DNA of 64,000 nt from a virus. This document shows positions 1 to 64,000 of this stretch, piece after piece. The stretch lies in IMG/VR virus record IMGVR_UViG_3300025769_000068; one strand, given 5' to 3'. The notes below the pieces were generated by a model that was given only the letters and a program-made list of their open reading frames with translations, was not told the DNA's origin and searched no databases. A program made the translations under genes and the position numbers. Positions within the stretch are counted from its first letter, which is position 1, and each line of letters opens with the position of its first letter.

Positions 1-1
1 G

Positions 2-376
2 TATTTAGATTCTGCTAAAGCAATATCTGAATCAACTGAGGCCGTTCAATCTGCAACTGAATATACATTTTCAGAAACTCATCCTGATGTATCTTTTTAC
101 GGCCCAAATGGAGTTGTTGTTTCTGGAGACTATAGCTCGACAGATCCGGGTTATATTGAATACGATGGAAATGGATTTATTAAAAATAAAAATCAACTAG
201 CTTTTCCAACAGCTAATGTTAATTGGGGTTTTATTTCGGGAATTGTTATTACGGACAGCGAGTTTGTTGGTTCTGGAAATGTACTAATGTACTCAGAATT
301 ACAAAATCCTAGAAACATCTTTACAGGAGATAGTATTAAATTTGATACAAATTCTTTAGAAATTAGCTTAAAATAA
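2..376 (+). CDS. 5'-truncated small virion structural protein (widespread phage tail/fibre-associated family)
   Basis: Frame 2 is open from the window start to TAA at 374-376 (not in the ORF track). The C-terminus NQLAFPTANVNWGFISGIVITDSEFVGSGNVLMYSELQNPRNIFTGDSIKFDTNSLEISLK fits the N..FP.A...WG.I....I.D....GN.L....L...R....GD...F....L.I pattern of a common small phage structural protein. Confidence 0.7.
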   Translation, partial: YLDSAKAISESTEAVQSATEYTFSETHPDVSFYGPNGVVVSGDYSSTDPGYIEYDGNGFIKNKNQLAFPTANVNWGFISGIVITDSEFVGSGNVLMYSELQNPRNIFTGDSIKFDTNSLEISLK

Positions 377-393
377 CCTGAGAGAACCACCCA

Positions 394-3300
394 ATGACTA
401 TTGTTTCTAAAAATCAGTTAGTTAATAGTATAAATGCGGATATCAGTAATAATTCTAATCAAGAAATTTCTCCAGAAGATATTCGTCATAATCTAATAGA
501 TCTAGTTGATTCTGTTCATTTGTTGCTCGATAGTACAAAAGATATTACTATTGAAAAATTAACTTCTTCAAATTTTTATACGCCGTCTAATAGAAGTACT
601 ATAGTTGGCGAAGAAGCAATAAGTAAACTACATTTAGACAGCTATGTTACTAACGATAATACGGCTGTTGGATATGCTTCTCTTAAAAATAACTATCAAG
701 GCAGTGGTAATACTTCTGTAGGAACTTTTGCCCTTAGTTGTAATATATTTGGTGATAATAATTCTGCATTTGGTGTCAACAGTCTCAGTGCAAATACTAA
801 CGGCTTTGCAAATGTTGGCGTTGGCAATTATGCTTTAACAAGAAACAAAACTGGTGATTTTAATATAGCGATTGGTCATGGCGCTGGTTATTATTCAAAA
901 GATGAAAACTATAAATTATTTATTGCTAATCATCCAGCTAACGAAGAATATGTTTGCGATAATCCTCTTGGATCTGGTTTGACTCCTTTAATATACGGTA
1001 ATCTTTTAAATGAAGATCTCGTGCTTGGAGTTGGAACTAGAACTTTATATAGCCACTCTATTGGCGTTATTCAATCTAGCGGAGCTATTTCTCCAACTTT
1101 AGATAATACTTTTGATATTGGTCATAAAGATTATAAATGGCAAAATGTACATACTCAAAATATTGTTCTGGCTAGTGGAGCTATTATAACTAATCATACC
1201 TCTCATGATGTTATCAATGTTTCTGGAAATATTTCTCCTTTTGACAATAGAAAGTTTCATCTAGGTTCTTCTAACGCATATTTTGCTAGCGGCTATATTA
1301 GCCATCTGTTTACTGATGTTACTAATACAATATCAGATAATCATTACGAAGGTAAAGTTTTGTACGTAGCTTCTAGTGGAGATCCACCAGACGCTTATTT
1401 AACACCAGAACAACTTTCAGGTGGTGGTATAGTTGTTCGCGGCAGTGGTGAGGGTACTGACCAAAGTGTTGATTATGCATTTTTGTTTAGACCTAGCGGC
1501 GAGTCTTCAGTTCCTTTTTATTCTTTTGAAGATTACAATCATCTTTCTAGGTCTTTTTGGGAAAGCAATATTAGCTTGCACATTTCTTCTGGCAGTCATG
1601 TTCACACGCCAAGACTTTTAAATAGTGGCGAGCTTGACCTTGTAGTATATTCCCCTGATCAGCCAGAGTTTGGAATGTATTTAAATAGTGGAGCTTTATA
1701 TGTTACGTCTGATAGTGGTGGAATATTTGGAATAAATCCGGGTTCCAGCAGTGGCTTGCTAGCTGGAATGGGTAGCGTTAACATGCTGTCGCCTTCTGGA
1801 ATAAACGATAATTATTTTCTAACCGTTGGATCACTAGAAAGTGGAGTTACTGTTGGTCAAAGATTTATTACTGGAGCTAAACAAAGAGAAAAAGATGATG
1901 ATGGTCTTGATAAGTTAAATGGATTTACACATAAGTATATAGATGCTTCTAATACAATATACTCTGGCCCTAAAGTTGATAGATTTGTAATTTCATCTCA
2001 TGACAATTCTTCTTATGGTTTTAATAATCTAATACTTATGAAGAATCATAGTAATGGTGGAATTTTAGGAGTAAATAATTTCAGCGAAGGTGGTGACGCT
2101 GTAATACCACAGACATCTTTTAATGTTAGAACAAACCATAATGCTGCTGTTAGAATTACCGCTGAAAATGCTGGTCAAGTATCTTCAGCTCTACAGTTAT
2201 TAACAAACCTTAATTGTTTGTCTAGTGGTTTTGAGATTAAATATAACGGTGGAGCTAGTGGTGTTGCAGAGTTTAACATGTATGATGCTTCTGGCTTAAT
2301 AACCGCTGCAAAGATTACTAAAGATGGTAATTTTGGTATATTGTCTAGCGGCTCTCTTAATCGTCATCTAACTGTCGGTGATGATGGCTCGCCCAACGCC
2401 GTAATAGCTATTCATATTGTAAGTGGATTGCATCCATCTTTTAGCGCAATACCAAATCATAGTCAGATATACTCCAAAGAAATGCCTAGTGGAACTCCTA
2501 CAAATATTGGTCAGACTTTAAGAACGTTTACAATGGATGGCGATGGCAATGAATTAAACATGACCAGAAATGTTTTTCTTCATGGTGATGGTTTAGTTTA
2601 TCAAGACGGTAGATTTAATACTTTTGCTGGCTTATCATCTACTTTAGATAGACAGCATTTAAATACTGCTTTTCATAATACAGGTTATGGTAATGGAGCT
2701 TTAGCATTAAATACTTCTGGTAACTATAACACTGCACTTGGTTCTCTTGCTCTTAGTGGCGTTGTTGAAAGTAATTATAATATTGCAATTGGCTATGGCG
2801 CTGGCGCATCTTCTAGTGGTAACTATAATCTTTTAATAGGGAACTCATTAAACGCTGTTGATGGTGAAAGTTATAAATTTAAACTTGGGGCTAATAGTAG
2901 CAACGTATTGATGAGTGGTTGTACTGGACCACTAAGTTCAGATAGAGTTTTATTCTTACCAAATGGAAAATTATCTGTACAAGAAGATAACAACAAAAGC
3001 TTATATCTATCTAATAACTTAATTAAAGTAATTAATCACAGTTCTGCAACTCAGTTACCTCCAGATTCCCTTAGTTTAGATTTTTCTCATTCTGTTAGTG
3101 GAGCAAGATTAGTTGAGTTTAATCATGCCGCACTTCCTATGAGCGGGTTCAAAGGCTTTGGCGTTTCCAACCCAAACTATACTGAACCTAATATGGAGAG
3201 ACCTTATGTTGGAGTTTCTGGCGATATTAAGCTATTGGGAGCAATCAGATTTAGTAACGGCGATTCTTTAGAAAGCACAGAAGATATCACTAATCTTTCT

Positions 3301-3591
3301 GAAAGTGGCGCTTTTGTTAGTGGAGTTGTATTTTCTACGCTTCCAAAATTTAGAGAAGGTTTTATGATAGATAATGTTGGGACAGCTCCTTTGTTTACTA
3401 GTCCAACTAGTGGTTTCATGACAGTGTATGATCAAAATGGATCAACATCAGAAGGGGTATTTATTACTAATAGAGATAAACACTCTAGTCTTACAAGTGG
3501 TGATTATATAGTGGCGATTAACATTAACAACGAGTTTAGACCATTATGGATTAATAACGAAGATTTAGCTTGTAACACATGCTGTAAATAA
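394..3591 (+). CDS. Fibre/appendage protein with trimeric beta-roll-type N.A.G..AL..N repeats; Ser-Gly rich
   Basis: 1065 aa ORF with two blocks of NTAVGYASLKNN/NTALGSLAL repeats and ISP..DN.F.(I/L)G fibre motifs. The N-terminal ~40 aa are paralogous to the 29466 ORF. It ends in CNTCCK. Confidence 0.7.
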   Translation: MTIVSKNQLVNSINADISNNSNQEISPEDIRHNLIDLVDSVHLLLDSTKDITIEKLTSSNFYTPSNRSTIVGEEAISKLHLDSYVTNDNTAVGYASLKNNYQGSGNTSVGTFALSCNIFGDNNSAFGVNSLSANTNGFANVGVGNYALTRNKTGDFNIAIGHGAGYYSKDENYKLFIANHPANEEYVCDNPLGSGLTPLIYGNLLNEDLVLGVGTRTLYSHSIGVIQSSGAISPTLDNTFDIGHKDYKWQNVHTQNIVLASGAIITNHTSHDVINVSGNISPFDNRKFHLGSSNAYFASGYISHLFTDVTNTISDNHYEGKVLYVASSGDPPDAYLTPEQLSGGGIVVRGSGEGTDQSVDYAFLFRPSGESSVPFYSFEDYNHLSRSFWESNISLHISSGSHVHTPRLLNSGELDLVVYSPDQPEFGMYLNSGALYVTSDSGGIFGINPGSSSGLLAGMGSVNMLSPSGINDNYFLTVGSLESGVTVGQRFITGAKQREKDDDGLDKLNGFTHKYIDASNTIYSGPKVDRFVISSHDNSSYGFNNLILMKNHSNGGILGVNNFSEGGDAVIPQTSFNVRTNHNAAVRITAENAGQVSSALQLLTNLNCLSSGFEIKYNGGASGVAEFNMYDASGLITAAKITKDGNFGILSSGSLNRHLTVGDDGSPNAVIAIHIVSGLHPSFSAIPNHSQIYSKEMPSGTPTNIGQTLRTFTMDGDGNELNMTRNVFLHGDGLVYQDGRFNTFAGLSSTLDRQHLNTAFHNTGYGNGALALNTSGNYNTALGSLALSGVVESNYNIAIGYGAGASSSGNYNLLIGNSLNAVDGESYKFKLGANSSNVLMSGCTGPLSSDRVLFLPNGKLSVQEDNNKSLYLSNNLIKVINHSSATQLPPDSLSLDFSHSVSGARLVEFNHAALPMSGFKGFGVSNPNYTEPNMERPYVGVSGDIKLLGAIRFSNGDSLESTEDITNLSESGAFVSGVVFSTLPKFREGFMIDNVGTAPLFTSPTSGFMTVYDQNGSTSEGVFITNRDKHSSLTSGDYIVAININNEFRPLWINNEDLACNTCCK

Positions 3592-3609
3592 TAATATGGG
3601 GTTCATAGG

Positions 3610-5583
3610 ATGGCAAGAGGAAGAAGAACCAGATGCGATAAGCCTAGCAGCCCATTCGTAGATTATATTCCAGATGGTGTAGGAACCTCTACAACTACTT
3701 CTACTACGCAAACACCATTTATCTTTATACCAGAAAGTGGAGTTACTTGTCCCGTTTCTACAACTGAGTCGCAAACCGTTCTTGTTCCTTCTGTTAGCTT
3801 GCCCATATTGGGGGGCATCGGTGGTTTTTCGACAAACACAAGCACAGTCGAAGCAAGAGAAATTGAAGTTTTAAAATGTCTTTGCGGATCTATGTTTTTC
3901 CCAAAAGGTTCTGAAAGCTCTCTTATAGTTAATAGTACCCACGCTCTTGACCTACAGCATACTGAGGACGTACTAGTTGCTAGCGAACAAGAATTTAATA
4001 CTAAATCAAGTGTGTTAACTAGTGGTAGCGATGTTTTTCTTAGCGCTCTTACTGTTAAATTTGCAGATAAATATCTTACAAATAAAATTACTGTAGATGG
4101 TGCAATTAAAATTATAATAAAAACAGAAGAAGGTAAAGTAGTAGCTACTAAGTATATAAATGATTATACAGAGAAAACAATTTTAGATAATGGTGTTATA
4201 CAGTTCTCTTCTAGTAATATACATAAAAAAGTCAAACTTAATAATAAGTTTTTAAGATTAGAAGTAAAGAGTATATGCGATAGAACCTCTGTTCCTGCAT
4301 GTGATTTTCTTCCCACTGTTTTTTCTGTTGAGCCTATTTGTGATAATATATGTTCTGAGATTGTAGAAGAGTATATGAGATGTTTACCAGTTGGCGATAC
4401 ATTTATACCGTGTGAAGATAGAACCACAACAACCACCACAGCCACTCCAACAACAACAACAACTGAGCCACCCGATCCACCCACTACCACAACGACCACC
4501 ACAACCACAACGACCACCACCACCACCACCACTACCACTACGACAACCACAACCTCAACCACTTGTCCACCTTTCGTTCCACCCGTTATGGATTGCGATA
4601 CCACTTGCGGTTATGCTGGAAATCATGACGTAAGAACTATTTACAACGATGATGGTTGCCCAATAGGATCAGAGTGCGTATGTGAGGTAACTACGACTAC
4701 CACAACAACTCTGTGTCCAGATATTCAAAGTGCTGGGCCACCTGTTACTATTAGATTTGGAACATACACTATTCCCGATGAATTAGAAGTATTTGATGTG
4801 TGCCAATCTCCCGAAGTGTCGCTTTTGAACACTGGAAAAATTAGCACTGGAACGGCAGCTAGCCCCGGAACTGGTTATCCCAGCGGTTGGTTTGAAACCA
4901 CACTTAACAACTGTCCAGAATGTCTTAAATTCTGTGTAACAGCTGATCTTTCTGGAACACTGTGGTGGATTGAAGTTGATGACAGCAATGGTGGTACAGT
5001 GCTTAGTTTAGCTGGTGGTCAGAATAGTAGTGATGGCGTTTGCTATGGACAAACTTGTAGCATACCCGCATTTAGTTTTTCCGACACAGAGACATATGGA
5101 CAGTTTGGAGGAAATGCAGCTAGTTACACCACTAGCTTAAGCCTTAGCAGTACTATTACAAGACCTTTTGGGACTGCTACTGATAGTCTTTTTACATATA
5201 AATCCGCTGCTCACGAAAATGAGGTAGCAGGCTTTGGGCCAACTTGTGCTTTGATGGTAGAAACCGCTAGTGATGATAATTACGACACTGATGAGTACGG
5301 AGCAAAAAATGCGGGTGCAGCAGTGTTTATTATTTGCAGTGGTGGCAGATATTGGGACTTTTCATCTCATGTTAACTATAATGATTTTACGGTTAATTAT
5401 GAAGTACTTGATGAAGATACTGGTGAGTTTAGTTTTAATAGTGAAACTTATAACTACAAAAGCTGGACTGCTTGTATTGAATATGATGTCAATGGCGCAT
5501 CAACTTATCCAAACTGTGTTGGAAAAACTCAAACACTATATTACAATACTCCAAAGCCAGCTTTCCCTACACCAAATAATTAG
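3610..5583 (+). CDS. Cys-rich virion surface protein with long poly-Thr linkers
   Basis: 657 aa ORF with many Cys and Thr tracts at about 3688, 4423-4563 and 4690-4710. Confidence 0.6.
   Translation: MARGRRTRCDKPSSPFVDYIPDGVGTSTTTSTTQTPFIFIPESGVTCPVSTTESQTVLVPSVSLPILGGIGGFSTNTSTVEAREIEVLKCLCGSMFFPKGSESSLIVNSTHALDLQHTEDVLVASEQEFNTKSSVLTSGSDVFLSALTVKFADKYLTNKITVDGAIKIIIKTEEGKVVATKYINDYTEKTILDNGVIQFSSSNIHKKVKLNNKFLRLEVKSICDRTSVPACDFLPTVFSVEPICDNICSEIVEEYMRCLPVGDTFIPCEDRTTTTTTATPTTTTTEPPDPPTTTTTTTTTTTTTTTTTTTTTTTTSTTCPPFVPPVMDCDTTCGYAGNHDVRTIYNDDGCPIGSECVCEVTTTTTTTLCPDIQSAGPPVTIRFGTYTIPDELEVFDVCQSPEVSLLNTGKISTGTAASPGTGYPSGWFETTLNNCPECLKFCVTADLSGTLWWIEVDDSNGGTVLSLAGGQNSSDGVCYGQTCSIPAFSFSDTETYGQFGGNAASYTTSLSLSSTITRPFGTATDSLFTYKSAAHENEVAGFGPTCALMVETASDDNYDTDEYGAKNAGAAVFIICSGGRYWDFSSHVNYNDFTVNYEVLDEDTGEFSFNSETYNYKSWTACIEYDVNGASTYPNCVGKTQTLYYNTPKPAFPTPNN
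4423..4563 (+). repeat. Poly-Thr (ACN)n tract
   Basis: Mixed ACA/ACC/ACG/ACT codons interrupted by EPPDPP. Confidence 0.9.
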
Positions 5584-5591
5584 GATTTAAA

Positions 5592-7454
5592 ATGTTAGAA
5601 GTCGCAAAAATAAAAATATCTAATAATCTACAAGGCGTTTTTAATTTAACGCTTGAGGGGGAATACGCTTCTTACTTTCAAGTTCAAGGCACTACTTTGT
5701 TTATGATAAAACCCATAGAAGACATTGGTACGTATGCTGTTACTGTTGTGGTAGAAGATCCTTTGGGTAGGTTTGAAACGCTAAGAGCAGATTATGTTTT
5801 TAATATAGGATGTTGTCCAATTGTTACTCGCACAACAACAACAACTCCTGCTCCATCATCTGCACCAACCGCGCCTGCACCTTTACCAACTGAAGATGCT
5901 CCCGAGGATCTTTCAACAGCTAGAATACTTGGCATTATGGAAGGATTACCAGATATTAAGAGATATGCAATGAGGAGTGACACGAACCGATATTCACAGT
6001 ACTACGAAAGTTCTAATTATAAAACTCTTAGTTTAAATATATTTACTCGTGTTAAAAATTATGATTCTATTTTTACGTATCCAGACGGAACTACATTCAT
6101 ACGTGAAGGTACAATTAATAATTATGTTAGTCCAGACGGGATTATGCATCAAATTAGTTCGTCACTTTACCCACTCGATATTGCTCGCCCCACCAATATA
6201 CAATTTGACCCAAATATAAAATTTGATTATCCCGGTTTGTTTGACGGAATGCAATTTAACATTGGCGATAGAGAATTTTTATATGTTATTGATGAAGATG
6301 GGTTTAGCGGTCCTGAAGATCTAACCTCACTTCAAACTTACCGTTTTATAATTCACGATTTTGTAAAAACAATTCTTTCTTCTGGATATACAGGGCCATT
6401 TGATGTAAATACAACGGGAAGGTCTCGACCAGAGTTATTTCAAAGGATGTTTAATGAGAATACTTCAACCAACATCGCTAGACTTCGTTCTTTTTATCAT
6501 CTGGTTTATAATCAATACAGAAATACTTCAAGTAGTCGTGCTTTAGATGGTTTACTTTCTAGAGTCTTCTACCATCCTGATGACAGGGAAGAAGAACGTT
6601 GGGACAGGTGGATGTTCAATAGTAATTATCCTAGCCAAAGAAATTGGTACAATAGAACTTCAGACATAAATAGAATTATTGAGTATTATGGAAATATATT
6701 CGGGCTAGAATATCTTTATTTAGACAGTAAATATAGAGATTCGTACCTGTATCCCGATGAGACTCGTTATGAAATTCAGAATTTTAGTACAGGATTCAGT
6801 ATAGAGTATTATAAAGAAAAATTCCACATCGTCGCTGTTCTTTACGAGATACCTGAATCTCTTTACGATAGAGAAACAAGATCTCGAATATACAGTATTT
6901 TTCCACAATTAATTGTACATTCGCAACAGTATAATCCAACTACAGGCACTACTAAAACAGTCAATCCCAATGCTAATTTTTCTGGTAGAGGAGTTGATGC
7001 TCAGGCATTTAGACCTTTAGTTAATGATGTTAGAATTAGAGCTGCGGGTAGTCCGTGGAACGAGCTTGTTTCTCCCGGTAATATAGCCCTAATTGCTTAT
7101 TTTAGAATAGATGATGATCTTGTAAAAAATGAGAAAAATGTCAACTTTTTTCCCAACACTGTTGGTCCAGTTAGAGATAGGCCGCAGGAAGAGCAGAATC
7201 TAGTTTTAGAAGCTCGATTATTTAATGGTAGTAGAAATGATGCTATCAGGTTTCTTAATGATGGTGTGCTTGATCGTCGTTTTGCTGAAAGTTTTGTTTA
7301 TTCAGAATTATGTGGCGCTACGGGGTATAATAGTGTAGATAGTGTAACAGCACCAACGCCTACCACCACTGATCCTCCTGTAGCAGAAGATCCAGAAGTT
7401 CCAGAAGAAGAGATCGAAGTATTTAAAATGGGAAATCTTAATATAGAGAATTAA
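5592..7454 (+). CDS. Virion surface protein with N-terminal cadherin/Ig-like domain and Thr/Pro linkers
   Basis: 620 aa ORF. The N-terminus FNLTLEGEYASYFQVQGTTLF...GTYAVTVVVEDP resembles cadherin-like beta-sandwiches and is followed by GCCP..TTTTTP. Confidence 0.5.
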   Translation: MLEVAKIKISNNLQGVFNLTLEGEYASYFQVQGTTLFMIKPIEDIGTYAVTVVVEDPLGRFETLRADYVFNIGCCPIVTRTTTTTPAPSSAPTAPAPLPTEDAPEDLSTARILGIMEGLPDIKRYAMRSDTNRYSQYYESSNYKTLSLNIFTRVKNYDSIFTYPDGTTFIREGTINNYVSPDGIMHQISSSLYPLDIARPTNIQFDPNIKFDYPGLFDGMQFNIGDREFLYVIDEDGFSGPEDLTSLQTYRFIIHDFVKTILSSGYTGPFDVNTTGRSRPELFQRMFNENTSTNIARLRSFYHLVYNQYRNTSSSRALDGLLSRVFYHPDDREEERWDRWMFNSNYPSQRNWYNRTSDINRIIEYYGNIFGLEYLYLDSKYRDSYLYPDETRYEIQNFSTGFSIEYYKEKFHIVAVLYEIPESLYDRETRSRIYSIFPQLIVHSQQYNPTTGTTKTVNPNANFSGRGVDAQAFRPLVNDVRIRAAGSPWNELVSPGNIALIAYFRIDDDLVKNEKNVNFFPNTVGPVRDRPQEEQNLVLEARLFNGSRNDAIRFLNDGVLDRRFAESFVYSELCGATGYNSVDSVTAPTPTTTDPPVAEDPEVPEEEIEVFKMGNLNIEN

Positions 7455-7455
7455 T

Positions 7456-10400
7456 ATGGCCTATAATTTTACAGATAAATATCCAGACATTGCGGACGTT
7501 GATCTAATATTGTCTCATCAATTGGTTGAGCAAATTTTCCGTTTGCACAGTACTCAATTTGAGGGGTCTCGCGCTGTTATTGTAGATGATGAAGTAGAAT
7601 TTGAAATGGTTAATACCATACCAGATTCCTTAAGAGCAATAAGCAACAGTAGGATACTGGTTAGATATGTTTGGACTCCAGACGAAACCACCTCTGAAAG
7701 ATTTACATATGATTTAGCAGAAATGGAATTGCCACCTATTGTGCCACATTCTTTTTCCTCATTTGCTATGAATCCAGAAAATGAGTATAAATTTAGTACT
7801 CCTTTAGTTGCTACAGCTATAGATGGATCTAGTCAATATTTAAGACATGGCTATGGATATTATAGATTTGAGTTTGCGTTTCTTGGCGGTACAAGTGTTG
7901 GCTCTTCTAGTCCAGCTCGTGGAGATCTAAGTGATTACATTAGTACAGATTTCTTTAAAGTAGAAGATGGTTTTGAAAAATCTAATTTTCAATTAGAACA
8001 AGCGGAATATCCATATCCAACTACGACCACAACAACCTTATCTCCTATAGTATCATATCCTGCTCCTGTAATTTTAAATGTAGGAACTTTAGAGTTTACT
8101 CAATTCAATGTTTTGCATTCCAAGTTACTTGACGGTACAGAGGATTATAAAGGTGCAGATATAATTAAGGGGAAATCTGAAGCTGGAGTAGTAAGTGAAT
8201 ATTATTACGATAATGATATAAAGTCTGAAAAAGTAATAGGAATTTTAACACCTCAAGAAAATGAATGTGATTTTTTAAGAAACCCTAATTCAGACGATAA
8301 CTCTACTTATCTCAGATCGGCTCAAGACTTTACTTCCACTGAATTTTATTTACACGCAAAGATACCTGATTTTTCAAGAGTACTAAGTAAGATAAAAGAA
8401 CAAAGTTTTCCAAATGCAAATATTTATGTAGATGTTGAAGCCAATACTCATGAAGACGCTACATTTAGAAAAATAGAAACTTATACAATTAATATAAACA
8501 ACGCTCCTAATGTTGAAGAAAAATTTTTCACACTTAGATTAGATCATATCATTAATCACGAAAGTTTAATTTTTAATGAAGTTTCTTTTAGGTTATTATT
8601 GCGAGATGAAGAAAGCTTTTTAGTAGATTCATTTTATTCTAATGATTTTTCTTCTAATAAGTTATGCAATGCAGGGTTTTTCGGAGAAGTTACCACGACA
8701 ACGACAACCTCTACGACAACTACTACGACTACCACAGCAGCACCAACGCCTATTGATAGCGTCACATTTTCACAAGCTGGTAACGACTTAATACCTTATT
8801 TGCCAGTTGGTTCTGAACCTAATATTGGTAAGTTTGGATTTGCTGTTTCTATTAACAGTGTAGGAAATATCGTAGCAGTTTCTAATCCATACCATAATGG
8901 ATTTAATCAAGGTGATGAGAAGCATGGTTCAGTACATGTATATATGTGGAATGGTTTCGATTGGTATCCATTTGGAGAGTTTTTCGGCAATCAAAGCACT
9001 ACTTTTGGTAAGTCTATTACTTTGAGCGCCGATGGATTTTTGCTAGCTATTAGTGATGAAAATTATGTACGCATATATAGGTATGATACAGAAATTAATA
9101 CTTGGGTTGTTTTAAATTCAATAGAAGTTGAAGAACAAGGTGGAAACAAACATGTTGATGTTTTACATGTTGAGTTTGATGTTTCCGAAGGCAGTACATT
9201 AGCTGTTTCTTACTCAGTCGAAGACTCTTCTACTTATCCTAGACAGTCTGTTTCTAAATTATCTATATATAGAGATAATGGTGAAGGGTACAGTAAACTA
9301 ATAGATAATTTTACAAATGAGTTATCTACTTCAATTTCTGACATAAACAACATATTTGTATGTAGTAATTCTATTAATCAAATTGATACAAACTTAGAAA
9401 ATAATTTTAGACAACTAGGTAATACATTTAACTTTAAAGCTTACGATACGGCATCAGATATTGATGGCAATATAGTTGCTTTTCTTTTACCACAAAATCA
9501 AGCCGTTGACGGCTGGCCTTTTCCACATGGCGGTCTTTTAGCAATTAAAGCTTTTAGAAGAATAAATGTTAGATATGAACAGCTAGGTTCTGATATTCTA
9601 ATAGATACTACTGATAATTATTTAAGAAATAATCCTAATCTTGAACTTGTAGGAGCTAGAGGCAAGATACAATCTAGTGATTTGATTAAGATTAGTGAAG
9701 AGGGTTTATTTTTAATTGTTAGAACTTTACATAGTACTGATCAAACACAAGCTGGAAAATTTGGTTCAATTAGCGTATACCAATACGATGAAGGAATAAG
9801 AGATTGGGTGGTATCAAAAAATGTAATAAGATTAGATGATTCTGAAGATTATACAGGTTTAAATTTTGGTCAAAGTTTTGACATGACTAACAGCGCCAAT
9901 GTTATTGTTGCTGGTAGTAATAATACAGTTGATGGACAGCAAGGTATTTGCAGGGTTTACACAAAGAATGGGTTTAGGATACCAGTAGTATTTAATGTTC
10001 CGGGTATTTTTCCTGAGCATATGCCTACCACTACAACGACAACTACGCCTGTGCCAACAACTACCACAACTACCACAACTACTACTACCACTACTACAAC
10101 TACAACTGTAGCACCTGTTAGGACAATTACATTTTTACCTGCAAGATCTATAAAAACAGTTAACACTCTTATCAGTGGTGCTGATGTTACAGGTGGGATA
10201 GTACCGGCGTATGCGCCATTTAGTAGAGTAATTCCACAGCACTTTCTCGATAAGGTTAGAGAAGGGAATGTAACTCCAAGGATTTATTCTACTCACGGAC
10301 AGCATTATTATTACCAAGACGACGTTAATCTCCATGTAGTAACTCATGGTGCCACTCGGTATGTGGCGGGTATGCCACACGGTTATAAATGGATTGATGA

Positions 10401-13400
10401 TCCAACTAAGGATTATATTTATGGACGATTTGACGGACATTTAAATAACAAATATCATTGGTATGGTGTTGGTCAACGCGATCAAAGCATAAAAGGTAAT
10501 GCTGGTTACAGAGGGGTGAAGACAAGAAATTTTGATTTTTATAGTCAAGAACGAGAAGCTTTTTTCTTTCATCGTGAAAACGATGTAACATATATGGGTT
10601 TAGCTTATCCTGAAGCTCTGAAACCTGATGGCAGTCCTAATACTGTTATGACGCAACCACAAGGGGCGTATGGTGGTAGATACGGTCTCGGACAGAGTGG
10701 TTTCTACGGAGCAGGACAAGGATCAGAGTACTGGCAAACGAGGGTCGAAACATTAGATTTTAATGGACGATTAGTAGACATTTTTTGTGGATACTCATTA
10801 GAATTTACTCTTGATCCGAATCAACTTGGTGTGTTTATTTTTATCTGGAGGACTGGCACTGACAGCAATGGCGTAACTAGCGTTATGCATGGCAATATAG
10901 CTGATGGTTTTTGGGTGTTTAGCTATAAAGCCACAGAAGCTCAAAGAAATGCACTTAGAAATACAATACCAGAAAATTTTCCTACGACATCTTTTGGAGA
11001 TTATTTTGCTACATTTGACTATGAACCAACTACAACCCCTCCACCAGTATTGGAAATACCAACCCAAGCTATAACAACAACAACCGCACCGGCAGTACCG
11101 ATAGAGGAAGAATGTAATCTACTTTCATACAAGACTCCTACGGATTTAATCGAACAAGACAGCTCATCAGAAACTTATAATGAAATTGTTAGCGTTAGAG
11201 GTTTGAGTTCTGGTGCATACAGAGTGTTTGAGATAGGCGCTGATAATCAATTTAAAAGTGATTTTAATAGAAATTCCGGTGGAACCGATGAGAGTCATTA
11301 TCGTTTTCGACAAATATCATCCAGTTTTCAGTTAAATGCTCCTATTGTGGGGTACTCATCTTCTCCCAGATTTAAACTGACGGGATTTGCCATTGATTCA
11401 AAGTACAAGACTTACTTTAACGAAGTATACGAACGCAAATGGGATGCAGATACGGGTAGGGGTCTTGCTCGCAATGAATCTGGCTACCCCCAACCAGCAA
11501 AGGTGCATTATTGGACTGATAAGAATGGGGTGAGACAATCAAGAAAAGGTAATGATATAGAATTTTTAGAAGGCGAGCTTGTTGAATATAGAAATGAATC
11601 CAAGATATCACCGTTGTATACTTCCTCATTCTCGCGTAAGTCGTTGTCAACCGCCGGATGGAACTCTGTACCTTACGGCACATATAGAATTTTACAAACA
11701 AATATACTTGCTTATGGGGCGCATAAGCTACTACGAAACGTTCACGATAACGGGGGCGGGTATATTAGCGCTCAACAGGGCAACAGAACCATTCCTAGAA
11801 CAGCTGATGGCTTTGCAAGAACAGATGGAGAATATTTCTTCTTGTTCACATTCTGTAATTCAGATGAAGTTCCAGAAGGATATCACGGCGATTGGCCTCG
11901 TGACCTGTCAAATTTACCAACAATTACTACTACTACAACTACGAGAGCGCCCACGCCTATTGATCCCGCTGCGCCAGTTTCAGAATATACTGCAATTAAT
12001 GGTATTGAACCGTTTGACCGTTTTAGGGCAGACAGTTTGATAACACAAGATTATAAAGGTATTAATCGTAATACAAGAGAATCAGATATTATTAGTACTG
12101 ACGGTAACGGTATACACTATGAATTTAATAATATAGCAATGAGCAATGACGGTGAGTTTATAGCTTTTACACACGGTTTTGATAATCATGGTAGTTTTCA
12201 AAATTCACAAAGTTCTTTCACTACAAACATTTCTGTGTTAAAGAGAGGTAAGTATTTTGATCTTGAAACAAAGACTTATAATAGTATTCCAAGAGATAAT
12301 AATGGAAACCTTATACCTAAGACATCTGAACTTCAATATGGATATTATCAAAATATTGTCTTGGAGGGAGCTGACAAAGATTTTGCAAATTTGCAAATCG
12401 AAAATGACCATCCTTATGTAAAACTTACTTTTAATGATAATAATAATGATGCTAGGTTATATGAATTGGCAAATGATGATTTTATAACCCTTGCTGATGG
12501 CTCCCAATATTTTGTGCCTACTTTCAAAAGAAAAGAACCAGATAATTATATTTTACACTATAGTGTTAATGGTGCTGCCTCTCCAATAAACATCCCCAGA
12601 AATCAGGCCCACGTTTTCCAAAGGAATGGATCTTTACAATTAACTAACCATTACCAAGGTGGCATGTCTAGAAAATCTATGCTTGTTCGTCAGGGTCTTG
12701 CTCCAATAGACGTTGCTGGTAAGACAGAGCCAAATGATTTGATAAAACTACATATTCTTGACATTACCAGCGATAAACTTTCTGTTTATGGTCCGTATGG
12801 TATGCTCTTCCCAGTTTATTCCATAAATCACCCCTTAATCCGCTTGGCGGCTGGTAAACTAAGTGTTGGTGTGGGTAATTTCGGGTACATTCCTTACTTA
12901 CCTTCAACGTCACTTTATCCTACTCACTTTGGCGCTCATGACCGTACTTACTCAGGAGAAGTCTCCGCAATAAGTGCTAATGGAAAAGTTATTGCTATAT
13001 CTCATGATAATTACAAAGCTTTCACAAAAGATTATCTTAAATCTGACATTCGAGGAAAAAGGGTAGTAGTATACGAGTGGGGGATAGACGCACAAAAACC
13101 TTTGGCGAAACCTTCAGATGGTCGGGATGATATGTCTGGTAATCTTCAGCCACGATGGTTACTAATAACTCATCAAATACAACTTAGACATCCAGACATG
13201 GATAGTGGTGAAATTTCTCCTTACCTTGATGAAGCATTCACTGTCTCTAGGCCGTATACAGTTCGTGTGATTGCATCAAAACTTAGCCATGACGGTAAGA
13301 GACTAGTCATCGCCTATTCAGCCACTACAGAAGTTGACGGAGAAGAGAGGACAGCACAGACTATTAGGGTATACGACCGTGTAGTGCATTGGGTTGGTGA

Positions 13401-16400
13401 TCCAGTTACGGGTTTTGATAACTACAAAAGCAGAAGCGATGTTGCTGATGATGAAGTTCCAATAGAAATGGCAGGCTGGGCGCAAAACGTAAATTACATA
13501 AGCAATGACGAAAAACTAGGCGGTGGACTAGACATTAAAGGCAAAGGAAATATAATTGATGTAGAAATAAGCAAAGATGGCAGTGTAATAGCCATGTGCT
13601 TTGGTGCTAATTCTCAGTCCCCGACGACAACCGACAAAGGAAGTGTTAGGGTTATAAAGTTACAACAAACATATTCTCTACCCACTGAATTGCCAACTAG
13701 TTATCTTGACGAAAGAGCGGTCGATATACTACAACTTCCAAAGCAAAATAAATGGGTAACAACATTTGAGCAATTTGGAGTAAATATTTTCCCTCGCCTG
13801 CGTAATCAATCTGGACAGATAATAAGCGATGGGGCTGAAGAAAGATTCGGAATGTCCATCTCTATGAGTGCAAATGGGTCTTTGCTAGCAGTGGGCGCTA
13901 GCGCTGTGCTTAATAAGAAAATTTTCCCTACAGATAATTCTGTACGCCGTGTGCCAAATGAGCTTTTTGTCTATGATTTATCATCATTTAATGATACAGC
14001 TCCACCAGTTTTAGCACCAGAAGAAACTCAACCTGACGCTACAACAACATCGACTACAACTACTACAACATCGACGACACCTCCTCCAACCGCTATCACA
14101 ACGACCACAACAACCACTACGACAACAACTACTACTATTGCTCCAGTAACAAATAACCCTAAATGTTTGCCAGCTGTATCTTACTGGAAGACAGTAAATC
14201 TTCAGGCGCAACCGGCAGAAGATCCAAATACTCCGGGTCATAACAAAAGTCAGGTTAATCATCAAAAGGAAATATTTGTAATCAATCCTGATGCCCCCGT
14301 ACCAAATACTAATAGAGTTAATTATGTAGAAGGTTTACTTTACGCAGAACCTCATGGCATCCAAGCTCATGATAGAATAATTCCCGGTTATGATTTTTAT
14401 GTTTATCCTAATAATGCGTATACTATTTACAGTGATGCTAGAGTAACTAATTATTATTTTAAAGATAATCCATTTATTCATATTACAGCTTCGCGTATAG
14501 ATGAACATGAATTTCCCGGTGCTGGATTACAAAAGTATTTTAGTGGAATAATTACTCTTTTCTTGCGGGAGGGTTATGATACTTGGGATGGTGAAAGTTT
14601 TTTAATATTTTCAACTAAACGAGTAGTTGGTACTAACCCAAATTACATAAACGGAAAAGATGTTGCACTTTTAGGTGTTGCAGAAGCGAATGCTCAAGGT
14701 TTCAATTGTGCCAGCCTGAATCAAAAAAACGAAGTTTGTTTAGATTATGATATTGATGTTGGCGTTGAAACTGTTGGCAGTCAACGTTACTATACTTTCA
14801 ATGGGCTTTCTAGCTTAAATCATAAATTTAAATTAAGAAACGGTGTCTATCGTTTTAGAAATGTCTCAAGATCGCACCCAATTGGTTTCTATCCAGTTGA
14901 TCAACCCCAAGGTTTTATAGATTGGGCTGTCCTGTATGCCAATGACAATACATTTGCATTGTCTTCTAATGTTAATTTTAGCTACGATTTAGACAGTACA
15001 AAGCATAGTCCAATACATGTCAAAAAGAATATTCAAGGTTTTGATGTAGCATATGCAGCAACTATATGGAACCCCAATAGAGATCCATACACAATAGTAC
15101 TAAATGTTGCAGATGATTTTGGAACAGCTAGCTATGAATGTTATAACCACGGCTTTATGGGTGGGGCTGCTAATTTAGTTTATGATAGCTCTTGTCCAGC
15201 GTTTGTTGAGCCTGAACCAGCGAGGGTTCCAGCTATCACAACGACAACCACTACCACTACAAGAAGTCCTATTGTTTTTCAAGAAGATCCCATATTTGAC
15301 ATCCCACCGCTTCCAGAAGGTTATGATAACTGGGAACATTGGTTTAATGACCAAGCTACAACCACGACTACAACTACAGTAGAACCAATTGTAGTAGTAG
15401 AACCTGTACAACCGCGTGTCATAGTTACAACTACGCCCAAGCCATATGTCCCAGTTCTTACAATGCCGAGTGGCCCTACGTGTACGCCGTATGGGATTGT
15501 TCTTAAGAATAAAACTGATCAAGAAATACAAAATCGTGTCAGATCAAATCTAAATGTAGGTTACAAAGATTACAAACAAGGATTAATTAACACTGATGTA
15601 CAAGATTGGAAATCTTATTCTTGGCTTCCAGATGCTAGACCTTGGGGTATGAAGTTTATTAACAGTTCGGCAGATGTAATTTTCGACAATAATATGAACA
15701 TTATTGGTCATAATGATGCCCTCCCTGAATATTGGACTGACTATTTTGTTGGATCTCCAAATGGCATATCAGGAAATACTTATTTATCTCTCGCCGCTCC
15801 AAACATCTTGAGAGAAAAAGACGTGTACGAAATATACTTACTAGAAATTTCAGAAGATTCTCCAATCACTGATTATGATTTTAGAGATAATCCTCATATT
15901 GAGTTAATACCTTTAGATAAAACAAAAACTAGAAAAAATTCCGTACCTTATTTCATTAGTACTAAAAGTTATTTATTCGACGCAAGAAACTCTGTTCGGG
16001 ATAATGCTAGTTATAGTCCGTATATTAGCACTGATCCAAATGCAGACACCAGATGTGATTATTACTGGGGTAATGTTATACTAAGGATAAAAAAAGAGGC
16101 TAACAATTACTACAACCAGATTGATATTCCCGCTTATGACAAAAGAATAAGCAGAGAAATTAGAATTCAACGCGGCTTCTTTTCTATACTTTCACAATGG
16201 ATGGAAGTAGTTAGATTTTATATTAATCAGGGTTCGTGTTCAAGACGGCACGTCGCTGGAACATACTTAAGTGACTATATTGTAAAACAAAAACAATCTA
16301 TTGCAACAACACAAAATTCATTATTATCGGACACGTATAGGAGGGTAAAAATTAATGCACTTTCAAACCTCTATTTAGATTCAGACACTAAAAACGTAAG

Positions 16401-18528
16401 AACTGAAAAAACTTATTACGAAACTGGCCCAAGTAAAAAATTAGTAGTTAGAAATGATGTTGATCCACTGTTTTATCCCAAATACCAAAAAACAGGAAGA
16501 AGTTTAGATGTAAATGATGTTCGTGTGTATGATACTTTTTCAGTTTCTTCTGGAGTTTCTAGTTCCCAACGTAGTAAACCAAGTAGAATAAATGGCATTG
16601 CTAATATTAATGACCCGTCTCCATTCGTAGTATATAGAGATTATCCAGAAGATTTTAATAGTGTAAATAAAACATTAGATTTTGGAATGGAAGAATTTGA
16701 GCAAAGATTTGTAGTATCTCTTTTTGATCCTGAAGCCAGAAATGTTATGACAAGAGAAGTTTTCTGTTTGCCAACAGACGGTGGTTTTGGATACTCTCAA
16801 AACAGAGAACAGTCTGAAAGTGCTACATTAAATCCAATTAGCTCCTTGTCAACTAACCCGTCTTCTTTCTCTTTTAGTTCTAGTGATGATACTAAATTTT
16901 CTTTTTCGGAGGATAATTCAGATTTCTTGGGTCCAGTAAATGTATATAGATCATCGTTTCTTAATGACGGGGCAAATGCAAGTACAATTCCCGTTGGGGT
17001 TGACGTAGGAGACACATCAATAGACGGTGATTTTTATGCATACAGTTATCATTTATATGGAAGATTTCCAACCATCGTTGTTAAAAATTATACCAACAAC
17101 GCCACCCACGCAACGATTGAGCCGGATGGAATCTTAGCAGGACATAAACTATCTTTAAAACAACTTAATCCAAATAATTGGAGTGCAAAGCCTTTACTAT
17201 TAGCTGTATCTTCTTTAGAGAGTGTTAAGATTTATTTGATAGATGGAACTAAATTCCTTACACCAATTTTGTTAAAAGGAGGAATTGATTTTGAAAATCC
17301 ATATCTTAACTTTATTAAAGAAAAAGGGTTTTTACCAGATGATAGAAATGCTAATTACTCTAAGCCGGAAAGTTTTATATCCCCCGTTGGATCTAATCGT
17401 AATAACGTTGTACAATCTCAAGATTCTGATAGAACAATAAGGCTACAACCAGACGAAGACTTAGTTAGAGATATTACTATTAGTTGGCACAATGTAGTTA
17501 AGTCCACTGCTTATAATATCATAGGTCGCGGAAAAGGTAATTATAACAAAAAAATGTACAAACATATACTAATTCCTAGACTTAACACAGCCGTAGAAGA
17601 ATCTATAATAGATAGATCACAAAGATCAATAATTGATAATGTATATCCCACTGTTAATGATAATCAAGTAAGCCGCCTGTTAAGTCTTGCAAAGGTGCAA
17701 AATTTGAATAATATATTTGATCTTAATAACATATCTGATCCAGCATTTTATAGTGAAAATAGTGTATTGTCTATTAAGATTAGCAATGCGGTCGCAGGAG
17801 AAAGTTTTGATATTGAATGGTGGCATAAGGGCGCAATAGTTAGAAATAGAAAACAAGCGTTAGCTGATAAAAATGGCGTTTTAACAGACACGTTTGCGGG
17901 TGCTGGTCAGTGGGTTAACCATGTTAATCAATATGGCATGATATTCATGGGTGTAAATAGTATCCCTGTGCTTTCTGGAGAGGTTAAAGTTGTGGTTAGA
18001 AGAAGTAATATTTCGTCTCAAGTTGATTATATTCTTTCTACTAGACTTCCTCAAAAACGCCAAAGTGATAATATGCGAAACAGTTTTATAGATTCAGCAG
18101 AATTAAGAGACAATGGCTATAGCAATAGCTTTATTCAAAGTTTAAGGGGTACTAGTTTCCAAGGGCCAGTTTCTTTAATTGCTGATGTAGACCAAGAATC
18201 TAACGTTCTTATAAATGAATTTAGACGCGATTCCACAAAGAGCAATTCATTTATAGAAGCTTTTGCTGGAGAAAATTATGGCTGGGACAATGTTGTTCTT
18301 AGGACTACAGATGGTGGCGTTGGCCCTAAGCCTGCGGATTTAATATTAGATTACAATGCACAATATACTAGCGCAGCTATTTCATTACAACAAGATTTTA
18401 TTACTGTGCCATCTATAACAACTGCTACTTTAACTTCTGACACAATTGTTGGTGGTGGAAGTATTACTCCTGACGACACTTATGACGGTGGCGGGGGTGG
18501 CGGTGGTGGCGGTGGAGGAGGATACTAA
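7456..18528 (+). CDS. Giant (3690 aa) modular adhesin-like virion protein with FG-GAP-like beta-propellers, a cupredoxin-like domain, poly-Thr linkers and C-terminal poly-Gly
   Basis: Propeller-blade motifs FGFAVSINSVGNIVAVS, FGKSITLSADGFLLAIS, FGQSFDMTNSANVIVAGS and FGMSISMSANGSLLAVGA; motif SHPIGF...YECYNHGFMGG; at least 8 Thr tracts. Confidence 0.65.
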   Translation: MAYNFTDKYPDIADVDLILSHQLVEQIFRLHSTQFEGSRAVIVDDEVEFEMVNTIPDSLRAISNSRILVRYVWTPDETTSERFTYDLAEMELPPIVPHSFSSFAMNPENEYKFSTPLVATAIDGSSQYLRHGYGYYRFEFAFLGGTSVGSSSPARGDLSDYISTDFFKVEDGFEKSNFQLEQAEYPYPTTTTTTLSPIVSYPAPVILNVGTLEFTQFNVLHSKLLDGTEDYKGADIIKGKSEAGVVSEYYYDNDIKSEKVIGILTPQENECDFLRNPNSDDNSTYLRSAQDFTSTEFYLHAKIPDFSRVLSKIKEQSFPNANIYVDVEANTHEDATFRKIETYTININNAPNVEEKFFTLRLDHIINHESLIFNEVSFRLLLRDEESFLVDSFYSNDFSSNKLCNAGFFGEVTTTTTTSTTTTTTTTAAPTPIDSVTFSQAGNDLIPYLPVGSEPNIGKFGFAVSINSVGNIVAVSNPYHNGFNQGDEKHGSVHVYMWNGFDWYPFGEFFGNQSTTFGKSITLSADGFLLAISDENYVRIYRYDTEINTWVVLNSIEVEEQGGNKHVDVLHVEFDVSEGSTLAVSYSVEDSSTYPRQSVSKLSIYRDNGEGYSKLIDNFTNELSTSISDINNIFVCSNSINQIDTNLENNFRQLGNTFNFKAYDTASDIDGNIVAFLLPQNQAVDGWPFPHGGLLAIKAFRRINVRYEQLGSDILIDTTDNYLRNNPNLELVGARGKIQSSDLIKISEEGLFLIVRTLHSTDQTQAGKFGSISVYQYDEGIRDWVVSKNVIRLDDSEDYTGLNFGQSFDMTNSANVIVAGSNNTVDGQQGICRVYTKNGFRIPVVFNVPGIFPEHMPTTTTTTTPVPTTTTTTTTTTTTTTTTTVAPVRTITFLPARSIKTVNTLISGADVTGGIVPAYAPFSRVIPQHFLDKVREGNVTPRIYSTHGQHYYYQDDVNLHVVTHGATRYVAGMPHGYKWIDDPTKDYIYGRFDGHLNNKYHWYGVGQRDQSIKGNAGYRGVKTRNFDFYSQEREAFFFHRENDVTYMGLAYPEALKPDGSPNTVMTQPQGAYGGRYGLGQSGFYGAGQGSEYWQTRVETLDFNGRLVDIFCGYSLEFTLDPNQLGVFIFIWRTGTDSNGVTSVMHGNIADGFWVFSYKATEAQRNALRNTIPENFPTTSFGDYFATFDYEPTTTPPPVLEIPTQAITTTTAPAVPIEEECNLLSYKTPTDLIEQDSSSETYNEIVSVRGLSSGAYRVFEIGADNQFKSDFNRNSGGTDESHYRFRQISSSFQLNAPIVGYSSSPRFKLTGFAIDSKYKTYFNEVYERKWDADTGRGLARNESGYPQPAKVHYWTDKNGVRQSRKGNDIEFLEGELVEYRNESKISPLYTSSFSRKSLSTAGWNSVPYGTYRILQTNILAYGAHKLLRNVHDNGGGYISAQQGNRTIPRTADGFARTDGEYFFLFTFCNSDEVPEGYHGDWPRDLSNLPTITTTTTTRAPTPIDPAAPVSEYTAINGIEPFDRFRADSLITQDYKGINRNTRESDIISTDGNGIHYEFNNIAMSNDGEFIAFTHGFDNHGSFQNSQSSFTTNISVLKRGKYFDLETKTYNSIPRDNNGNLIPKTSELQYGYYQNIVLEGADKDFANLQIENDHPYVKLTFNDNNNDARLYELANDDFITLADGSQYFVPTFKRKEPDNYILHYSVNGAASPINIPRNQAHVFQRNGSLQLTNHYQGGMSRKSMLVRQGLAPIDVAGKTEPNDLIKLHILDITSDKLSVYGPYGMLFPVYSINHPLIRLAAGKLSVGVGNFGYIPYLPSTSLYPTHFGAHDRTYSGEVSAISANGKVIAISHDNYKAFTKDYLKSDIRGKRVVVYEWGIDAQKPLAKPSDGRDDMSGNLQPRWLLITHQIQLRHPDMDSGEISPYLDEAFTVSRPYTVRVIASKLSHDGKRLVIAYSATTEVDGEERTAQTIRVYDRVVHWVGDPVTGFDNYKSRSDVADDEVPIEMAGWAQNVNYISNDEKLGGGLDIKGKGNIIDVEISKDGSVIAMCFGANSQSPTTTDKGSVRVIKLQQTYSLPTELPTSYLDERAVDILQLPKQNKWVTTFEQFGVNIFPRLRNQSGQIISDGAEERFGMSISMSANGSLLAVGASAVLNKKIFPTDNSVRRVPNELFVYDLSSFNDTAPPVLAPEETQPDATTTSTTTTTTSTTPPPTAITTTTTTTTTTTTTIAPVTNNPKCLPAVSYWKTVNLQAQPAEDPNTPGHNKSQVNHQKEIFVINPDAPVPNTNRVNYVEGLLYAEPHGIQAHDRIIPGYDFYVYPNNAYTIYSDARVTNYYFKDNPFIHITASRIDEHEFPGAGLQKYFSGIITLFLREGYDTWDGESFLIFSTKRVVGTNPNYINGKDVALLGVAEANAQGFNCASLNQKNEVCLDYDIDVGVETVGSQRYYTFNGLSSLNHKFKLRNGVYRFRNVSRSHPIGFYPVDQPQGFIDWAVLYANDNTFALSSNVNFSYDLDSTKHSPIHVKKNIQGFDVAYAATIWNPNRDPYTIVLNVADDFGTASYECYNHGFMGGAANLVYDSSCPAFVEPEPARVPAITTTTTTTTRSPIVFQEDPIFDIPPLPEGYDNWEHWFNDQATTTTTTTVEPIVVVEPVQPRVIVTTTPKPYVPVLTMPSGPTCTPYGIVLKNKTDQEIQNRVRSNLNVGYKDYKQGLINTDVQDWKSYSWLPDARPWGMKFINSSADVIFDNNMNIIGHNDALPEYWTDYFVGSPNGISGNTYLSLAAPNILREKDVYEIYLLEISEDSPITDYDFRDNPHIELIPLDKTKTRKNSVPYFISTKSYLFDARNSVRDNASYSPYISTDPNADTRCDYYWGNVILRIKKEANNYYNQIDIPAYDKRISREIRIQRGFFSILSQWMEVVRFYINQGSCSRRHVAGTYLSDYIVKQKQSIATTQNSLLSDTYRRVKINALSNLYLDSDTKNVRTEKTYYETGPSKKLVVRNDVDPLFYPKYQKTGRSLDVNDVRVYDTFSVSSGVSSSQRSKPSRINGIANINDPSPFVVYRDYPEDFNSVNKTLDFGMEEFEQRFVVSLFDPEARNVMTREVFCLPTDGGFGYSQNREQSESATLNPISSLSTNPSSFSFSSSDDTKFSFSEDNSDFLGPVNVYRSSFLNDGANASTIPVGVDVGDTSIDGDFYAYSYHLYGRFPTIVVKNYTNNATHATIEPDGILAGHKLSLKQLNPNNWSAKPLLLAVSSLESVKIYLIDGTKFLTPILLKGGIDFENPYLNFIKEKGFLPDDRNANYSKPESFISPVGSNRNNVVQSQDSDRTIRLQPDEDLVRDITISWHNVVKSTAYNIIGRGKGNYNKKMYKHILIPRLNTAVEESIIDRSQRSIIDNVYPTVNDNQVSRLLSLAKVQNLNNIFDLNNISDPAFYSENSVLSIKISNAVAGESFDIEWWHKGAIVRNRKQALADKNGVLTDTFAGAGQWVNHVNQYGMIFMGVNSIPVLSGEVKVVVRRSNISSQVDYILSTRLPQKRQSDNMRNSFIDSAELRDNGYSNSFIQSLRGTSFQGPVSLIADVDQESNVLINEFRRDSTKSNSFIEAFAGENYGWDNVVLRTTDGGVGPKPADLILDYNAQYTSAAISLQQDFITVPSITTATLTSDTIVGGGSITPDDTYDGGGGGGGGGGGGY
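8692..8736 (+). repeat. Poly-Thr (ACN)n tract
   Basis: TTTTTTSTTTTTTTT within the 3690 aa ORF. Confidence 0.9.
10027..10107 (+). repeat. Poly-Thr (ACN)n tract
   Basis: T7-PVP followed by a long Thr run in the 3690 aa ORF. Confidence 0.9.
14041..14136 (+). repeat. Poly-Thr (ACN)n tract
   Basis: TTTSTTTTTTSTTPPPTAI followed by a long Thr run. Confidence 0.9.
18487..18522 (+). repeat. Poly-Gly (GGN)12 C-terminal tract
   Basis: G12-Y-stop at the end of the 3690 aa ORF. Confidence 0.9.
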
Positions 18529-21500
18529 TGGTTGTTAATTATAATAAACTATTTGATGATGGAAAATACCAAAATATCACAATAGATCAAGGTGTGCAGG
18601 GAGATGCATTTGAAATGCCCACTCTTGATGATTTTAAGATGAGACTTTTAAAATCTGAATCTTATGTTATATTATATGATTTTCATTCACTTCCAATTAA
18701 TTTGGGAGTTTCTCAGGCAGCGTCGTCATCAGCTCCTCAACTTGTAAAAATGAGAAGACATGTCACTAACCCTATTGACACTACTGCGTCTATGAATAGG
18801 TATAGTCGTCCCTGTCAAATACCACCTGAACCAGAAGAGTTTGGGGACGCATTTGGTAAATCGGGTAAAGATTGTGAACAAGCAACTAGAATATACAATG
18901 GAGGTGGAAAGCTTAATGGTTCATATAGAGATAAAAATGGAAGCTTTAAAGACTTTAGCTTTAAAGTATATGCAAGTTCCATGCTTTTAAAAAGAAGAAC
19001 AGCGCAATTGTCAAATCCATATCCAGTATATAAAACAGGTTCTGCCAATAGTGTAATAGAGTCGTGGAAACGAGCTAATAAATTCGTAACTGCTAACAAC
19101 CCACGTACTGATGTTTCTAGTTTAAGTAAATCATCAGAGGCGTACAAAAGATATGCCGCTACAGGAGAATACGCAACAGCAAGAAGAATTACATTCAACA
19201 TGGATGATCCAAGATTTTCTACAGAACCAACGAAACACACCACCACAGTACGAGCGCAGCTTTCTGAAGGATTGTCGGCAAAAGGTTATCCAGCTTTCAC
19301 TGGTCCTATATTATGGAAAGTTATTTATGGCACAGGACCAACCTTTGGAGCTGGAACAATAAATGACAAAGATATGTTAGTGGAAGGTAGGAACATGATA
19401 GTTGGCGGTTCTTACGCTATGATAAAAAAATCAGATTACGATGCACTTATAAGAACGAGGAGGGATCTTGGACTCTCAATAGAGAGATTTAAAAAAAGCG
19501 GACTTTTTACTGAGTTTGAAGTAGAATATGATTTACCTGACTTGTGGGAGTGTAAGTTTAAGTTAACTAAAAATAACGGTCAACGAATTCATGATGGTCG
19601 TTTCGACGTAACAGATAAAGATATACAAGCTATACCATATTCATATGATACCATACCTTCTACTGCTTTCTATAAACCTCCTAAAGATAGTGACATTGTT
19701 TCTCTTGGGGGCGGTAAGTATGGCACTGCGGCATCAAGTAGAATTCCTGACACGCTTACAAAAATTGTCACAGGAGATGCTGATTTTGTAGAACTTCCAG
19801 ATAGAGGCAGAGCAGTTTATTGGCAACATTACTATAAGTTTAATGGAGATGGAGAATTTGCTGGTGTTAATCCCAATAATGTTGAAAAGTTTTGGGACAA
19901 TGGAGGAACCTATCAAACAACAAGACCCGGATATCAGACTGTGTACGAAACAGAAAAATTTGACTACGGTAAATATGTTTCTCAGATACCTAGATTATAT
20001 TATCAAGCTTCTAAATCTCCCAGCGAATCAATATACTTTAAAAACCCAAGTTTTCCTAGACCCGTACAGGCTAATGGTGTTCAGTTTGTTTTCAACCCTA
20101 AGCAAATAGAGAATGGCGATAACGAAGTTACTGCGATTAATTATATAGATCCTAATTTTGCAACGTCTTCTTTTTTTGGTAGACCTAAGAAAAAGGGTGT
20201 AGTTAAATTTTCTACTTATGATGTTGGAGAATTCACTCTTGAAATTGTTCAAGCTAATAAAATTAGCACCACGGCAAATGCTCCAAACCAACAATTTAAA
20301 GCTTATAAACTAAAAACAGCAGGGGTTGATAAACAACACAGAGGTTTGAAATCAGATTTTGATACCGTGCTAGAAAGGTGGAGCAATAAAAAGTATAGTC
20401 AAAAAATTACTTTTACTGATAAAACCGGAAAACCTGATAAGTTAGTTTTAAAGCAAGCTAATATACAAAACATACCCGGAGTTGTTAATGATTTTACTTC
20501 GCAATGGTCTCAAGACTATTCTTTTGGAGCCACGAGTCGTGACTTATCTAGCAATGACTCTGTTGGTCAATTGGCTATACAAGGTACAACGAACATATCT
20601 ACACATGTCTACAACGAGTGGTATGATCGTTATGGTAATTTACTTGGAGTTAGTCCTCAGTACAATGAAATTGCGCTTAAGGGCATAACTCAACTTGCCG
20701 CAACAAACAATAGTAGACGAGAATATGAGCTGATTGAATATGAAGTTAAAGCACCATCTGCCTCTCAAGCTGGATTGCCTTATGGCTCTACTGACATACG
20801 GGTAGCCGCACCTAATCATACATTCTTTTACGAAGTTAGATATATAGTACAAGGGTCACGATCAAAAGCAGTAGAATTAAAAAACTCAGGTGGATCTGCC
20901 ACAAAAAGAAATTCTTATTTTGGAAAGTACTTTACTCCAGTTGCAGGTGATAGCTCTGGTGGAAATTTATCAAATGACTCTACGCTACCAGCTGGACAGC
21001 AACTTCCAAGTCGTCTAGATCCAACAGTATACGATGCGGTTCCTTATGTAGAATTTAATGAAGATGGAACCAAGCTGCTGATAGCTCAAAAAGCAATTGG
21101 AAAGTTTTCTTACATAGAGAAGGAAAGAGATAGAGATTATAGAAAAGGATATTTAAAAATAATAGATAGGGTTTCTACAGAAGGTGCAGATAATAAAGTT
21201 CGTATTTCTTTTGATGTAGATCCTACTGGGCAAAAAAGCACGTATGAAACTGCGTTCTTCAATGATTTGGAAATTACCGCTAAAAAAGACCGTTATATGT
21301 ATAAAGGGTTTCAAGACGGTAAGTTTGGTTTAAGCAAGGACGGCGCATTTATAGCTTGCTATTTCACTGATGGTGATAGAAATAATCTTAATAGATATCC
21401 ACCTAGATTATTTTTATATAAAAATATGAATGCAGAAACAGAAGATAAAGAATATAAATCTGCTAATGAAGGTGGGTATTTTAGCCCCTCGGTAGTACAA

Positions 21501-24500
21501 AATAATGTTCCATTCAATGTTCCTTTAAATCCTAATACTAATGAATATACTTATAATGCTCAGGAAAATTTAGATTTTCTTGTAGAAGAAAGGCCGTTCG
21601 ATGGCTTGAGCGTTGCTGATCCAAAAGATGAGTTAACATGTATTCCTTACTGGAGACCGGAGTTCTTATATCCCAACAGAAACCAGCATTTGTATGTAAG
21701 ATATCCATTTGGCGACCTTGACCAATCTTCTACCGAACTGCCAAGGTATATGAATGAACTTCGTGCAGATTATCCACTGGCTAAAAAAGCTATACTATCA
21801 CAGATTAATGTTATTGGGTATAATCCGTATGATACTTCAACGAACAATATTCATAAAGACAGTGGGTATTGGCGGCTCGCAGCAATTCAAGATAATGTTT
21901 TCTTTGAAAATGGCGATAACGAGCCACTAACCACGGATCGTACACTAAGTGGATCTTTGGGTTGTATCAGCGTTCAAATGCGTATTGATGAAGGAAATCC
22001 AAATTCTCTTACTGGAATAGGCGAAGAAACACTTGTGTTAGACACTAAAACTACCTCTGGATGGAATCCGGGTACATATAACAGTAGAACTATAGATTAT
22101 AATTATAGACCATATTTTTCTTTCGTTGGATCACTACGAGCGTTGAGTACAAGTAATGATTTTGCAAGCCAGTATACCGAATATGATTCATCACAATCAT
22201 ACCGAACGGGAAAGTTTACAGGGCAATATGGGTTTGGTCGAGTACCCATATATGATTTTACTGATGCTGTCGAAAGTTTTATAGTTCGTACCAAGTCTGA
22301 CACTGGACTTTCAATTGGCGTAGGAACTCACAAATTTATTAATATACCTTACAGATATCCTGTCACCTTTTTAGTTGATGACATAAAAGGTGTTTCAATA
22401 CAAACTTTGAAGGACGAGACCTTTAACGAGTCAGAGTATAAAGAGTCAACTAAAATAGTAAGAGACAGATTTGGAGATACTGATTACACTGAAACTCTTG
22501 ATTTGCGTTATACATATGTTAGTCCAAAAACAGGGCAAATTAAGAAAAAAGATTATTACAGTGGATCATTAATTTTAAAGATAACTCCTGAATATTTTGA
22601 CAATGCTAATAATCCACCCATAGTAATGGTGACTATGAAAAGGTTGGTGACTACGAATGGAAAGTCGTATGACCTTACTCCTGAACCAGTTAATATTTAT
22701 CCTGTAGAAACTTGTGATTCTTCTTTGCTTAAAGCTCATATACTTCCAGATGGCACAACGCTATATGGCACTACCACCACCACCACTACCACCACCACAA
22801 CTACTATACCGCCGGGAGAACCTAATTTTCACTTTGATAGATTTTATGTTAAGAGAAAAGACGATAGGTTTATAGAGGAGGAGATAACGCCTTTTACTCT
22901 TTCGTATTCAGATTATACCACTATAGCCCAAGAGTATCTTTTGCCGTCTAGACCGCCCACTTATGAAGAACTTAGAAATAGTTCTCAAGCAGGAAAAAGA
23001 TATAGAAAAATATCAATAGATTCCGGTGCTAGATTTAGTCAAATTAAGTTAAATGATAGCGGTAATCTATTAATATTTAAAAATAAATTTATAGATGATC
23101 GTACAGCTTTAGGAGACCTTGGAGCATTAAAGACGGGGGTTGGCCTACAGGGTAGAACAGATTTTTCTTTTAGTTATAGTCAGCTTCAAGACGCTGGTGG
23201 AGGTAATCGTCAGTATGGACTCTACACTGATAAAGCTTTAAAAAGTTTTGCTGGTTATGATCGCACAAAACCAAATGACCCCTTACCAACAAACGCACAC
23301 GTTTTCTTTGGAAGAACAAATGATAATTTTGATGAAAATGATATTAACGACTTTGTTATAAATGACAGTGGTAACACATTACTATACAGTCCAAGCGAAG
23401 GTTCATACAAGGGTAATCTTTTACACGGTGTGGCTGATTTTGATTCTACATCTATAAATAACAGTGACGCTTTGTATGAATTGTCGGGAGGAGAGAAAAG
23501 TGTTGCTAAACAAATAAAAAATGCTTATGGAGAAAAAATTAAAAAGTTTTCTTTATCAAAAGATAACAATGTTCTTGCAATAATTCAAGAAAATAGCCAA
23601 TTTTTACAACACGCAAGTCAAAGCATTCTTAGAGGCAGTGCATTTGGTTTTGGTAATGCAACGCAAATTTATCCAACAACGGGAACCTATCCACACAACA
23701 AGCCGGAAAGTTTTTCAAATATATTAGTTTTTGATAGAACTGGCGATAACAATTGGGCTATTCGTAATAGTCGATCATTATCAACTACTTGGGAAATTCC
23801 AATTGGAAAGCCTGAAAGCGTAGCATTTCAAGCATATGAAGATATAAGAATAAACAAGGATGGAACTATAATAGCAGGATTAAGATATGAAAATAATTCT
23901 GCGGTTCCATCAATAAATCTTAGCACGAAACGCCAAGACGGAAATACAAACATATACTATAATAGCTCAAAAGCTTTTGGGTCTAATTTAAATCTATCCG
24001 TTGATGGTGGTTCAGATTTTCAATATAAAAATGGATTTTATATAGATGTTTGGAAGTATAATTCTGGAGACAAAAGATGGGATATGCTTGGCGCTAAAAA
24101 TGTTGGAGGCTTAATAAATGAGCTAAGATATTTTACTAGTGGTGATAAACACTCGATACGATTAACCAACAATGAAACTGCTATCAGTAGAGATTATCAA
24201 GATATTAATTATGAAATAAATCATGAAGGCAATGTTTTAGCTCTCACATACAGAGATAAGAATATTGGTAAATATCATTTTCAACAAATATATGCTTACA
24301 ACGAATCTAAGGATGAGTGGATTAAAACTTTCTCACGAGACAGTAGAGATTCTATTGCACAAACAATTCAACATTTTAATATTATAAATTCATCATCCTA
24401 TACTGAAGACGTAAAAGATAATGCTGGTAATATAGTATATGATCCTAATAAGAATTTTTGTTATTTACACAATAGGGTTGATATAAATAACAGTGGTAAT

Positions 24501-27017
24501 ATTGTTGTTTTTTCAAACCCCGGAGATAGCGATTCTACATCTGTTTATAACCGTCAGCATTTCGATGCTCTTAAAAATTATAATGAATACTTTAATCAGC
24601 CGTGCTGTGGGGCGCGCCACGGATGTTTTGAGCTTGTTTATTCACCAGATTCAGACATGTACGAAGCTAACTATTATAATATAGCTACTGAGTTTGGAGA
24701 TCCAAATTTCGCAGCACTGGGCATTACACTTGAGGGAGATGCAGGAGATGCTACAGAAAGACATTCAACTTTTGGGACAGATGTTTCTCTTAATGCTTCT
24801 GGTAATATACTAGCAGTTTCGCAAGAAGGTTTAAACTCTAAAGATGTGGCTGGCGTAGATTTTTATGACGTAAAGGTAGCTATTGATAATTTTACAATTC
24901 CGGCAACAAGAACTACTACCACTACTACTACGGCTTTGCCGCCGATGCCTTTAAAATATCATATTCCTGCTAGTGGAACATTTTTTCATTTTGGTGACGG
25001 AGTTAACTTCTATAATTCTGCAATAAGAGACTTTTCTATGGATGCCTCTGGTCATCACATAGCGGTTACATGTCCGAATAGAGCTATAAAAGGTGCTTTA
25101 TCAAGTCAGGCTCCCGGCAGAGGCGTTATAATGTGTCGTAACGTTTCACAACATTCTGATTTTATTAGTGATAGAGCATGGGACCATAATTACGCTGATA
25201 TTAGAACATTGAGGCACAATCCCCCTCCAGCATCAGGATTATTGTATGGAGCTTTTACTAGCAAAACAGAAGACCCAAGAAAATCAGAATCCACATATGG
25301 ACTTGGACAAGTTTATGATGTAAAGGGCGAGGTTGACACTTTTTCAACCATAAACTTTAACGGCTTCAATCGTAATCATACAGGCTTGATATACGACATA
25401 CAATCTAGTGTAAATCCAAGTGGAACTCTAGCTGTATTTGTTTACTCAGACATTTTAGCCGGACTAGGTGTACGGAATACTTTTCTTAAAAAGAAAGATT
25501 CTTATATTCAAGTTTTAGACCTTTCTGAAACTAGAGATAATGTAGTTAGACAAAGTTCCAGTGAAAATTTTCAAGCCTATATGCGTGGGATTCCTCCATA
25601 TACTAAAGGTGATGGTCAGCCTAGTGGATTACTTTACGCTTCTGGTGTAGAAGCAGGCTATTCACAACAGAGTAATGGAAACGTTTTGTATTATGATCCA
25701 AGCGTAGCAGATAATGGAACGATTATAATAGCTAGATATACAGATAAAAAACTTACCTATCGCATTATGAACAGCGGTGTGAGTTTTGGAGGAAATGGAA
25801 CTTACAACTTTGATGGTAAATTAATAGGTGAGTTTGATTGTAATATGAATAGTAGAGATATAATGTATAATAGACATCATTCTAAATATCTGCCAGCTGT
25901 CTTTCACTCGTCCTATATGCCTAGCGATTCTGATAATTGGATATCGGAGAAAGTGTATCCTCCAAACGCTACTAAAATGTACAAAGATTATAACGGCACG
26001 ATGAGAGATAAACTAAAATCGTTTACTGGCGTTTTAACTTGGAACGATTATACAAGATACGATCACGGGCCTCTCGCAAGTAATTATGGCTACAATAGCG
26101 ACATAAAAACAACTTCTATATCTAGTCAAGGTCATGTTGTAGCGTTTTTGAGATGTAAAGATTTGTCATCAGAGCCAATAGGATCTGTTTTCTACCCTCC
26201 AACTGGCATTAAATCAAATTCATATTATAATACGGAATACAAAAGAGCCGCAGATTCTCACTGGACAAAAATGCTTCATGACAAAGACACAACCAGAAGA
26301 CTTATGTTTACTACAACTATTAAAGGAATTAATCCGGGTACAGCTTTCACTACAGATATTAATCATGTAGTTGAAAATACCAACCCAGAAAGTCGTAATA
26401 ATAAATTTGCTATAAGACCACAACCATTTGAGCTTAGTAAAGATGGGAATAGTATAGTTGTTGGTAGTGGTCTTTATAGAAAAAATGTTAACAATCAATA
26501 TTTAAATTCTTTCTTGATGAAAAATCCTTGGGACGATGTGAATGATTTAAGTAAATATTTTGAAGCAAGTTATCCACCAGAACTAATAGACAATTCGATT
26601 AATAAAGATGGCACAGTTATAGCTAGTCTATGGGGTCCACAATACGATGAAGTATATGAAAAATCATCCCATTTTGTTAGAAGCTCTCAAAACTATACTA
26701 GAGAGCCTGACATGACTTCACAATATGGCCTTCCAATAAGAAACTACATGATACAAGTATTCACTAGTGGAGAAAATGCCAGCTTTTGGCAACGACAAAC
26801 AAGATTTTTTAAAGGAAATAGGTGTAAACACATAAGCCTTACAGCTTCTGGCGATTTAGTTGCTTACACAATGACTGAAGACAACTGGCATAACAATTAT
26901 TTTAAAAATGAAGATTTTTGGAAAAGTTCTGGCAGTAGAAAGACACTTGATGATCCAAGAAAGGGTTATATAAATTTCTTAGAAGTCGAAAGTATAGGAC
27001 ACAAACCACCTACTTAA
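18528..27017 (+). CDS. Giant (2829 aa) modular beta-propeller virion protein, partial paralogue of the 3690 aa protein
   Basis: TAATG coupling to the upstream gene. Blade motifs FGTDVSLNASGNILAVS, IKLNDSGNLLIF, IRINKDGTIIAG and ISLTASGDLVAY. Thr tracts at 22770-22805 and about 24913-24932. Confidence 0.65.
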   Translation: MVVNYNKLFDDGKYQNITIDQGVQGDAFEMPTLDDFKMRLLKSESYVILYDFHSLPINLGVSQAASSSAPQLVKMRRHVTNPIDTTASMNRYSRPCQIPPEPEEFGDAFGKSGKDCEQATRIYNGGGKLNGSYRDKNGSFKDFSFKVYASSMLLKRRTAQLSNPYPVYKTGSANSVIESWKRANKFVTANNPRTDVSSLSKSSEAYKRYAATGEYATARRITFNMDDPRFSTEPTKHTTTVRAQLSEGLSAKGYPAFTGPILWKVIYGTGPTFGAGTINDKDMLVEGRNMIVGGSYAMIKKSDYDALIRTRRDLGLSIERFKKSGLFTEFEVEYDLPDLWECKFKLTKNNGQRIHDGRFDVTDKDIQAIPYSYDTIPSTAFYKPPKDSDIVSLGGGKYGTAASSRIPDTLTKIVTGDADFVELPDRGRAVYWQHYYKFNGDGEFAGVNPNNVEKFWDNGGTYQTTRPGYQTVYETEKFDYGKYVSQIPRLYYQASKSPSESIYFKNPSFPRPVQANGVQFVFNPKQIENGDNEVTAINYIDPNFATSSFFGRPKKKGVVKFSTYDVGEFTLEIVQANKISTTANAPNQQFKAYKLKTAGVDKQHRGLKSDFDTVLERWSNKKYSQKITFTDKTGKPDKLVLKQANIQNIPGVVNDFTSQWSQDYSFGATSRDLSSNDSVGQLAIQGTTNISTHVYNEWYDRYGNLLGVSPQYNEIALKGITQLAATNNSRREYELIEYEVKAPSASQAGLPYGSTDIRVAAPNHTFFYEVRYIVQGSRSKAVELKNSGGSATKRNSYFGKYFTPVAGDSSGGNLSNDSTLPAGQQLPSRLDPTVYDAVPYVEFNEDGTKLLIAQKAIGKFSYIEKERDRDYRKGYLKIIDRVSTEGADNKVRISFDVDPTGQKSTYETAFFNDLEITAKKDRYMYKGFQDGKFGLSKDGAFIACYFTDGDRNNLNRYPPRLFLYKNMNAETEDKEYKSANEGGYFSPSVVQNNVPFNVPLNPNTNEYTYNAQENLDFLVEERPFDGLSVADPKDELTCIPYWRPEFLYPNRNQHLYVRYPFGDLDQSSTELPRYMNELRADYPLAKKAILSQINVIGYNPYDTSTNNIHKDSGYWRLAAIQDNVFFENGDNEPLTTDRTLSGSLGCISVQMRIDEGNPNSLTGIGEETLVLDTKTTSGWNPGTYNSRTIDYNYRPYFSFVGSLRALSTSNDFASQYTEYDSSQSYRTGKFTGQYGFGRVPIYDFTDAVESFIVRTKSDTGLSIGVGTHKFINIPYRYPVTFLVDDIKGVSIQTLKDETFNESEYKESTKIVRDRFGDTDYTETLDLRYTYVSPKTGQIKKKDYYSGSLILKITPEYFDNANNPPIVMVTMKRLVTTNGKSYDLTPEPVNIYPVETCDSSLLKAHILPDGTTLYGTTTTTTTTTTTTIPPGEPNFHFDRFYVKRKDDRFIEEEITPFTLSYSDYTTIAQEYLLPSRPPTYEELRNSSQAGKRYRKISIDSGARFSQIKLNDSGNLLIFKNKFIDDRTALGDLGALKTGVGLQGRTDFSFSYSQLQDAGGGNRQYGLYTDKALKSFAGYDRTKPNDPLPTNAHVFFGRTNDNFDENDINDFVINDSGNTLLYSPSEGSYKGNLLHGVADFDSTSINNSDALYELSGGEKSVAKQIKNAYGEKIKKFSLSKDNNVLAIIQENSQFLQHASQSILRGSAFGFGNATQIYPTTGTYPHNKPESFSNILVFDRTGDNNWAIRNSRSLSTTWEIPIGKPESVAFQAYEDIRINKDGTIIAGLRYENNSAVPSINLSTKRQDGNTNIYYNSSKAFGSNLNLSVDGGSDFQYKNGFYIDVWKYNSGDKRWDMLGAKNVGGLINELRYFTSGDKHSIRLTNNETAISRDYQDINYEINHEGNVLALTYRDKNIGKYHFQQIYAYNESKDEWIKTFSRDSRDSIAQTIQHFNIINSSSYTEDVKDNAGNIVYDPNKNFCYLHNRVDINNSGNIVVFSNPGDSDSTSVYNRQHFDALKNYNEYFNQPCCGARHGCFELVYSPDSDMYEANYYNIATEFGDPNFAALGITLEGDAGDATERHSTFGTDVSLNASGNILAVSQEGLNSKDVAGVDFYDVKVAIDNFTIPATRTTTTTTTALPPMPLKYHIPASGTFFHFGDGVNFYNSAIRDFSMDASGHHIAVTCPNRAIKGALSSQAPGRGVIMCRNVSQHSDFISDRAWDHNYADIRTLRHNPPPASGLLYGAFTSKTEDPRKSESTYGLGQVYDVKGEVDTFSTINFNGFNRNHTGLIYDIQSSVNPSGTLAVFVYSDILAGLGVRNTFLKKKDSYIQVLDLSETRDNVVRQSSSENFQAYMRGIPPYTKGDGQPSGLLYASGVEAGYSQQSNGNVLYYDPSVADNGTIIIARYTDKKLTYRIMNSGVSFGGNGTYNFDGKLIGEFDCNMNSRDIMYNRHHSKYLPAVFHSSYMPSDSDNWISEKVYPPNATKMYKDYNGTMRDKLKSFTGVLTWNDYTRYDHGPLASNYGYNSDIKTTSISSQGHVVAFLRCKDLSSEPIGSVFYPPTGIKSNSYYNTEYKRAADSHWTKMLHDKDTTRRLMFTTTIKGINPGTAFTTDINHVVENTNPESRNNKFAIRPQPFELSKDGNSIVVGSGLYRKNVNNQYLNSFLMKNPWDDVNDLSKYFEASYPPELIDNSINKDGTVIASLWGPQYDEVYEKSSHFVRSSQNYTREPDMTSQYGLPIRNYMIQVFTSGENASFWQRQTRFFKGNRCKHISLTASGDLVAYTMTEDNWHNNYFKNEDFWKSSGSRKTLDDPRKGYINFLEVESIGHKPPT
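22770..22805 (+). repeat. Poly-Thr (ACN)12 tract
   Basis: Located within the 2829 aa ORF. Confidence 0.9.
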
Positions 27018-27026
27018 TGGATTATT

Positions 27027-28097
27027 ATGTTTAATTTATCAGATAGAGTACGAGAAACATCATTAACAGAAGGCTCTGGAGCTGTCACTATAAATGACAC
27101 TTACGGTAGCTTCCAATCATTTGCTAGTGGCGTTGGTGATGGCAATAAAACATTTTATGCTATAGAAAATAATGTAAGATTTGAAATTGGATTAGGAACT
27201 TTTAATGATGGTGTTTTATCTAGAGATTTAATATTTACTAGCACAGACCCTAGCGGTAATAAAATTAACCTTGATGGCGTTTCTACAGTTTTTTGCACGT
27301 ATCCTGCTACACACTCTGTCTTTGTTAACCCGGATGGTAATGTTTCTGGATTGCCGCCTAGATATAGTGGTATAGCTTGTCCAGATGGCTTAGTACAAAC
27401 CAGAGCATTTATTGGTTCTGGAAATACTGGCAATGTTGCGTATTGGAGCGATGAAAATACTATAGGTGGAGATAACACTTTTATTTGGGATTCTTCAGAT
27501 ACTACTCTATATGTTGATGGCAATATTGCTGTAAGCGGCTCTATCAAGGACGCTAAGTTCTATTCAAGTTCCGCAGGTTCTTTATTTCATGCTTACATTG
27601 ATAATGGTGGAAATGACATTGTAGCCCTGCATATAACAGACGGGTCAGATCCCACTTGGAAATTAGGACTAAAACCATATAGCACAGCCTTTGCAGACGC
27701 ACCTACAAACGGATATGTTTACGGGGACATCGACAGCGTTGGCAATGTAGTGGATACAGATAATTTTTATATTATGAATTATACTAATGGTTTTTTCATA
27801 ACGCACAGAGGTGCAAATTTATTATACGTTGCTAAAAGCAACGGTGTCAGCATAAACAACAGCTCTTCAGTTGAAGTTCCTTTGACCATAAATTCAGCGT
27901 TAGGACAATCTTCTAATCTACAAGAATTTAAGAATAGCACTGGAAATACATTATTATCAGTTGACAAGGCGGGTTCACTTGTCTTTGACACACAAATAGC
28001 TAATGTGTCTGCTCCCAATAAATCCTTGTTTTATAGCTCAGATAATGACAAATTGGTATTTAAGGACAAAAATGGGTCTATACATGAGTTGTACTAA
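27027..28097 (+). CDS. Short fibre/appendage protein with conserved DRV.ETS.T.G.G N-terminal anchor domain
   Basis: 356 aa ORF. The N-terminus DRVRETSLTEGSG...FYAIE...EIGLGTF...VFCTYPA is a common phage fibre anchor pattern and is paralogous to the 30491 ORF. Confidence 0.65.
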   Translation: MFNLSDRVRETSLTEGSGAVTINDTYGSFQSFASGVGDGNKTFYAIENNVRFEIGLGTFNDGVLSRDLIFTSTDPSGNKINLDGVSTVFCTYPATHSVFVNPDGNVSGLPPRYSGIACPDGLVQTRAFIGSGNTGNVAYWSDENTIGGDNTFIWDSSDTTLYVDGNIAVSGSIKDAKFYSSSAGSLFHAYIDNGGNDIVALHITDGSDPTWKLGLKPYSTAFADAPTNGYVYGDIDSVGNVVDTDNFYIMNYTNGFFITHRGANLLYVAKSNGVSINNSSSVEVPLTINSALGQSSNLQEFKNSTGNTLLSVDKAGSLVFDTQIANVSAPNKSLFYSSDNDKLVFKDKNGSIHELY

Positions 28098-28100
28098 TTG

Positions 28101-28110
28101 GTGTATATTA
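28101..28110 (+). promoter_or_regulatory. Candidate late promoter element GTGTATA
   Basis: GTGTATATTA lies in the intergenic gap before 28140. The same heptamer occurs at 35240 (before the tail tube gene), 38219 and 56045. Confidence 0.35.
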
Positions 28111-28139
28111 TGTTAGATAACTAGGAATATAGGTGAATT

Positions 28140-28385
28140 ATGGCTACATTTTCAGTAGAGATAGCGGATCAGGATGTTGAGCGTGTAATTGAGGCTATAT
28201 GCGTAAATTACAACAGGCCAGATATGGTGGATGGTTTAGACAATTCAGAAAGCAAATCAGTTTTTGCCAACAGGATCGTAAGACAATATTTATCCGAAAA
28301 TGTGAGAAAGTACGAGTTAGACCTACTAAAACAAACCTTAGAGAATCAAGTAACAAACCCAGTAATCACGGACCCGCAGGTATAA
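28140..28385 (+). CDS. Small hypothetical virion-associated protein
   Basis: 81 aa ORF with AGGTG Shine-Dalgarno-like site; TAATG coupled to the next gene. Confidence 0.65.
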   Translation: MATFSVEIADQDVERVIEAICVNYNRPDMVDGLDNSESKSVFANRIVRQYLSENVRKYELDLLKQTLENQVTNPVITDPQV

Positions 28386-28555
28386 TGTTTATTTTTAGTC
28401 AATTTCCATTTTCAACTGGTTTGATGAATTTTTTTAACGGCGGTATAATTCCCTTAAACATTTCATTAAAAAGCACAAAAACACACACACTCAATATTAT
28501 TAAGACGCAAGATATTATCCTACAACTAAAAAGACAAAATCCAACAATATTATGA
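28385..28555 (+). CDS. Small hypothetical protein (56 aa, MFIFSQFPFS...)
   Basis: ATG overlaps the upstream TAA (TAATG). This is the likely real start of the 28199..28555 track ORF. F-S-x-x-P-F-S N-termini occur in small phage virion proteins. Confidence 0.5.
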   Translation: MFIFSQFPFSTGLMNFFNGGIIPLNISLKSTKTHTLNIIKTQDIILQLKRQNPTIL

Positions 28556-28614
28556 AAACAGTTAATGTTATTTTAAATATAGTTAGAACAAAAGATATTA
28601 CTTTACTAAGGTAA
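28552..28614 (+). CDS. Putative 20 aa microprotein MKTVNVILNIVRTKDITLLR
   Basis: ATGA overlap with the upstream stop. It fills the gap before 28619 and resembles the C-terminal half of the 56 aa ORF. Confidence 0.35.
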   Translation: MKTVNVILNIVRTKDITLLR

Positions 28615-28618
28615 AAAC

Positions 28619-28924
28619 ATGGCTAGCGAAATACATGTAGATAATGTAGGTACTAGATTTTCAATGACTGTTCAGGAAACTGGCAGCGGCGTAGATATTT
28701 CTAACAACTCTAGTATTACTATTTATATTAAAAGGCCAGATGATGAAATTATCACACGGAGTGGCATTCTGTTAGGCGATGGCACTGATGGTAAATTTCA
28801 TTATGATACAATAGCAGGCGATTTAGACGAGGCGGGACATTACAAACTTCAAGCAAAGATAGCTTTGCCAAGCGGAACATATTATACTGATATATATGAT
28901 TTTAAAACCCACTGTAACTTATAG
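28619..28924 (+). CDS. BppU-N-like Ig-fold virion protein
   Basis: 101 aa ORF. The pattern GT.F..TV...G..VDIS...I.IK.PD...G.DG...Y...DLD.AG.Y.LQ..I resembles baseplate upper protein N-terminal domains. Confidence 0.5.
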   Translation: MASEIHVDNVGTRFSMTVQETGSGVDISNNSSITIYIKRPDDEIITRSGILLGDGTDGKFHYDTIAGDLDEAGHYKLQAKIALPSGTYYTDIYDFKTHCNL

Positions 28925-28932
28925 GTGCAAAT

Positions 28933-29451
28933 ATGTCGTGGCAAGGCCAAATTTCAACAATGGTTAGACACATCGTTAACGATGTAGATCCTTCCAATTA
29001 CAAATATTCGGTAAAGCGTTTAGAAACAACAATTTTAGTAGCATGTCAATTGGTTTCAGAAGATGTAGATTTTTCAAACGATTACGTAGTTAATGTAGAA
29101 CAGTGTTCGCTTTCTCCAGACCCTACAGATGATCCTAAAGATAATGTGTTTGTAAACTTGGCAACACTCAAAACTGCTTGTATTATAATTGGTAGCGAGG
29201 TTAGAACAGAAGCATCTAATGCAATTTCTATTAAAGATGGACCATCTGCAATAGACTTAAGAGGTGTGGCAACCACACTTACAATATTATATAAAGACTT
29301 GTGTGAAAAATATAATAAGTTAGTTTACGATTATGTTGCTGGAGGAAGCTTGGCTGGTCAAGCTATTCTCGGTCCTTATAGTCCCGGTAGCGACTTTGTT
29401 TCTAGGACTCACAGCGATTATGACCATAGAGGTGGATATTTTAGATATTAA
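28933..29451 (+). CDS. Head-tail connector/adaptor protein
   Basis: 172 aa helical-looking ORF with a VR..V.D......YS..RL...I..A pattern typical of gp6/gp15-like adaptors; AGGTG SD; lies upstream of closure and terminator genes. Confidence 0.55.
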   Translation: MSWQGQISTMVRHIVNDVDPSNYKYSVKRLETTILVACQLVSEDVDFSNDYVVNVEQCSLSPDPTDDPKDNVFVNLATLKTACIIIGSEVRTEASNAISIKDGPSAIDLRGVATTLTILYKDLCEKYNKLVYDYVAGGSLAGQAILGPYSPGSDFVSRTHSDYDHRGGYFRY

Positions 29452-29465
29452 AGGAGATTACAAAA

Positions 29466-30476
29466 ATGTCAGTAAAAAATAGTACAGATCTTAAAAGTAC
29501 CATAAATTCAGAGCTAGCTGATAACAATGCTGGTGCTATTTCTGCACTAGATATTAGACATAATATGGTCGATATAGTTGATTCTATTGTTCCAGTTGTT
29601 GCTAGCGGTGATTTTTCAACTTATCCATTTGATAATGGAATTGTAAAATTTAAAAGTGTTATAGATGTTGGTAGTGGTTTGTTTTTTGACACTGACAATA
29701 CTGCACATTTAGATGGAGACGAAAAATATCAATGGGAGCCATATCCCGGCAGCGGTAATGTTAGTCATGACACCTTGGCTGACTTAGACACGGGCGATAA
29801 ACATACTCAGTATATTTCTGTTAGTGGAATAAGAATGATGACTGGTAATTTTGGCTTAGGTGGAATAACTGAAAACTGGATTAACCATAGTGGAGAAGCA
29901 ACACTTCTAGAAACTGACAATCACGGATTGCATTTTTCTATGACCAATCCAGAGGCTGCAAAGTATGGGGAAGTCATTCACGTTGGTAGCGGTAATCAAG
30001 GAGGGATGGAAAATACCTATACTAAGTTTAAGTTTGATTACGATAATTCAGAATATCACACCGCTAAGACAAATGCTTTAGCGTGGATTAGCTTTAACGG
30101 CTCTGCATATTTAAATGGATCTTTAAGTGATAGTGGGTTAAGTGGGATTGCTGTTACTAGCTCTTACAACATTTCTGCAATCCAAGCTAGTGGCGCTGGA
30201 ACTTACAAGATCTTTTTCAAAGACGGACTTTTGGGTGCTGGTAACACTAACTACGCAGTTATTGCTCACAGCAATGGCACAACTTCTAATAGTAGTCCAC
30301 AAAGTATGGACTTAGTTACTCCAGCGGTAGTTGTAAGAGAAGATGATTTCTTCACCTTGGCTGTTAGAAATGATAATGGCGAATTTGTTAATTCAAGAAG
30401 AAATGACATAGTTGTGTATGGACTTCAAAGTGGCGTAATACCGGAGGCTTCAATTACTGTTCAAAACTTTACCTAA
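29466..30476 (+). CDS. Fibre/appendage protein, Ser-Gly rich, sharing an N-terminal domain with the 394 ORF
   Basis: 336 aa ORF with AAGGAG SD. The C-terminal AWISFNG...SYNISAI...GAGTYKIFF...NYAVIA is a common fibre tip module. Confidence 0.6.
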   Translation: MSVKNSTDLKSTINSELADNNAGAISALDIRHNMVDIVDSIVPVVASGDFSTYPFDNGIVKFKSVIDVGSGLFFDTDNTAHLDGDEKYQWEPYPGSGNVSHDTLADLDTGDKHTQYISVSGIRMMTGNFGLGGITENWINHSGEATLLETDNHGLHFSMTNPEAAKYGEVIHVGSGNQGGMENTYTKFKFDYDNSEYHTAKTNALAWISFNGSAYLNGSLSDSGLSGIAVTSSYNISAIQASGAGTYKIFFKDGLLGAGNTNYAVIAHSNGTTSNSSPQSMDLVTPAVVVREDDFFTLAVRNDNGEFVNSRRNDIVVYGLQSGVIPEASITVQNFT

Positions 30477-30490
30477 TACGGAAGAATTAA

Positions 30491-33148
30491 ATGTCACAAG
30501 CACCTAAAATAGCAGATAGAACTAAAGAACTTTCGTATACAACTGGAACTAATGCTTTTCTATTAGAAGGAAGTATTAATGGTTTTAGTTCGTTTGCGTC
30601 TAGTTTTGACAACGGCGATGTAATATTTTATGCCGCCACTGATGGCACTGATTACGAAGTGGGGTCTGGAGTATTTACTGATTCTTCAGCAGATACTATT
30701 TCCAGATTTGTTCTTGCTAGTAGTAATAGTAATAATTTAGTTTCATTTAGCGCTGGGGCTAAAGAGGTTTATTCCACTTATCCAGCTACTAATGCTATTG
30801 TGTCATTATCTGGAGTTGTTCCTAAATCAAGCGGTGTTACATTTTGGCTCTCTGATAAAACGATTGGTCATGATAGTAATTTTGTTTGGAACAATGTTGA
30901 TAATAGACTAGGTATCAATCAATCAAATCCATCTTTTTCTATTGATGTCGGTGGTACTTCAGCATTTTCAATCATTAATACTTCTGGTGTTCACACTGGT
31001 GTATCTGGTATATTGTTTGCAAGTGGAACTACTGTTCCTTCTTATAGCGGTGGAAGACAGCTGGAGCATTTTGAAAGAAATATCTTAGGCGATGCAAACA
31101 TACAATCTGTAATAGAGCTTAGTGGCGTTGTAGATCAATACTTATTTTTAAAGCCGCAAGATACTGGATTAATTTTTGCTGGCCCTGCCAGTGGATGTGG
31201 AGTTGGTTGTCCTCCTGCTAGACCAAGTTTTAGAACTTTAGTGTTATCTGACGTTCCAGATTTAATCTTTATTTCTGGACAATTGATGACATCCGGTGTA
31301 ACAAACGCAGCAAATATAGTTGCGATAAGTGGGATGATGGTAGATACACCAAGTGGTGTTCATAGCTATTTAGCTAGGTGGAGCGATGATGATACTTTGG
31401 GAGCTAGTAGTGTTTATGAATCTGGTGGGGTTGTTGGAATTGGCACTAGCACTACAGCAACTGGCTATAAACTGGACGTTAGAAATGGCGACATTCTAGT
31501 AGGCACTAAATTAGTTGTTGGCAGTGGAGTATATAGCCAAACTTCACCCGGAACTTATTTTGGATTAAAACATACTAGTTTCACAAGTCCATCTGAATAT
31601 ATGATCATGAGCAATGGTACTCACACTTATCTTAGCGCTAAAGAAGATAGCGATGTTATTATTAGAGGTGGTGCAAATAACGTTGATCATCAAGTTGTTG
31701 TTAGTAAAAGTGGTATCACCCTTGGTAAATACAGACCTGCGGCTAGTAGCGTAGTACCAGAACACGACGTAGACATTGTTTACGATGAAAGCAATGGTAG
31801 TGGATGTATAAGAATTGCTGATAGAAATGGCAGCGGCATAATGATTGGTGACTGCGCTCTTGAATCTTCCTCTGTTTACGCTGGCATGAAACACACAGAG
31901 ATGGCTGGTACTCTTGACTACATGATAGCTAGTAGTGGCACTCATACTTTTATAAGCGCTAGAGATGGATCTAATGTTTTTATTAGAGGAGGAGGTCATA
32001 GCTCAGAGTGCCAGATTAGTGTTCTAGATGTTGGTGCTGGTTCTGTAGGTATTGTTTTTAATGACAACGGTGCTGACAGAGACCTTAGAATGGAAGGCGC
32101 TAGCAATGATAATCTTTTCAGACTAGATGCTAGTGAAGATAGGATTGGTATTGGAACAGATATACCTCAAAGTACTTTAGATGTTAGTGGAGTGATAACT
32201 GCTGACAGTGGTGTTTACAATGTTTTGGATATGAATCTTACGGAAGAAGCAAGTTATCCAACACATCAAGAAGGTAGGGTCTGGTATGATTCAGATTCCC
32301 ACGCGCTTGTTGTATATAATGATGAGTCAGAAGTTACACAGCAGGTTGGGCAAGAGGAATATTTAAGAGTTAGAAATAATACTGGCTCTATTATCTTAAA
32401 TGGTTCTGGTGTTAGAATTACAGGTAGTCACGGAAATGTAGCTCCAACTGTAGAATATGCTATAGCAAGCGGGGAAGATCTTTCAAGAGTTGTGGGTTTA
32501 GCTACTCATGATATTGAACACAATTCCTTTGGATATGTTACAACTTATGGTTTAGTTAAAAATGTTAACACTGCTGCATTTACTGCTGGGGATGAGCTTT
32601 TTCTTTCTGAAACTGATTATGGATCTTTTAAAAATACTTCTCCTAGAATTCCAAATTATTCTTCTCCAATTGGATATGTTGTAAGAGAAGCTACTAATGG
32701 TTCTATATTAGTAGAACTTGGAAAACACAAACTCGGTGGTGGTGATGTTAAGTCTTTAGACATGGGAGTTAATGTTAGTGGTATACCATTTATAGAAGCT
32801 TCTGGTAACGGAAATGCTATAGGTCTTGCAAATGTTGATAACTTTGTTTATGACAGCGGAAGTGCAAGGCTAGGAATTGGAACATCTAATCCCACATCAA
32901 CTGTATCTGTAAGTGGTCAGTTAGAAGCTCTTGAGATATTACAAAGTGGATCATCTATAGCTTTAGACGCAGATCTCATTCATACGTCTGGAATGATAGA
33001 TAGTGTTTCTGGCAATATGCCATTACAAGGGACCATAGCAACCGCCAGCACAGCAGGAACTCTGGGTCAAATTAGGTGGGATTCAAATTATATTTATGTT
33101 TGCGTAGCTACAAATACTTGGAAAAGAGTTCTTTTATCCACATGGTGA
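30491..33148 (+). CDS. Long fibre/appendage protein, Ser-Gly rich
   Basis: 885 aa ORF with a DR.KE.S.T.G anchor domain, RLGI...P...LDV fibre repeats, an internal duplication and a C-terminal GTLGQIRWDSNYIYVCVATNTWKRV module. Confidence 0.7.
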   Translation: MSQAPKIADRTKELSYTTGTNAFLLEGSINGFSSFASSFDNGDVIFYAATDGTDYEVGSGVFTDSSADTISRFVLASSNSNNLVSFSAGAKEVYSTYPATNAIVSLSGVVPKSSGVTFWLSDKTIGHDSNFVWNNVDNRLGINQSNPSFSIDVGGTSAFSIINTSGVHTGVSGILFASGTTVPSYSGGRQLEHFERNILGDANIQSVIELSGVVDQYLFLKPQDTGLIFAGPASGCGVGCPPARPSFRTLVLSDVPDLIFISGQLMTSGVTNAANIVAISGMMVDTPSGVHSYLARWSDDDTLGASSVYESGGVVGIGTSTTATGYKLDVRNGDILVGTKLVVGSGVYSQTSPGTYFGLKHTSFTSPSEYMIMSNGTHTYLSAKEDSDVIIRGGANNVDHQVVVSKSGITLGKYRPAASSVVPEHDVDIVYDESNGSGCIRIADRNGSGIMIGDCALESSSVYAGMKHTEMAGTLDYMIASSGTHTFISARDGSNVFIRGGGHSSECQISVLDVGAGSVGIVFNDNGADRDLRMEGASNDNLFRLDASEDRIGIGTDIPQSTLDVSGVITADSGVYNVLDMNLTEEASYPTHQEGRVWYDSDSHALVVYNDESEVTQQVGQEEYLRVRNNTGSIILNGSGVRITGSHGNVAPTVEYAIASGEDLSRVVGLATHDIEHNSFGYVTTYGLVKNVNTAAFTAGDELFLSETDYGSFKNTSPRIPNYSSPIGYVVREATNGSILVELGKHKLGGGDVKSLDMGVNVSGIPFIEASGNGNAIGLANVDNFVYDSGSARLGIGTSNPTSTVSVSGQLEALEILQSGSSIALDADLIHTSGMIDSVSGNMPLQGTIATASTAGTLGQIRWDSNYIYVCVATNTWKRVLLSTW

Positions 33149-33151
33149 TAT

Positions 33152-33634
33152 ATGCCTATTAATGTTCCACAATCTGTGTTCGATAAATACTTCGATGTGA
33201 TAGACTCCACGTTTAATATATTTGGAGTTACATGTCAACTTATATCTATAGAAAAAAAAGAAGTTATAGTATATAATCCAGATGATAATATACCAGATAA
33301 AAACTCTATAAATAATCACAGGCGAGGAGGCGGCACACATAATCGTGGAACTAAAACTATTAAAGAAACCGAAGTGTTGACCGACATAAAACTAAAAGTA
33401 TATTGGGATGAAAAACAGTGGACGGGAATTACTAAAGGGATCGTTGTTCCTGACGCATCTATTCAAACAATTGGATTTATGACTGACTTACCTAAAATTT
33501 TGTCTGCAAAACAATTATTGGTACATAAAGGTATTAAAGATTATAAAGAAATGAGATTTGAAAGAGTTGGAGAACACACACCTCTAGGATTAAAGCAAGA
33601 TAGATACTTTGCATGTTTTTGGAAGAGGGCTTAG
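33152..33634 (+). CDS. Putative head closure / head-tail joining protein
   Basis: 160 aa beta-rich ORF located between the adaptor and the neck/terminator genes. Confidence 0.45.
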   Translation: MPINVPQSVFDKYFDVIDSTFNIFGVTCQLISIEKKEVIVYNPDDNIPDKNSINNHRRGGGTHNRGTKTIKETEVLTDIKLKVYWDEKQWTGITKGIVVPDASIQTIGFMTDLPKILSAKQLLVHKGIKDYKEMRFERVGEHTPLGLKQDRYFACFWKRA

Positions 33635-33635
33635 T

Positions 33636-34265
33636 ATGGCTATCACACTTAATCTTGTAGACACTGTGGCTAGTTTTACTAAGAAGGTTAATGCTTCTAT
33701 TGCGGGAACATTTAATCAGCTTTTGTTTAGAAAGAAAAATAGAATAGACTTAGATATTAGAATGTTTGTAGAGCAACAAATTTTAGCTCAACCAGAAGTA
33801 AGAGAATTATTAGAAGAGAACGGGCCGGATAGTTTAACGGCTATGTTGGGTATTACAAACGCGGAAGCTTTAAATGCAATAAACGCTTTAGTTAAAACTA
33901 TTACTAGAATAATCAAAGTAAATATAGATAAAGTAGACGATAGATTAAATGGCGGTCTTGAGGTAATAATATCTGGCGTTGATGCTGGAGACATACCCGA
34001 GGCAATAAAGAGCGTACCTAACTCTAAACTAAATTGGTTAGAATGGTTATTAGAAAAAGGCGACACTCCAATTATTATTGGTTATAGATATTCAGCCTCA
34101 GATAAAGGTAGAACTGGCGGTGGGATCATGAAGCCCGGAGGTGTTTTTAGAATACCACCAAGTTTTTCAGGAACAGAAGAAGAGAATTTTATTATCAGAG
34201 CGCTGGTTGGAGAACCACAACAACAAGAAATAGAAAGAATTATAAGGAAAGCTCTAGATGTCTAA
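33636..34265 (+). CDS. Putative neck / tail completion protein
   Basis: ATG at 33636 lies right after the upstream TAG (the track used a TTG at 33609). It contains WLEWLL.KG and a C-terminal NFI.RAL motif, in the HK97 gp10-like position. Confidence 0.45.
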   Translation: MAITLNLVDTVASFTKKVNASIAGTFNQLLFRKKNRIDLDIRMFVEQQILAQPEVRELLEENGPDSLTAMLGITNAEALNAINALVKTITRIIKVNIDKVDDRLNGGLEVIISGVDAGDIPEAIKSVPNSKLNWLEWLLEKGDTPIIIGYRYSASDKGRTGGGIMKPGGVFRIPPSFSGTEEENFIIRALVGEPQQQEIERIIRKALDV

Positions 34266-35235
34266 TAATAATCTCAAAGGTTTTAACAGCGTTTTTGACT
34301 CAACTCTTAACAATGAGTTGCAAGATAATATTATAGAATTCCTAGATTGGAATTTGTTAGGCAAAGGTAATTATTTCAATGTTACCAAAGGGGAAACTTC
34401 TCACAGCAATCAAGATTACAGCTTGTTAAAGCTTTCTTCGTATCCACACTACAACGCTGGTCAAGCTTGGGATGGTTTTAGGCAGAACTGGGTTTGGCAA
34501 AGTGGAGTTAATCCACCTTCTGGAATGACCGCCCCGATTGTTGGCGAAAACCATATGTATCCCGGTATATCTGGCGTATATGTAGATGACACATTCTACT
34601 CTTCAGATACTACCGGAGACTATGCTCACACGGTAGATTATTTCAATGGGAGGGTAGTTTTTGACAGCCCTATCCCTACTGGTAGCAAGGTTCAGGTAGA
34701 ACATAGTTATAAATATATTAATGTTATATACGGTAATAATGTTCCTTGGCTTAGAGAGATTCAATATAGAACCCTAGATGTGCCTTCTAATTTTAATAAT
34801 GGAAAAGGGGAATTTGAAATACCTTCAGAAATGAGAATACAACTACCCGCCATAGGTATAGAAGTAGTTCCAAGGAGAAGCTACAAGGGCTATCAGCTGG
34901 GTGGCGGTCAGTATATCTATACGGATGTGCTTTTTCATTGCATAGCTGAAGACGCTTACACAAGAAATCAGTTGTTAGACATGGTTTCTTTCCAAAATGA
35001 CAAAACAATAACATTATTTAATAATAATAATATAGCCAATAGCGGGGCTTTTCCCGTAGATTACAGGGGTGTTCCCGTATCTGGCGCTCTTAGATATCCA
35101 GATTTAATTGATAGTTATCAATCAAATCACATGAGATTTACGAATTTTACTGTTCAGGGCATGGAAATCATAAATAGCAACTTTTCAGCAGGAATAGCTC
35201 GTTGTACGGTAGAAGTAATTAAATCAAATATCTAA
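34258..35235 (+). CDS. Tail terminator-like protein with inserted beta domain
   Basis: 325 aa ORF containing QLPAIGIEVV...GYQLGG...DVLFHCIAE...RNQL.D and an inserted VDYFNGRVVFDSPIP.G..V...Y.Y module; immediately upstream of the tail tube gene. Confidence 0.55.
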   Translation: MSNNNLKGFNSVFDSTLNNELQDNIIEFLDWNLLGKGNYFNVTKGETSHSNQDYSLLKLSSYPHYNAGQAWDGFRQNWVWQSGVNPPSGMTAPIVGENHMYPGISGVYVDDTFYSSDTTGDYAHTVDYFNGRVVFDSPIPTGSKVQVEHSYKYINVIYGNNVPWLREIQYRTLDVPSNFNNGKGEFEIPSEMRIQLPAIGIEVVPRRSYKGYQLGGGQYIYTDVLFHCIAEDAYTRNQLLDMVSFQNDKTITLFNNNNIANSGAFPVDYRGVPVSGALRYPDLIDSYQSNHMRFTNFTVQGMEIINSNFSAGIARCTVEVIKSNI

Positions 35236-35239
35236 TTTT

Positions 35240-35250
35240 GTGTATATAAA
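35240..35250 (+). promoter_or_regulatory. Candidate late promoter element GTGTATATAAA
   Basis: Intergenic, ~45 bp upstream of the tail tube gene, which has an AAGGAG SD. Confidence 0.4.
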
Positions 35251-35285
35251 AATAGAGTTTTCCAACTTACCAAGGAGAGAATATA

Positions 35286-36311
35286 ATGGCAAATAATAGA
35301 GTATTTTATGCCTGCCAAGCTGTGGTCATCGGAGATAATGGTGATCAAAATTCCAGAACAATACATGGCGTACAAAGTGTGGGCATTACAACGAACTTTA
35401 ATCTAGAGCAAGCATTTGAGCTTGGTCAGATTCAAATTTACGAAAATATTGAAGGTCTTCCAGATGTTGAGGTAACGCTGGAAAAGGTACTTGATGGACA
35501 TCCACTTATTTACCACGCTGCAACGCCCGGAGCTACTGTCAATACATTAGTTAACAGATCAAAACTTAGATGTAATGTTGGTCTTGGTATTTACCCAGAT
35601 GATCAAGATGCTGTAACTGGTGCTGCACCAGCAGAAGTCCATATGTCTGGAATGTATTTGAGCAGTATTTCTTATACTATTCCAGCAGATGGAAATGCAA
35701 CCGAATCTGTAACCTTGGTAGGAAACGATAAAAGTTGGAATTCTGATAGTCCCACTCTTGTAACATCTGCTAGAGCCTCGGAAATTCCAGAAGATGGTGA
35801 TGGTAAAGGTACTGATGCTCCATTTTCAGGCAGTGGTGTTGCTAGGCGTGAGAATGTAGACCTTGCAAACACTATATTGCCAGCAGCTATTTTTGGCGCT
35901 CAAGGATCTGGAATTGGAAACGGTTTGTCTGGTGGTGTTCCAGCTGTTCATATTCAAAACTTTACTTGTAGTACGGATTTGGCTCGTGAAGATATTCTAG
36001 AACTTGGTAGAAAAGCTCCTTACTATCGTTCGCCTAATTTCCCAGTAGAAGTAACTTCTGAGTTTGAAGTGATTGCCATTTCTGGTGATTATATTTCTTG
36101 CGAAGAAGGCGCTGATGCTAACACTTCAGAGGAAATTATCAAAGTTGCTCTTGACAATGGCACAACTTTCGATCTTGGTGGTAAGAATAGACTGTCATCC
36201 GTAACTTACGGTGGAGGTGACGCTGCTGGAGGTAACGCCACAATTACTTACTCATATAGCACCTTTAATGACTTAACAGTTAAAAGTAATACTGATCCAG
36301 CCGGACTTTAG
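35286..36311 (+). CDS. Major tail tube protein
   Basis: 341 aa acidic beta-rich ORF with two tube-like halves (GVQSVGITTNFNLEQAFELGQ and IQNFTCSTDLAREDILELGR). Strong SD; sits between the terminator and the chaperone/TMP genes. Confidence 0.7.
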   Translation: MANNRVFYACQAVVIGDNGDQNSRTIHGVQSVGITTNFNLEQAFELGQIQIYENIEGLPDVEVTLEKVLDGHPLIYHAATPGATVNTLVNRSKLRCNVGLGIYPDDQDAVTGAAPAEVHMSGMYLSSISYTIPADGNATESVTLVGNDKSWNSDSPTLVTSARASEIPEDGDGKGTDAPFSGSGVARRENVDLANTILPAAIFGAQGSGIGNGLSGGVPAVHIQNFTCSTDLAREDILELGRKAPYYRSPNFPVEVTSEFEVIAISGDYISCEEGADANTSEEIIKVALDNGTTFDLGGKNRLSSVTYGGGDAAGGNATITYSYSTFNDLTVKSNTDPAGL

Positions 36312-36377
36312 TATATAATTTATTAGGAATATAAAGGAAACAAAACAAATGGGAAACTCCCGCAGTGAGGTTACGTA

Positions 36378-37412
36378 ATGAACCATCATGAGCGGGAGTT
36401 TTTTATTTATAAAATTAGATCTGGAAAAGCATATTTACCTAAAGGTTTAGTAGTACACCCCTTTACAGTAGAGTTAAATATAGAATCTTGCATTATATAT
36501 AATAATGCTTACGAGCAAGCGTTTGATGACGAAATAATGACTGAAAAGGAAACAGAGTCTTGGATGATGGATCATGGGCTATGGTCTGAAGAAAAAGAAG
36601 AAAGAGTAAATGGATTAAAGAAAGACATTGAAAAGCTTAAGGTAGAAATTTATAAATCTCGCCACAATTCAGAGCTAGTAGAAAGAATCAGAAAATATAT
36701 TAGAGCTGGAGAAAAACAACTAAACGAAGAACTACAAATTAAAAATTCTTATAATCAAAATACTTGCGAAGGAATAGCGTATACGGAAAAACTAGAATAT
36801 CTGATAGAAAATAGTACATATAAAAATAATGAACTATATGATTTTGAAGATATTGGTATAAATGAAGCTTTATTTTACTGGCACAAATCTTTAATTACAG
36901 AGCAACAGTGTAGAGAACTAGCCAGAACTGAACCTTGGAAGTCATTGTGGAACATATACGAAAAGTCTGGAGCAAAGTTATTTTTTAACAAAGATGATGA
37001 GGACATAACATATAATCAAACAACACTTACTATGTGGTCTCAAATGTATGATAACATACAAGAGTCTATGGACTGTCCCACAAAAGAAGTTATAGAAGAT
37101 GATGATATGTTAGATGGCTGGTTTATAGTACAGGCAGAAAAACGAGAACAAGAAAAAGCAGAAAATGAATTTGATAATAACACTAATGAAAAGGTAAAAA
37201 ATTCTGACGAAGTATTTGTTATGGCAAAAAATGAAAATGATATTAACAGAGTGGAAAACATGAATAGCCTTGATAGCAAAGTGGTAAAGAAGCAAAGGGC
37301 TGCCGTGATGAAAAAGAAGGGATCTGCCCAACAGCAAGATTTCAAAGATGAAATAATGAAACAAAAAACAAAACAGATGGAAGCCTTTAAAGGAAAGTTT
37401 GGAGGAAAATAA
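36378..37412 (+). CDS. Tail assembly chaperone-like protein A
   Basis: 344 aa charged, helical ORF between the tube gene and the TMP; paralogous to the 37754 ORF. Confidence 0.5.
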   Translation: MNHHEREFFIYKIRSGKAYLPKGLVVHPFTVELNIESCIIYNNAYEQAFDDEIMTEKETESWMMDHGLWSEEKEERVNGLKKDIEKLKVEIYKSRHNSELVERIRKYIRAGEKQLNEELQIKNSYNQNTCEGIAYTEKLEYLIENSTYKNNELYDFEDIGINEALFYWHKSLITEQQCRELARTEPWKSLWNIYEKSGAKLFFNKDDEDITYNQTTLTMWSQMYDNIQESMDCPTKEVIEDDDMLDGWFIVQAEKREQEKAENEFDNNTNEKVKNSDEVFVMAKNENDINRVENMNSLDSKVVKKQRAAVMKKKGSAQQQDFKDEIMKQKTKQMEAFKGKFGGK

Positions 37413-37413
37413 C

Positions 37414-37752
37414 ATGGACGAAGGAAAAACAAATTACAAACAAGCTCGTGATAGTAAATACAAAGTAGCTTCTAGAGAAAGATTATCTAAAATTCTTAAA
37501 AAGAAAATTCAAACTACCATGATAGGAGCTTTAAGTAGTATTGAAGAAAATCTGGGTTTTTTATGGGGAGGCGATGAAGGGTCAACAAAAGATCAGCAAG
37601 TTATGAAAGATATATATCAGAAAATTAGATCTGAAATATTAGACAAAGGAAATAATCAGGCTCGAAATATTGATGCGGAGTTAGCTCAGTATGATGTGGA
37701 ATGGTTAAAATATTCAGTTACAATTCCAGTAATTACAAAAAAGGAGAAATAG
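37414..37752 (+). CDS. Hypothetical helical protein (112 aa) in the chaperone cluster
   Basis: ATG at 37414 with GGAGG SD at 37401 (the track start 37399 is a TTG). Confidence 0.6.
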   Translation: MDEGKTNYKQARDSKYKVASRERLSKILKKKIQTTMIGALSSIEENLGFLWGGDEGSTKDQQVMKDIYQKIRSEILDKGNNQARNIDAELAQYDVEWLKYSVTIPVITKKEK

Positions 37753-37753
37753 G

Positions 37754-38581
37754 ATGGACAAGGAAAAACAAAGACAGGTAGAAGTAAACGTTGACGGTGA
37801 AAAAATCAAGATCATTGTCAAAAAACCAGTTGGTGCTGTTCAAAATAGAGCAACTAGATATGCCGCCAAAGTGTGGAGCGAGTGTTTAACCGATGGCATT
37901 ATGACTAAAAAGGAATTACGACTGTTTATGAAAAATCGTAATATATGGAATGAGGACAAAGATGAAGAAGAAAAGAATATTAGCAAGAAAATTGCAGAAC
38001 TTGAAAAACAACTTGCTTTTGGTAAAAGTGGCAGTAAGAGAGTAAGCGCTGGTGAAGGTAAAGATATTGCTATACAAATTAGAGAAAAACGAATAGAACT
38101 AAGAGATCTAATTGGAGAAAGATTGTCTCTTGAGGGAAATACAGCAGAATCGCTTTCTGATAATGCAAGATTTGACTATCTAGTATCTTCTTGTACTTAC
38201 TACGAAAATGGCGAAAAAGTGTATAAATCACTAGAAGATTATGATGAAAAATCGGATAGCGACATAGCACTAGCAGCTGCCACTACAATGGCACAGATGA
38301 TGTACTCTCTGGATAAGGATTTTGAGAAATCCCTACCAGAAAACGTTTTTCTTAATAAGCACCACTTCACGAATAATGATGGAGCTTTAGTCAATAAGGA
38401 AGGCGAAATGGTAGATCTAGATGGCAGACGGATTAATGAGTTTGGTCATTTTCTTAACGATAAAGGTGAACGGGTCGATGTTGATGGTAACTTATTAGAC
38501 GAAGAGGGTAGGTATATAACTACTGTGGATTACGTCGATGAGACTGTCAAGAAAACTCGTAAAACAAAAACGGACGGATAG
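37754..38581 (+). CDS. Tail assembly chaperone-like protein B with C-terminal (D/N)xxG beta-hairpin repeats
   Basis: 275 aa ORF with AGGAG SD, directly upstream of the TMP; paralogous to the 36378 ORF. Confidence 0.5.
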   Translation: MDKEKQRQVEVNVDGEKIKIIVKKPVGAVQNRATRYAAKVWSECLTDGIMTKKELRLFMKNRNIWNEDKDEEEKNISKKIAELEKQLAFGKSGSKRVSAGEGKDIAIQIREKRIELRDLIGERLSLEGNTAESLSDNARFDYLVSSCTYYENGEKVYKSLEDYDEKSDSDIALAAATTMAQMMYSLDKDFEKSLPENVFLNKHHFTNNDGALVNKEGEMVDLDGRRINEFGHFLNDKGERVDVDGNLLDEEGRYITTVDYVDETVKKTRKTKTDG

Positions 38582-38618
38582 CCAAAGGGATAGTGTGCAG
38601 CATTACTAGAGAGATACT

Positions 38619-41600
38619 ATGTCTAAATTTAATCTCACTGCACAAATACAGTTACAAGCACCTAAAAATGCTGCACAAGTTGTAAACCAAATACAGCGTC
38701 AGTTGCAGAATATTAATGTTAATGTAAACCTCAAAGGCGCTCCACAGGCTCAACGTCAAATACAGAATTTGGCTAAGTCTACAAGTCAAGCTGCTAATGC
38801 TAGCACCAAGCTAGGTAAAGCTTTAACTGCTTCTATCAAAAGATATGCCGGTTTAGCTATTGCTACTAGGGCTGTTAGTTTATTTACTAATACTCTTAGT
38901 AATGCTGTGCAAGAATCTATAGATTTTCAGAGAGAGCTTATAAAGGTGGCTCAAGTTACTGGAAAGTCTTTGCAAGAACTTAAAGGTCTTACTTCTGAAA
39001 TTACTAGGCTATCGACTTCTTTAGGTGCTGCCTCTAGCTCTTTAATTGGAGTTAGTAGGATACTTTCTCAGGCGGGTCTTAGCGCTAATGAAACTAGGAT
39101 AGCTCTTGATGCTTTGGCTCGATCTACTTTAGCTCCTACCTTTGATAACATTACACAAACTGCTGAAGGCGCAGTTGCTATCTTTAATCAGTTTAGAGAA
39201 GGCGCTCAAGCTTTAGAAAAACAGTTGGGTGCTATTAATGCTGTTGCTGGTCAATTCGCTGTTGAGGCGGGTGATTTGATTGCTGTTATTCGTCGTACTG
39301 GAGGTGTGTTTAAATCTGCTGGTGGTGATTTAAATGAACTGATTGCGTTATTTACTAGTGTTAGAGCAACAACGCGAGAGTCAGCAGAAAGTATTGCTAC
39401 TGGTTTACGTACCATCTTTACTAGAATACAAAGACCTAAAACTATAGAATTCTTAAGAGAATTTGGTGTTGAACTTGTAGGTTTGGATGGCAAGTTTGTT
39501 GGTCCGTATGAAGCTGTTAAAAGATTGAGCGCAGCTCTTGCTGGACTTGAACAAGGTGACTTAACATTTATTAAAATTGCTGAAGAACTTGGTGGCTTTA
39601 GACAGATTGGTAAAGTCATTCCTTTAATTCAAGAATTTAGAATAGCTCAAGAAGCATTAAATGTTGCAATTGCTGGTGGTGATTCTCTTACGAAAGATGC
39701 TTTAACAGCACAACAGGCGTTAGCTGTACAGATTGCTAAAGTTAGAGAACAATTTTTAGCATTAATTAGAGGTGTATTTGAAAGTCAATCTTTTCAATTA
39801 TTTGCAAAAACTTCTTTAAACATAGCGTCTGCTTTACTTAAAGTTGGTGAAGCGTTAAAACCACTTATTCCACTGCTTACTACTTTTGCTGCTATAAATA
39901 TTGCCAGAGGTGCTGCTGGACTTATTGGAGGTTTATCTCGCCCAAGAGGATTTAACGCAGGTGGTATGGTTCCCGGTAGTGGTAATAGAGATACAGTCCC
40001 TGCGATGCTTACGCCGGGAGAATTTGTAATACGTAAAAGTAGTGTTGCTAGCATAGGTGCTGAAAATCTTGCGTCTATGAATAAATATGCATACGGTGGA
40101 ACTGTTAAAAGTTTAGGTACAACTTATACTTCTATACCAAGAACTAAAGGTTATGACAAATTACAAAATAGAAGAGTGCAAGATAATTCTAAATTTGTAA
40201 AAGTAATACCTAATGAAAAAGATTTGGACGTATGGAACAATTCAAGATCGTTTAAACATGGAGACAAATTTGAAGAAGTTTTAGCTAAATCACGAAGATT
40301 TAACACTGGACGACGAGCCACGGGGCCATTTGATATTTTAGATTTTCCTCAAACAAGATCTGAAGCTAAATTTTTACCTTTAAATGCAAGGTATGGAAAA
40401 GGAGAAAATGACAGAAACGCAAAGGGTAATACTGGTAAAAGTATTGCTGCTAAGAATTTTCTTTTTGAAAATAGCCGTGGCACGAATAGAAGACCTAGTT
40501 CGTTGTCAACTACTGCTTTAGCTGGAAAACCCGTTACAACCTACTATACAGATCCTAGTCTATGGTTGAAAAAGATGGCTACTGGCGGTGGAGTTTCTGG
40601 AACAGATACAGTTCCAGCGATGTTGACTCCCGGTGAGTTTGTAATGAACAAAGCATCTGCACAAAATATTGGTTACAGTAATTTAAACCGTATGAATAAA
40701 GTTGGTAAGTATGCTAATGGTGGTATAGTTCAAGGATTTAATACTGGTGGAACAATACGTTCGCCTCTTCTTAGTGGGGGAACATCGAAAGGAACTGTTC
40801 CAGTTTCTATACAGTCAGTTTCTAGCGTAGCTGCTTCTATGCTAGGTGGTGGATTGGGCGGTGGGGGTGGCGTTATTGCTAGCGCTGCTAGCGGAGGAGG
40901 TTCTGGCCCAAGAGGTTTAGTCGCTGCAAAAGGAACAAAAAGGGGTAATCTACCATCTAAATCTAGAAGTGTTGATAGCCTTAGTGGTATTGGTTTTGGT
41001 TTAACGGCAGCAACTGCTGCTCTTGCTACTTTCGCTCCGACTGTTGATGAAAATAGTAATGCTCAAGAAAGGGCTATCGCCGCTCTTGCTAATTCTGCCA
41101 CAACATTAGCTGCGACTTTTGGTGGTTTAGCATCTATTAGTGAATCGTTTGGTGTTAGCCTTGGTGATGCTTTTAGAGGCGGTTTAGGTAAAAAAGCTAA
41201 GAACGCCGTTCAAGAAGACATAATAGCAAGAAGTCAAGCCAAAGCGTCTGGTATAAAGCAAAGTGCTAGAGATAGAACTAAAGCTGATATAGAAAGTGGA
41301 CAAATAGATTTAAGCACATCGAAGGGTAGAGAAACAGCAAGAAAAAGAGCAGAAAAAGCTAGAAAAAGTGCGGCGGGAGTTGAAAGGCGTGGACGAGGTT
41401 TTGCAAGGGCGGGTGGATCTGCTGCTCAAGTTGGTACACAGGCTGCTGTAGGCGTTGCTGCTTTTACCGCTGCTTTTAACGCAGCTCAATCCTTAGCTCA
41501 AGTTTTCAAAGAATTAAGTGGTATTACTAAAGAAATGCAAGATGCTATAGAAGACGGTAATGTGGCTTTAGCTGAGAGAAAAGCGGCAGAAGCAAATGCA

Positions 41601-44270
41601 GAGGAAAGAACTTTAAATACAGCGAGTGGTATTGTTGGCGGTGCTGCTGCTGGATTTGCAGTCGCTGGCCCACTTGGTGCTGCTCTTGGCGCTGCTGCTG
41701 GTGGAATTTTAGCAGACTTTTTAACTCCACCAAAAGAAACTGCTGTCGCTTTAGCTGGCGCTCAAGCCGCAGCTACTAAAGCTGCTAAGAGTATGGCAGA
41801 TGCCACAAAAGAAGTTACCAAGAGGATGTCAGAATTTAGACTTGGTAATATTAGTGGGGATGAACTTTTTGAACCTTTAATAAAAGCACAAGAAGATGCT
41901 GCTCTAGCAAGAAGAAAAGGTGCAGCAGCTGAAGGCGAAGCTGCTGATTTTGGTCAAACGCTTCCGGGTGCTATGAGTCAAGCCTTTGGTTTTTCAAAAA
42001 GTTCTGATGCGATTAGAAGAGAAAACGAAGCTGCCCAAAAACAAAGAAGAGAACAAATGAAGGAAACCTCTACCCCAGCTGTACGCGCATTAGCTATGCA
42101 GGCTGCTGGAGGAGGTCAAGATGAACAACAGTTTAGAGAATTTTTACAGAGTACAGGTCTCAGTCTTAAAGATTTAGAAATGGCTGGCGTAAATGTTAAA
42201 GACATATTTGCAAGCGCAGAAAAAGAAGTTGAAAGAGCAAGAAAACAATTTGAATTATTAAATCTTGGTTTAAGTAATGTAAATGCCACAGCTGATGCAA
42301 GCATAGCCGTTTTAAATAACTTGGGGAATATTACAGATCTTGGAGCTAACTCTCAGGTTGAAAATTCTTTAAATACCTTAACTGCTGGTTTAACAGCTGC
42401 TGCTCAGGGTATAGATTTAGCTGATTTCCAGAAAGCGGTAGACACGGGCGTAGGTGTTCTACAGGGCTTAGGAGCTTCAGATGAAAGTATAAATAAATTT
42501 AAAAATACAACACAGGCGATTAATTCTGTACAGTCCGAAATACCAAACGCTTTGGAAAGAGTAAAAAAAACTTTTGATGCTAGCGGTGGAAAGGTAAGTG
42601 TTAAAGATCTTAGGCAGAAATTTGCTGACGAAATATCAGGCTCTTTGAAGGGTGTAGTAGACGAAGACACACTTTCAAATTTGACTGATTTAATTGCAGA
42701 GGGAGAGCTTTCTCCAGAAGATGTTAAAGCAATACAAGGAGGCGATATGTCTCCTCTTCAAAAACTAGTTGATGAGTTTGGTGAAGGGGCGATGAAAGAA
42801 TTTACAGAAGCTTTCAAAAAAGCAGCTGAAATAGAAAATAAACTTGTAGCTATTACTTCACAAAGAATTAATCTAGAAAATCAGTTAGTAGCATCACAGC
42901 AAAAAGTACTATCTGCTCAAATGGAAGCCGCACAGATTATAGCTGAATTTGGTGGCCCTGCGGTAACGCCTGATCAACAGCGAGCTAATATTATACAAAG
43001 TGCTAATACTCAATCTGGAGTTATTGGTGGTATTAGTAATTTACAAAGTGGTAGCGCTGCTGAACTTACAAATCGTAATAGAGAAATTAATGCCCAACTT
43101 CAAAATATAGATACGCAGAGATCAGCTGTTGCTGCTGGAGGCGGTGGTCTTGGCAGAGTCGAAGGTACAGAGTTACAAGCACAGCAAGACAGATTAATTA
43201 AGCTCGCTCAAGATCAATATAATGTTACTAAACAATTAATTGACGTTCGTAAGCAAGAACTTAGAACAATTCAAGCTAGAAATAAAGCAGAAAAAGACGG
43301 CTTGGAATCTCTACTTGATGGTGATTTTGAAGGATTCTTTGATGCTCAAGCAGCTGCTGGCGCTACAGCTGCAATCGCCACGGGCAATACTCAGCTGGCA
43401 TCGGCGTATGGTCCCGGCGGTCTTGCTGGAGCATTTAAAAACTTACAGCAGATGCAATCACAAGGTGTTACAACTGCATTTGGTCAAAACATTGGCGGCG
43501 CAGGAGGATTGCTAGAGCAATCTGCTGGAGCAGCTTTAGGGACATTTGGAATGCAAGGATCAGCAGATGTTCTTGCTGGCACTACACCAGAAGAAGCTGC
43601 CTTGCAGTCAGAAATACAAGGTTTAGCTAAAACGTTGCCAGATACTGCTCAAGTTCAAGCAAATGCTGCTGAAATGATGTTGAAAGCAGCCGTGATACAA
43701 CAACAAGTTGCACAAGCAGAATTAGCTGAAGTAAGAGAAAGGGTTCAAAACCGTGCTGGTGGTGGTTTGATTTATGCTAGCCGTGGAATGTTTGTACCCC
43801 GTGGAACTGACACTGTTCCTGCAATGTTGACTCCGGGTGAGTTTGTAGTTAGACGAGCAGCTGTTCAAAGGGGAAATAATCTTCAAATGCTTAAAGCTAT
43901 GAACAGTGGCGCTGTTAGCGATAGTGCAACACAAGCTTTATCTTCTGGGGGTCAAGTAAGATATTTACAAAACGGCGGTGAAGCTACTGGTGGAGGTCTT
44001 GGCATTAGTTCAGAAACTTTAAACAGTTTTGCATCAGCCCTTAATAACTTTAACACTCAGTTAGCTACTAATATACAAAATCTACAAAATACTCAATTCC
44101 AAATTACTTTAAATCCAGCAAATATAAATGTTAACTTAACTGGCACGTCATTCCTAGAAAAGTTGACATCTACTCTTAAACAAGAGTTGTTTAGCTTTGT
44201 GGGTCAGGAAATTGCTCAACATTCCGTGGGACCAGACGGACGACTAACTAAAGACAACCGAAGGGTATAA
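38619..44270 (+). CDS. Tape measure protein with embedded cargo domain and repeated DTVPAMLTPGEFV modules
   Basis: 1883 aa Ala/Gly/Gln-rich helical ORF. The N-terminal region resembles the TP901-type TMP core (IDFQRELIKVAQVTG...ELIALFTSVRATTRESAESIATGLRTIFTRI). It has a Gly-zipper hydrophobic segment and sits downstream of tube and chaperones. Confidence 0.85.
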   Translation: MSKFNLTAQIQLQAPKNAAQVVNQIQRQLQNINVNVNLKGAPQAQRQIQNLAKSTSQAANASTKLGKALTASIKRYAGLAIATRAVSLFTNTLSNAVQESIDFQRELIKVAQVTGKSLQELKGLTSEITRLSTSLGAASSSLIGVSRILSQAGLSANETRIALDALARSTLAPTFDNITQTAEGAVAIFNQFREGAQALEKQLGAINAVAGQFAVEAGDLIAVIRRTGGVFKSAGGDLNELIALFTSVRATTRESAESIATGLRTIFTRIQRPKTIEFLREFGVELVGLDGKFVGPYEAVKRLSAALAGLEQGDLTFIKIAEELGGFRQIGKVIPLIQEFRIAQEALNVAIAGGDSLTKDALTAQQALAVQIAKVREQFLALIRGVFESQSFQLFAKTSLNIASALLKVGEALKPLIPLLTTFAAINIARGAAGLIGGLSRPRGFNAGGMVPGSGNRDTVPAMLTPGEFVIRKSSVASIGAENLASMNKYAYGGTVKSLGTTYTSIPRTKGYDKLQNRRVQDNSKFVKVIPNEKDLDVWNNSRSFKHGDKFEEVLAKSRRFNTGRRATGPFDILDFPQTRSEAKFLPLNARYGKGENDRNAKGNTGKSIAAKNFLFENSRGTNRRPSSLSTTALAGKPVTTYYTDPSLWLKKMATGGGVSGTDTVPAMLTPGEFVMNKASAQNIGYSNLNRMNKVGKYANGGIVQGFNTGGTIRSPLLSGGTSKGTVPVSIQSVSSVAASMLGGGLGGGGGVIASAASGGGSGPRGLVAAKGTKRGNLPSKSRSVDSLSGIGFGLTAATAALATFAPTVDENSNAQERAIAALANSATTLAATFGGLASISESFGVSLGDAFRGGLGKKAKNAVQEDIIARSQAKASGIKQSARDRTKADIESGQIDLSTSKGRETARKRAEKARKSAAGVERRGRGFARAGGSAAQVGTQAAVGVAAFTAAFNAAQSLAQVFKELSGITKEMQDAIEDGNVALAERKAAEANAEERTLNTASGIVGGAAAGFAVAGPLGAALGAAAGGILADFLTPPKETAVALAGAQAAATKAAKSMADATKEVTKRMSEFRLGNISGDELFEPLIKAQEDAALARRKGAAAEGEAADFGQTLPGAMSQAFGFSKSSDAIRRENEAAQKQRREQMKETSTPAVRALAMQAAGGGQDEQQFREFLQSTGLSLKDLEMAGVNVKDIFASAEKEVERARKQFELLNLGLSNVNATADASIAVLNNLGNITDLGANSQVENSLNTLTAGLTAAAQGIDLADFQKAVDTGVGVLQGLGASDESINKFKNTTQAINSVQSEIPNALERVKKTFDASGGKVSVKDLRQKFADEISGSLKGVVDEDTLSNLTDLIAEGELSPEDVKAIQGGDMSPLQKLVDEFGEGAMKEFTEAFKKAAEIENKLVAITSQRINLENQLVASQQKVLSAQMEAAQIIAEFGGPAVTPDQQRANIIQSANTQSGVIGGISNLQSGSAAELTNRNREINAQLQNIDTQRSAVAAGGGGLGRVEGTELQAQQDRLIKLAQDQYNVTKQLIDVRKQELRTIQARNKAEKDGLESLLDGDFEGFFDAQAAAGATAAIATGNTQLASAYGPGGLAGAFKNLQQMQSQGVTTAFGQNIGGAGGLLEQSAGAALGTFGMQGSADVLAGTTPEEAALQSEIQGLAKTLPDTAQVQANAAEMMLKAAVIQQQVAQAELAEVRERVQNRAGGGLIYASRGMFVPRGTDTVPAMLTPGEFVVRRAAVQRGNNLQMLKAMNSGAVSDSATQALSSGGQVRYLQNGGEATGGGLGISSETLNSFASALNNFNTQLATNIQNLQNTQFQITLNPANINVNLTGTSFLEKLTSTLKQELFSFVGQEIAQHSVGPDGRLTKDNRRV
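39951..43979 (+). repeat. Three protein-level copies of DTVPAMLTPGEFV (39990, 40605, 43809) with flanking [FYML]xxGG motifs
   Basis: The same 13-aa motif is encoded with different synonymous codons in each copy. Flanking motifs: FNAGG, YAYGG, MATGG, YANGG, FNTGG, LSSGG, LQNGG. Confidence 0.9.
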
Positions 44271-44272
44271 GG

Positions 44273-47200
44273 ATGATACAGGATTGTTTTTCACCAAAGG
44301 TAAGCTTTAAAAAAGCGGGAGTTGGAAAACTCAGGCTTGGAGAAAGAGCGGGATTATTACAGGTACGTTGTCAAACTGATGTTAATCTAAAATTTGATAT
44401 AAATTTAAAAGCAGCAAATACTGGCGATAGACTTATTTCATCTAAAATGTTAGGCTTTGCAACACTAAAACAAACAACTACTAGCGATATTAATGTTAAT
44501 AGATATTTTAATCTAGATAATGCTTTTATAACAACTAGATATAAACTTAACCCAGCTAGTATTTTTGCAAGACCTTCTACTTCTGCTTTTGTCTCCGCAA
44601 GGCCACATAAGATTGCAGGGACTCACGACTCTTATCGAGAATTTGACAATTTTGTAGCTACAGAAAAATTATATCCTAGCGGTATTGAAGTTTTTGAAAG
44701 TGGATTTAACAGAATTATTGGAGTGGCATCGTCTATTGATGATGGTGTGCTTATCGGAAATTATCTAAAAAATGGATTACCAAGTTCCCGCGTTACTAGA
44801 GATTCTATATTTTTAAGATCTCAAGAAAGATTTGGAAAACCAAAAGATGATCATAATAATTATAAATTAGTATTAGAGATGGATAAACCTTCTACTGATA
44901 TGCTAGAAAGTTTTTTGGCAATTAGAGTAGATGCTCCTATTGAAAATTTTAGATCTCATAAGCCACTTTCTTATAAATTTAATAATCTAAAGTTTACTGA
45001 TCCGTCTGGAAATTTAATAGTACAATATAAAGACTTCACAGTTAAGGGTGAATCAAAGTATCTATCTACAGTAAACCCAACTACCTATTTAACTGAACCG
45101 CTAATAAATAACGCAAAACTAGATAAGGATGATAGTAATTATCCTCTATTTTTTAATGAAAGTGGTTATTTACTAAATATTGATGTGGAGACTTCCACTT
45201 TAGACGACCCATTTAACGTTGGTTTTAGTAACGCATTTTCTGAAGATAATAGACCAGTTGGTGGTAGAAGAGAAGATTTTAGAATTATCTCACTTGAAAT
45301 ACTATCACAGGGTTTAAGTAATTTTAGAAATGATGCAATACTTCCTTTTTCCGTGCAAGTTCCTGCAACTGGTTTAAGAACAGAAAGAAAAATATTTCCA
45401 TCAAATCTTTTAAAGTATAACTTTGATACAACTATTTATCCTTCTGGAGAACACTCTCTGTGGACAGATAATGGTAATCATACTTTTAACGACGTTGAAG
45501 ATAACAGTCACCTAAGTAATATTTTACGATTAGACGGTAATGACAAATTTATAGAATTATCTTCTACCACGGCTATTGCAGATTCTGGTAAGCTAAAACT
45601 TAAGTTTAGTCATGAGCCTCCGACTTCTGCATTTAGGTATGCAGATGGGGCTTTCCAATTTGCTTTTTCGTCAAATTCCTTTGACGCTGCTAATAAAAGA
45701 CAAGTTTCTGATATAGATTCTTTCTTTGTGGTTGACGAGATAGAGTTAAAGGTTACGGCTAAAAAGTCTGCTTCTAGTAGAGATTATGTAATTGATGCTG
45801 TTGGTTATAGTGATGATAAACTTTTGCATATAACTCCTAAGATTGGTGGATTTTTACAAAACGCTTCAGGCCAACATCCATCTGGAATAGGCGTAACTCC
45901 AGTTTCTTCTGGATTTGCAAATATAAACGACTTAGGAATTTCTACACTACCAATATCAGACAAGTTCTCTTACTTTGAAACTTCTGGTACTAATAACTTA
46001 GGAGGTAATCATTATTCATTACCTTTAACACCAATAGTAAATACAACTGAATTCACAGAGTATACTATACCTTTAGATATTTATCCAGATAATGTTAGAC
46101 TTGGAAAGTCTGTTGATTACTCTATGAGTTCTTACTTTGAACATCTATACTTAGATTTATTCCCATTCCCAAGTGGCGCGGCTATATCTAATATATCTTT
46201 ACTTATTAAGTACAGACCTAGCAACGCTCTTCCACTCCATACTGTTGCGCATGAAAAAGAACCATTACATAAATCTGAAGCTAAGGGGTATCCTTCGTCA
46301 AGTCAAAGCACGGACAGAAAGATAAATTCTGTTATACAAAATTCTGGACTGTCATTAATAGAAAGCATCCCACACGGATATCAAAGTCCAACAACCATTA
46401 AAACAAATTACGCTAGACGTTGGAGGGGTGTAGATGGAAATGTGATGACAGGTCCGTTTCAACCTACTGTCTTTGATTTCTCTTTCGAGAATCCTCAACT
46501 AGATGCGCCGTTCTTAAATGGAACATTTGATTTTACAAAGATAGAAGACGGATTCGTATTACCAAATCAAAGTGGATTATTAGACAACAATGTTAGTGGA
46601 TTTTATAATGCTAGCTTCTCATCTAATCTTATAGAAAATATTGGTTTACGATTTAATAATAGTGGTCTTTTTGTAAATCAACAACGAGATTATAAAACTT
46701 TAGATTGGACACAAACGGGTTCTGAATTAAGTGGTAAAATATTAGACTCTTTCGATAAAGCTTTAAGATTATCTGGACCTGACGCAAACATTAATTTTGG
46801 TAGTGGCATCTCAGTTTCTGGAGGTTTCGCGGCATACATTAGATTTTCTCCTGATGTTTCAATAAGTGGAAGCTCTTATAACCTTTGGGACTCTGGGGTG
46901 CTGCTATCAAAATGGAATCACGGAGAAGAACTAGAATTTCTTTTAGCTTATAGCGGTGGACATTTAGCCGCTCATGCTAGAGATATTGACAATAATACTA
47001 TATCTATATATGATAGTCAAGATTATACTAATTACCAATATCCACTATCTGTATTACTTACATATAATGATAATTTAAGTAGTAGATTAAAGTTATACGT
47101 TGACAGTGAAATAGCTAGCGGAAGTTATGATCTACTTCGAGCATCTTCTACTTCTTTCTTTATGGCATCTGGTAATAGTCCAATTGTAGCTGGTTTCTCT

Positions 47201-50200
47201 TCTGCTTCTGGCGTTGGTACTAATGTATTTGCAACAGACGTTGGTTTATCTTTCCACAATGCCAGCGGATCTAATATAACAGAATCTGGAATTAACTTGG
47301 ACATGAAGCAAACGGAGGTTGAAGGCTTCTTTAGCGGTCATCGTGCAAAATTCTGGAATGCTGGAGAAAGTCATGTTTATGATAGATATAAACTTTGGAG
47401 TTTTGTTGATCAAAATACAAGCAAGTGGAAAATAGGAGAATTTAATTTTTGTATGTTTGATCAAAACTTTAGTAGATTTAGTAAGAGGGTAGGCAGAGAT
47501 TATATTCAATTTAAGCTATCGCATAGTGGATTTCCATATTATCAAACTACAAATTTAGCTTTACCTTCTGGTAGTATACAAACATCTGGATTGGCATATC
47601 ATAGTCAGTTAGAAAATGATATGTTGAGACTTGACATTGGTACTATTCCAGACGGAGATAGTCATAGGCTTTATTCTGCATCTCCTAGAATTTCAAAGAA
47701 TTTCCCAAGAGGTTACAAGTTTGAAGAATCAGCATTTGTTGTAGATACTGTTATTCAAAGTCAAATTGATCAAGAAGTAAATTGGAATGATGGCAATACT
47801 GGACCTAAACTAATTGTAAGTTTATACGCCCCTCAAAAAGACCCAACAACATATGTAGAGTCAAATTTTGGTCTAGTAAATAGACATTATCATTATTTAC
47901 CTTTTAACGGTTGCATGACGAAAATATCTAGTACTTTTGATTATAATGATTGGATAGATAAATCAGAACCTTGGGCAGAGTTTAATTCTAGAACTGCTAG
48001 CACAGAGTTTGACCATAAGTTTTATTCTGACGACATTGATAAGATGTTTATTCAGTATGACATAGCATTTCCTTCTGGTGATAAGTTTACTTCTAACATC
48101 AAACTACATTCAATAAATTTAAATTTAGAAAATGTTTTAGCGTCTGGAGATGCAATTTCTTCTTCTGGCTTTGCGTTGTTTGCCAGCGGGAATACACTAT
48201 CCTCTAACGCCTTAGAATTGTTTGTAGATTCTTTGGTTAATATATCTGGAGCGCAACCTTCTGGATTAACTCTATACAGTTCTGGCGCGGCTATACCAAC
48301 AGTATCTGGAGAATCACCAAGTGGTTTGTTAATGTCTACCCTTGCTTACGATCCTTCTACAGTTAGTCGTGCTTCTGGTATGTACTTATCTTTATTTTCT
48401 TCTGGAGATGCAACAATTGGATTTGATCCAAATTTGATTATTCATGAAGGAATGTATGGTATTGTTAATACTGATTTTAATCCGGTTGTCAATCTCTTTA
48501 CTGAGGGCGGTGCTTTTGGAGTTAAAGTTTTAGATGGCGCTCTTTCCATATCTACCTTTAACGACGGTATTCTAGATTCAACTAGTGGAGATTTGTTCCT
48601 ATTTAATCAATCTGCTGGATTAGCCGATCCAATTTTAGATAGTGGAAGCATAACGATGTTTCTACATGGAGTTCCAGAATTAAATCCATTTATAGAATTG
48701 GTAGATACACTTCCGCTATATTTGGGTGGCGTGGATTTAAACATAACCTCCAGTAGTTCTCTAGACTTACGAATTATAGGACAGCCAATTATTAATGGTA
48801 TTAATAATGATATACATTTATTTACTACAAACTACAATGTTGCTCCGGGTGATTTAGGTCAAGAATTTATAAGCTGGACAAATGTAAATGCTGGCACAGG
48901 AATCTCAACTATTGAAAGTGATTATTCTTACTTAGAATCTAGCGATGAAATTCGCGGTGTAGATTTAACATGCTATGGAGATTGTGAGTCAACGGATGAA
49001 CCTTGTACTGATCCAGAAATTATTATTCATGGAAAGAATTTTGGACAAGATTGTGTTGACGGTGGAATATTTAGAGCTAAAAGATTATATACTAATCTTG
49101 CTACGAGTGGATTTAAAACTGACGTTGGATATAGCGGTAATTACTATGGTATTAGAAAATTTACTGGATTGATTCCTCATGCTCCATATGATATTCAAGT
49201 TTTTGGTAGAACAGCTGGAGAAGAAAGAAAAGAACTTCCAAGATCTTTATCTATTAATTATGGCACTAATGAAAATGTTCATTTTTCAGGTATCAAATTA
49301 ATTGCAGACGGAATACAGGGAGCTAGCGGTAATACTCCACCAAGCTCTACAACTCCAAGAAATGCATTTGATCAGTATGGAAAGTCTGTTTGCGTTGGTA
49401 AAAAGTATATGGTTGTTGGATCTCCTAAACACCATGTTTTTGATTATGACTCTAGAGATCTTGGAGAAGCTGGAACTGTGTTTGTATATGAAAGAAATTC
49501 TGAACCAAGTGGATATGATTGGTCTAATCAAGATGATAAATCTGGTTTTTCTTTTGTTTCTGAGTTAACACTACCAATTGGACTTAAAAGAGATTATGCT
49601 GTAGCCATAACAAGCAAAGACGACCCCCTTCAACCGCAGAGTGATAAAAAGTTACCTTTTCCTACAACTAGAGCTGAGTGGTACAACATAGGAGAAGGTA
49701 GAAATTTTGGATCATCTTTAGATATGTCTAATTCTGGTGAAAGTCCAACCATTGTTGTTGGCGCTCCAAACAGTGTATGGTCAAGAACATTTTCTGATCC
49801 AGTTCCAACTCCCATTGAGGTTGCGCTATTTGTATTCACCAGACCTTTTAAAGAATTTAAAAACGTAAAAAGACAAGGCCGAGAAGCGGAGGAAACTGTG
49901 ATTCCGGGTAAAAAAACGTATCGTGACATTTTACCTAGTATATCAGATGTAAACTTTTTATATAAATATTATTCTAATCCTGCTGTTTCTGTTAACTTAA
50001 AAGTTATTATAGTTGAGCCTAATTTAACCAGCGGTCCAGCTGGAGATCAAGACTTTATTGGTGGAACAGAGGATGTGGCATTTAAGTTTAGTATTTCTAA
50101 CCATGAGAGAGGTAAGTTTAGAGGTCAATCTCATACCACTCAGATGTTTCAACAACTACAAGAAATCTTCCACGGTCCTACAAGTGGGATATATCCACTT

Positions 50201-53200
50201 GATAGTAGCAAGATAAATAGTGGGATACCTGTGATTGTAGGAGCTTTAGTTGATGATAGTTTATCTATGGGTAACGAAACCCTTGGAGAAAATGGAAATG
50301 ACGCTGTAGATCAATTCTTTGATTGGTATAAAGAATACTCATTTGCTAGTGGCGTTACAAACTTTAGTAATGAACCTTCAGCTGGTTCTACTTTTAGAAC
50401 ATCTACTGACTCGGGAGAAGATTGGATAGCACTTTCTATTAATCTTATTAAAACGGTATTTGACACTGGAAGAATGGCTGCAAGTGAAGACTTTAAGTTA
50501 TTTTCAACTAGTGTTGGAACTTTTAATAATAATACTGCTAGATTTAATATGCCACCACCAAGCGGTGGAGCCGTTTTTGTATACGAAGAAGAATTTAATG
50601 ATGGAAAATTAGAATGGAATCCTATTCAAATTATAAATTCTCCAACAAAGTCTAAAGACGTATATGCAGATAGATTTGGTCATGACGTTGCTATTAGTGA
50701 CGACAAATCTACTATAGTTATTGGTTCTCCATACATAGACGAAGCTATAAGTATTTATGAAAGAAATCCATATACTTTTGCTCATGAATATGTGGGCAAT
50801 TGGATAAATAGGGTTGGTCCAAACGATAAACCATTTGGATACTTACGAGATAAGTACAGAAGATTTCAAGAACTTGTTCCAGCATTAGGACGCGGTGAGG
50901 CTCAAAAAGTTTTATTTAATGAGTTAAATGCCAGTGGTAAATTACAACTAAGAATAGATGAGGATATTAAGGCGTATGAATTAAATCAACGTTACACACA
51001 TAGCGAGATGAAACCTACCATTCCCCCAGATTGGGAATTCTTATATAGCAAGTTTGCGCCTACTCCAAGATTGGGTTATTCTGTTGATACTAACTCAGAT
51101 GGCTCTATTATAGCTGCTGGTGCGCCAACTGACAGCGTGCTAAATGAGGATAATGAATTCGTTGTATGGTGGAGACCGGGAGCCACACACACAAGTCAAT
51201 GGTTTTCAACCACAAATGCTGGATCTGTCACTGTGCTTGAGGGTAAAAAGTATTATGTTCATAAAAATAAAGCTGTAGAATATACTAGACTTGGTAATAA
51301 ACATAGAATATTAAATGAAGAAGAGCAGGGTGCGGGTTTATTTGATCACATGACAGCTATTTATAGAGATGCTGGTATTGATTTTTCTATACTGCCAAAT
51401 GACGAAGTAGATATTCCAAATGATGCAGGGTTGATGTTTATGATTACGCCAGCCATAGATGGTTTAAGCGATGAAATTGTAGAAAATATTCAAAATTGGT
51501 TAGGTCTTGGAGATAGACATTTAGTACTAGTTTCAGATGATCCAGTTTATGAAAATAGTGGAGTTTATGGAACTACCAATAATATTGTTAATGAATTGCT
51601 TACAAGGCTTGATTCTAGAATTGAAGTTGTGCCAGCTAGGTCTGAATATGAATCACTAGTTGGATCTAACAGAAGAGATAATAGTCCATTTAATGAAATG
51701 GATCTTAATATAATACCATCATTTATTCCCGGTGGAACAACGTCATTCAGCTATCCCGGTATCAAGGAGAATAGCTTCAGTGGATTACGTGGATCTGGAG
51801 TTGCTGACATTAAGTTAAATTTCCCCGGTATTTATTCAGCTTATCATTGCGGCGAAAGAAGAAACAATCTTTTTGAAACAGATTTAGCTGGAAATGAAAC
51901 AGGAGCTTTCCCATCATATCAAGAACTGAACGACAGGTGCGAAATGATTCCTCAACATGGGGGAGATCTTAGAGCAGAATGGATTGATTTTTGTGAAAAT
52001 CCAATAGGATTAGGTATTATAACATTCCCAGTAAACTTGGCGATGGCATTTGGTACTCAAACAGAAGTAACCGTTGGTTGCTGTATAGAAGATTGCCCAC
52101 CACCACCTACGGGACTCCCAAATAGGGAACCCATACCGCTACTAGTAGCGAATGAACATAGTCTAGAAGAGAAAATTATACCAGCTATTCCAGAAAGAAT
52201 TAAAGAAGTTGAGGTTGTTGTTGGATTTGAGACAAAAACAGGAGGGCCGTTCTTTTCAAAAGATTGTTTTGAAGAAGCACAGTTTTACTGGACAGCGGAC
52301 AGTAATAATTATAAAGGCTTGAATACTAACCTTGGTTTTACGTCAAGTCCTAGCAAGTATATTACAGACAACGAACTTGTAGCATCTAGAAGAAGTATTC
52401 TTAGATCTAAATCTCATTCTGAAGGCCAAGTTATAAATGAAAGAAATCCAATAGATCATTTTAATATTATCTCTAAAGAAAAATATAAAGATACAACATC
52501 TGAAGTATACATAATTAGTAATACTGACATGGAGCTTAGAGAATTTTTATTAAATTCAGAAGTTGACGATAAAAATCTTTTAATATATAGATCCATATTA
52601 AAATCTGTTAATAATAGCGATGAGTTTTTGACAAGAATAGCACAGCTGGGTGGGTGGACAAATAGGACAGCATTTAAAGATGGTCGTGAAGATTCTTACC
52701 TAGAAGAACTACTTGGTTTCTTGCCACCAGATGTAGCTTACAATGTAGATGATTTAGAAAATCATATTTTAACTAGTACTTATGACGCTGCGTGGATTGC
52801 CAATACTGACCAAATCATACCAAGTGATGACTTAAATGTATTGAAAGCTTGGCTATCACGGGGCGATAGAAAGTTATTTATAACTTGCGGTAGAAAAGAT
52901 TCCTCTAGTGATAATCAAACAATTACAGATCAAGGCATTCCATTAGAAAATGTAGAAGCTTTAGAGTCTTTAGCTGCTGGCTTAGAATTGAATATGAGGC
53001 CATTAAGACTGCCAGTAAAAAACAAAGTAGCTTCTATGATAGATTTCTTTCCAGACATTGAAGCAAGATTTGAAACATTTGGAGAATTAAATGATCAAAT
53101 GAGAGATTTTGGTTTTGGTCAAGAAGATTTCAATGCTGGGGCTTCAGCTACATTTGCAATTCCTGCATTTAATTCTTTATCAATATCTGGTGGCGAAAGA

Positions 53201-56152
53201 ATATTTGGCACTAATGATTCTGGCTCAACAAGACCGGCTCGACGCGCAAACAAATTAACTGATGATAAGTTCATAATTGTTGGTGTTCCTTACTTCAAAA
53301 CAGGCGTAACAAAAGTAACGTTCCCAGTTCTTCCGGGTTCAGGATATAGAGTATTTTTTGATACAATGTCCGCAACTCCAGATGAAAAATCTTCATTTGA
53401 ATATACTTTTTCAAATTGTAATAAAAAGGCCGGGGTGTTATCTAGTGGTACGTTAAAGAATATTGAAGATATAATTCACATGCCTAGTGATGAAAGTCAT
53501 AACAAAGTTAAATCCATTGATAAAGCTTTTGTTGGATTTGAGTTAGCTAAAGACGATAAGGGAGGTTCAAGATTAGATGCAGAAAATGGTGAAAAACTAA
53601 ACCCCTTCGAGTTCAACTATAAAGGCGATGTAAATACTGAAAGCATAAATCTTTATGTACCTAGTGGTGACGGTAAAGACCATGACAATGTTAATACGAT
53701 TGATGAAATTAGTATATACATAAATTCTAATTATATTAATTATCCAACTGGTGACTATGACAAATTACCCAAAACGCAAAGATTAATTGGTATATCTGGA
53801 TGTTTAGTTCCTTTCAGTTTTGAAGATGAACTAGTACCAGTGATGGGTATTCAAGAAGAAGTTATTCCAGCAGTTCCAGAACAAAGATTAATGATTCAAG
53901 AGACAAGACCTATTAGTACAAGCAGTCACAAGTACTGCCCTACTGATGAATGCAAAGAAATATTTACTAGTAGAGATCCTACTAATGTAATTGCAGACGG
54001 TCCAGTTGTTGCAGCTCAAGAAATTTATTTCCAAAAGCCATTTGATGTTGGCATGAACAGATCTAGAATTACAGTGCTTACAGACGCAAGTATGATACAG
54101 GGTCGTAGAATTGCAGACGAGGGCGGTGTAATTGATGAAAATGTTATAAGATTTTTACAAACCCTATATCCAACTACTTTTTTCCCCAAACAAATAGATG
54201 AGCTGTTGGACGATGAAGACATGGAAAGAGAATTTAAAGTCTATGACGTTATTACTAAAATTACTGCACCAGTTAAAGGTAGTCCTCAAAAGTTCTTTAA
54301 TTCTACTGGAAACTCTGGACAAATGATTAGATTTGCTGGAGATGGAACTCCTGCAACATCTGGTAGAGCTATGACTTTCTTCTCTGATGATGTAGATCCA
54401 ACCACTATTAATAATCATGGCTTTTTAAAATCACCTCTTCCAATGCAGATTGGAAAGGGCGCTCAAAAATTAACACCAAGAGATCCTCCATATCCAAATG
54501 AAGAGCAAGTTGATCAAATGAAACTAGGTGCAATTGAAGCATTCTCGTCTGCTCAGTATAGTTACGGTGGAACTGCTAAGTTTAGTGGAGTCATAGATGG
54601 AAAAATGTATCAAGATGCATATTACGGAGAGTTTCCACAAATTATTGGGGAAAAAGGCTATGACTATTTAGACTTTGATAAATTACCTTCTGGATATCCG
54701 GGTGATTTATTTGGTTATTCAGTTGCAATACAAGATAAAACTATTGCCATTGGTTCGCCCTTTGCGGCTTTCTCGTCAGAAACTCCTACTACTTGGTCTT
54801 ATGTTTCTGGGGTTACTGTTAAAAATGAACAAGCCTCTGGAACAGTGCTTGGTTATGGCGGTGGTGCTGGATCTGTATTCCTTTACGGAAAGGGTGAACG
54901 CACTCTTTCAGAGTATGGTGTTGTCGGAGGATTTAAAGGTTGGGAACTCCTTAAGAAATTTAGACCTCAAAGTATTAATGTTGGTCAAAACTTATGCTTA
55001 AACGGAATAAATGAAACTGCAATTTCACAAAATGTAACTAGACTTGGACCTAATAATTATAAAATAGCTGACCTTAGAGATAACTCTTTTGTTACGGATC
55101 AGTTTGGAGCTTCCGTTGATATTCACAGCGACACGATTGTAATAGGTGCGCCGGGACATGATTTCCCCAGCTTAGAACAAATGGAATTTGAAAGGGGTGG
55201 AGAAGCTAGCGGTGCATTTAATTATAAAGAATTTAATGTATCAATAGATATTCCTTTAAGAACTGTTTATGATGTGGGTGAGTCTGGTTTAAGACATCAA
55301 CTTAGCTTAAGCGGTAGTGGAACAACCGCTGTGCTAAATAATGGTGCGGCTTACGTTTACGAAATTATAAATGATGATTGGGAAGAAAGAACCAAGAGTT
55401 TTTCTTTTGTTCAAAAAATTGTACCAAAGGGTTATTTCTCCAGAGTACAAAAAGATTACGAAGGGATGCTAGTAGAAACTGCTGTTAGTGGTTCTGAAAA
55501 TGATTACTACGGCAGATCTGTTTCTGTTTATCAAGCCAATAGAGCAGATAGTAATTATAGTATAGCCGTTGGCGCTCCTGCTCATATGTGCGCCACTAGC
55601 GGAGATCACTCTTCGTTTGCTTCTGGGGTTAATACTGGAGCTGTTTACATATCTGATGGAATGCTAAGAAAACCTAGTTCTACTCTACCAAGTCCAGATG
55701 CTTCTATTTTTGCTACAGTTTACGCAAATTCTGGAATTGATAGATCTGATCCAAATGGAGATTATATATCATTACACTTTACAAATAATGGTGTTTATGA
55801 TCATATATTTAAATCTAATGGTAGATTATATACTAATGAAGATGGAGAGATATTCTTAGAGGCTTCTGGTCGAGATCCCGCAGATAGAAGCTTTACCGCC
55901 CATAGACCTTTAATACAAGAAATTACTGGAAAGTACGTACATGGAACTCCAGAAAAAAACTCAATTAGATTATTTGCTAGTGGTCAGGGTCCAATGGTTA
56001 GTGGGTCTTTACCTCTTTATAATCAGGCTAAAGGCTCGGCAATCGTGTATAATAATTTAGGATTATATGCTAGTGCTTCGACGGGCAGTATTTCAGGCGT
56101 TTTTGAAGGTTCTGGTTTGACGCTATATTCTTCAGGCGTACTTGGTTCATAG
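44273..56152 (+). CDS. Giant (3959 aa) tail-tip/adhesin protein with LamG-like domain, FG-GAP beta-propeller and inserted alpha/beta domains; Ser-Gly rich
   Basis: LamG-like region at about 46770-47240 (GGFAAYIRFSP...LLSKW...LKLYVD). FG-GAP repeats YGKSVCV..MVVGSP, FGSSLDM..IVVGAP, FGHDVAI..IVIGSP, LGYSVD..IAAGAP, FGYSVAI..IAIGSP, FGASVDI..IVIGAP and YGRSVSV..IAVGAP. Confidence 0.7.
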   Translation: MIQDCFSPKVSFKKAGVGKLRLGERAGLLQVRCQTDVNLKFDINLKAANTGDRLISSKMLGFATLKQTTTSDINVNRYFNLDNAFITTRYKLNPASIFARPSTSAFVSARPHKIAGTHDSYREFDNFVATEKLYPSGIEVFESGFNRIIGVASSIDDGVLIGNYLKNGLPSSRVTRDSIFLRSQERFGKPKDDHNNYKLVLEMDKPSTDMLESFLAIRVDAPIENFRSHKPLSYKFNNLKFTDPSGNLIVQYKDFTVKGESKYLSTVNPTTYLTEPLINNAKLDKDDSNYPLFFNESGYLLNIDVETSTLDDPFNVGFSNAFSEDNRPVGGRREDFRIISLEILSQGLSNFRNDAILPFSVQVPATGLRTERKIFPSNLLKYNFDTTIYPSGEHSLWTDNGNHTFNDVEDNSHLSNILRLDGNDKFIELSSTTAIADSGKLKLKFSHEPPTSAFRYADGAFQFAFSSNSFDAANKRQVSDIDSFFVVDEIELKVTAKKSASSRDYVIDAVGYSDDKLLHITPKIGGFLQNASGQHPSGIGVTPVSSGFANINDLGISTLPISDKFSYFETSGTNNLGGNHYSLPLTPIVNTTEFTEYTIPLDIYPDNVRLGKSVDYSMSSYFEHLYLDLFPFPSGAAISNISLLIKYRPSNALPLHTVAHEKEPLHKSEAKGYPSSSQSTDRKINSVIQNSGLSLIESIPHGYQSPTTIKTNYARRWRGVDGNVMTGPFQPTVFDFSFENPQLDAPFLNGTFDFTKIEDGFVLPNQSGLLDNNVSGFYNASFSSNLIENIGLRFNNSGLFVNQQRDYKTLDWTQTGSELSGKILDSFDKALRLSGPDANINFGSGISVSGGFAAYIRFSPDVSISGSSYNLWDSGVLLSKWNHGEELEFLLAYSGGHLAAHARDIDNNTISIYDSQDYTNYQYPLSVLLTYNDNLSSRLKLYVDSEIASGSYDLLRASSTSFFMASGNSPIVAGFSSASGVGTNVFATDVGLSFHNASGSNITESGINLDMKQTEVEGFFSGHRAKFWNAGESHVYDRYKLWSFVDQNTSKWKIGEFNFCMFDQNFSRFSKRVGRDYIQFKLSHSGFPYYQTTNLALPSGSIQTSGLAYHSQLENDMLRLDIGTIPDGDSHRLYSASPRISKNFPRGYKFEESAFVVDTVIQSQIDQEVNWNDGNTGPKLIVSLYAPQKDPTTYVESNFGLVNRHYHYLPFNGCMTKISSTFDYNDWIDKSEPWAEFNSRTASTEFDHKFYSDDIDKMFIQYDIAFPSGDKFTSNIKLHSINLNLENVLASGDAISSSGFALFASGNTLSSNALELFVDSLVNISGAQPSGLTLYSSGAAIPTVSGESPSGLLMSTLAYDPSTVSRASGMYLSLFSSGDATIGFDPNLIIHEGMYGIVNTDFNPVVNLFTEGGAFGVKVLDGALSISTFNDGILDSTSGDLFLFNQSAGLADPILDSGSITMFLHGVPELNPFIELVDTLPLYLGGVDLNITSSSSLDLRIIGQPIINGINNDIHLFTTNYNVAPGDLGQEFISWTNVNAGTGISTIESDYSYLESSDEIRGVDLTCYGDCESTDEPCTDPEIIIHGKNFGQDCVDGGIFRAKRLYTNLATSGFKTDVGYSGNYYGIRKFTGLIPHAPYDIQVFGRTAGEERKELPRSLSINYGTNENVHFSGIKLIADGIQGASGNTPPSSTTPRNAFDQYGKSVCVGKKYMVVGSPKHHVFDYDSRDLGEAGTVFVYERNSEPSGYDWSNQDDKSGFSFVSELTLPIGLKRDYAVAITSKDDPLQPQSDKKLPFPTTRAEWYNIGEGRNFGSSLDMSNSGESPTIVVGAPNSVWSRTFSDPVPTPIEVALFVFTRPFKEFKNVKRQGREAEETVIPGKKTYRDILPSISDVNFLYKYYSNPAVSVNLKVIIVEPNLTSGPAGDQDFIGGTEDVAFKFSISNHERGKFRGQSHTTQMFQQLQEIFHGPTSGIYPLDSSKINSGIPVIVGALVDDSLSMGNETLGENGNDAVDQFFDWYKEYSFASGVTNFSNEPSAGSTFRTSTDSGEDWIALSINLIKTVFDTGRMAASEDFKLFSTSVGTFNNNTARFNMPPPSGGAVFVYEEEFNDGKLEWNPIQIINSPTKSKDVYADRFGHDVAISDDKSTIVIGSPYIDEAISIYERNPYTFAHEYVGNWINRVGPNDKPFGYLRDKYRRFQELVPALGRGEAQKVLFNELNASGKLQLRIDEDIKAYELNQRYTHSEMKPTIPPDWEFLYSKFAPTPRLGYSVDTNSDGSIIAAGAPTDSVLNEDNEFVVWWRPGATHTSQWFSTTNAGSVTVLEGKKYYVHKNKAVEYTRLGNKHRILNEEEQGAGLFDHMTAIYRDAGIDFSILPNDEVDIPNDAGLMFMITPAIDGLSDEIVENIQNWLGLGDRHLVLVSDDPVYENSGVYGTTNNIVNELLTRLDSRIEVVPARSEYESLVGSNRRDNSPFNEMDLNIIPSFIPGGTTSFSYPGIKENSFSGLRGSGVADIKLNFPGIYSAYHCGERRNNLFETDLAGNETGAFPSYQELNDRCEMIPQHGGDLRAEWIDFCENPIGLGIITFPVNLAMAFGTQTEVTVGCCIEDCPPPPTGLPNREPIPLLVANEHSLEEKIIPAIPERIKEVEVVVGFETKTGGPFFSKDCFEEAQFYWTADSNNYKGLNTNLGFTSSPSKYITDNELVASRRSILRSKSHSEGQVINERNPIDHFNIISKEKYKDTTSEVYIISNTDMELREFLLNSEVDDKNLLIYRSILKSVNNSDEFLTRIAQLGGWTNRTAFKDGREDSYLEELLGFLPPDVAYNVDDLENHILTSTYDAAWIANTDQIIPSDDLNVLKAWLSRGDRKLFITCGRKDSSSDNQTITDQGIPLENVEALESLAAGLELNMRPLRLPVKNKVASMIDFFPDIEARFETFGELNDQMRDFGFGQEDFNAGASATFAIPAFNSLSISGGERIFGTNDSGSTRPARRANKLTDDKFIIVGVPYFKTGVTKVTFPVLPGSGYRVFFDTMSATPDEKSSFEYTFSNCNKKAGVLSSGTLKNIEDIIHMPSDESHNKVKSIDKAFVGFELAKDDKGGSRLDAENGEKLNPFEFNYKGDVNTESINLYVPSGDGKDHDNVNTIDEISIYINSNYINYPTGDYDKLPKTQRLIGISGCLVPFSFEDELVPVMGIQEEVIPAVPEQRLMIQETRPISTSSHKYCPTDECKEIFTSRDPTNVIADGPVVAAQEIYFQKPFDVGMNRSRITVLTDASMIQGRRIADEGGVIDENVIRFLQTLYPTTFFPKQIDELLDDEDMEREFKVYDVITKITAPVKGSPQKFFNSTGNSGQMIRFAGDGTPATSGRAMTFFSDDVDPTTINNHGFLKSPLPMQIGKGAQKLTPRDPPYPNEEQVDQMKLGAIEAFSSAQYSYGGTAKFSGVIDGKMYQDAYYGEFPQIIGEKGYDYLDFDKLPSGYPGDLFGYSVAIQDKTIAIGSPFAAFSSETPTTWSYVSGVTVKNEQASGTVLGYGGGAGSVFLYGKGERTLSEYGVVGGFKGWELLKKFRPQSINVGQNLCLNGINETAISQNVTRLGPNNYKIADLRDNSFVTDQFGASVDIHSDTIVIGAPGHDFPSLEQMEFERGGEASGAFNYKEFNVSIDIPLRTVYDVGESGLRHQLSLSGSGTTAVLNNGAAYVYEIINDDWEERTKSFSFVQKIVPKGYFSRVQKDYEGMLVETAVSGSENDYYGRSVSVYQANRADSNYSIAVGAPAHMCATSGDHSSFASGVNTGAVYISDGMLRKPSSTLPSPDASIFATVYANSGIDRSDPNGDYISLHFTNNGVYDHIFKSNGRLYTNEDGEIFLEASGRDPADRSFTAHRPLIQEITGKYVHGTPEKNSIRLFASGQGPMVSGSLPLYNQAKGSAIVYNNLGLYASASTGSISGVFEGSGLTLYSSGVLGS

Positions 56153-56169
56153 CATAAAGGGAAAATAAA

Positions 56170-57708
56170 ATGTTAAAAGTTTATTATAATACAGATGCTC
56201 CTTCTTACATCAGGCCAGTTCCACTTGTTTCTATAGCCGAAACCCCCGTCAGGAATAAATCTGGAAAGTTTAGCACCCAGTATACCATTACTTTAAATGG
56301 TACATTAATCTCTCATACTGGTTCTCCGGTATATGATCCTGAAGATGACTTTACTGGCAATGGCCCTAATGATCATTTTGCTACAAGCAGCGCATTGCCA
56401 GCTAGCTATTCAGTACCTTCTGCAAAGCATTCTGAATCTATATTTAGTAAACAGAAAGACATTAGAGAATTATTTAGGAAAGATTACCAAAAAATTGAAA
56501 TATGTGGATATGATGGAACTGTTATTCACACGTCTTATCCTGTAGTAGAATCTATTAATTTTGAAGAAGGCACATATGTTGATACCTGTAATTTTACTGT
56601 TACTCTTACTGCTTATAACTTAAGTAGCGGAGAATTTATATCAGGTAGTCCTTCTGCTTCTGGAATAGAAGATTTTAGTGATAGTTGGTCAATAGAGTCA
56701 GAAGACATTTTTGGTCAACACGCAATCCCAAAAGCTTATAGGCTTACTAGAAATATTTCTGCAACAGCAGTAGTCAATAGTAGTGGAAATTCTTGGGAGT
56801 TTGCTAAAAATTATTTATTTGATGTAAAGGGTGTTAGCCAAACAGCTAGCAGTGGATATCCAGATCCTGACGGATTCGCTTCAGGTTCAATCAACATACC
56901 CCATTCATATTCGGGAGTTGATTTTTCTCGAACAGAAAGTATAGACGTTACAGCTGGAAGCTATTCACTATCCGACACTTGGCTATTGGTGGAATCTGGA
57001 AAACCTGCTATTGAAAATTCTAACATTTCCATTCAGGCTGGAACTGATACTCCTTTTACGACAGTTAGTATTGATGGCACTATAAAAGGAGTAAATACTA
57101 GTGGTGGTGGTAATAATAATGCACTTACCAATGCTAAAGATAAATATTTAGCTTTATCTAATAGTGGCCTTTTTGGTGTTGGATGTGATATATACAAAAG
57201 AGTAAATAATAGAGTTGCTCATAATTTAAATTCACAGCCCACTACGATAAGTCTTGCATTAAATGAGGGTGCTGGAGAAATTACCTATAATTTAGAATTT
57301 AATAATAGACCTGTAAATTTGTTTACGGGAGTTGTGTCCGAGACAATTAATATTAGTGACACTTACCCCGGAGATACTTTTGCTGTTGTTCCAATTTTAG
57401 GTAGAACTACTGGTCCATTGTTACAATATACCGGAAGTAGAACAGAATATAGAAGAGATGTTGGAATTGAAATAATTTTGGACTCTAGCGACATTGGATA
57501 TGGAGACACTAGGGGTGATTTAATTTTAAGAAAACCAAGCGTCAATGAACCAATAAGAACTGAGCTTACAAACCTAATAAAAACAGTTAGTCCAGCTAGT
57601 GAGTATGGAATTAGATCATACTTTCTTGACCCTCCCACAGAAAGCTGGAACCCAAAAACTGGTAGTTATAGTTTAAATCTTAGTTGGACTTATGAGTTAG
57701 ATAAATAA
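56170..57708 (+). CDS. Putative distal tail / tail-tip structural protein
   Basis: 512 aa beta-rich ORF with repeated tube-like modules (YTITLNGTL, TVSIDGTIKG, YSLSDTW, YSLNLSWTY); located downstream of the TMP. Confidence 0.45.
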   Translation: MLKVYYNTDAPSYIRPVPLVSIAETPVRNKSGKFSTQYTITLNGTLISHTGSPVYDPEDDFTGNGPNDHFATSSALPASYSVPSAKHSESIFSKQKDIRELFRKDYQKIEICGYDGTVIHTSYPVVESINFEEGTYVDTCNFTVTLTAYNLSSGEFISGSPSASGIEDFSDSWSIESEDIFGQHAIPKAYRLTRNISATAVVNSSGNSWEFAKNYLFDVKGVSQTASSGYPDPDGFASGSINIPHSYSGVDFSRTESIDVTAGSYSLSDTWLLVESGKPAIENSNISIQAGTDTPFTTVSIDGTIKGVNTSGGGNNNALTNAKDKYLALSNSGLFGVGCDIYKRVNNRVAHNLNSQPTTISLALNEGAGEITYNLEFNNRPVNLFTGVVSETINISDTYPGDTFAVVPILGRTTGPLLQYTGSRTEYRRDVGIEIILDSSDIGYGDTRGDLILRKPSVNEPIRTELTNLIKTVSPASEYGIRSYFLDPPTESWNPKTGSYSLNLSWTYELDK

Positions 57709-58217
57709 TGGCATATACTAGACTAAAAGATAGCGAAAAACAATTAAAAGGAATAGAGGTATTTCCTTCTGGAGAAGGTCTATTCTTTGACGATGCAAAA
57801 CAGAGCGTTAATAGTCGTTATAATCGCGGCTTAGGGGGCGGTCTTAATAATAAAAATTCTTATAATACTGGCGAAATGCCAAGCGGTTTGCATTATGGTA
57901 AACCAAATAGTGTTCAAGATGCAGATGCTTTTACGGAAACGTTTGAACAAAGTGGAGCTTTTGTTGCCGCCAACGGATTATTATTTGATGGCATTATTTC
58001 AGATGATGATCACGCTGGTAAGGAAATAAACTATTTGTCTAACTCTCAAGACCGCGAAGTTGCTAAGTTTAAGCAAATAAATTCATATATTCATTACGTT
58101 CCTAATGCGGCTGGAGGGGTAGGAGAATTAGATCAAAGCGCTTTTTATTATGGGTATAACCCCCTAGCTGGAACGCCTGTTACTGCTAAATTTTATAGAT
58201 ACGGAAAACCAACATGA
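57708..58217 (+). CDS. Hypothetical tail-tip protein
   Basis: 169 aa ORF with TAATG and ATGA coupling on either side. Confidence 0.55.
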   Translation: MAYTRLKDSEKQLKGIEVFPSGEGLFFDDAKQSVNSRYNRGLGGGLNNKNSYNTGEMPSGLHYGKPNSVQDADAFTETFEQSGAFVAANGLLFDGIISDDDHAGKEINYLSNSQDREVAKFKQINSYIHYVPNAAGGVGELDQSAFYYGYNPLAGTPVTAKFYRYGKPT

Positions 58218-61200
58218 CCCACAATCCAGACAATTCTTATTCAAAAGTTGGAATACCTTCTAGTGCAAAAGGCGGGTTTGTTCAACAAACATTCTTGGGC
58301 GCATCTATTGTTGATTTTAATATTAGCGCTGGTTTTGGTGAGGATACTTCTACAATCAGTGCAAATCTGATTCCCGACGAGTTTAATAGTGGGGATGCTA
58401 TGGCGATAGGTCAAGGAGACGATGTTTATCATGATGGCAAAAAAGATAAATTTAGACCTCCACCAGTAGGCGCTCCAGTGTTTTTTAAATTTGGTCATGA
58501 TCTGGCAACCGTTTCCCAAGCGTTTCGTAAAACTTACGATGATATTTACCCTACAATATCAGCATCAAATAATGTGAATTATACAAAGTCTACCCATGCT
58601 AACAATGTGGGTCATTCTCATTTTGCTTTTGGTGGTATACTTCAAGCTGTTAACGAAACAAAAGAACCTAATGGTAATCCAAGATATTCTGTAAATGTAG
58701 TTGACCCTAAAGAAATTTTAGGTAATGTAGAATTGATATTGAATAATTATGCGGGAACTACTTTTAATAATCGTAATATGTTTAATCTTTATGGATTTTT
58801 AGAATATAATATACCAGAAAATATGCAGGAGAAACTTAATCTAGGTGGCGCTGCTGTTCTTGATGACCGAGACCCTTTAGTGAGAACTGAAAATCTTGAT
58901 GGAAGTATGAAATGGTCTGGAACTGACATGATTTATGGTGTGCCTTCAGTTATTATAGTAGGCGTTAATGATGGTGGCAAACCTACAAACGACAACATTG
59001 AAGAAACCTATGGGGGTTCTGCTACTCTACCCATGTTTCCACTTACAGGCACTGGTTTTTCACGAAGAAGCCCTCAAGGTATTCCTTACTACAGGGTGGC
59101 ACAAAGTCTATCAGCTTTATTTGGGTGGTATGGTAAAATTCCTGATATATACGTTGATGCTGGTTTTGGTGGCTATATAAATTTTCGTGGTTTTAATTAT
59201 GTATTAGATTTGTCTGGACTTCCAAATCTTAATCAATTTTACTTTTTTGACTACGACAAGATTACTTTATTAGATTTATTATTGGAAGTATGTGAAGTTA
59301 CAAATCACGAATTGATAGTTTCTTTACTACCAATTATTGAAGATCATCCAGCTTGTGGTATATATAAAGATATAAATGATGTGCAAATTGCTAAAGGCGA
59401 AGAAGGCATGGACGGTATCATTGCTGGAATCATTAGAGTTGACACTATTGATAGATCTAAGCCTCCACCAAATGGAGTGGTCAAAGGTTTTATAGATAAT
59501 CTTTTGGAGTCAGGAGTAGAGGTTACTAATACGAGTTTTGGTTCTGAACTTTCTAATGTGAATACGGACAAATTTGTAGTTGGCGCAAATGAAACAGAAA
59601 TGTACTACTTTACTGCAAATGCCGATAGAGCAGCAGCAGATACTAGAGTTCAGTGGAGTCTTGACTATTCTTATAAACAGCAGATACTACCATACTATGG
59701 AACTCTTCCGGGTAATTCTGTTCATCCAGAGACAGTTACAATACCAAAGGGTTTTGGTTCATATCAACAAATACTTTTGGATTCAAGTAAATTAAATGCT
59801 GTGGGTGTGGGTAATTTCTATGTTGCGACGGAGATAGAACTTAGAGCTGCTGCCGTATCTTTCCAAAGATGGTGTCAATTTTTATTACAGTATGATAGCG
59901 TGTACATGGAAAGTACTGAGGCAAACGATGTAGAAGAGGGGGCTGCTTTAACAGCCCAAATACCAGAGAATTTTGCCGTTGGTTTTAATCCTAGAATTTC
60001 AAATAACTACGCTGTTAGTGTACCAAGATCTGTTTGGCCTTCTGACAGAGATTTCTATAACGATGCGGGTCTTCCGGCATCTCCTTGCAATCCTCCGTAT
60101 GGTTATCCTCTCTATTATAAAAGGGCGACTCAAATTGGTTTGCCATCAGAAGGAGCGACTTCTGTTTCAGACGCTGCTGGTAATGCCCGTCGTAGAGAAG
60201 AAATAAAAGCTCAGATGAAAAAAGCCGCAGGTGAAGCTAACCAAAAGGCGAAGGAAGCAGAGAAAAACAGTAGTGGTGTGTGGGGGTTTTTGGAATCGGC
60301 ATCTAGTGTTTTTCTTAACACTTTAACTTCAGCTCTATCAATCATTCCCGGTTTTGGAGTTCTATCTACTATAAGCACAGCTTTCAATGTATCTAATTAT
60401 ATCGGTGGACCTCTTTCTGAGGTCGCTCAAAAAGTACTTAGCGTGTTAGCTGATAATGAAGAAATACCCGTTGTAGATAATAGCAACTTAAAAGCTCTTA
60501 ATGATACATTTGCTTTTGGTAATAGGCTTGGCAGGAAGGGTCTTAAAAATGCCAAGAAGGTATATGAATTTGTAAAAGGCGTGTCTGACGAATGCTTAGG
60601 CAAAAAGTTTTTAGTGAAGATGCCAAAGCAAGTAAATTTATTTTATGATACAGATCTTACTAAGTCTGGAAGCAGTATAGTTGCAGGGCCATTTGGTTTT
60701 CCCGCCAGAACAGTAAATCAAGAAGCAACTTATACAAATGACTTTAGCTCAAGGATTAGCGCTCTTGCCGCAAACGAACCTAGCATGAGAACATATTTAG
60801 TAAAAGACAAAAGATTTACTGAGCCAGAAGATAACTTCACGGGCGCTATGGAAGTTCATTACAATCCTATAACTGGAGAGTATGAATTTAATTATAAGCC
60901 TGATACGCAGGGTGGATTTTTTGAATATGATTTATTGTCTAACTTTTCTAGTAATCAACCTCTACACATACAACAAGGTTTAGCTCCTTCTGATACAGTA
61001 ATTTTTGACAATGGAAATAATAGAATTTCTCCTTATGTTCGTTTTGATCATAGTCAAAATTTATCATTTAAAGGTGTAAGAGCTAGCGAATTAACACAAC
61101 AGGCTAATAATGGCAGCTACATGGTTCCTGACCTGTCTTATAGTATGGATAATTTAACTGCTGGTAAACTAAAAAATTTACCACCTGCAAATACCTCAAG

Positions 61201-62749
61201 GCCAGAAATGGTTACTTTTGTTAAATGTACTGTAGATGAAAAATTCTATATGCCCCCTACTAGCTCTAAACAAGATTTTGGTGTACATGGACAAAAAATT
61301 ATACAAGATTTTACTTTATCTCCACCAAAAAGAATTTATTCTACTAGTGGTTGTGATTATGTAGACGCAATGCAGTATTCTATGATGGTTGCAGTGCCTT
61401 CGCCATCGGTAGGAAGCGCGTGTAGTTTTAGACATTTTAATAGTGCAGTTTCTTTTAGTCAACATCAATTTGAGGCAGACACAGACCATGTGTATGCTTT
61501 AATAACCATACCCGGAAGAATAGAACCAACTCTAGATTCTAGATTACGAGATGGGCCACTTCAGTCATATGCTACAGCTAAAATAAAACATAACTTAGCA
61601 GCAGATGTTGTTAGAGGTGTTTGCGGTTTTGAACAACCTGCTTTACGTGGAACACCTACAGATCTTACTGGTGATTTTCTTTTACAACCTTTAGGCAGTG
61701 ACGCTGCCGCAGGTGTGAAAAAAGCAAAGCAGATGGCTAACTTTTCACTTCCAAATAAATTAGAATTTTGTCAGCCCTCTCCAGTTTATCCTGACATGGT
61801 AGCTTTGCCTTTACAGTCAAAGTCTAGATGCTATGGCCCGTGGGTTTCGTCCCAAGTGGGATCAACATCAAAAATTGGAGGTAAAATAGACTATATCAAA
61901 GATGAGAATCTTGCACCTTGGAATTATTCTGGATACGACCTTATGAATAAAGCTGGTTTAGTTCAAGCAGAATTTTCAAACAGTCTTTTACTAGCTTCAG
62001 AGCGTGGTAGCTTTAGTGTACCCAGAGCGCCTAGTGGTATTGCATTAGCTAGATCTTTACAGTCAAACGGACCACTAGTATCTAATATTAGTGTGAGGGT
62101 TTCTCCTCAAGGTGTCACAACAGATTATCAATTAGACTTGTACACAGCAAGTTTTGGTAAGCTTAAAAAACAGAAATCGGATAATATATCCAAGATAGGT
62201 AGAAATCAACAAAAACTAGAAGATGAAAGAAATGCTCTTATAAGAAAAGGATTTGGTAAAAATCAAACTGATGTAAATTTACAGTCAATATATAACGCTT
62301 TACAACAACAAATTATTAATGCTACTAATATACAGTATAGCCCTATGCAAAGAAGTCCCGGTCATAATCCTAATTATAATATAATGTCAGTTCTACCAAC
62401 AATACAAGAATTTACTACAGGTCTTGCTGGTGGTGGCTTTAGTAAGAGGGCGAATAATATAGCTGGATCTATTGCTAGTAAAGATGACATAGAAGAAGCA
62501 GGAGACATAATGGGGGATGATGATGAGCAGATGATGGATCAGTTTGGCAACACGGCGGTAAGTAAAACAACTGATGATCAAAGGCCCGTATCTTTAGAGC
62601 CGGGAAATGGTTACATGACTTCTGCTGAAGTGCCAAACGTTGATAATATAAGAGAAATAATGAATGATGTAGATGCATTTAATGACAGTTACAATATATC
62701 AGATAGTTCTTGGTCCGATACGAGAGGGAGTGACGATGGGCTTATTTAG
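58214..62749 (+). CDS. Putative baseplate hub / Tal-like tail-tip protein
   Basis: 1511 aa ORF. N-terminal FLGASIVDFNISAGFG and FGGILQ...YSVNVVDP, a central TLLDLLLEVCEV and C-terminal GP.VSNISVRVS.QG.TT.Y.L match the architecture of gp27/Tal-like hubs. Confidence 0.5.
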   Translation: MTHNPDNSYSKVGIPSSAKGGFVQQTFLGASIVDFNISAGFGEDTSTISANLIPDEFNSGDAMAIGQGDDVYHDGKKDKFRPPPVGAPVFFKFGHDLATVSQAFRKTYDDIYPTISASNNVNYTKSTHANNVGHSHFAFGGILQAVNETKEPNGNPRYSVNVVDPKEILGNVELILNNYAGTTFNNRNMFNLYGFLEYNIPENMQEKLNLGGAAVLDDRDPLVRTENLDGSMKWSGTDMIYGVPSVIIVGVNDGGKPTNDNIEETYGGSATLPMFPLTGTGFSRRSPQGIPYYRVAQSLSALFGWYGKIPDIYVDAGFGGYINFRGFNYVLDLSGLPNLNQFYFFDYDKITLLDLLLEVCEVTNHELIVSLLPIIEDHPACGIYKDINDVQIAKGEEGMDGIIAGIIRVDTIDRSKPPPNGVVKGFIDNLLESGVEVTNTSFGSELSNVNTDKFVVGANETEMYYFTANADRAAADTRVQWSLDYSYKQQILPYYGTLPGNSVHPETVTIPKGFGSYQQILLDSSKLNAVGVGNFYVATEIELRAAAVSFQRWCQFLLQYDSVYMESTEANDVEEGAALTAQIPENFAVGFNPRISNNYAVSVPRSVWPSDRDFYNDAGLPASPCNPPYGYPLYYKRATQIGLPSEGATSVSDAAGNARRREEIKAQMKKAAGEANQKAKEAEKNSSGVWGFLESASSVFLNTLTSALSIIPGFGVLSTISTAFNVSNYIGGPLSEVAQKVLSVLADNEEIPVVDNSNLKALNDTFAFGNRLGRKGLKNAKKVYEFVKGVSDECLGKKFLVKMPKQVNLFYDTDLTKSGSSIVAGPFGFPARTVNQEATYTNDFSSRISALAANEPSMRTYLVKDKRFTEPEDNFTGAMEVHYNPITGEYEFNYKPDTQGGFFEYDLLSNFSSNQPLHIQQGLAPSDTVIFDNGNNRISPYVRFDHSQNLSFKGVRASELTQQANNGSYMVPDLSYSMDNLTAGKLKNLPPANTSRPEMVTFVKCTVDEKFYMPPTSSKQDFGVHGQKIIQDFTLSPPKRIYSTSGCDYVDAMQYSMMVAVPSPSVGSACSFRHFNSAVSFSQHQFEADTDHVYALITIPGRIEPTLDSRLRDGPLQSYATAKIKHNLAADVVRGVCGFEQPALRGTPTDLTGDFLLQPLGSDAAAGVKKAKQMANFSLPNKLEFCQPSPVYPDMVALPLQSKSRCYGPWVSSQVGSTSKIGGKIDYIKDENLAPWNYSGYDLMNKAGLVQAEFSNSLLLASERGSFSVPRAPSGIALARSLQSNGPLVSNISVRVSPQGVTTDYQLDLYTASFGKLKKQKSDNISKIGRNQQKLEDERNALIRKGFGKNQTDVNLQSIYNALQQQIINATNIQYSPMQRSPGHNPNYNIMSVLPTIQEFTTGLAGGGFSKRANNIAGSIASKDDIEEAGDIMGDDDEQMMDQFGNTAVSKTTDDQRPVSLEPGNGYMTSAEVPNVDNIREIMNDVDAFNDSYNISDSSWSDTRGSDDGLI

Positions 62750-62753
62750 AGGA

Positions 62754-64000
62754 ATGTTTTATAATAACGATCCACAAAACCATGTTTTTGTGACTAATCA
62801 TCCAGCTATGGCATATGCTGGACTTCGTAGTTTTAATTTAAATCTTATTAGACAATTTTCACAGGAAACAAGACTACAAAACGTTGTTGCTAATGCTTTT
62901 GGAAGAACTGGAAGAAGAATAGATAAAAGTCTTGTTCTTACGGGCCTAGACTCAGAATCAGTTTTCTTAGAAAGAATTATTGATCTTTTGGGTATGAGCG
63001 CAACAACTAGTACAGGTGGCGGGTTTGGCTGTAGCGCATACGATATAGAAGCTAGAAGTTATGACCCCGATGCATTTTTTGATGTTAACGAAATTATAGA
63101 GATGTTAAAATGGTACGAAGAAACGTGGCTACCTAGCAGTCAAGATAAAGATGATACCACAATTTTTGATTCAGACGGAAAAGAGCATTATAGAAAAATA
63201 AATTCAATTAAAAATTCTATAGAAAAATATGCTTTTGCTGAAAGAGAAGTTACAAGCGAGAGTCATATTACTGAACAAGGTTTTGAAAATATATATCTTA
63301 GATTATACTTTGCAGATAAAGCTGTTCTAAGTTCTTCTAGAATTGTAGTTCCTAAAGGACCGCCTAGATTTACAGATATACCCCGCAGACCCACTGGTAA
63401 AAAGTATTCTCATGGTAAGAGTGCAAAACAGCCAATTGGAGTTTCCGTAGACCAAGAGGCTAGTGAGCTAAACGATCCTGAAGATTCAGTTGTTGCAGAT
63501 ATGAGAATGAGCTACAACCCCGCTATAAACAAGTGGGAAGTTCAAAATCAAATGTTAGCTAGGCTGCTTACGGATGTAGATCCCGCTCCTATACAATCTA
63601 TTCCTTTAGATGCTGAAGATGTAGATTCAATTCCAGCAGAAGAATTTGCTGATATTGGTAGCGATAAATATCTAGGTCAATTCTCTACAGGGTTAGCAAT
63701 GCCACTATCAAGTGAGAACGGAAATCCACATACGTTTGGCCCCAATCTTATTAAATGTAACGATGGAACTGAGTGTGAAAAAATTAGAGTGTTTAATCGT
63801 GCAAATAAAACTTATACTAAAGGTCAATTAGTTATTTGTCATTTTATTGGTAATGAATGGATTATTCAAGACTTTGGAGCTGATTTAGAATCTGTACCTA
63901 GAGCAGTTGGCGTTGGCACTTGGCAGTTTGGAAAATATATTACTAGTACTAATACTCATTTTAGAGAAGCTGATCCAGCGAAGCAAAGTAATGGTGATTT
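62754..64000 (+). CDS. 3'-truncated hypothetical tail-region protein
   Basis: ATG at 62754, just after the upstream TAG (MFYNNDPQNHVFVTNHP...). The frame reads open toward the window end; absent from the track because no stop is reached. Confidence 0.65.
   Translation, partial: MFYNNDPQNHVFVTNHPAMAYAGLRSFNLNLIRQFSQETRLQNVVANAFGRTGRRIDKSLVLTGLDSESVFLERIIDLLGMSATTSTGGGFGCSAYDIEARSYDPDAFFDVNEIIEMLKWYEETWLPSSQDKDDTTIFDSDGKEHYRKINSIKNSIEKYAFAEREVTSESHITEQGFENIYLRLYFADKAVLSSSRIVVPKGPPRFTDIPRRPTGKKYSHGKSAKQPIGVSVDQEASELNDPEDSVVADMRMSYNPAINKWEVQNQMLARLLTDVDPAPIQSIPLDAEDVDSIPAEEFADIGSDKYLGQFSTGLAMPLSSENGNPHTFGPNLIKCNDGTECEKIRVFNRANKTYTKGQLVICHFIGNEWIIQDFGADLESVPRAVGVGTWQFGKYITSTNTHFREADPAKQSNGD

Follow-up and report, generated by a model that had tools for sequence, protein, structure and literature searches.

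Why should a phage tail tape measure protein (TMP) carry a basic globular domain that is fenced on both sides by copies of the same module, and does this arrangement send an enzyme into the host or serve the tail itself? The question is raised by a gene in the 64,000-nucleotide stretch of DNA analysed here (the window; IMG/VR record IMGVR_UViG_3300025769_000068), which belongs to an uncultured marine tailed phage. An initial annotation had read the protein as a candidate polyprotein from which a nuclease-like effector is cut at di-glycine sites, and this interpretation is partly supported by the analysis described here.

The tape measure gene and its layout

A single open reading frame on the plus strand encodes a protein of 1883 amino acids (P0001), which is a phage tail tape measure protein of the PF10145/TP901 type. 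Its N-terminal part contains a PF10145 (PhageMin_Tail) domain (residues 128-312; E 1.1e-18, 68.3 bits, cut-off 33.2), the TMP PHROGs 4211 and 28 also match, and its relatives are annotated as TP901-family TMPs. The adjoining genes match virion and tail PHROGs, which places the gene in a virion structural gene block, and ORFs 37399-37752 and 37754-38581 are putative chaperone genes. The protein also has the long, Ala-rich helical ruler of a TMP with its hydrophobic and Gly-zipper segments; glycine zippers in TMPs have been linked to membrane permeabilisation (PMC10240207). From the N-terminus, the layout is a TMP domain, a first junction module (M1), a domain of 158 residues, a second module (M2), a Gly-zipper and a ruler of about 1000 residues, a third module (M3) and a tail of about 93 residues:

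38619..44270 (+): TMP gene, 1883 amino acids; single ORF with PF10145 and TMP PHROG matches
38619..39938 (+): conserved N-terminal TMP region, residues 1-440; 88-100% identical to the relatives P0011 and P0012
39939..40100 (+): junction module M1, residues 441-494 (FNAGG, core, YAYGG); module HMM 97.5 bits
40101..40574 (+): PD-(D/E)xK-like globular insert of 158 residues, residues 495-652; AF2 pLDDT >90 and conserved residues
40272..40370 (+): candidate catalytic residues E552, D575, E582 and K584; conserved columns in homologues
40575..40763 (+): junction module M2, residues 653-715 (MATGG, core, YANGG, FNTGG); module HMM 103 bits
40764..43712 (+): Ala-rich ruler, residues 716-1698; Ala 17.4%, pI 5.2
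40839..41039 (+): Gly-zipper and hydrophobic segments, residues 741-761 and 790-807; read off the sequence
41628..41723 (+): further Gly-zipper/hydrophobic segment, residues 1004-1035; read off the sequence
43713..43988 (+): junction module M3, residues 1699-1790; module HMM 83 bits, third exact core
43989..44267 (+): C-terminal tail after the last module, residues 1791-1883; median of 100 residues in relatives

The inserted domain

The initial annotation had described the insert as bounded by xxxGG motifs and compositionally foreign to the Ala-rich TMP, and both descriptions hold. All motifs and the insert itself were found where it had placed them, and the insert is basic (pI 10.3; 31 K+R versus 15 D+E), poor in alanine (5.7% versus 14.6-17.4%), rich in aromatic residues (10.1% versus 3.7-5%) and lower in GC (0.338 versus 0.38-0.42 in the flanks). 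It is not simply non-helical, as had been thought, because the confident AF2 model (pLDDT >90) predicts a mixed alpha/beta globular fold.

In 32 TMP-embedded homologues, E552 (40272-40274), D575 (40341-40343), E582 (40362-40364) and K584 (40368-40370) are conserved. The columns F551/E552, D575/P577 and K584/F585 are invariant, and at position 582 four homologues have D where most have E. This is the E...D...(D/E)xK residue order of PD-(D/E)xK enzymes, and it is kept in homologues that are otherwise 25-60% identical. Structural neighbours found with VIA are weak, and about 30 of the 45 are PD-(D/E)xK enzymes, including the FAN1 VRR-NUC domain, Hjc, NgoMIV, CdiA-CT, Vsr and NucC. Like members of this superfamily such as VRR-NUC and Hjc, whose core fold is alpha-beta-beta-beta-alpha-beta, the insert presents E (on a helix), D and (D/E)xK in that order; unlike them, it matched no nuclease family in Pfam, PHROGs, NCBIfam, PADLOC or PDB sequences, its Z scores do not exceed 3.9 (FAN1), and Foldseek searches of PDB and BFVD, like a shape search of the ESM Atlas, gave no usable match. 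Searching phage genomes by tblastn gave no match, language-model look-alikes (scores <=0.83) were noise, and an exhaustive HMMER search returned only 14 representative clusters; all consisted of TMP-like proteins or pieces of them, and a stand-alone homologue was not among them.

The conserved residues and the kind of neighbours speak for the nuclease-like character that had been proposed, whereas the weak matches and the silence of the sequence families do not. We regard the insert as a PD-(D/E)xK-like, nuclease-like domain with predicted activity. Because the sequence families are silent and the structural matches weak, it could instead have a novel fold in which a charged site only resembles that of the nucleases.

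The junction module

The element that recurs on both sides of the insert has a 13-residue core, DTVPAMLTPGEFV, which is present three times in the TMP, at residues 458, 663 and 1731; the third copy was absent from the initial account. The three 39-nucleotide copies differ at 5-9 positions, and because every change is synonymous the repeat is held by selection on the protein. The same synonymous differences rule out chance or a recent DNA duplication as its source.

The motifs FNAGG (residue 445), YAYGG (490), MATGG (653), YANGG (698) and FNTGG (707) had been taken for processing or sorting signals. According to the HMM consensus, such [FYM]xxGG motifs do not stand alone and are fixed-position parts of a module of about 55-70 residues, which runs from [FYM]xxGG through the DTVPAMLTPGEFV hairpin and two short helices to [FY]AxGG. 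Each module holds two or three xxGG motifs; conservation peaks in the core, not in the GG. The glycine pairs G448/G449, G493/G494 and G656/G657 are invariant at all three boundaries in 28 homologues. When folded alone with 116 sequences, the module reached a pLDDT of only 59.6 and a pTM of 0.26; by itself it is not predicted to be an autonomous domain. Structure prediction, which had been suggested for module and insert alike, gave a confident model for the insert and no confident fold for the module monomer.

The pattern GG, (D)xxPAxLxxGEFV, GxxNLxxMN, YAxGG is that of an unnamed lambda-type C-terminal TMP module. Copies of this module occur in lambda gpH, in the TMP of mycobacteriophage Douge (gp16, matched twice by phmmer), in cyanomyovirus tail proteins and in the JBD30 TMP, and a literature query with fragments of the module motif returned unrelated papers only. 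Lambda, cluster B mycobacteriophages and Gordonia phages carry a single module near the C-terminus, without cargo. The module is an old TMP element.

Variable slots on a constant carrier

Related TMPs contain 3-7 modules, and the segments between them vary in number and identity. As the initial annotation had anticipated, this variation contrasts with constant flanks: in 89 apparently complete relatives, the N-terminal region before the first module has a median length of 450 residues (sd 29), the ruler equivalent 1075 (sd 167) and the tail past the last module 100 (sd 21). Total length ranges from 1808 to 4202 residues among the relatives and, in the 89 complete ones, correlates with the slots at r = 0.91 and with the ruler at r = 0.37; the length variation lies in the slots and not in the ruler. 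The system is one of variable domains between conserved motifs on a conserved carrier, and the 219 short inter-module segments of 126 TMPs fall into 125 clusters. Single linkage had joined 108 slot segments into one cluster, which was rejected as an artefact of multi-domain segments.

The varied effectors that had been expected in homologues do occur: P0017 has an ADP-ribosyltransferase (residues 923-1135) flanked by modules at 795-879 and 1136-1214, and an SNase and a lysozyme lie between modules in P0136 and P0200, respectively. Slots can also be empty, with tandem modules only 0-5 residues apart, and P0026 and P0062 represent natural M1-M2 fusions without a slot. The small module-bearing ORFs P0141, P0142 and P0144, which lie on long contigs, were considered as natural splits; they look like frameshift-broken TMP genes and were left out of the evidence.

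The first slot differs from the others in its content. The E...D...(D/E)xK order is present in 64 of 115 slot-1 segments, compared with 2.4 +/- 1.6 in shuffled sequences, and in only 3 of 104 segments from later slots. Because of this excess, slot 1 seems to hold a conserved function in a hypervariable sequence. The insert is consequently not an arbitrary foreign cargo: the domain is exchanged between phages, and slot 1 bears a PD-(D/E)xK-like signature in most relatives. Among the other slot-1 types are the pattern FEG..NFDFP..AEAKR and the type seen in L006.

The exchange is directly visible in a sister phage from TARA (L006). Its DNA flanks are 93.8% and 89.3% identical to those of the window, and there is zero similarity across exactly 40100-40575; identity stops just past the GG codons of M1 and resumes at the M/L-A-T-G-G codons of M2. 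The swapped-in insert carries E...D...ExR instead of ExK, and hhalign detected no homology between it and the insert family (probability 0.8%). P0011 is 92-100% identical to P0001 outside the slot and about 19% within it, and several independent pairs show backbone and insert at unrelated levels of identity (e.g., 94% versus 27%, or 48% versus 61%). Close relatives, phages that are 89-94% identical, have thus exchanged their slot-1 domain precisely at the module edges, with breakpoints at GG codons, which bears out the suggestion of an exchangeable, polymorphic cassette. Since near-identical phages swap this domain exactly at the module fences, exchangeable enzymes are probably brought into the host by the tail.

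Specificity determinants typically combine hypervariability with conserved flanks in this way, and the insert could in principle be a non-catalytic binder of a host envelope or inner-membrane factor, or a target of superinfection exclusion, that is swapped to alter or maintain host range. The TMPs of HK97 and lambda do depend on host inner-membrane proteins. However, the invariance of E, D and (D/E)xK across the divergent homologues and across unlike slot-1 types points to an active or metal site, and we consider this reading improbable.

The modules might also be purely architectural, as assembly elements that set the oligomer register, serve as hinges, or dock a chaperone, the tube or the hub. 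A globular domain could then be spliced into an extended TMP, and the insert would stay covalently attached and work in cis, for instance by gripping or guiding the leading end of the DNA or as a gate of the channel. This would agree with the single cargo-free module of many ordinary TMPs, with the bracketing of inserts on both sides and the empty tandem modules, with the strong purifying selection on the core, and with a slot 1 that, judged from published tail structures, would be head-proximal and near the DNA end. It leaves unexplained why the insert is hypervariable and swapped between near-identical phages and why other slots hold typical effectors (ART, SNase, lysozyme); moreover, the module region is not visible in any solved tail, and contacts are not documented there. 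An exclusively structural role thus appears unlikely, although less so than a binding role.

Possible processing of the tape measure protein

Whether the modules also mark sites of proteolysis can be approached through two TMPs that are known to be cut. Lambda gpH is processed to gpH* and gpHC, apparently in a Gly-rich stretch near the module. The HMM of the marine module matches gpH at residues 730-797 (30.5 bits), with an ATGG motif at residues 734-737, a region without a Pfam family (PF09718 ends at residue 701), and the lambda fragment of 13-14.6 kDa requires a cut at about residues 710-730, just N-terminal of the module. C-terminal of the module, gpH residues 818-849 bind gpI. By analogy, M3 and the tail would be the positional equivalent of gpHC, and because the lambda module lies directly downstream of the region of the inferred cut, processing is plausible here as well. 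In T5, pb2 is converted to pb2* and pb2C, a muralytic C-terminal piece that is separated and has been proposed to be expelled into the host; the module HMM detected no module in pb2. The start of pb2C, AEGG..PG..GEHGTEVV, resembles the module, which we note as a lead only.

On this basis, the modules or their di-glycines could be processing signals, so that a cut during maturation or after ejection frees the nuclease-like effector. The precedents of lambda and T5 argue for this, as do the conserved GG pairs at the domain boundaries, on whose codons the swap breakpoints fall, and the lack of an autonomous module fold, which fits a linear signal; for polyvalent phage proteins, too, processing into individual units has been proposed (PMC5512222). 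Against it, a cleavage site would be much shorter than the module, its core is better conserved than its GG, every module has two or three xxGG motifs, modules also occur in tandem, the lambda fragment size indicates a cut upstream of the module and not at its GG, and T5 pb2 is cut without a detectable module. A search for the GG-specific protease that the initial annotation called for found no JAB, C39, C48 or M23 peptidase in the 75%-complete genome, where only a weak S78 prohead-protease match was seen; a divergent or host enzyme is possible. Release by cleavage at these signals is a possibility that we rate as rather doubtful.

Equally tentative is a broader proposal, namely that the module is a universal processing and sorting element of TMPs which sets the cut in lambda gpH and turns the giant marine TMPs into effector-releasing polyproteins. 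If this were true, each released fragment would begin at a module, and a changeable set of ready-made enzymes (nuclease-like domains, SNases, ADP-ribosyltransferases and lysozymes) would be released into the host.

An exchangeable, probably delivered enzyme

The reading we favour, with a probability of about 0.6, is that the marine TMPs contain module-fenced slots and that the exchangeable nuclease-like domain of slot 1 is delivered into the host together with the DNA. The TMP would be expelled ahead of the DNA, and because slot 1 is on the side of the ruler that faces the head, its domain would be the last to come in, beside the leading DNA end. Its substrate would be nucleic acid inside the cell, either host DNA or a defence element, and an arms race would account for the hypervariability of slot 1. 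The conserved modules would ensure that the junctions still suit assembly, and offer recombination a common frame. Proteolytic release beside a module is possible, given lambda and T5, and the explanation works without it; T5 pb2C may be counted as a precedent for a TMP-borne enzyme that is released into the host. We infer delivery, activity and target of the slot-1 domain. It counts against this reading that the lumen of the tail tube would hardly have room for three or six copies of a folded 18-kDa domain.

Comparison with known systems

Lambda gpH, also a TMP, shares the module and the short hub-binding tail that follows it. It differs in having one module and no inserted globular domain, and its Gly-zipper precedes the module, whereas here it follows. 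T5 pb2 shares the cut that separates an enzymatic piece from a TMP, but what it carries is a muralytic motif at the very C-terminus, a single piece and not a bracketed, exchangeable slot.

Enzymatic motifs within TMPs are familiar from the peptidoglycan hydrolase motif embedded in the TMP of mycobacteriophage TM4, and SPbeta YomI is annotated as a TMP with such a motif. These proteins share with the marine TMP an enzyme domain that acts at entry; in contrast, they are wall hydrolases, and the marine family has a nuclease-like slot 1, ART and SNase domains in relatives, and slots fenced by modules.

In polymorphic toxins, motifs such as VENN in CdiA and PxxxxDPxGL in Rhs demarcate the toxin domain, and MuF-toxin fusions are of a similar kind. 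The searches found MuF-VIP2 fusions as an example of toxin fusion. The common principle is a conserved delivery part, a conserved peptide and a variable enzymatic domain that is exchanged by recombination. Here, unlike in those systems, the domain sits inside the protein with a fence at either end, the carrier is the tail ruler, and an immunity gene is not evident, the ORFs that neighbour the TMP being large structural genes.

Polyvalent proteins combine ARTs, nucleases and lysozymes in one virion-delivered polypeptide for which processing has been proposed (Iyer et al. 2017, PMC5512222), and they share with the marine TMP family the many effector domains per polypeptide. They are packaged in the head and carry a zincin-like peptidase, which is not seen here, and tape measure proteins are mentioned nowhere in that paper (0 occurrences).

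TMPs were thus already known to bear wall-degrading motifs, and two of them, in lambda and T5, to be cut. To this can be added that an unannotated module lies directly downstream of the region where the cut in lambda gpH is placed, and that thousands of marine TMPs have exchangeable enzyme slots bounded by this module. The contents of these slots may be a large unexplored pool of early anti-host or anti-defence enzymes, and the idea of virion-delivered polymorphic effectors, developed for the MuF fusions and polyvalent proteins of phage heads, would reach the tail ruler as well.

Gene identity and genomic setting

The source IMG/VR virus record spans 119.9 kb and is about 75% complete. The window, which is part of it, has a GC content of about 36%, and all of its large ORFs, several of them giant, are located on the + strand. 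The product of ORF 38619-44270 matches PF10145 (PhageMin_Tail) at aa 128-312 as well as PHROGs of tape measure proteins (TMPs), adjoining genes match virion and tail families, and its relatives bear the name TP901-family tape measure protein and originate mostly from marine assemblies, TARA among them. These sequence matches identify it as the TMP of an uncultured marine tailed phage. None of the three giant ORFs of the structural block (0/3) had a PHROG match.

Features of the window
7456-18528, + strand, giant ORF of the structural block, 3690 aa
18528-27017, + strand, giant ORF of the structural block, 2829 aa
38619-44270, + strand, ORF assigned as TMP gene, 1883 aa
40101-40574, + strand, 158-aa insert (aa 495-652) between the first two modules of the TMP
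44273-56152, + strand, giant ORF of the structural block, 3959 aa, directly after the TMP gene, with FG-GAP repeats (PF14312)

The junction module

The motifs that the initial annotation listed around the insert were all found where it had placed them, and the 13-residue core occurs once more, at aa 1731, a copy that it had missed. At protein level all three cores are the same, while their DNA differs at 5-9 of 39 nt, every change being synonymous, and over 68 nt the copies share just 62-78% DNA identity. Because the differences are synonymous only and DNA identity is low, the repeat is taken to be maintained by selection on the peptide, and recent DNA duplication is ruled out as its origin.

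An HMM built from 437 module copies in 126 TMPs has a consensus that starts with F-A-S-G-G, followed by x-V-P-G-S-G-T, the core, I-N-K-S-A-V-Q-K-I-G-A-G-N-L-A-K-M-N and K-Y-A-K-G-G, often with a second x-x-G-G thereafter. Since their position in this consensus is fixed, the xxGG motifs are real but represent the ends of one 55-70 aa unit rather than free-standing signals.

This unit is old and widely distributed. By tblastn, 446 phage records contain it, the majority being TMPs of Mycobacterium or Gordonia phages, and it also occurs in a cyanomyovirus protein adjoining the gp26 hub gene. Phmmer detected two copies in mycobacteriophage Douge gp16 and one in lambda gpH (L007), where aa 730-797 score 30.5 bits with the marine module HMM and are preceded by PF09718 (aa 627-701) and followed by the C-terminus that binds gpI (818-849). 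No Pfam family covers the module, the lambda copy included, and its region is unresolved in every solved tail structure. Folded alone with 116 sequences, it gave no confident model (pLDDT 59.6, pTM 0.26); within the cassette model it forms a β-hairpin and two short helices at a pLDDT of about 60. In these predictions the module resembles an element dependent on a partner or on oligomer formation, or else an extended signal.

In Synechococcus phage S-SM2 (L005, record 6678-8978), a 766-aa 'transmembrane protein' encoded beside the gp26 baseplate hub gene contains the module in mid-sequence and is probably a divergent gp29-type TMP of T4-like cyanophages. Cyanophage 'lysozyme' proteins of 722-950 aa are among the module-driven matches in BFVD. 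A family of 'phage-related minor tail proteins' of ~330-410 aa from GC-rich hosts (P0173, P0165 and P0205; 75 member sequences, 132 contigs) has two modules separated by about 100 aa and ends about 50 aa past the second; its members may correspond to C-terminal parts of TMPs, either small or split off.

Slots and their contents

The cassette region is matched by at least 4216 TMP-sized proteins.

Architecture of 89 apparently complete TMP relatives
N-terminal part: median 450 aa, sd 29
Longest inter-module segment ('ruler'): median 1075 aa, sd 167
Tail after the last module: median 100 aa, sd 21
Total length: median 2722 aa, range 1808-4202 aa

Total length correlates with the summed slots, the segments between modules, at r = 0.91, and with the ruler at r = 0.37. 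The TMP of the window is the minimal form, 440-M-131-M-983-M-93. As the initial annotation had predicted, inter-module segments vary in number and identity: relatives carry 3-7 modules, and 219 short segments fall into 125 clusters. Wherever a slot segment can be assigned to a named family, this family is enzymatic: ADP-ribosyltransferase in P0017 (PF03496 at 923-1135, between modules 795-879 and 1136-1214) and in P0046, SNase flanked by two modules in the fragment P0136 (PF00565), and phage lysozyme ahead of a module in P0200 (PF00959). Slots are empty in eight proteins, with 0-5 aa between adjacent modules.

Exchange of the first slot

The insert is basic, Ala-poor and aromatic-rich, and its GC content is below that of its flanks. 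The TMP P0011, encoded on a TARA sister scaffold (L006) with the gene order of the window, matches the TMP of the window at 92-100% identity along its length, except at aa ~497-650, where identity drops to about 19%. The DNA is 93.8% identical up to window 40099 and 89.3% identical from 40576, and the sister scaffold has no DNA match to 40100-40575. Base by base, identity stops past the GGTGG of Y-A-x-G-G and resumes at the M/L-A-T-G-G codons; both inserts have equal GC (0.338 and 0.336). The proposed exchangeable cassette is thus borne out, with breakpoints at the GG codons. Exchange has occurred more than once: in the 29 TMPs that carry the insert family of the window, backbone identity is decoupled from insert identity (correlation only 0.46; some pairs 94% versus 27%, others 48% versus 61%).

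A second patch with no or poor DNA similarity to the sister scaffold, shorter there, lies at 31285-31804 in surroundings otherwise ~94% identical. It is located in ORF 30491-33148, whose 885-aa product has a tail-protein-like C-terminal end (phrog_17312), and may be another exchangeable host-interaction region.

A nuclease-like domain in slot 1

Across 1.84 billion proteins, the insert has homologues in only 14 representative clusters; these are all TMP-like proteins or fragments, and they carry the insert directly after the first module. Their alignment contains, in order and (near-)invariant, F-E in a helix, L-D-[FY]-P, (D/E)-A-K-F, Y, K-G-N and a later K; the conserved set corresponds to E552, D575, E582 and K584 in the window's protein. 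AlphaFold2 predicts a confident α/β domain (pLDDT >90 over about 150 residues). Foldseek returned no match to this model, and an exhaustive VIA structure search gave weak matches only (Z ≤3.9), about 30 of 45 being PD-(D/E)xK enzymes (FAN1 VRR-NUC, Hjc, NgoMIV, CdiA-CT, cap-snatching endonucleases, Vsr, NucC and HamA). The nuclease-like character proposed initially fits the conserved residues and weak structural neighbours. We consider the insert a divergent PD-(D/E)xK-like domain (probability about 0.7), with roughly even chances that it is catalytic.

The motif order hE..h, then hD, then (D/E)hK was found in 64 of 115 slot-1 segments versus 2.4 ± 1.6 in shuffled sequences, in only 3 of 104 later slots (expected 2.5) and in 14 of 120 rulers (expected 10.6). 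This enrichment suggests that a nuclease-like domain is typical of slot 1 in most relatives, even without BLAST or hhalign homology. Slot 1 thus looks conserved in function and hypervariable in sequence.

Is the TMP processed?

The modules could mark sites next to which the TMP is cut. Lambda gpH is shortened by a ~14 kDa C-terminal piece, cut 'from the glycine-rich region' (PMC12617516); its Gly-rich run (aa ~705-722) directly precedes the module, and a piece of 13-14.6 kDa would place the cut at about aa 710-730, so that the lambda module appears to lie just downstream of the cut region. T5 pb2 is likewise cut, between its hydrophobic stretch and muralytic motif. However, the lambda fragment size points to a cut upstream of the module and not at an internal GG, the module is far larger than a cleavage site, and empty tandem modules occur. 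No JAB, C39, C48 or M23 peptidase was found in the genome, searched at about 75% completeness; its only protease-like hit is a weak Peptidase_S78 (HK97-type prohead protease) match upstream of the window (G000:C1:22080-22307, L009; 12.5 bits, E 0.009, 485-aa ORF). We regard processing next to the modules as possible but less likely than not, and cleavage specifically after GG as less likely still.

If pb2C comprises the last 92 residues of T5 pb2 (L008), it starts with A-E-G-G-M-M-Y-P-G ... G-E-H-G-T-E-V-V, loosely like the module start (A-x-G-G ... P-G ... G-E-x-V); this is only a lead, and the module HMM did not detect pb2.

Comparison with known systems

Glycine-zipper and hydrophobic runs directly after the second module (40839-41039 and 41628-41723) resemble the zipper that TMPs have in common with the T6SS DNase effector Tde1, whose translocation requires it (PMC10240207). 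Wall hydrolases embedded in TMPs and the cleavage of TMPs have precedents, as do polyvalent or polymorphic virion-borne effectors of phage heads; the key paper on the latter makes no mention of tape measures (PMC5512222). New are the module-fenced, recombinationally exchanged slots within a TMP, the putative nuclease-like domain in the first of them, and the proposed link between the module and the processing region of lambda gpH.

Follow-up and report, generated by a model that had tools for sequence, protein, structure and literature searches.

The stretch of viral DNA analyzed here (the window) is 64,000 nucleotides long, corresponds to positions 25340-89339 of a 119,874-bp IMG/VR virus record, and has a G+C content of ∼36%. 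It carries a run of plus-strand ORFs, including giants of 3,690, 2,829, and 3,959 amino acids in the structural region (7456-18528, 18528-27017, and 44273-56152, respectively). Between small ORFs and the 3,959-aa ORF, which follows directly downstream, lies ORF 38619-44270 (+), whose stop-free translation gives a protein of 1,883 aa (P0001). We identified this product as the tape measure protein (TMP). Residues 128-312 (39000-39554, +) match PF10145 (PhageMin_Tail) in Pfam with an E-value of 1.1e-18, the protein matches the PHROG tape-measure families phrog_4211 and phrog_28, and full-length homologues of 1,821-2,529 aa were found. The size of the protein, the location of its gene among the tail genes, and the hydrophobic Gly/Ala segments it contains fit the same assignment, and the initial annotation was thus right to place its domain of interest inside a TMP. 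The Gly/Ala-rich segments (aa 787-810, 942-961, and 1001-1038; 40977-41732, +) were located as Kyte-Doolittle windows of at least 1.3. Going by what is generally known of TMPs, they are candidates for the membrane-inserting part of the protein; they look like glycine-zipper membrane segments and lie downstream of the nuclease-like domain described below.

No close cultured relative of the TMP gene was found by megablast. Close relatives of the TMP itself occur on contigs (L086-L105) that were binned to Verrucomicrobiales, SAR202, Flavobacteriales, Saccharibacteria, Woesebacteria, Thermoplasmatales, and other groups. Such a scatter over unrelated phyla is best explained by mis-binning of phage DNA into metagenome-assembled genomes (MAGs), which makes the contigs unfit for host inference. 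Since the TMP N-terminus matched only MAG contigs of unrelated phyla, we rejected a host assignment from these matches.

The nuclease-like domain occupies 158 residues in the N-terminal third of the TMP (aa 495-652; 40101-40574, +) and is supported by AlphaFold2, by homologues confined to TMPs, and by structural matches to the restriction endonuclease (REase) fold. AlphaFold2 modeled aa 495-652 from a 19-sequence alignment with a mean pLDDT of 94.2 and a pTM of 0.88. When a 276-aa construct with both flanks was modeled, aa ∼490-651 were predicted with a pLDDT above 84 (84-97) and the flanks with values below 50. Because the domain alone was confidently folded in this construct, we place the folded unit at aa ∼490-651, matching the boundaries (aa 495-652) drawn earlier from the sequence. 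As modeled, aa 495-652 form a compact, autonomous, and independently folding domain. A phmmer search of 1.84 billion representative proteins yielded 14 relatives (E 2e-36 to 3e-4), all 14 within TMP-like proteins and these 985-5,953 aa long save for one 302-aa fragment. Searches for stand-alone forms yielded no credible case; the one item recovered was a 146-aa piece from a 2.7-kb contig. The nuclease-like domain occurs only inside TMPs. A tblastn search against 50,697 phage records gave chance matches only, and the domain was absent from 185,579 species genomes, with no prophage copy found.

The initial annotation had recognized a PD-(D/E)xK signature in three short strings, each of which is found where it was reported: HGDKFEEVLAKS starts at H547 (nt 40257), FDILDF at F571 (40329), and SEAKF spans S581-F585 (40359-40373). 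An E...D...ExK pattern alone could be due to chance, but the conservation of its residues, as judged from the alignment, could not. Across 18-19 sequences of 32-94% identity, 16 of the 158 columns are invariant: L5, F57, E58, D81, P83, E88, K90, F91, Y98, G109, A116, K118, S125, N129, Y148, and P152 in domain numbering. These include all four residues previously named as putatively catalytic, E58, D81, E88, and K90, which correspond to TMP residues E552, D575, E582, and K584 and are retained in 19 sequences down to ∼32% identity.

In the predicted structure, each of these residues sits in a recognizable element. The candidate motif I residue, E552 (codon at 40272-40274, +), is an invariant acidic residue in the first core helix, α1 (DSSP helix 53-63). 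D575 (40341-40343, +), the candidate motif II Asp, is invariant within h-L-D-F-P, and a beta-bridge is modeled at residue 82. Candidate motif III, (D/E)xK, is formed by E582-A583-K584 (40362-40370, +; domain residues 88-90) in strand 87-90, with both the Glu and the Lys invariant. It is followed by a candidate motif IV helix, IAAKNFLFENS (aa ∼606-619; 40434-40475, +; DSSP helix 112-124), in which A610, K612, and S619 are invariant (A116, K118, and S125 of the domain), and by a last strand at residues 146-149 (DSSP). The family consensus reads kFE..l....y.lG......f..LDFP..RsEAKF ... KGN....iAAKNfLfENS. In the model, these elements come in the order expected for PD-(D/E)xK motifs I-IV. Motif II departs from the canonical form: in PD-(D/E)xK enzymes a Pro precedes the motif II Asp, whereas in the TMP domain D575 is followed by a near-invariant Phe and then by an invariant Pro.

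Pfam gave no match at E-values up to 10, and PHROGs nothing beyond noise, for the domain, a wider construct, and nine family members. PDB sequence and profile searches with the domain returned coiled-coil noise only, ESM Atlas recognition of the window domain was low (1185) with no usable match, and VRR_NUC (PF08774) was absent from the whole 119.9-kb record. Comparison of the family by hhalign with E. coli MutH, in which the D-x6-E-x-K spacing is alike, aligned no motifs.

The initial annotation had pointed to AlphaFold and Foldseek as the check on its REase-fold assignment. The domain was modeled with confidence and REase-fold proteins dominated an exhaustive structural search, but Foldseek of the domain against PDB and BFVD found no match with E <0.3. 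In two exhaustive VIA-align searches with two models, REase-fold proteins accounted for ∼39 of 43 and ∼36 of 39 matches, as judged by entry titles and at weak Z. The enzymes matched included FAN1, VRR_NUC, Hjc, NucS, NgoMIV, BspD6I, PspGI, Ecl18kI, MspI, FokI, and SgrAI; further nucleases included Vsr, lambda-type exonucleases, Card1, Can1/2, NucC, DdmD, and CdiA-CT. Matches on the RNA side included the cap-snatching endonucleases of influenza (PA), bunyaviruses, and arenaviruses (L-protein), as well as tRNA-splicing endonuclease subunits. The best structural matches were minimal PD-(D/E)xK enzymes: archaeal Hjc (1gef, 2wcw), VRR-NUC (4qbo, 4qbn), FAN1 (8s5a, 5y7g), and the C-terminal domain of NucS/EndoMS (2vld). 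Like the TMP domain, these enzymes have a Glu in the first helix, then an Asp, and (D/E)xK on the strand after it; a helix and one final strand complete the order. The alignments to them begin at the Glu-bearing helix. For instance, residues 50-155 of the model align to residues 1-86 of Hjc (1gef), which by range puts E58 near Hjc E9 and D81 near D33, with E88 and K90 mapping to E46 and K48. In Hjc, motifs I-IV are laid out as E9, D33, E46/K48, and D61 (PMC1913061).

Within these model-based comparisons, the domain resembles nucleases only, and we take it to be, in all likelihood, a highly diverged representative of the PD-(D/E)xK (REase-like) fold. The structural evidence would not carry this assignment by itself. 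Because it has no significant match to any named PD-(D/E)xK family profile (VRR_NUC PF08774, Hjc PF01870, Mrr_cat PF04471, NucS PF01939, and others were considered), we file it as a new, undescribed PD-(D/E)xK-type family that belongs to no named Pfam/NCBI family. The earlier interpretation, an injected nuclease or nucleic-acid-binding protein acting at entry, is supported in part.

Two rival readings bear on this comparison. The domain might be a structural tail module and no nuclease at all, serving as a spacer, a plug, or a site for the tail tube, chaperone, or terminator, with its conserved residues forming salt bridges or binding a structural metal and its REase likeness reflecting a common alpha/beta arrangement. 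We consider this very unlikely, since the match lists, weak as they are, consist almost wholly of one superfamily with two independent models, and since it is precisely the E/D/ExK residues that never vary, each within the secondary-structure element where it should be, a pattern that a pure spacer would not retain. Alternatively, the domain could be an RNA-directed endonuclease that cuts host mRNA, tRNA, or defense RNA instead of DNA. The cap-snatching endonucleases and tRNA-splicing subunits were matched at the same weak Z as DNases, which speaks for such an activity, but most of the structural matches are DNases, and we regard RNA as the target with little probability.

Comparison with related TMPs suggested that the domain has a history of its own. 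Between the window and its metagenome relative L010, the TMP gene has a DNA identity of ∼93% on both sides of the domain and of 57-80% exactly over 40071-40584. Against L010, dS is 0.76 and dN/dS is 0.37 in the domain, and dS is 0.16-0.25 in the flanking regions. The same independence is seen in proteins: P0005 and the window TMP share 91-96% identity in the flanks and 65% across the domain; for P0003 the values are 89-92% and 99%, respectively. We rejected in-place diversifying selection as the source of the divergence because dS is raised along with dN and dN/dS is 0.37, a value that instead indicates purifying selection. By these measures, the domain segment predates the regions around it and is subject to purifying selection, which implies recombinational exchange rather than local positive selection; the domain thus behaves as a swapped cassette.

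To see what related TMPs carry at this position, we used the N-terminal 440 aa of the TMP, which recover 69 IMG/VR loci at 37-96% identity. In nearly all 69 loci, the DTVPAMLTPGEFV motif occurs first at aa ∼460-475 and again 200-540 aa further on, as on either side of the domain in the window. An HMM of the window domain matches only 5 of these loci, and Pfam recognized none of the other inserts in the slot. Nevertheless, 33 of 43 unique inserts contain G..[FYWL]E, then hD[h], then [DE]x[KR], a succession found in 0.6% of shuffled inserts. Aligned over 28 cores, some pairs of which share as little as 16% identity, the main insert class has G, E, D, K, and K as its invariant residues, in G..FE / FDFP / (D/E)AK / K..N. 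Examples within the range L019-L085 are L019:7903-8295, L024:7891-8277, and L085:7522-8025, which have no Pfam or PDB match. Common ancestry of the window family and this class was considered and is not demonstrated, given that hhalign placed KFE...LDFP on lFE...FDFP with a non-significant probability of only 0.8%.

A different type of insert was found in the L018/L065 TMP, whose N-terminus is 75% identical to that of the window TMP and whose motifs lie at aa 458 and 661. Its 157-aa insert (L018:7483-7953) reads DGDTF...FRPAGYDAYE...GRYL, and SNase (PF00565) clusters make up 28 of its 30 named ESM Atlas matches (score 0.91, recognition 2911). While Pfam is silent on SNase in this insert, the matches provide a lead, rather than proof, that it is SNase-like. 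SNase cuts both DNA and RNA, so an insert of this kind does not discriminate between the two substrates. The recurrence of the signature in slot inserts that look unrelated to one another, and the SNase-like character of one of them, further weaken the structural-module reading. Several independent nuclease-type signatures in one slot are our strongest circumstantial argument that the function of the slot is nucleic-acid cleavage. We regard it as a variable nuclease cargo slot, with catalysis and target being what we infer.

We extend this, tentatively and as slightly less than an even bet, to a large clade of uncultured phages from aquatic sources, represented by at least 69 IMG/VR loci and by metagenome contigs. 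Its members would share a fixed TMP slot just after a conserved DxVPAxLxxGE module that acts as an exchangeable nuclease cargo bay, holding nucleases that differ in class and even in fold, with several mutually unrecognizable PD-(D/E)xK-type families and an SNase-like domain. The cargo would be swapped by recombination, like polymorphic toxin tips, and injected ahead of the genome against host or rival nucleic acids or against defense.

In two of the slot variants (L020:7513-8241 and L068:7486-8235) the Lys of (D/E)xK is replaced, with PTDATRT in place of xDAKRT; activity may have been lost in this form, or the Lys may now be supplied from another position. Inactive derivatives are known in the PD-(D/E)xK superfamily, and such variants (DATR in L020/L068) lend something to a reading in which a nuclease-derived fold does not cut. 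It would serve instead as a pilot or anchor that binds nucleic acid or the DNA end entering first, or it would hold the end of the phage DNA to the TMP in the tail and during entry. The very basic charge of the window copy (net +16, pI 10.3) would suit a binder, as would the arrangement in 80alpha, where TMP C-termini lie at the baseplate and N-termini at the neck, adjoining the tail completion protein and the end of the DNA. However, the domain lies ∼500 aa from the N-terminus, away from the DNA-contacting tip, and all four catalytic-type residues are kept without exception on a domain whose surface is otherwise mostly variable. Nor is the charge conserved. The initial annotation had called the domain Lys/Arg-rich, which describes the window copy but not the family: net charges among the homologues range from -4 to +17, and we rejected basic charge as a family property. 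All told, a non-cutting binder seems unlikely to us.

The domain sits between DTVPAMLTPGEFV copies starting at aa 458 and 663. The upstream flanking module (aa 446-494; 39954-40100, +) holds copy 1 (aa 458-470, nt 39990-40028) with invariant G/V/P/D/E columns, and the downstream module (aa 653-702; 40575-40724, +) holds copy 2 (aa 663-675, nt 40605-40643); both were located by regex, as was a third motif near the C-terminus (aa 1731-1743; 43809-43847, +). Thus, one TMP carries three GG..G..DTVPAMLTPGEFV...N.Y..GG modules (39954-40100, 40575-40724, and 43779-43900). Judged by its distribution, the module is a general TMP element: it recurs across 125 phage records, in TMPs of phages that infect Actinobacteria, Proteobacteria, and cyanobacteria, among them Gordonia, Mycobacterium, Achromobacter, Ralstonia, Synechococcus, and Pelagibacter phages. 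Both flanking modules are predicted to be disordered as a monomer (pLDDT <50), and the downstream copy is present in only some homologues of the domain.

The position of these modules raises the possibility that the TMP is a polyprotein, in which proteolysis at the flanking DTVPAMLTPGEFV modules would free the domain as an effector. This would be compatible with delivery of a nuclease, and we judge it rather unlikely. The modules do bracket the domain in the window phage and its close relatives, and TMPs are often fragmented in virions (80alpha paper). On the other hand, many homologues that keep the domain lack the downstream copy (P0009-P0012, P0014, L001, L003, L004, and L013), the module also occurs in TMPs that have no nuclease-like domain, and no protease or cleavage signature was found.

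The reading we favor, and hold to be probable, is that aa 495-652 of the TMP represent an undescribed, TMP-only family of the PD-(D/E)xK fold, a metal-dependent nucleic-acid phosphodiesterase that is injected ahead of the DNA and occupies an interchangeable nuclease slot. The full catalytic-type set (E552 in the first core helix, D575 before the hairpin, E582/K584 in the next strand, and the Lys/Asn helix) would make the domain a divalent-metal phosphodiesterase. TMPs are expelled at infection and are thought to form the entry channel. Each virion would contain three copies of the domain, located inside the tail tube in the third nearest the head. Upon infection, the TMP would exit C-terminus first and its hydrophobic Gly/Ala segments would form a conduit through the envelope. 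Since the domain is N-terminal to these segments (aa 787-1038), it would leave the tail late, just before the DNA, and the N-terminal third of the TMP that includes it would reach the cytoplasmic side just ahead of the genome. Once at the cytoplasmic face, the domain would regain its fold and, using a divalent metal, cleave nucleic acid; putative targets are the host chromosome, RNA, competing or defense-related nucleic acid, or the ends of the phage's own DNA. The slot between the DxVPAxLxxGE modules would accept interchangeable nuclease-like modules, and this interchange suggests selection for changing specificity or for escape from inhibitors or sensors.

On this reading, the phages probably bring into the cell, together with their DNA, an enzyme already equipped to cut nucleic acids. 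An active domain would mean that a pre-made nuclease enters the cell before any phage gene is expressed, providing a route to immediate host shut-off, nucleotide scavenging, competitor exclusion, or counter-defense. The cassettes are also a natural set of small, diverse nuclease-like domains with one common delivery context.

TMPs are known to carry cell-wall hydrolases. These embedded hydrolases, such as SPbeta YomI (annotated as a transglycosylase/TMP), likewise represent enzymatic cargo that is expelled at infection, but they act on peptidoglycan, whereas the TMP domain has a nuclease-type fold and active-site signature. In the literature searched, we found no description of an REase-type nuclease module in a phage TMP or of a slot that exchanges such modules; enzymes embedded in TMPs are thus an already known kind, and what is new here, within that literature, is the REase-type module together with the recombining slot. 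The TMP of Thermus phage P23-45, gp96, carries an N-terminal virion RNA polymerase that transcribes the incoming DNA (PMC10770324). It is alike in having a nucleic-acid enzyme fused into the N-terminal part of a TMP, thought to be active at the entry pore during genome entry (PMC10770324), and differs in being a huge, multi-domain polymerase with experimentally established activity, as opposed to a predicted 158-aa nuclease cassette. Tme, a TMP-related effector of the Streptomyces davawensis contractile injection system (CIS), has an endonuclease activity that accounts for its biological effect (PMC11126660). While Tme is also a TMP-like protein with an endonuclease domain, that domain is a C-terminal, EndA-like DRGH/H-N-N (beta-beta-alpha-Me) nuclease of a bacterial CIS, and its fold is unrelated to PD-(D/E)xK.

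Polymorphic toxins (CdiA-CT, Rhs) offer a functional analogy, for which we claim no homology. In these proteins, too, a nuclease-type module that recombines and varies greatly comes after a conserved demarcating (pre-toxin) motif. Unlike theirs, the TMP module is internal instead of C-terminal, is carried by a virion protein, and has no identified immunity gene. Polymorphic toxins include PD-(D/E)xK toxin domains, and one of them, CdiA-CT of EC869 (PDB 4g6u), was among the weak structural matches to the TMP domain.
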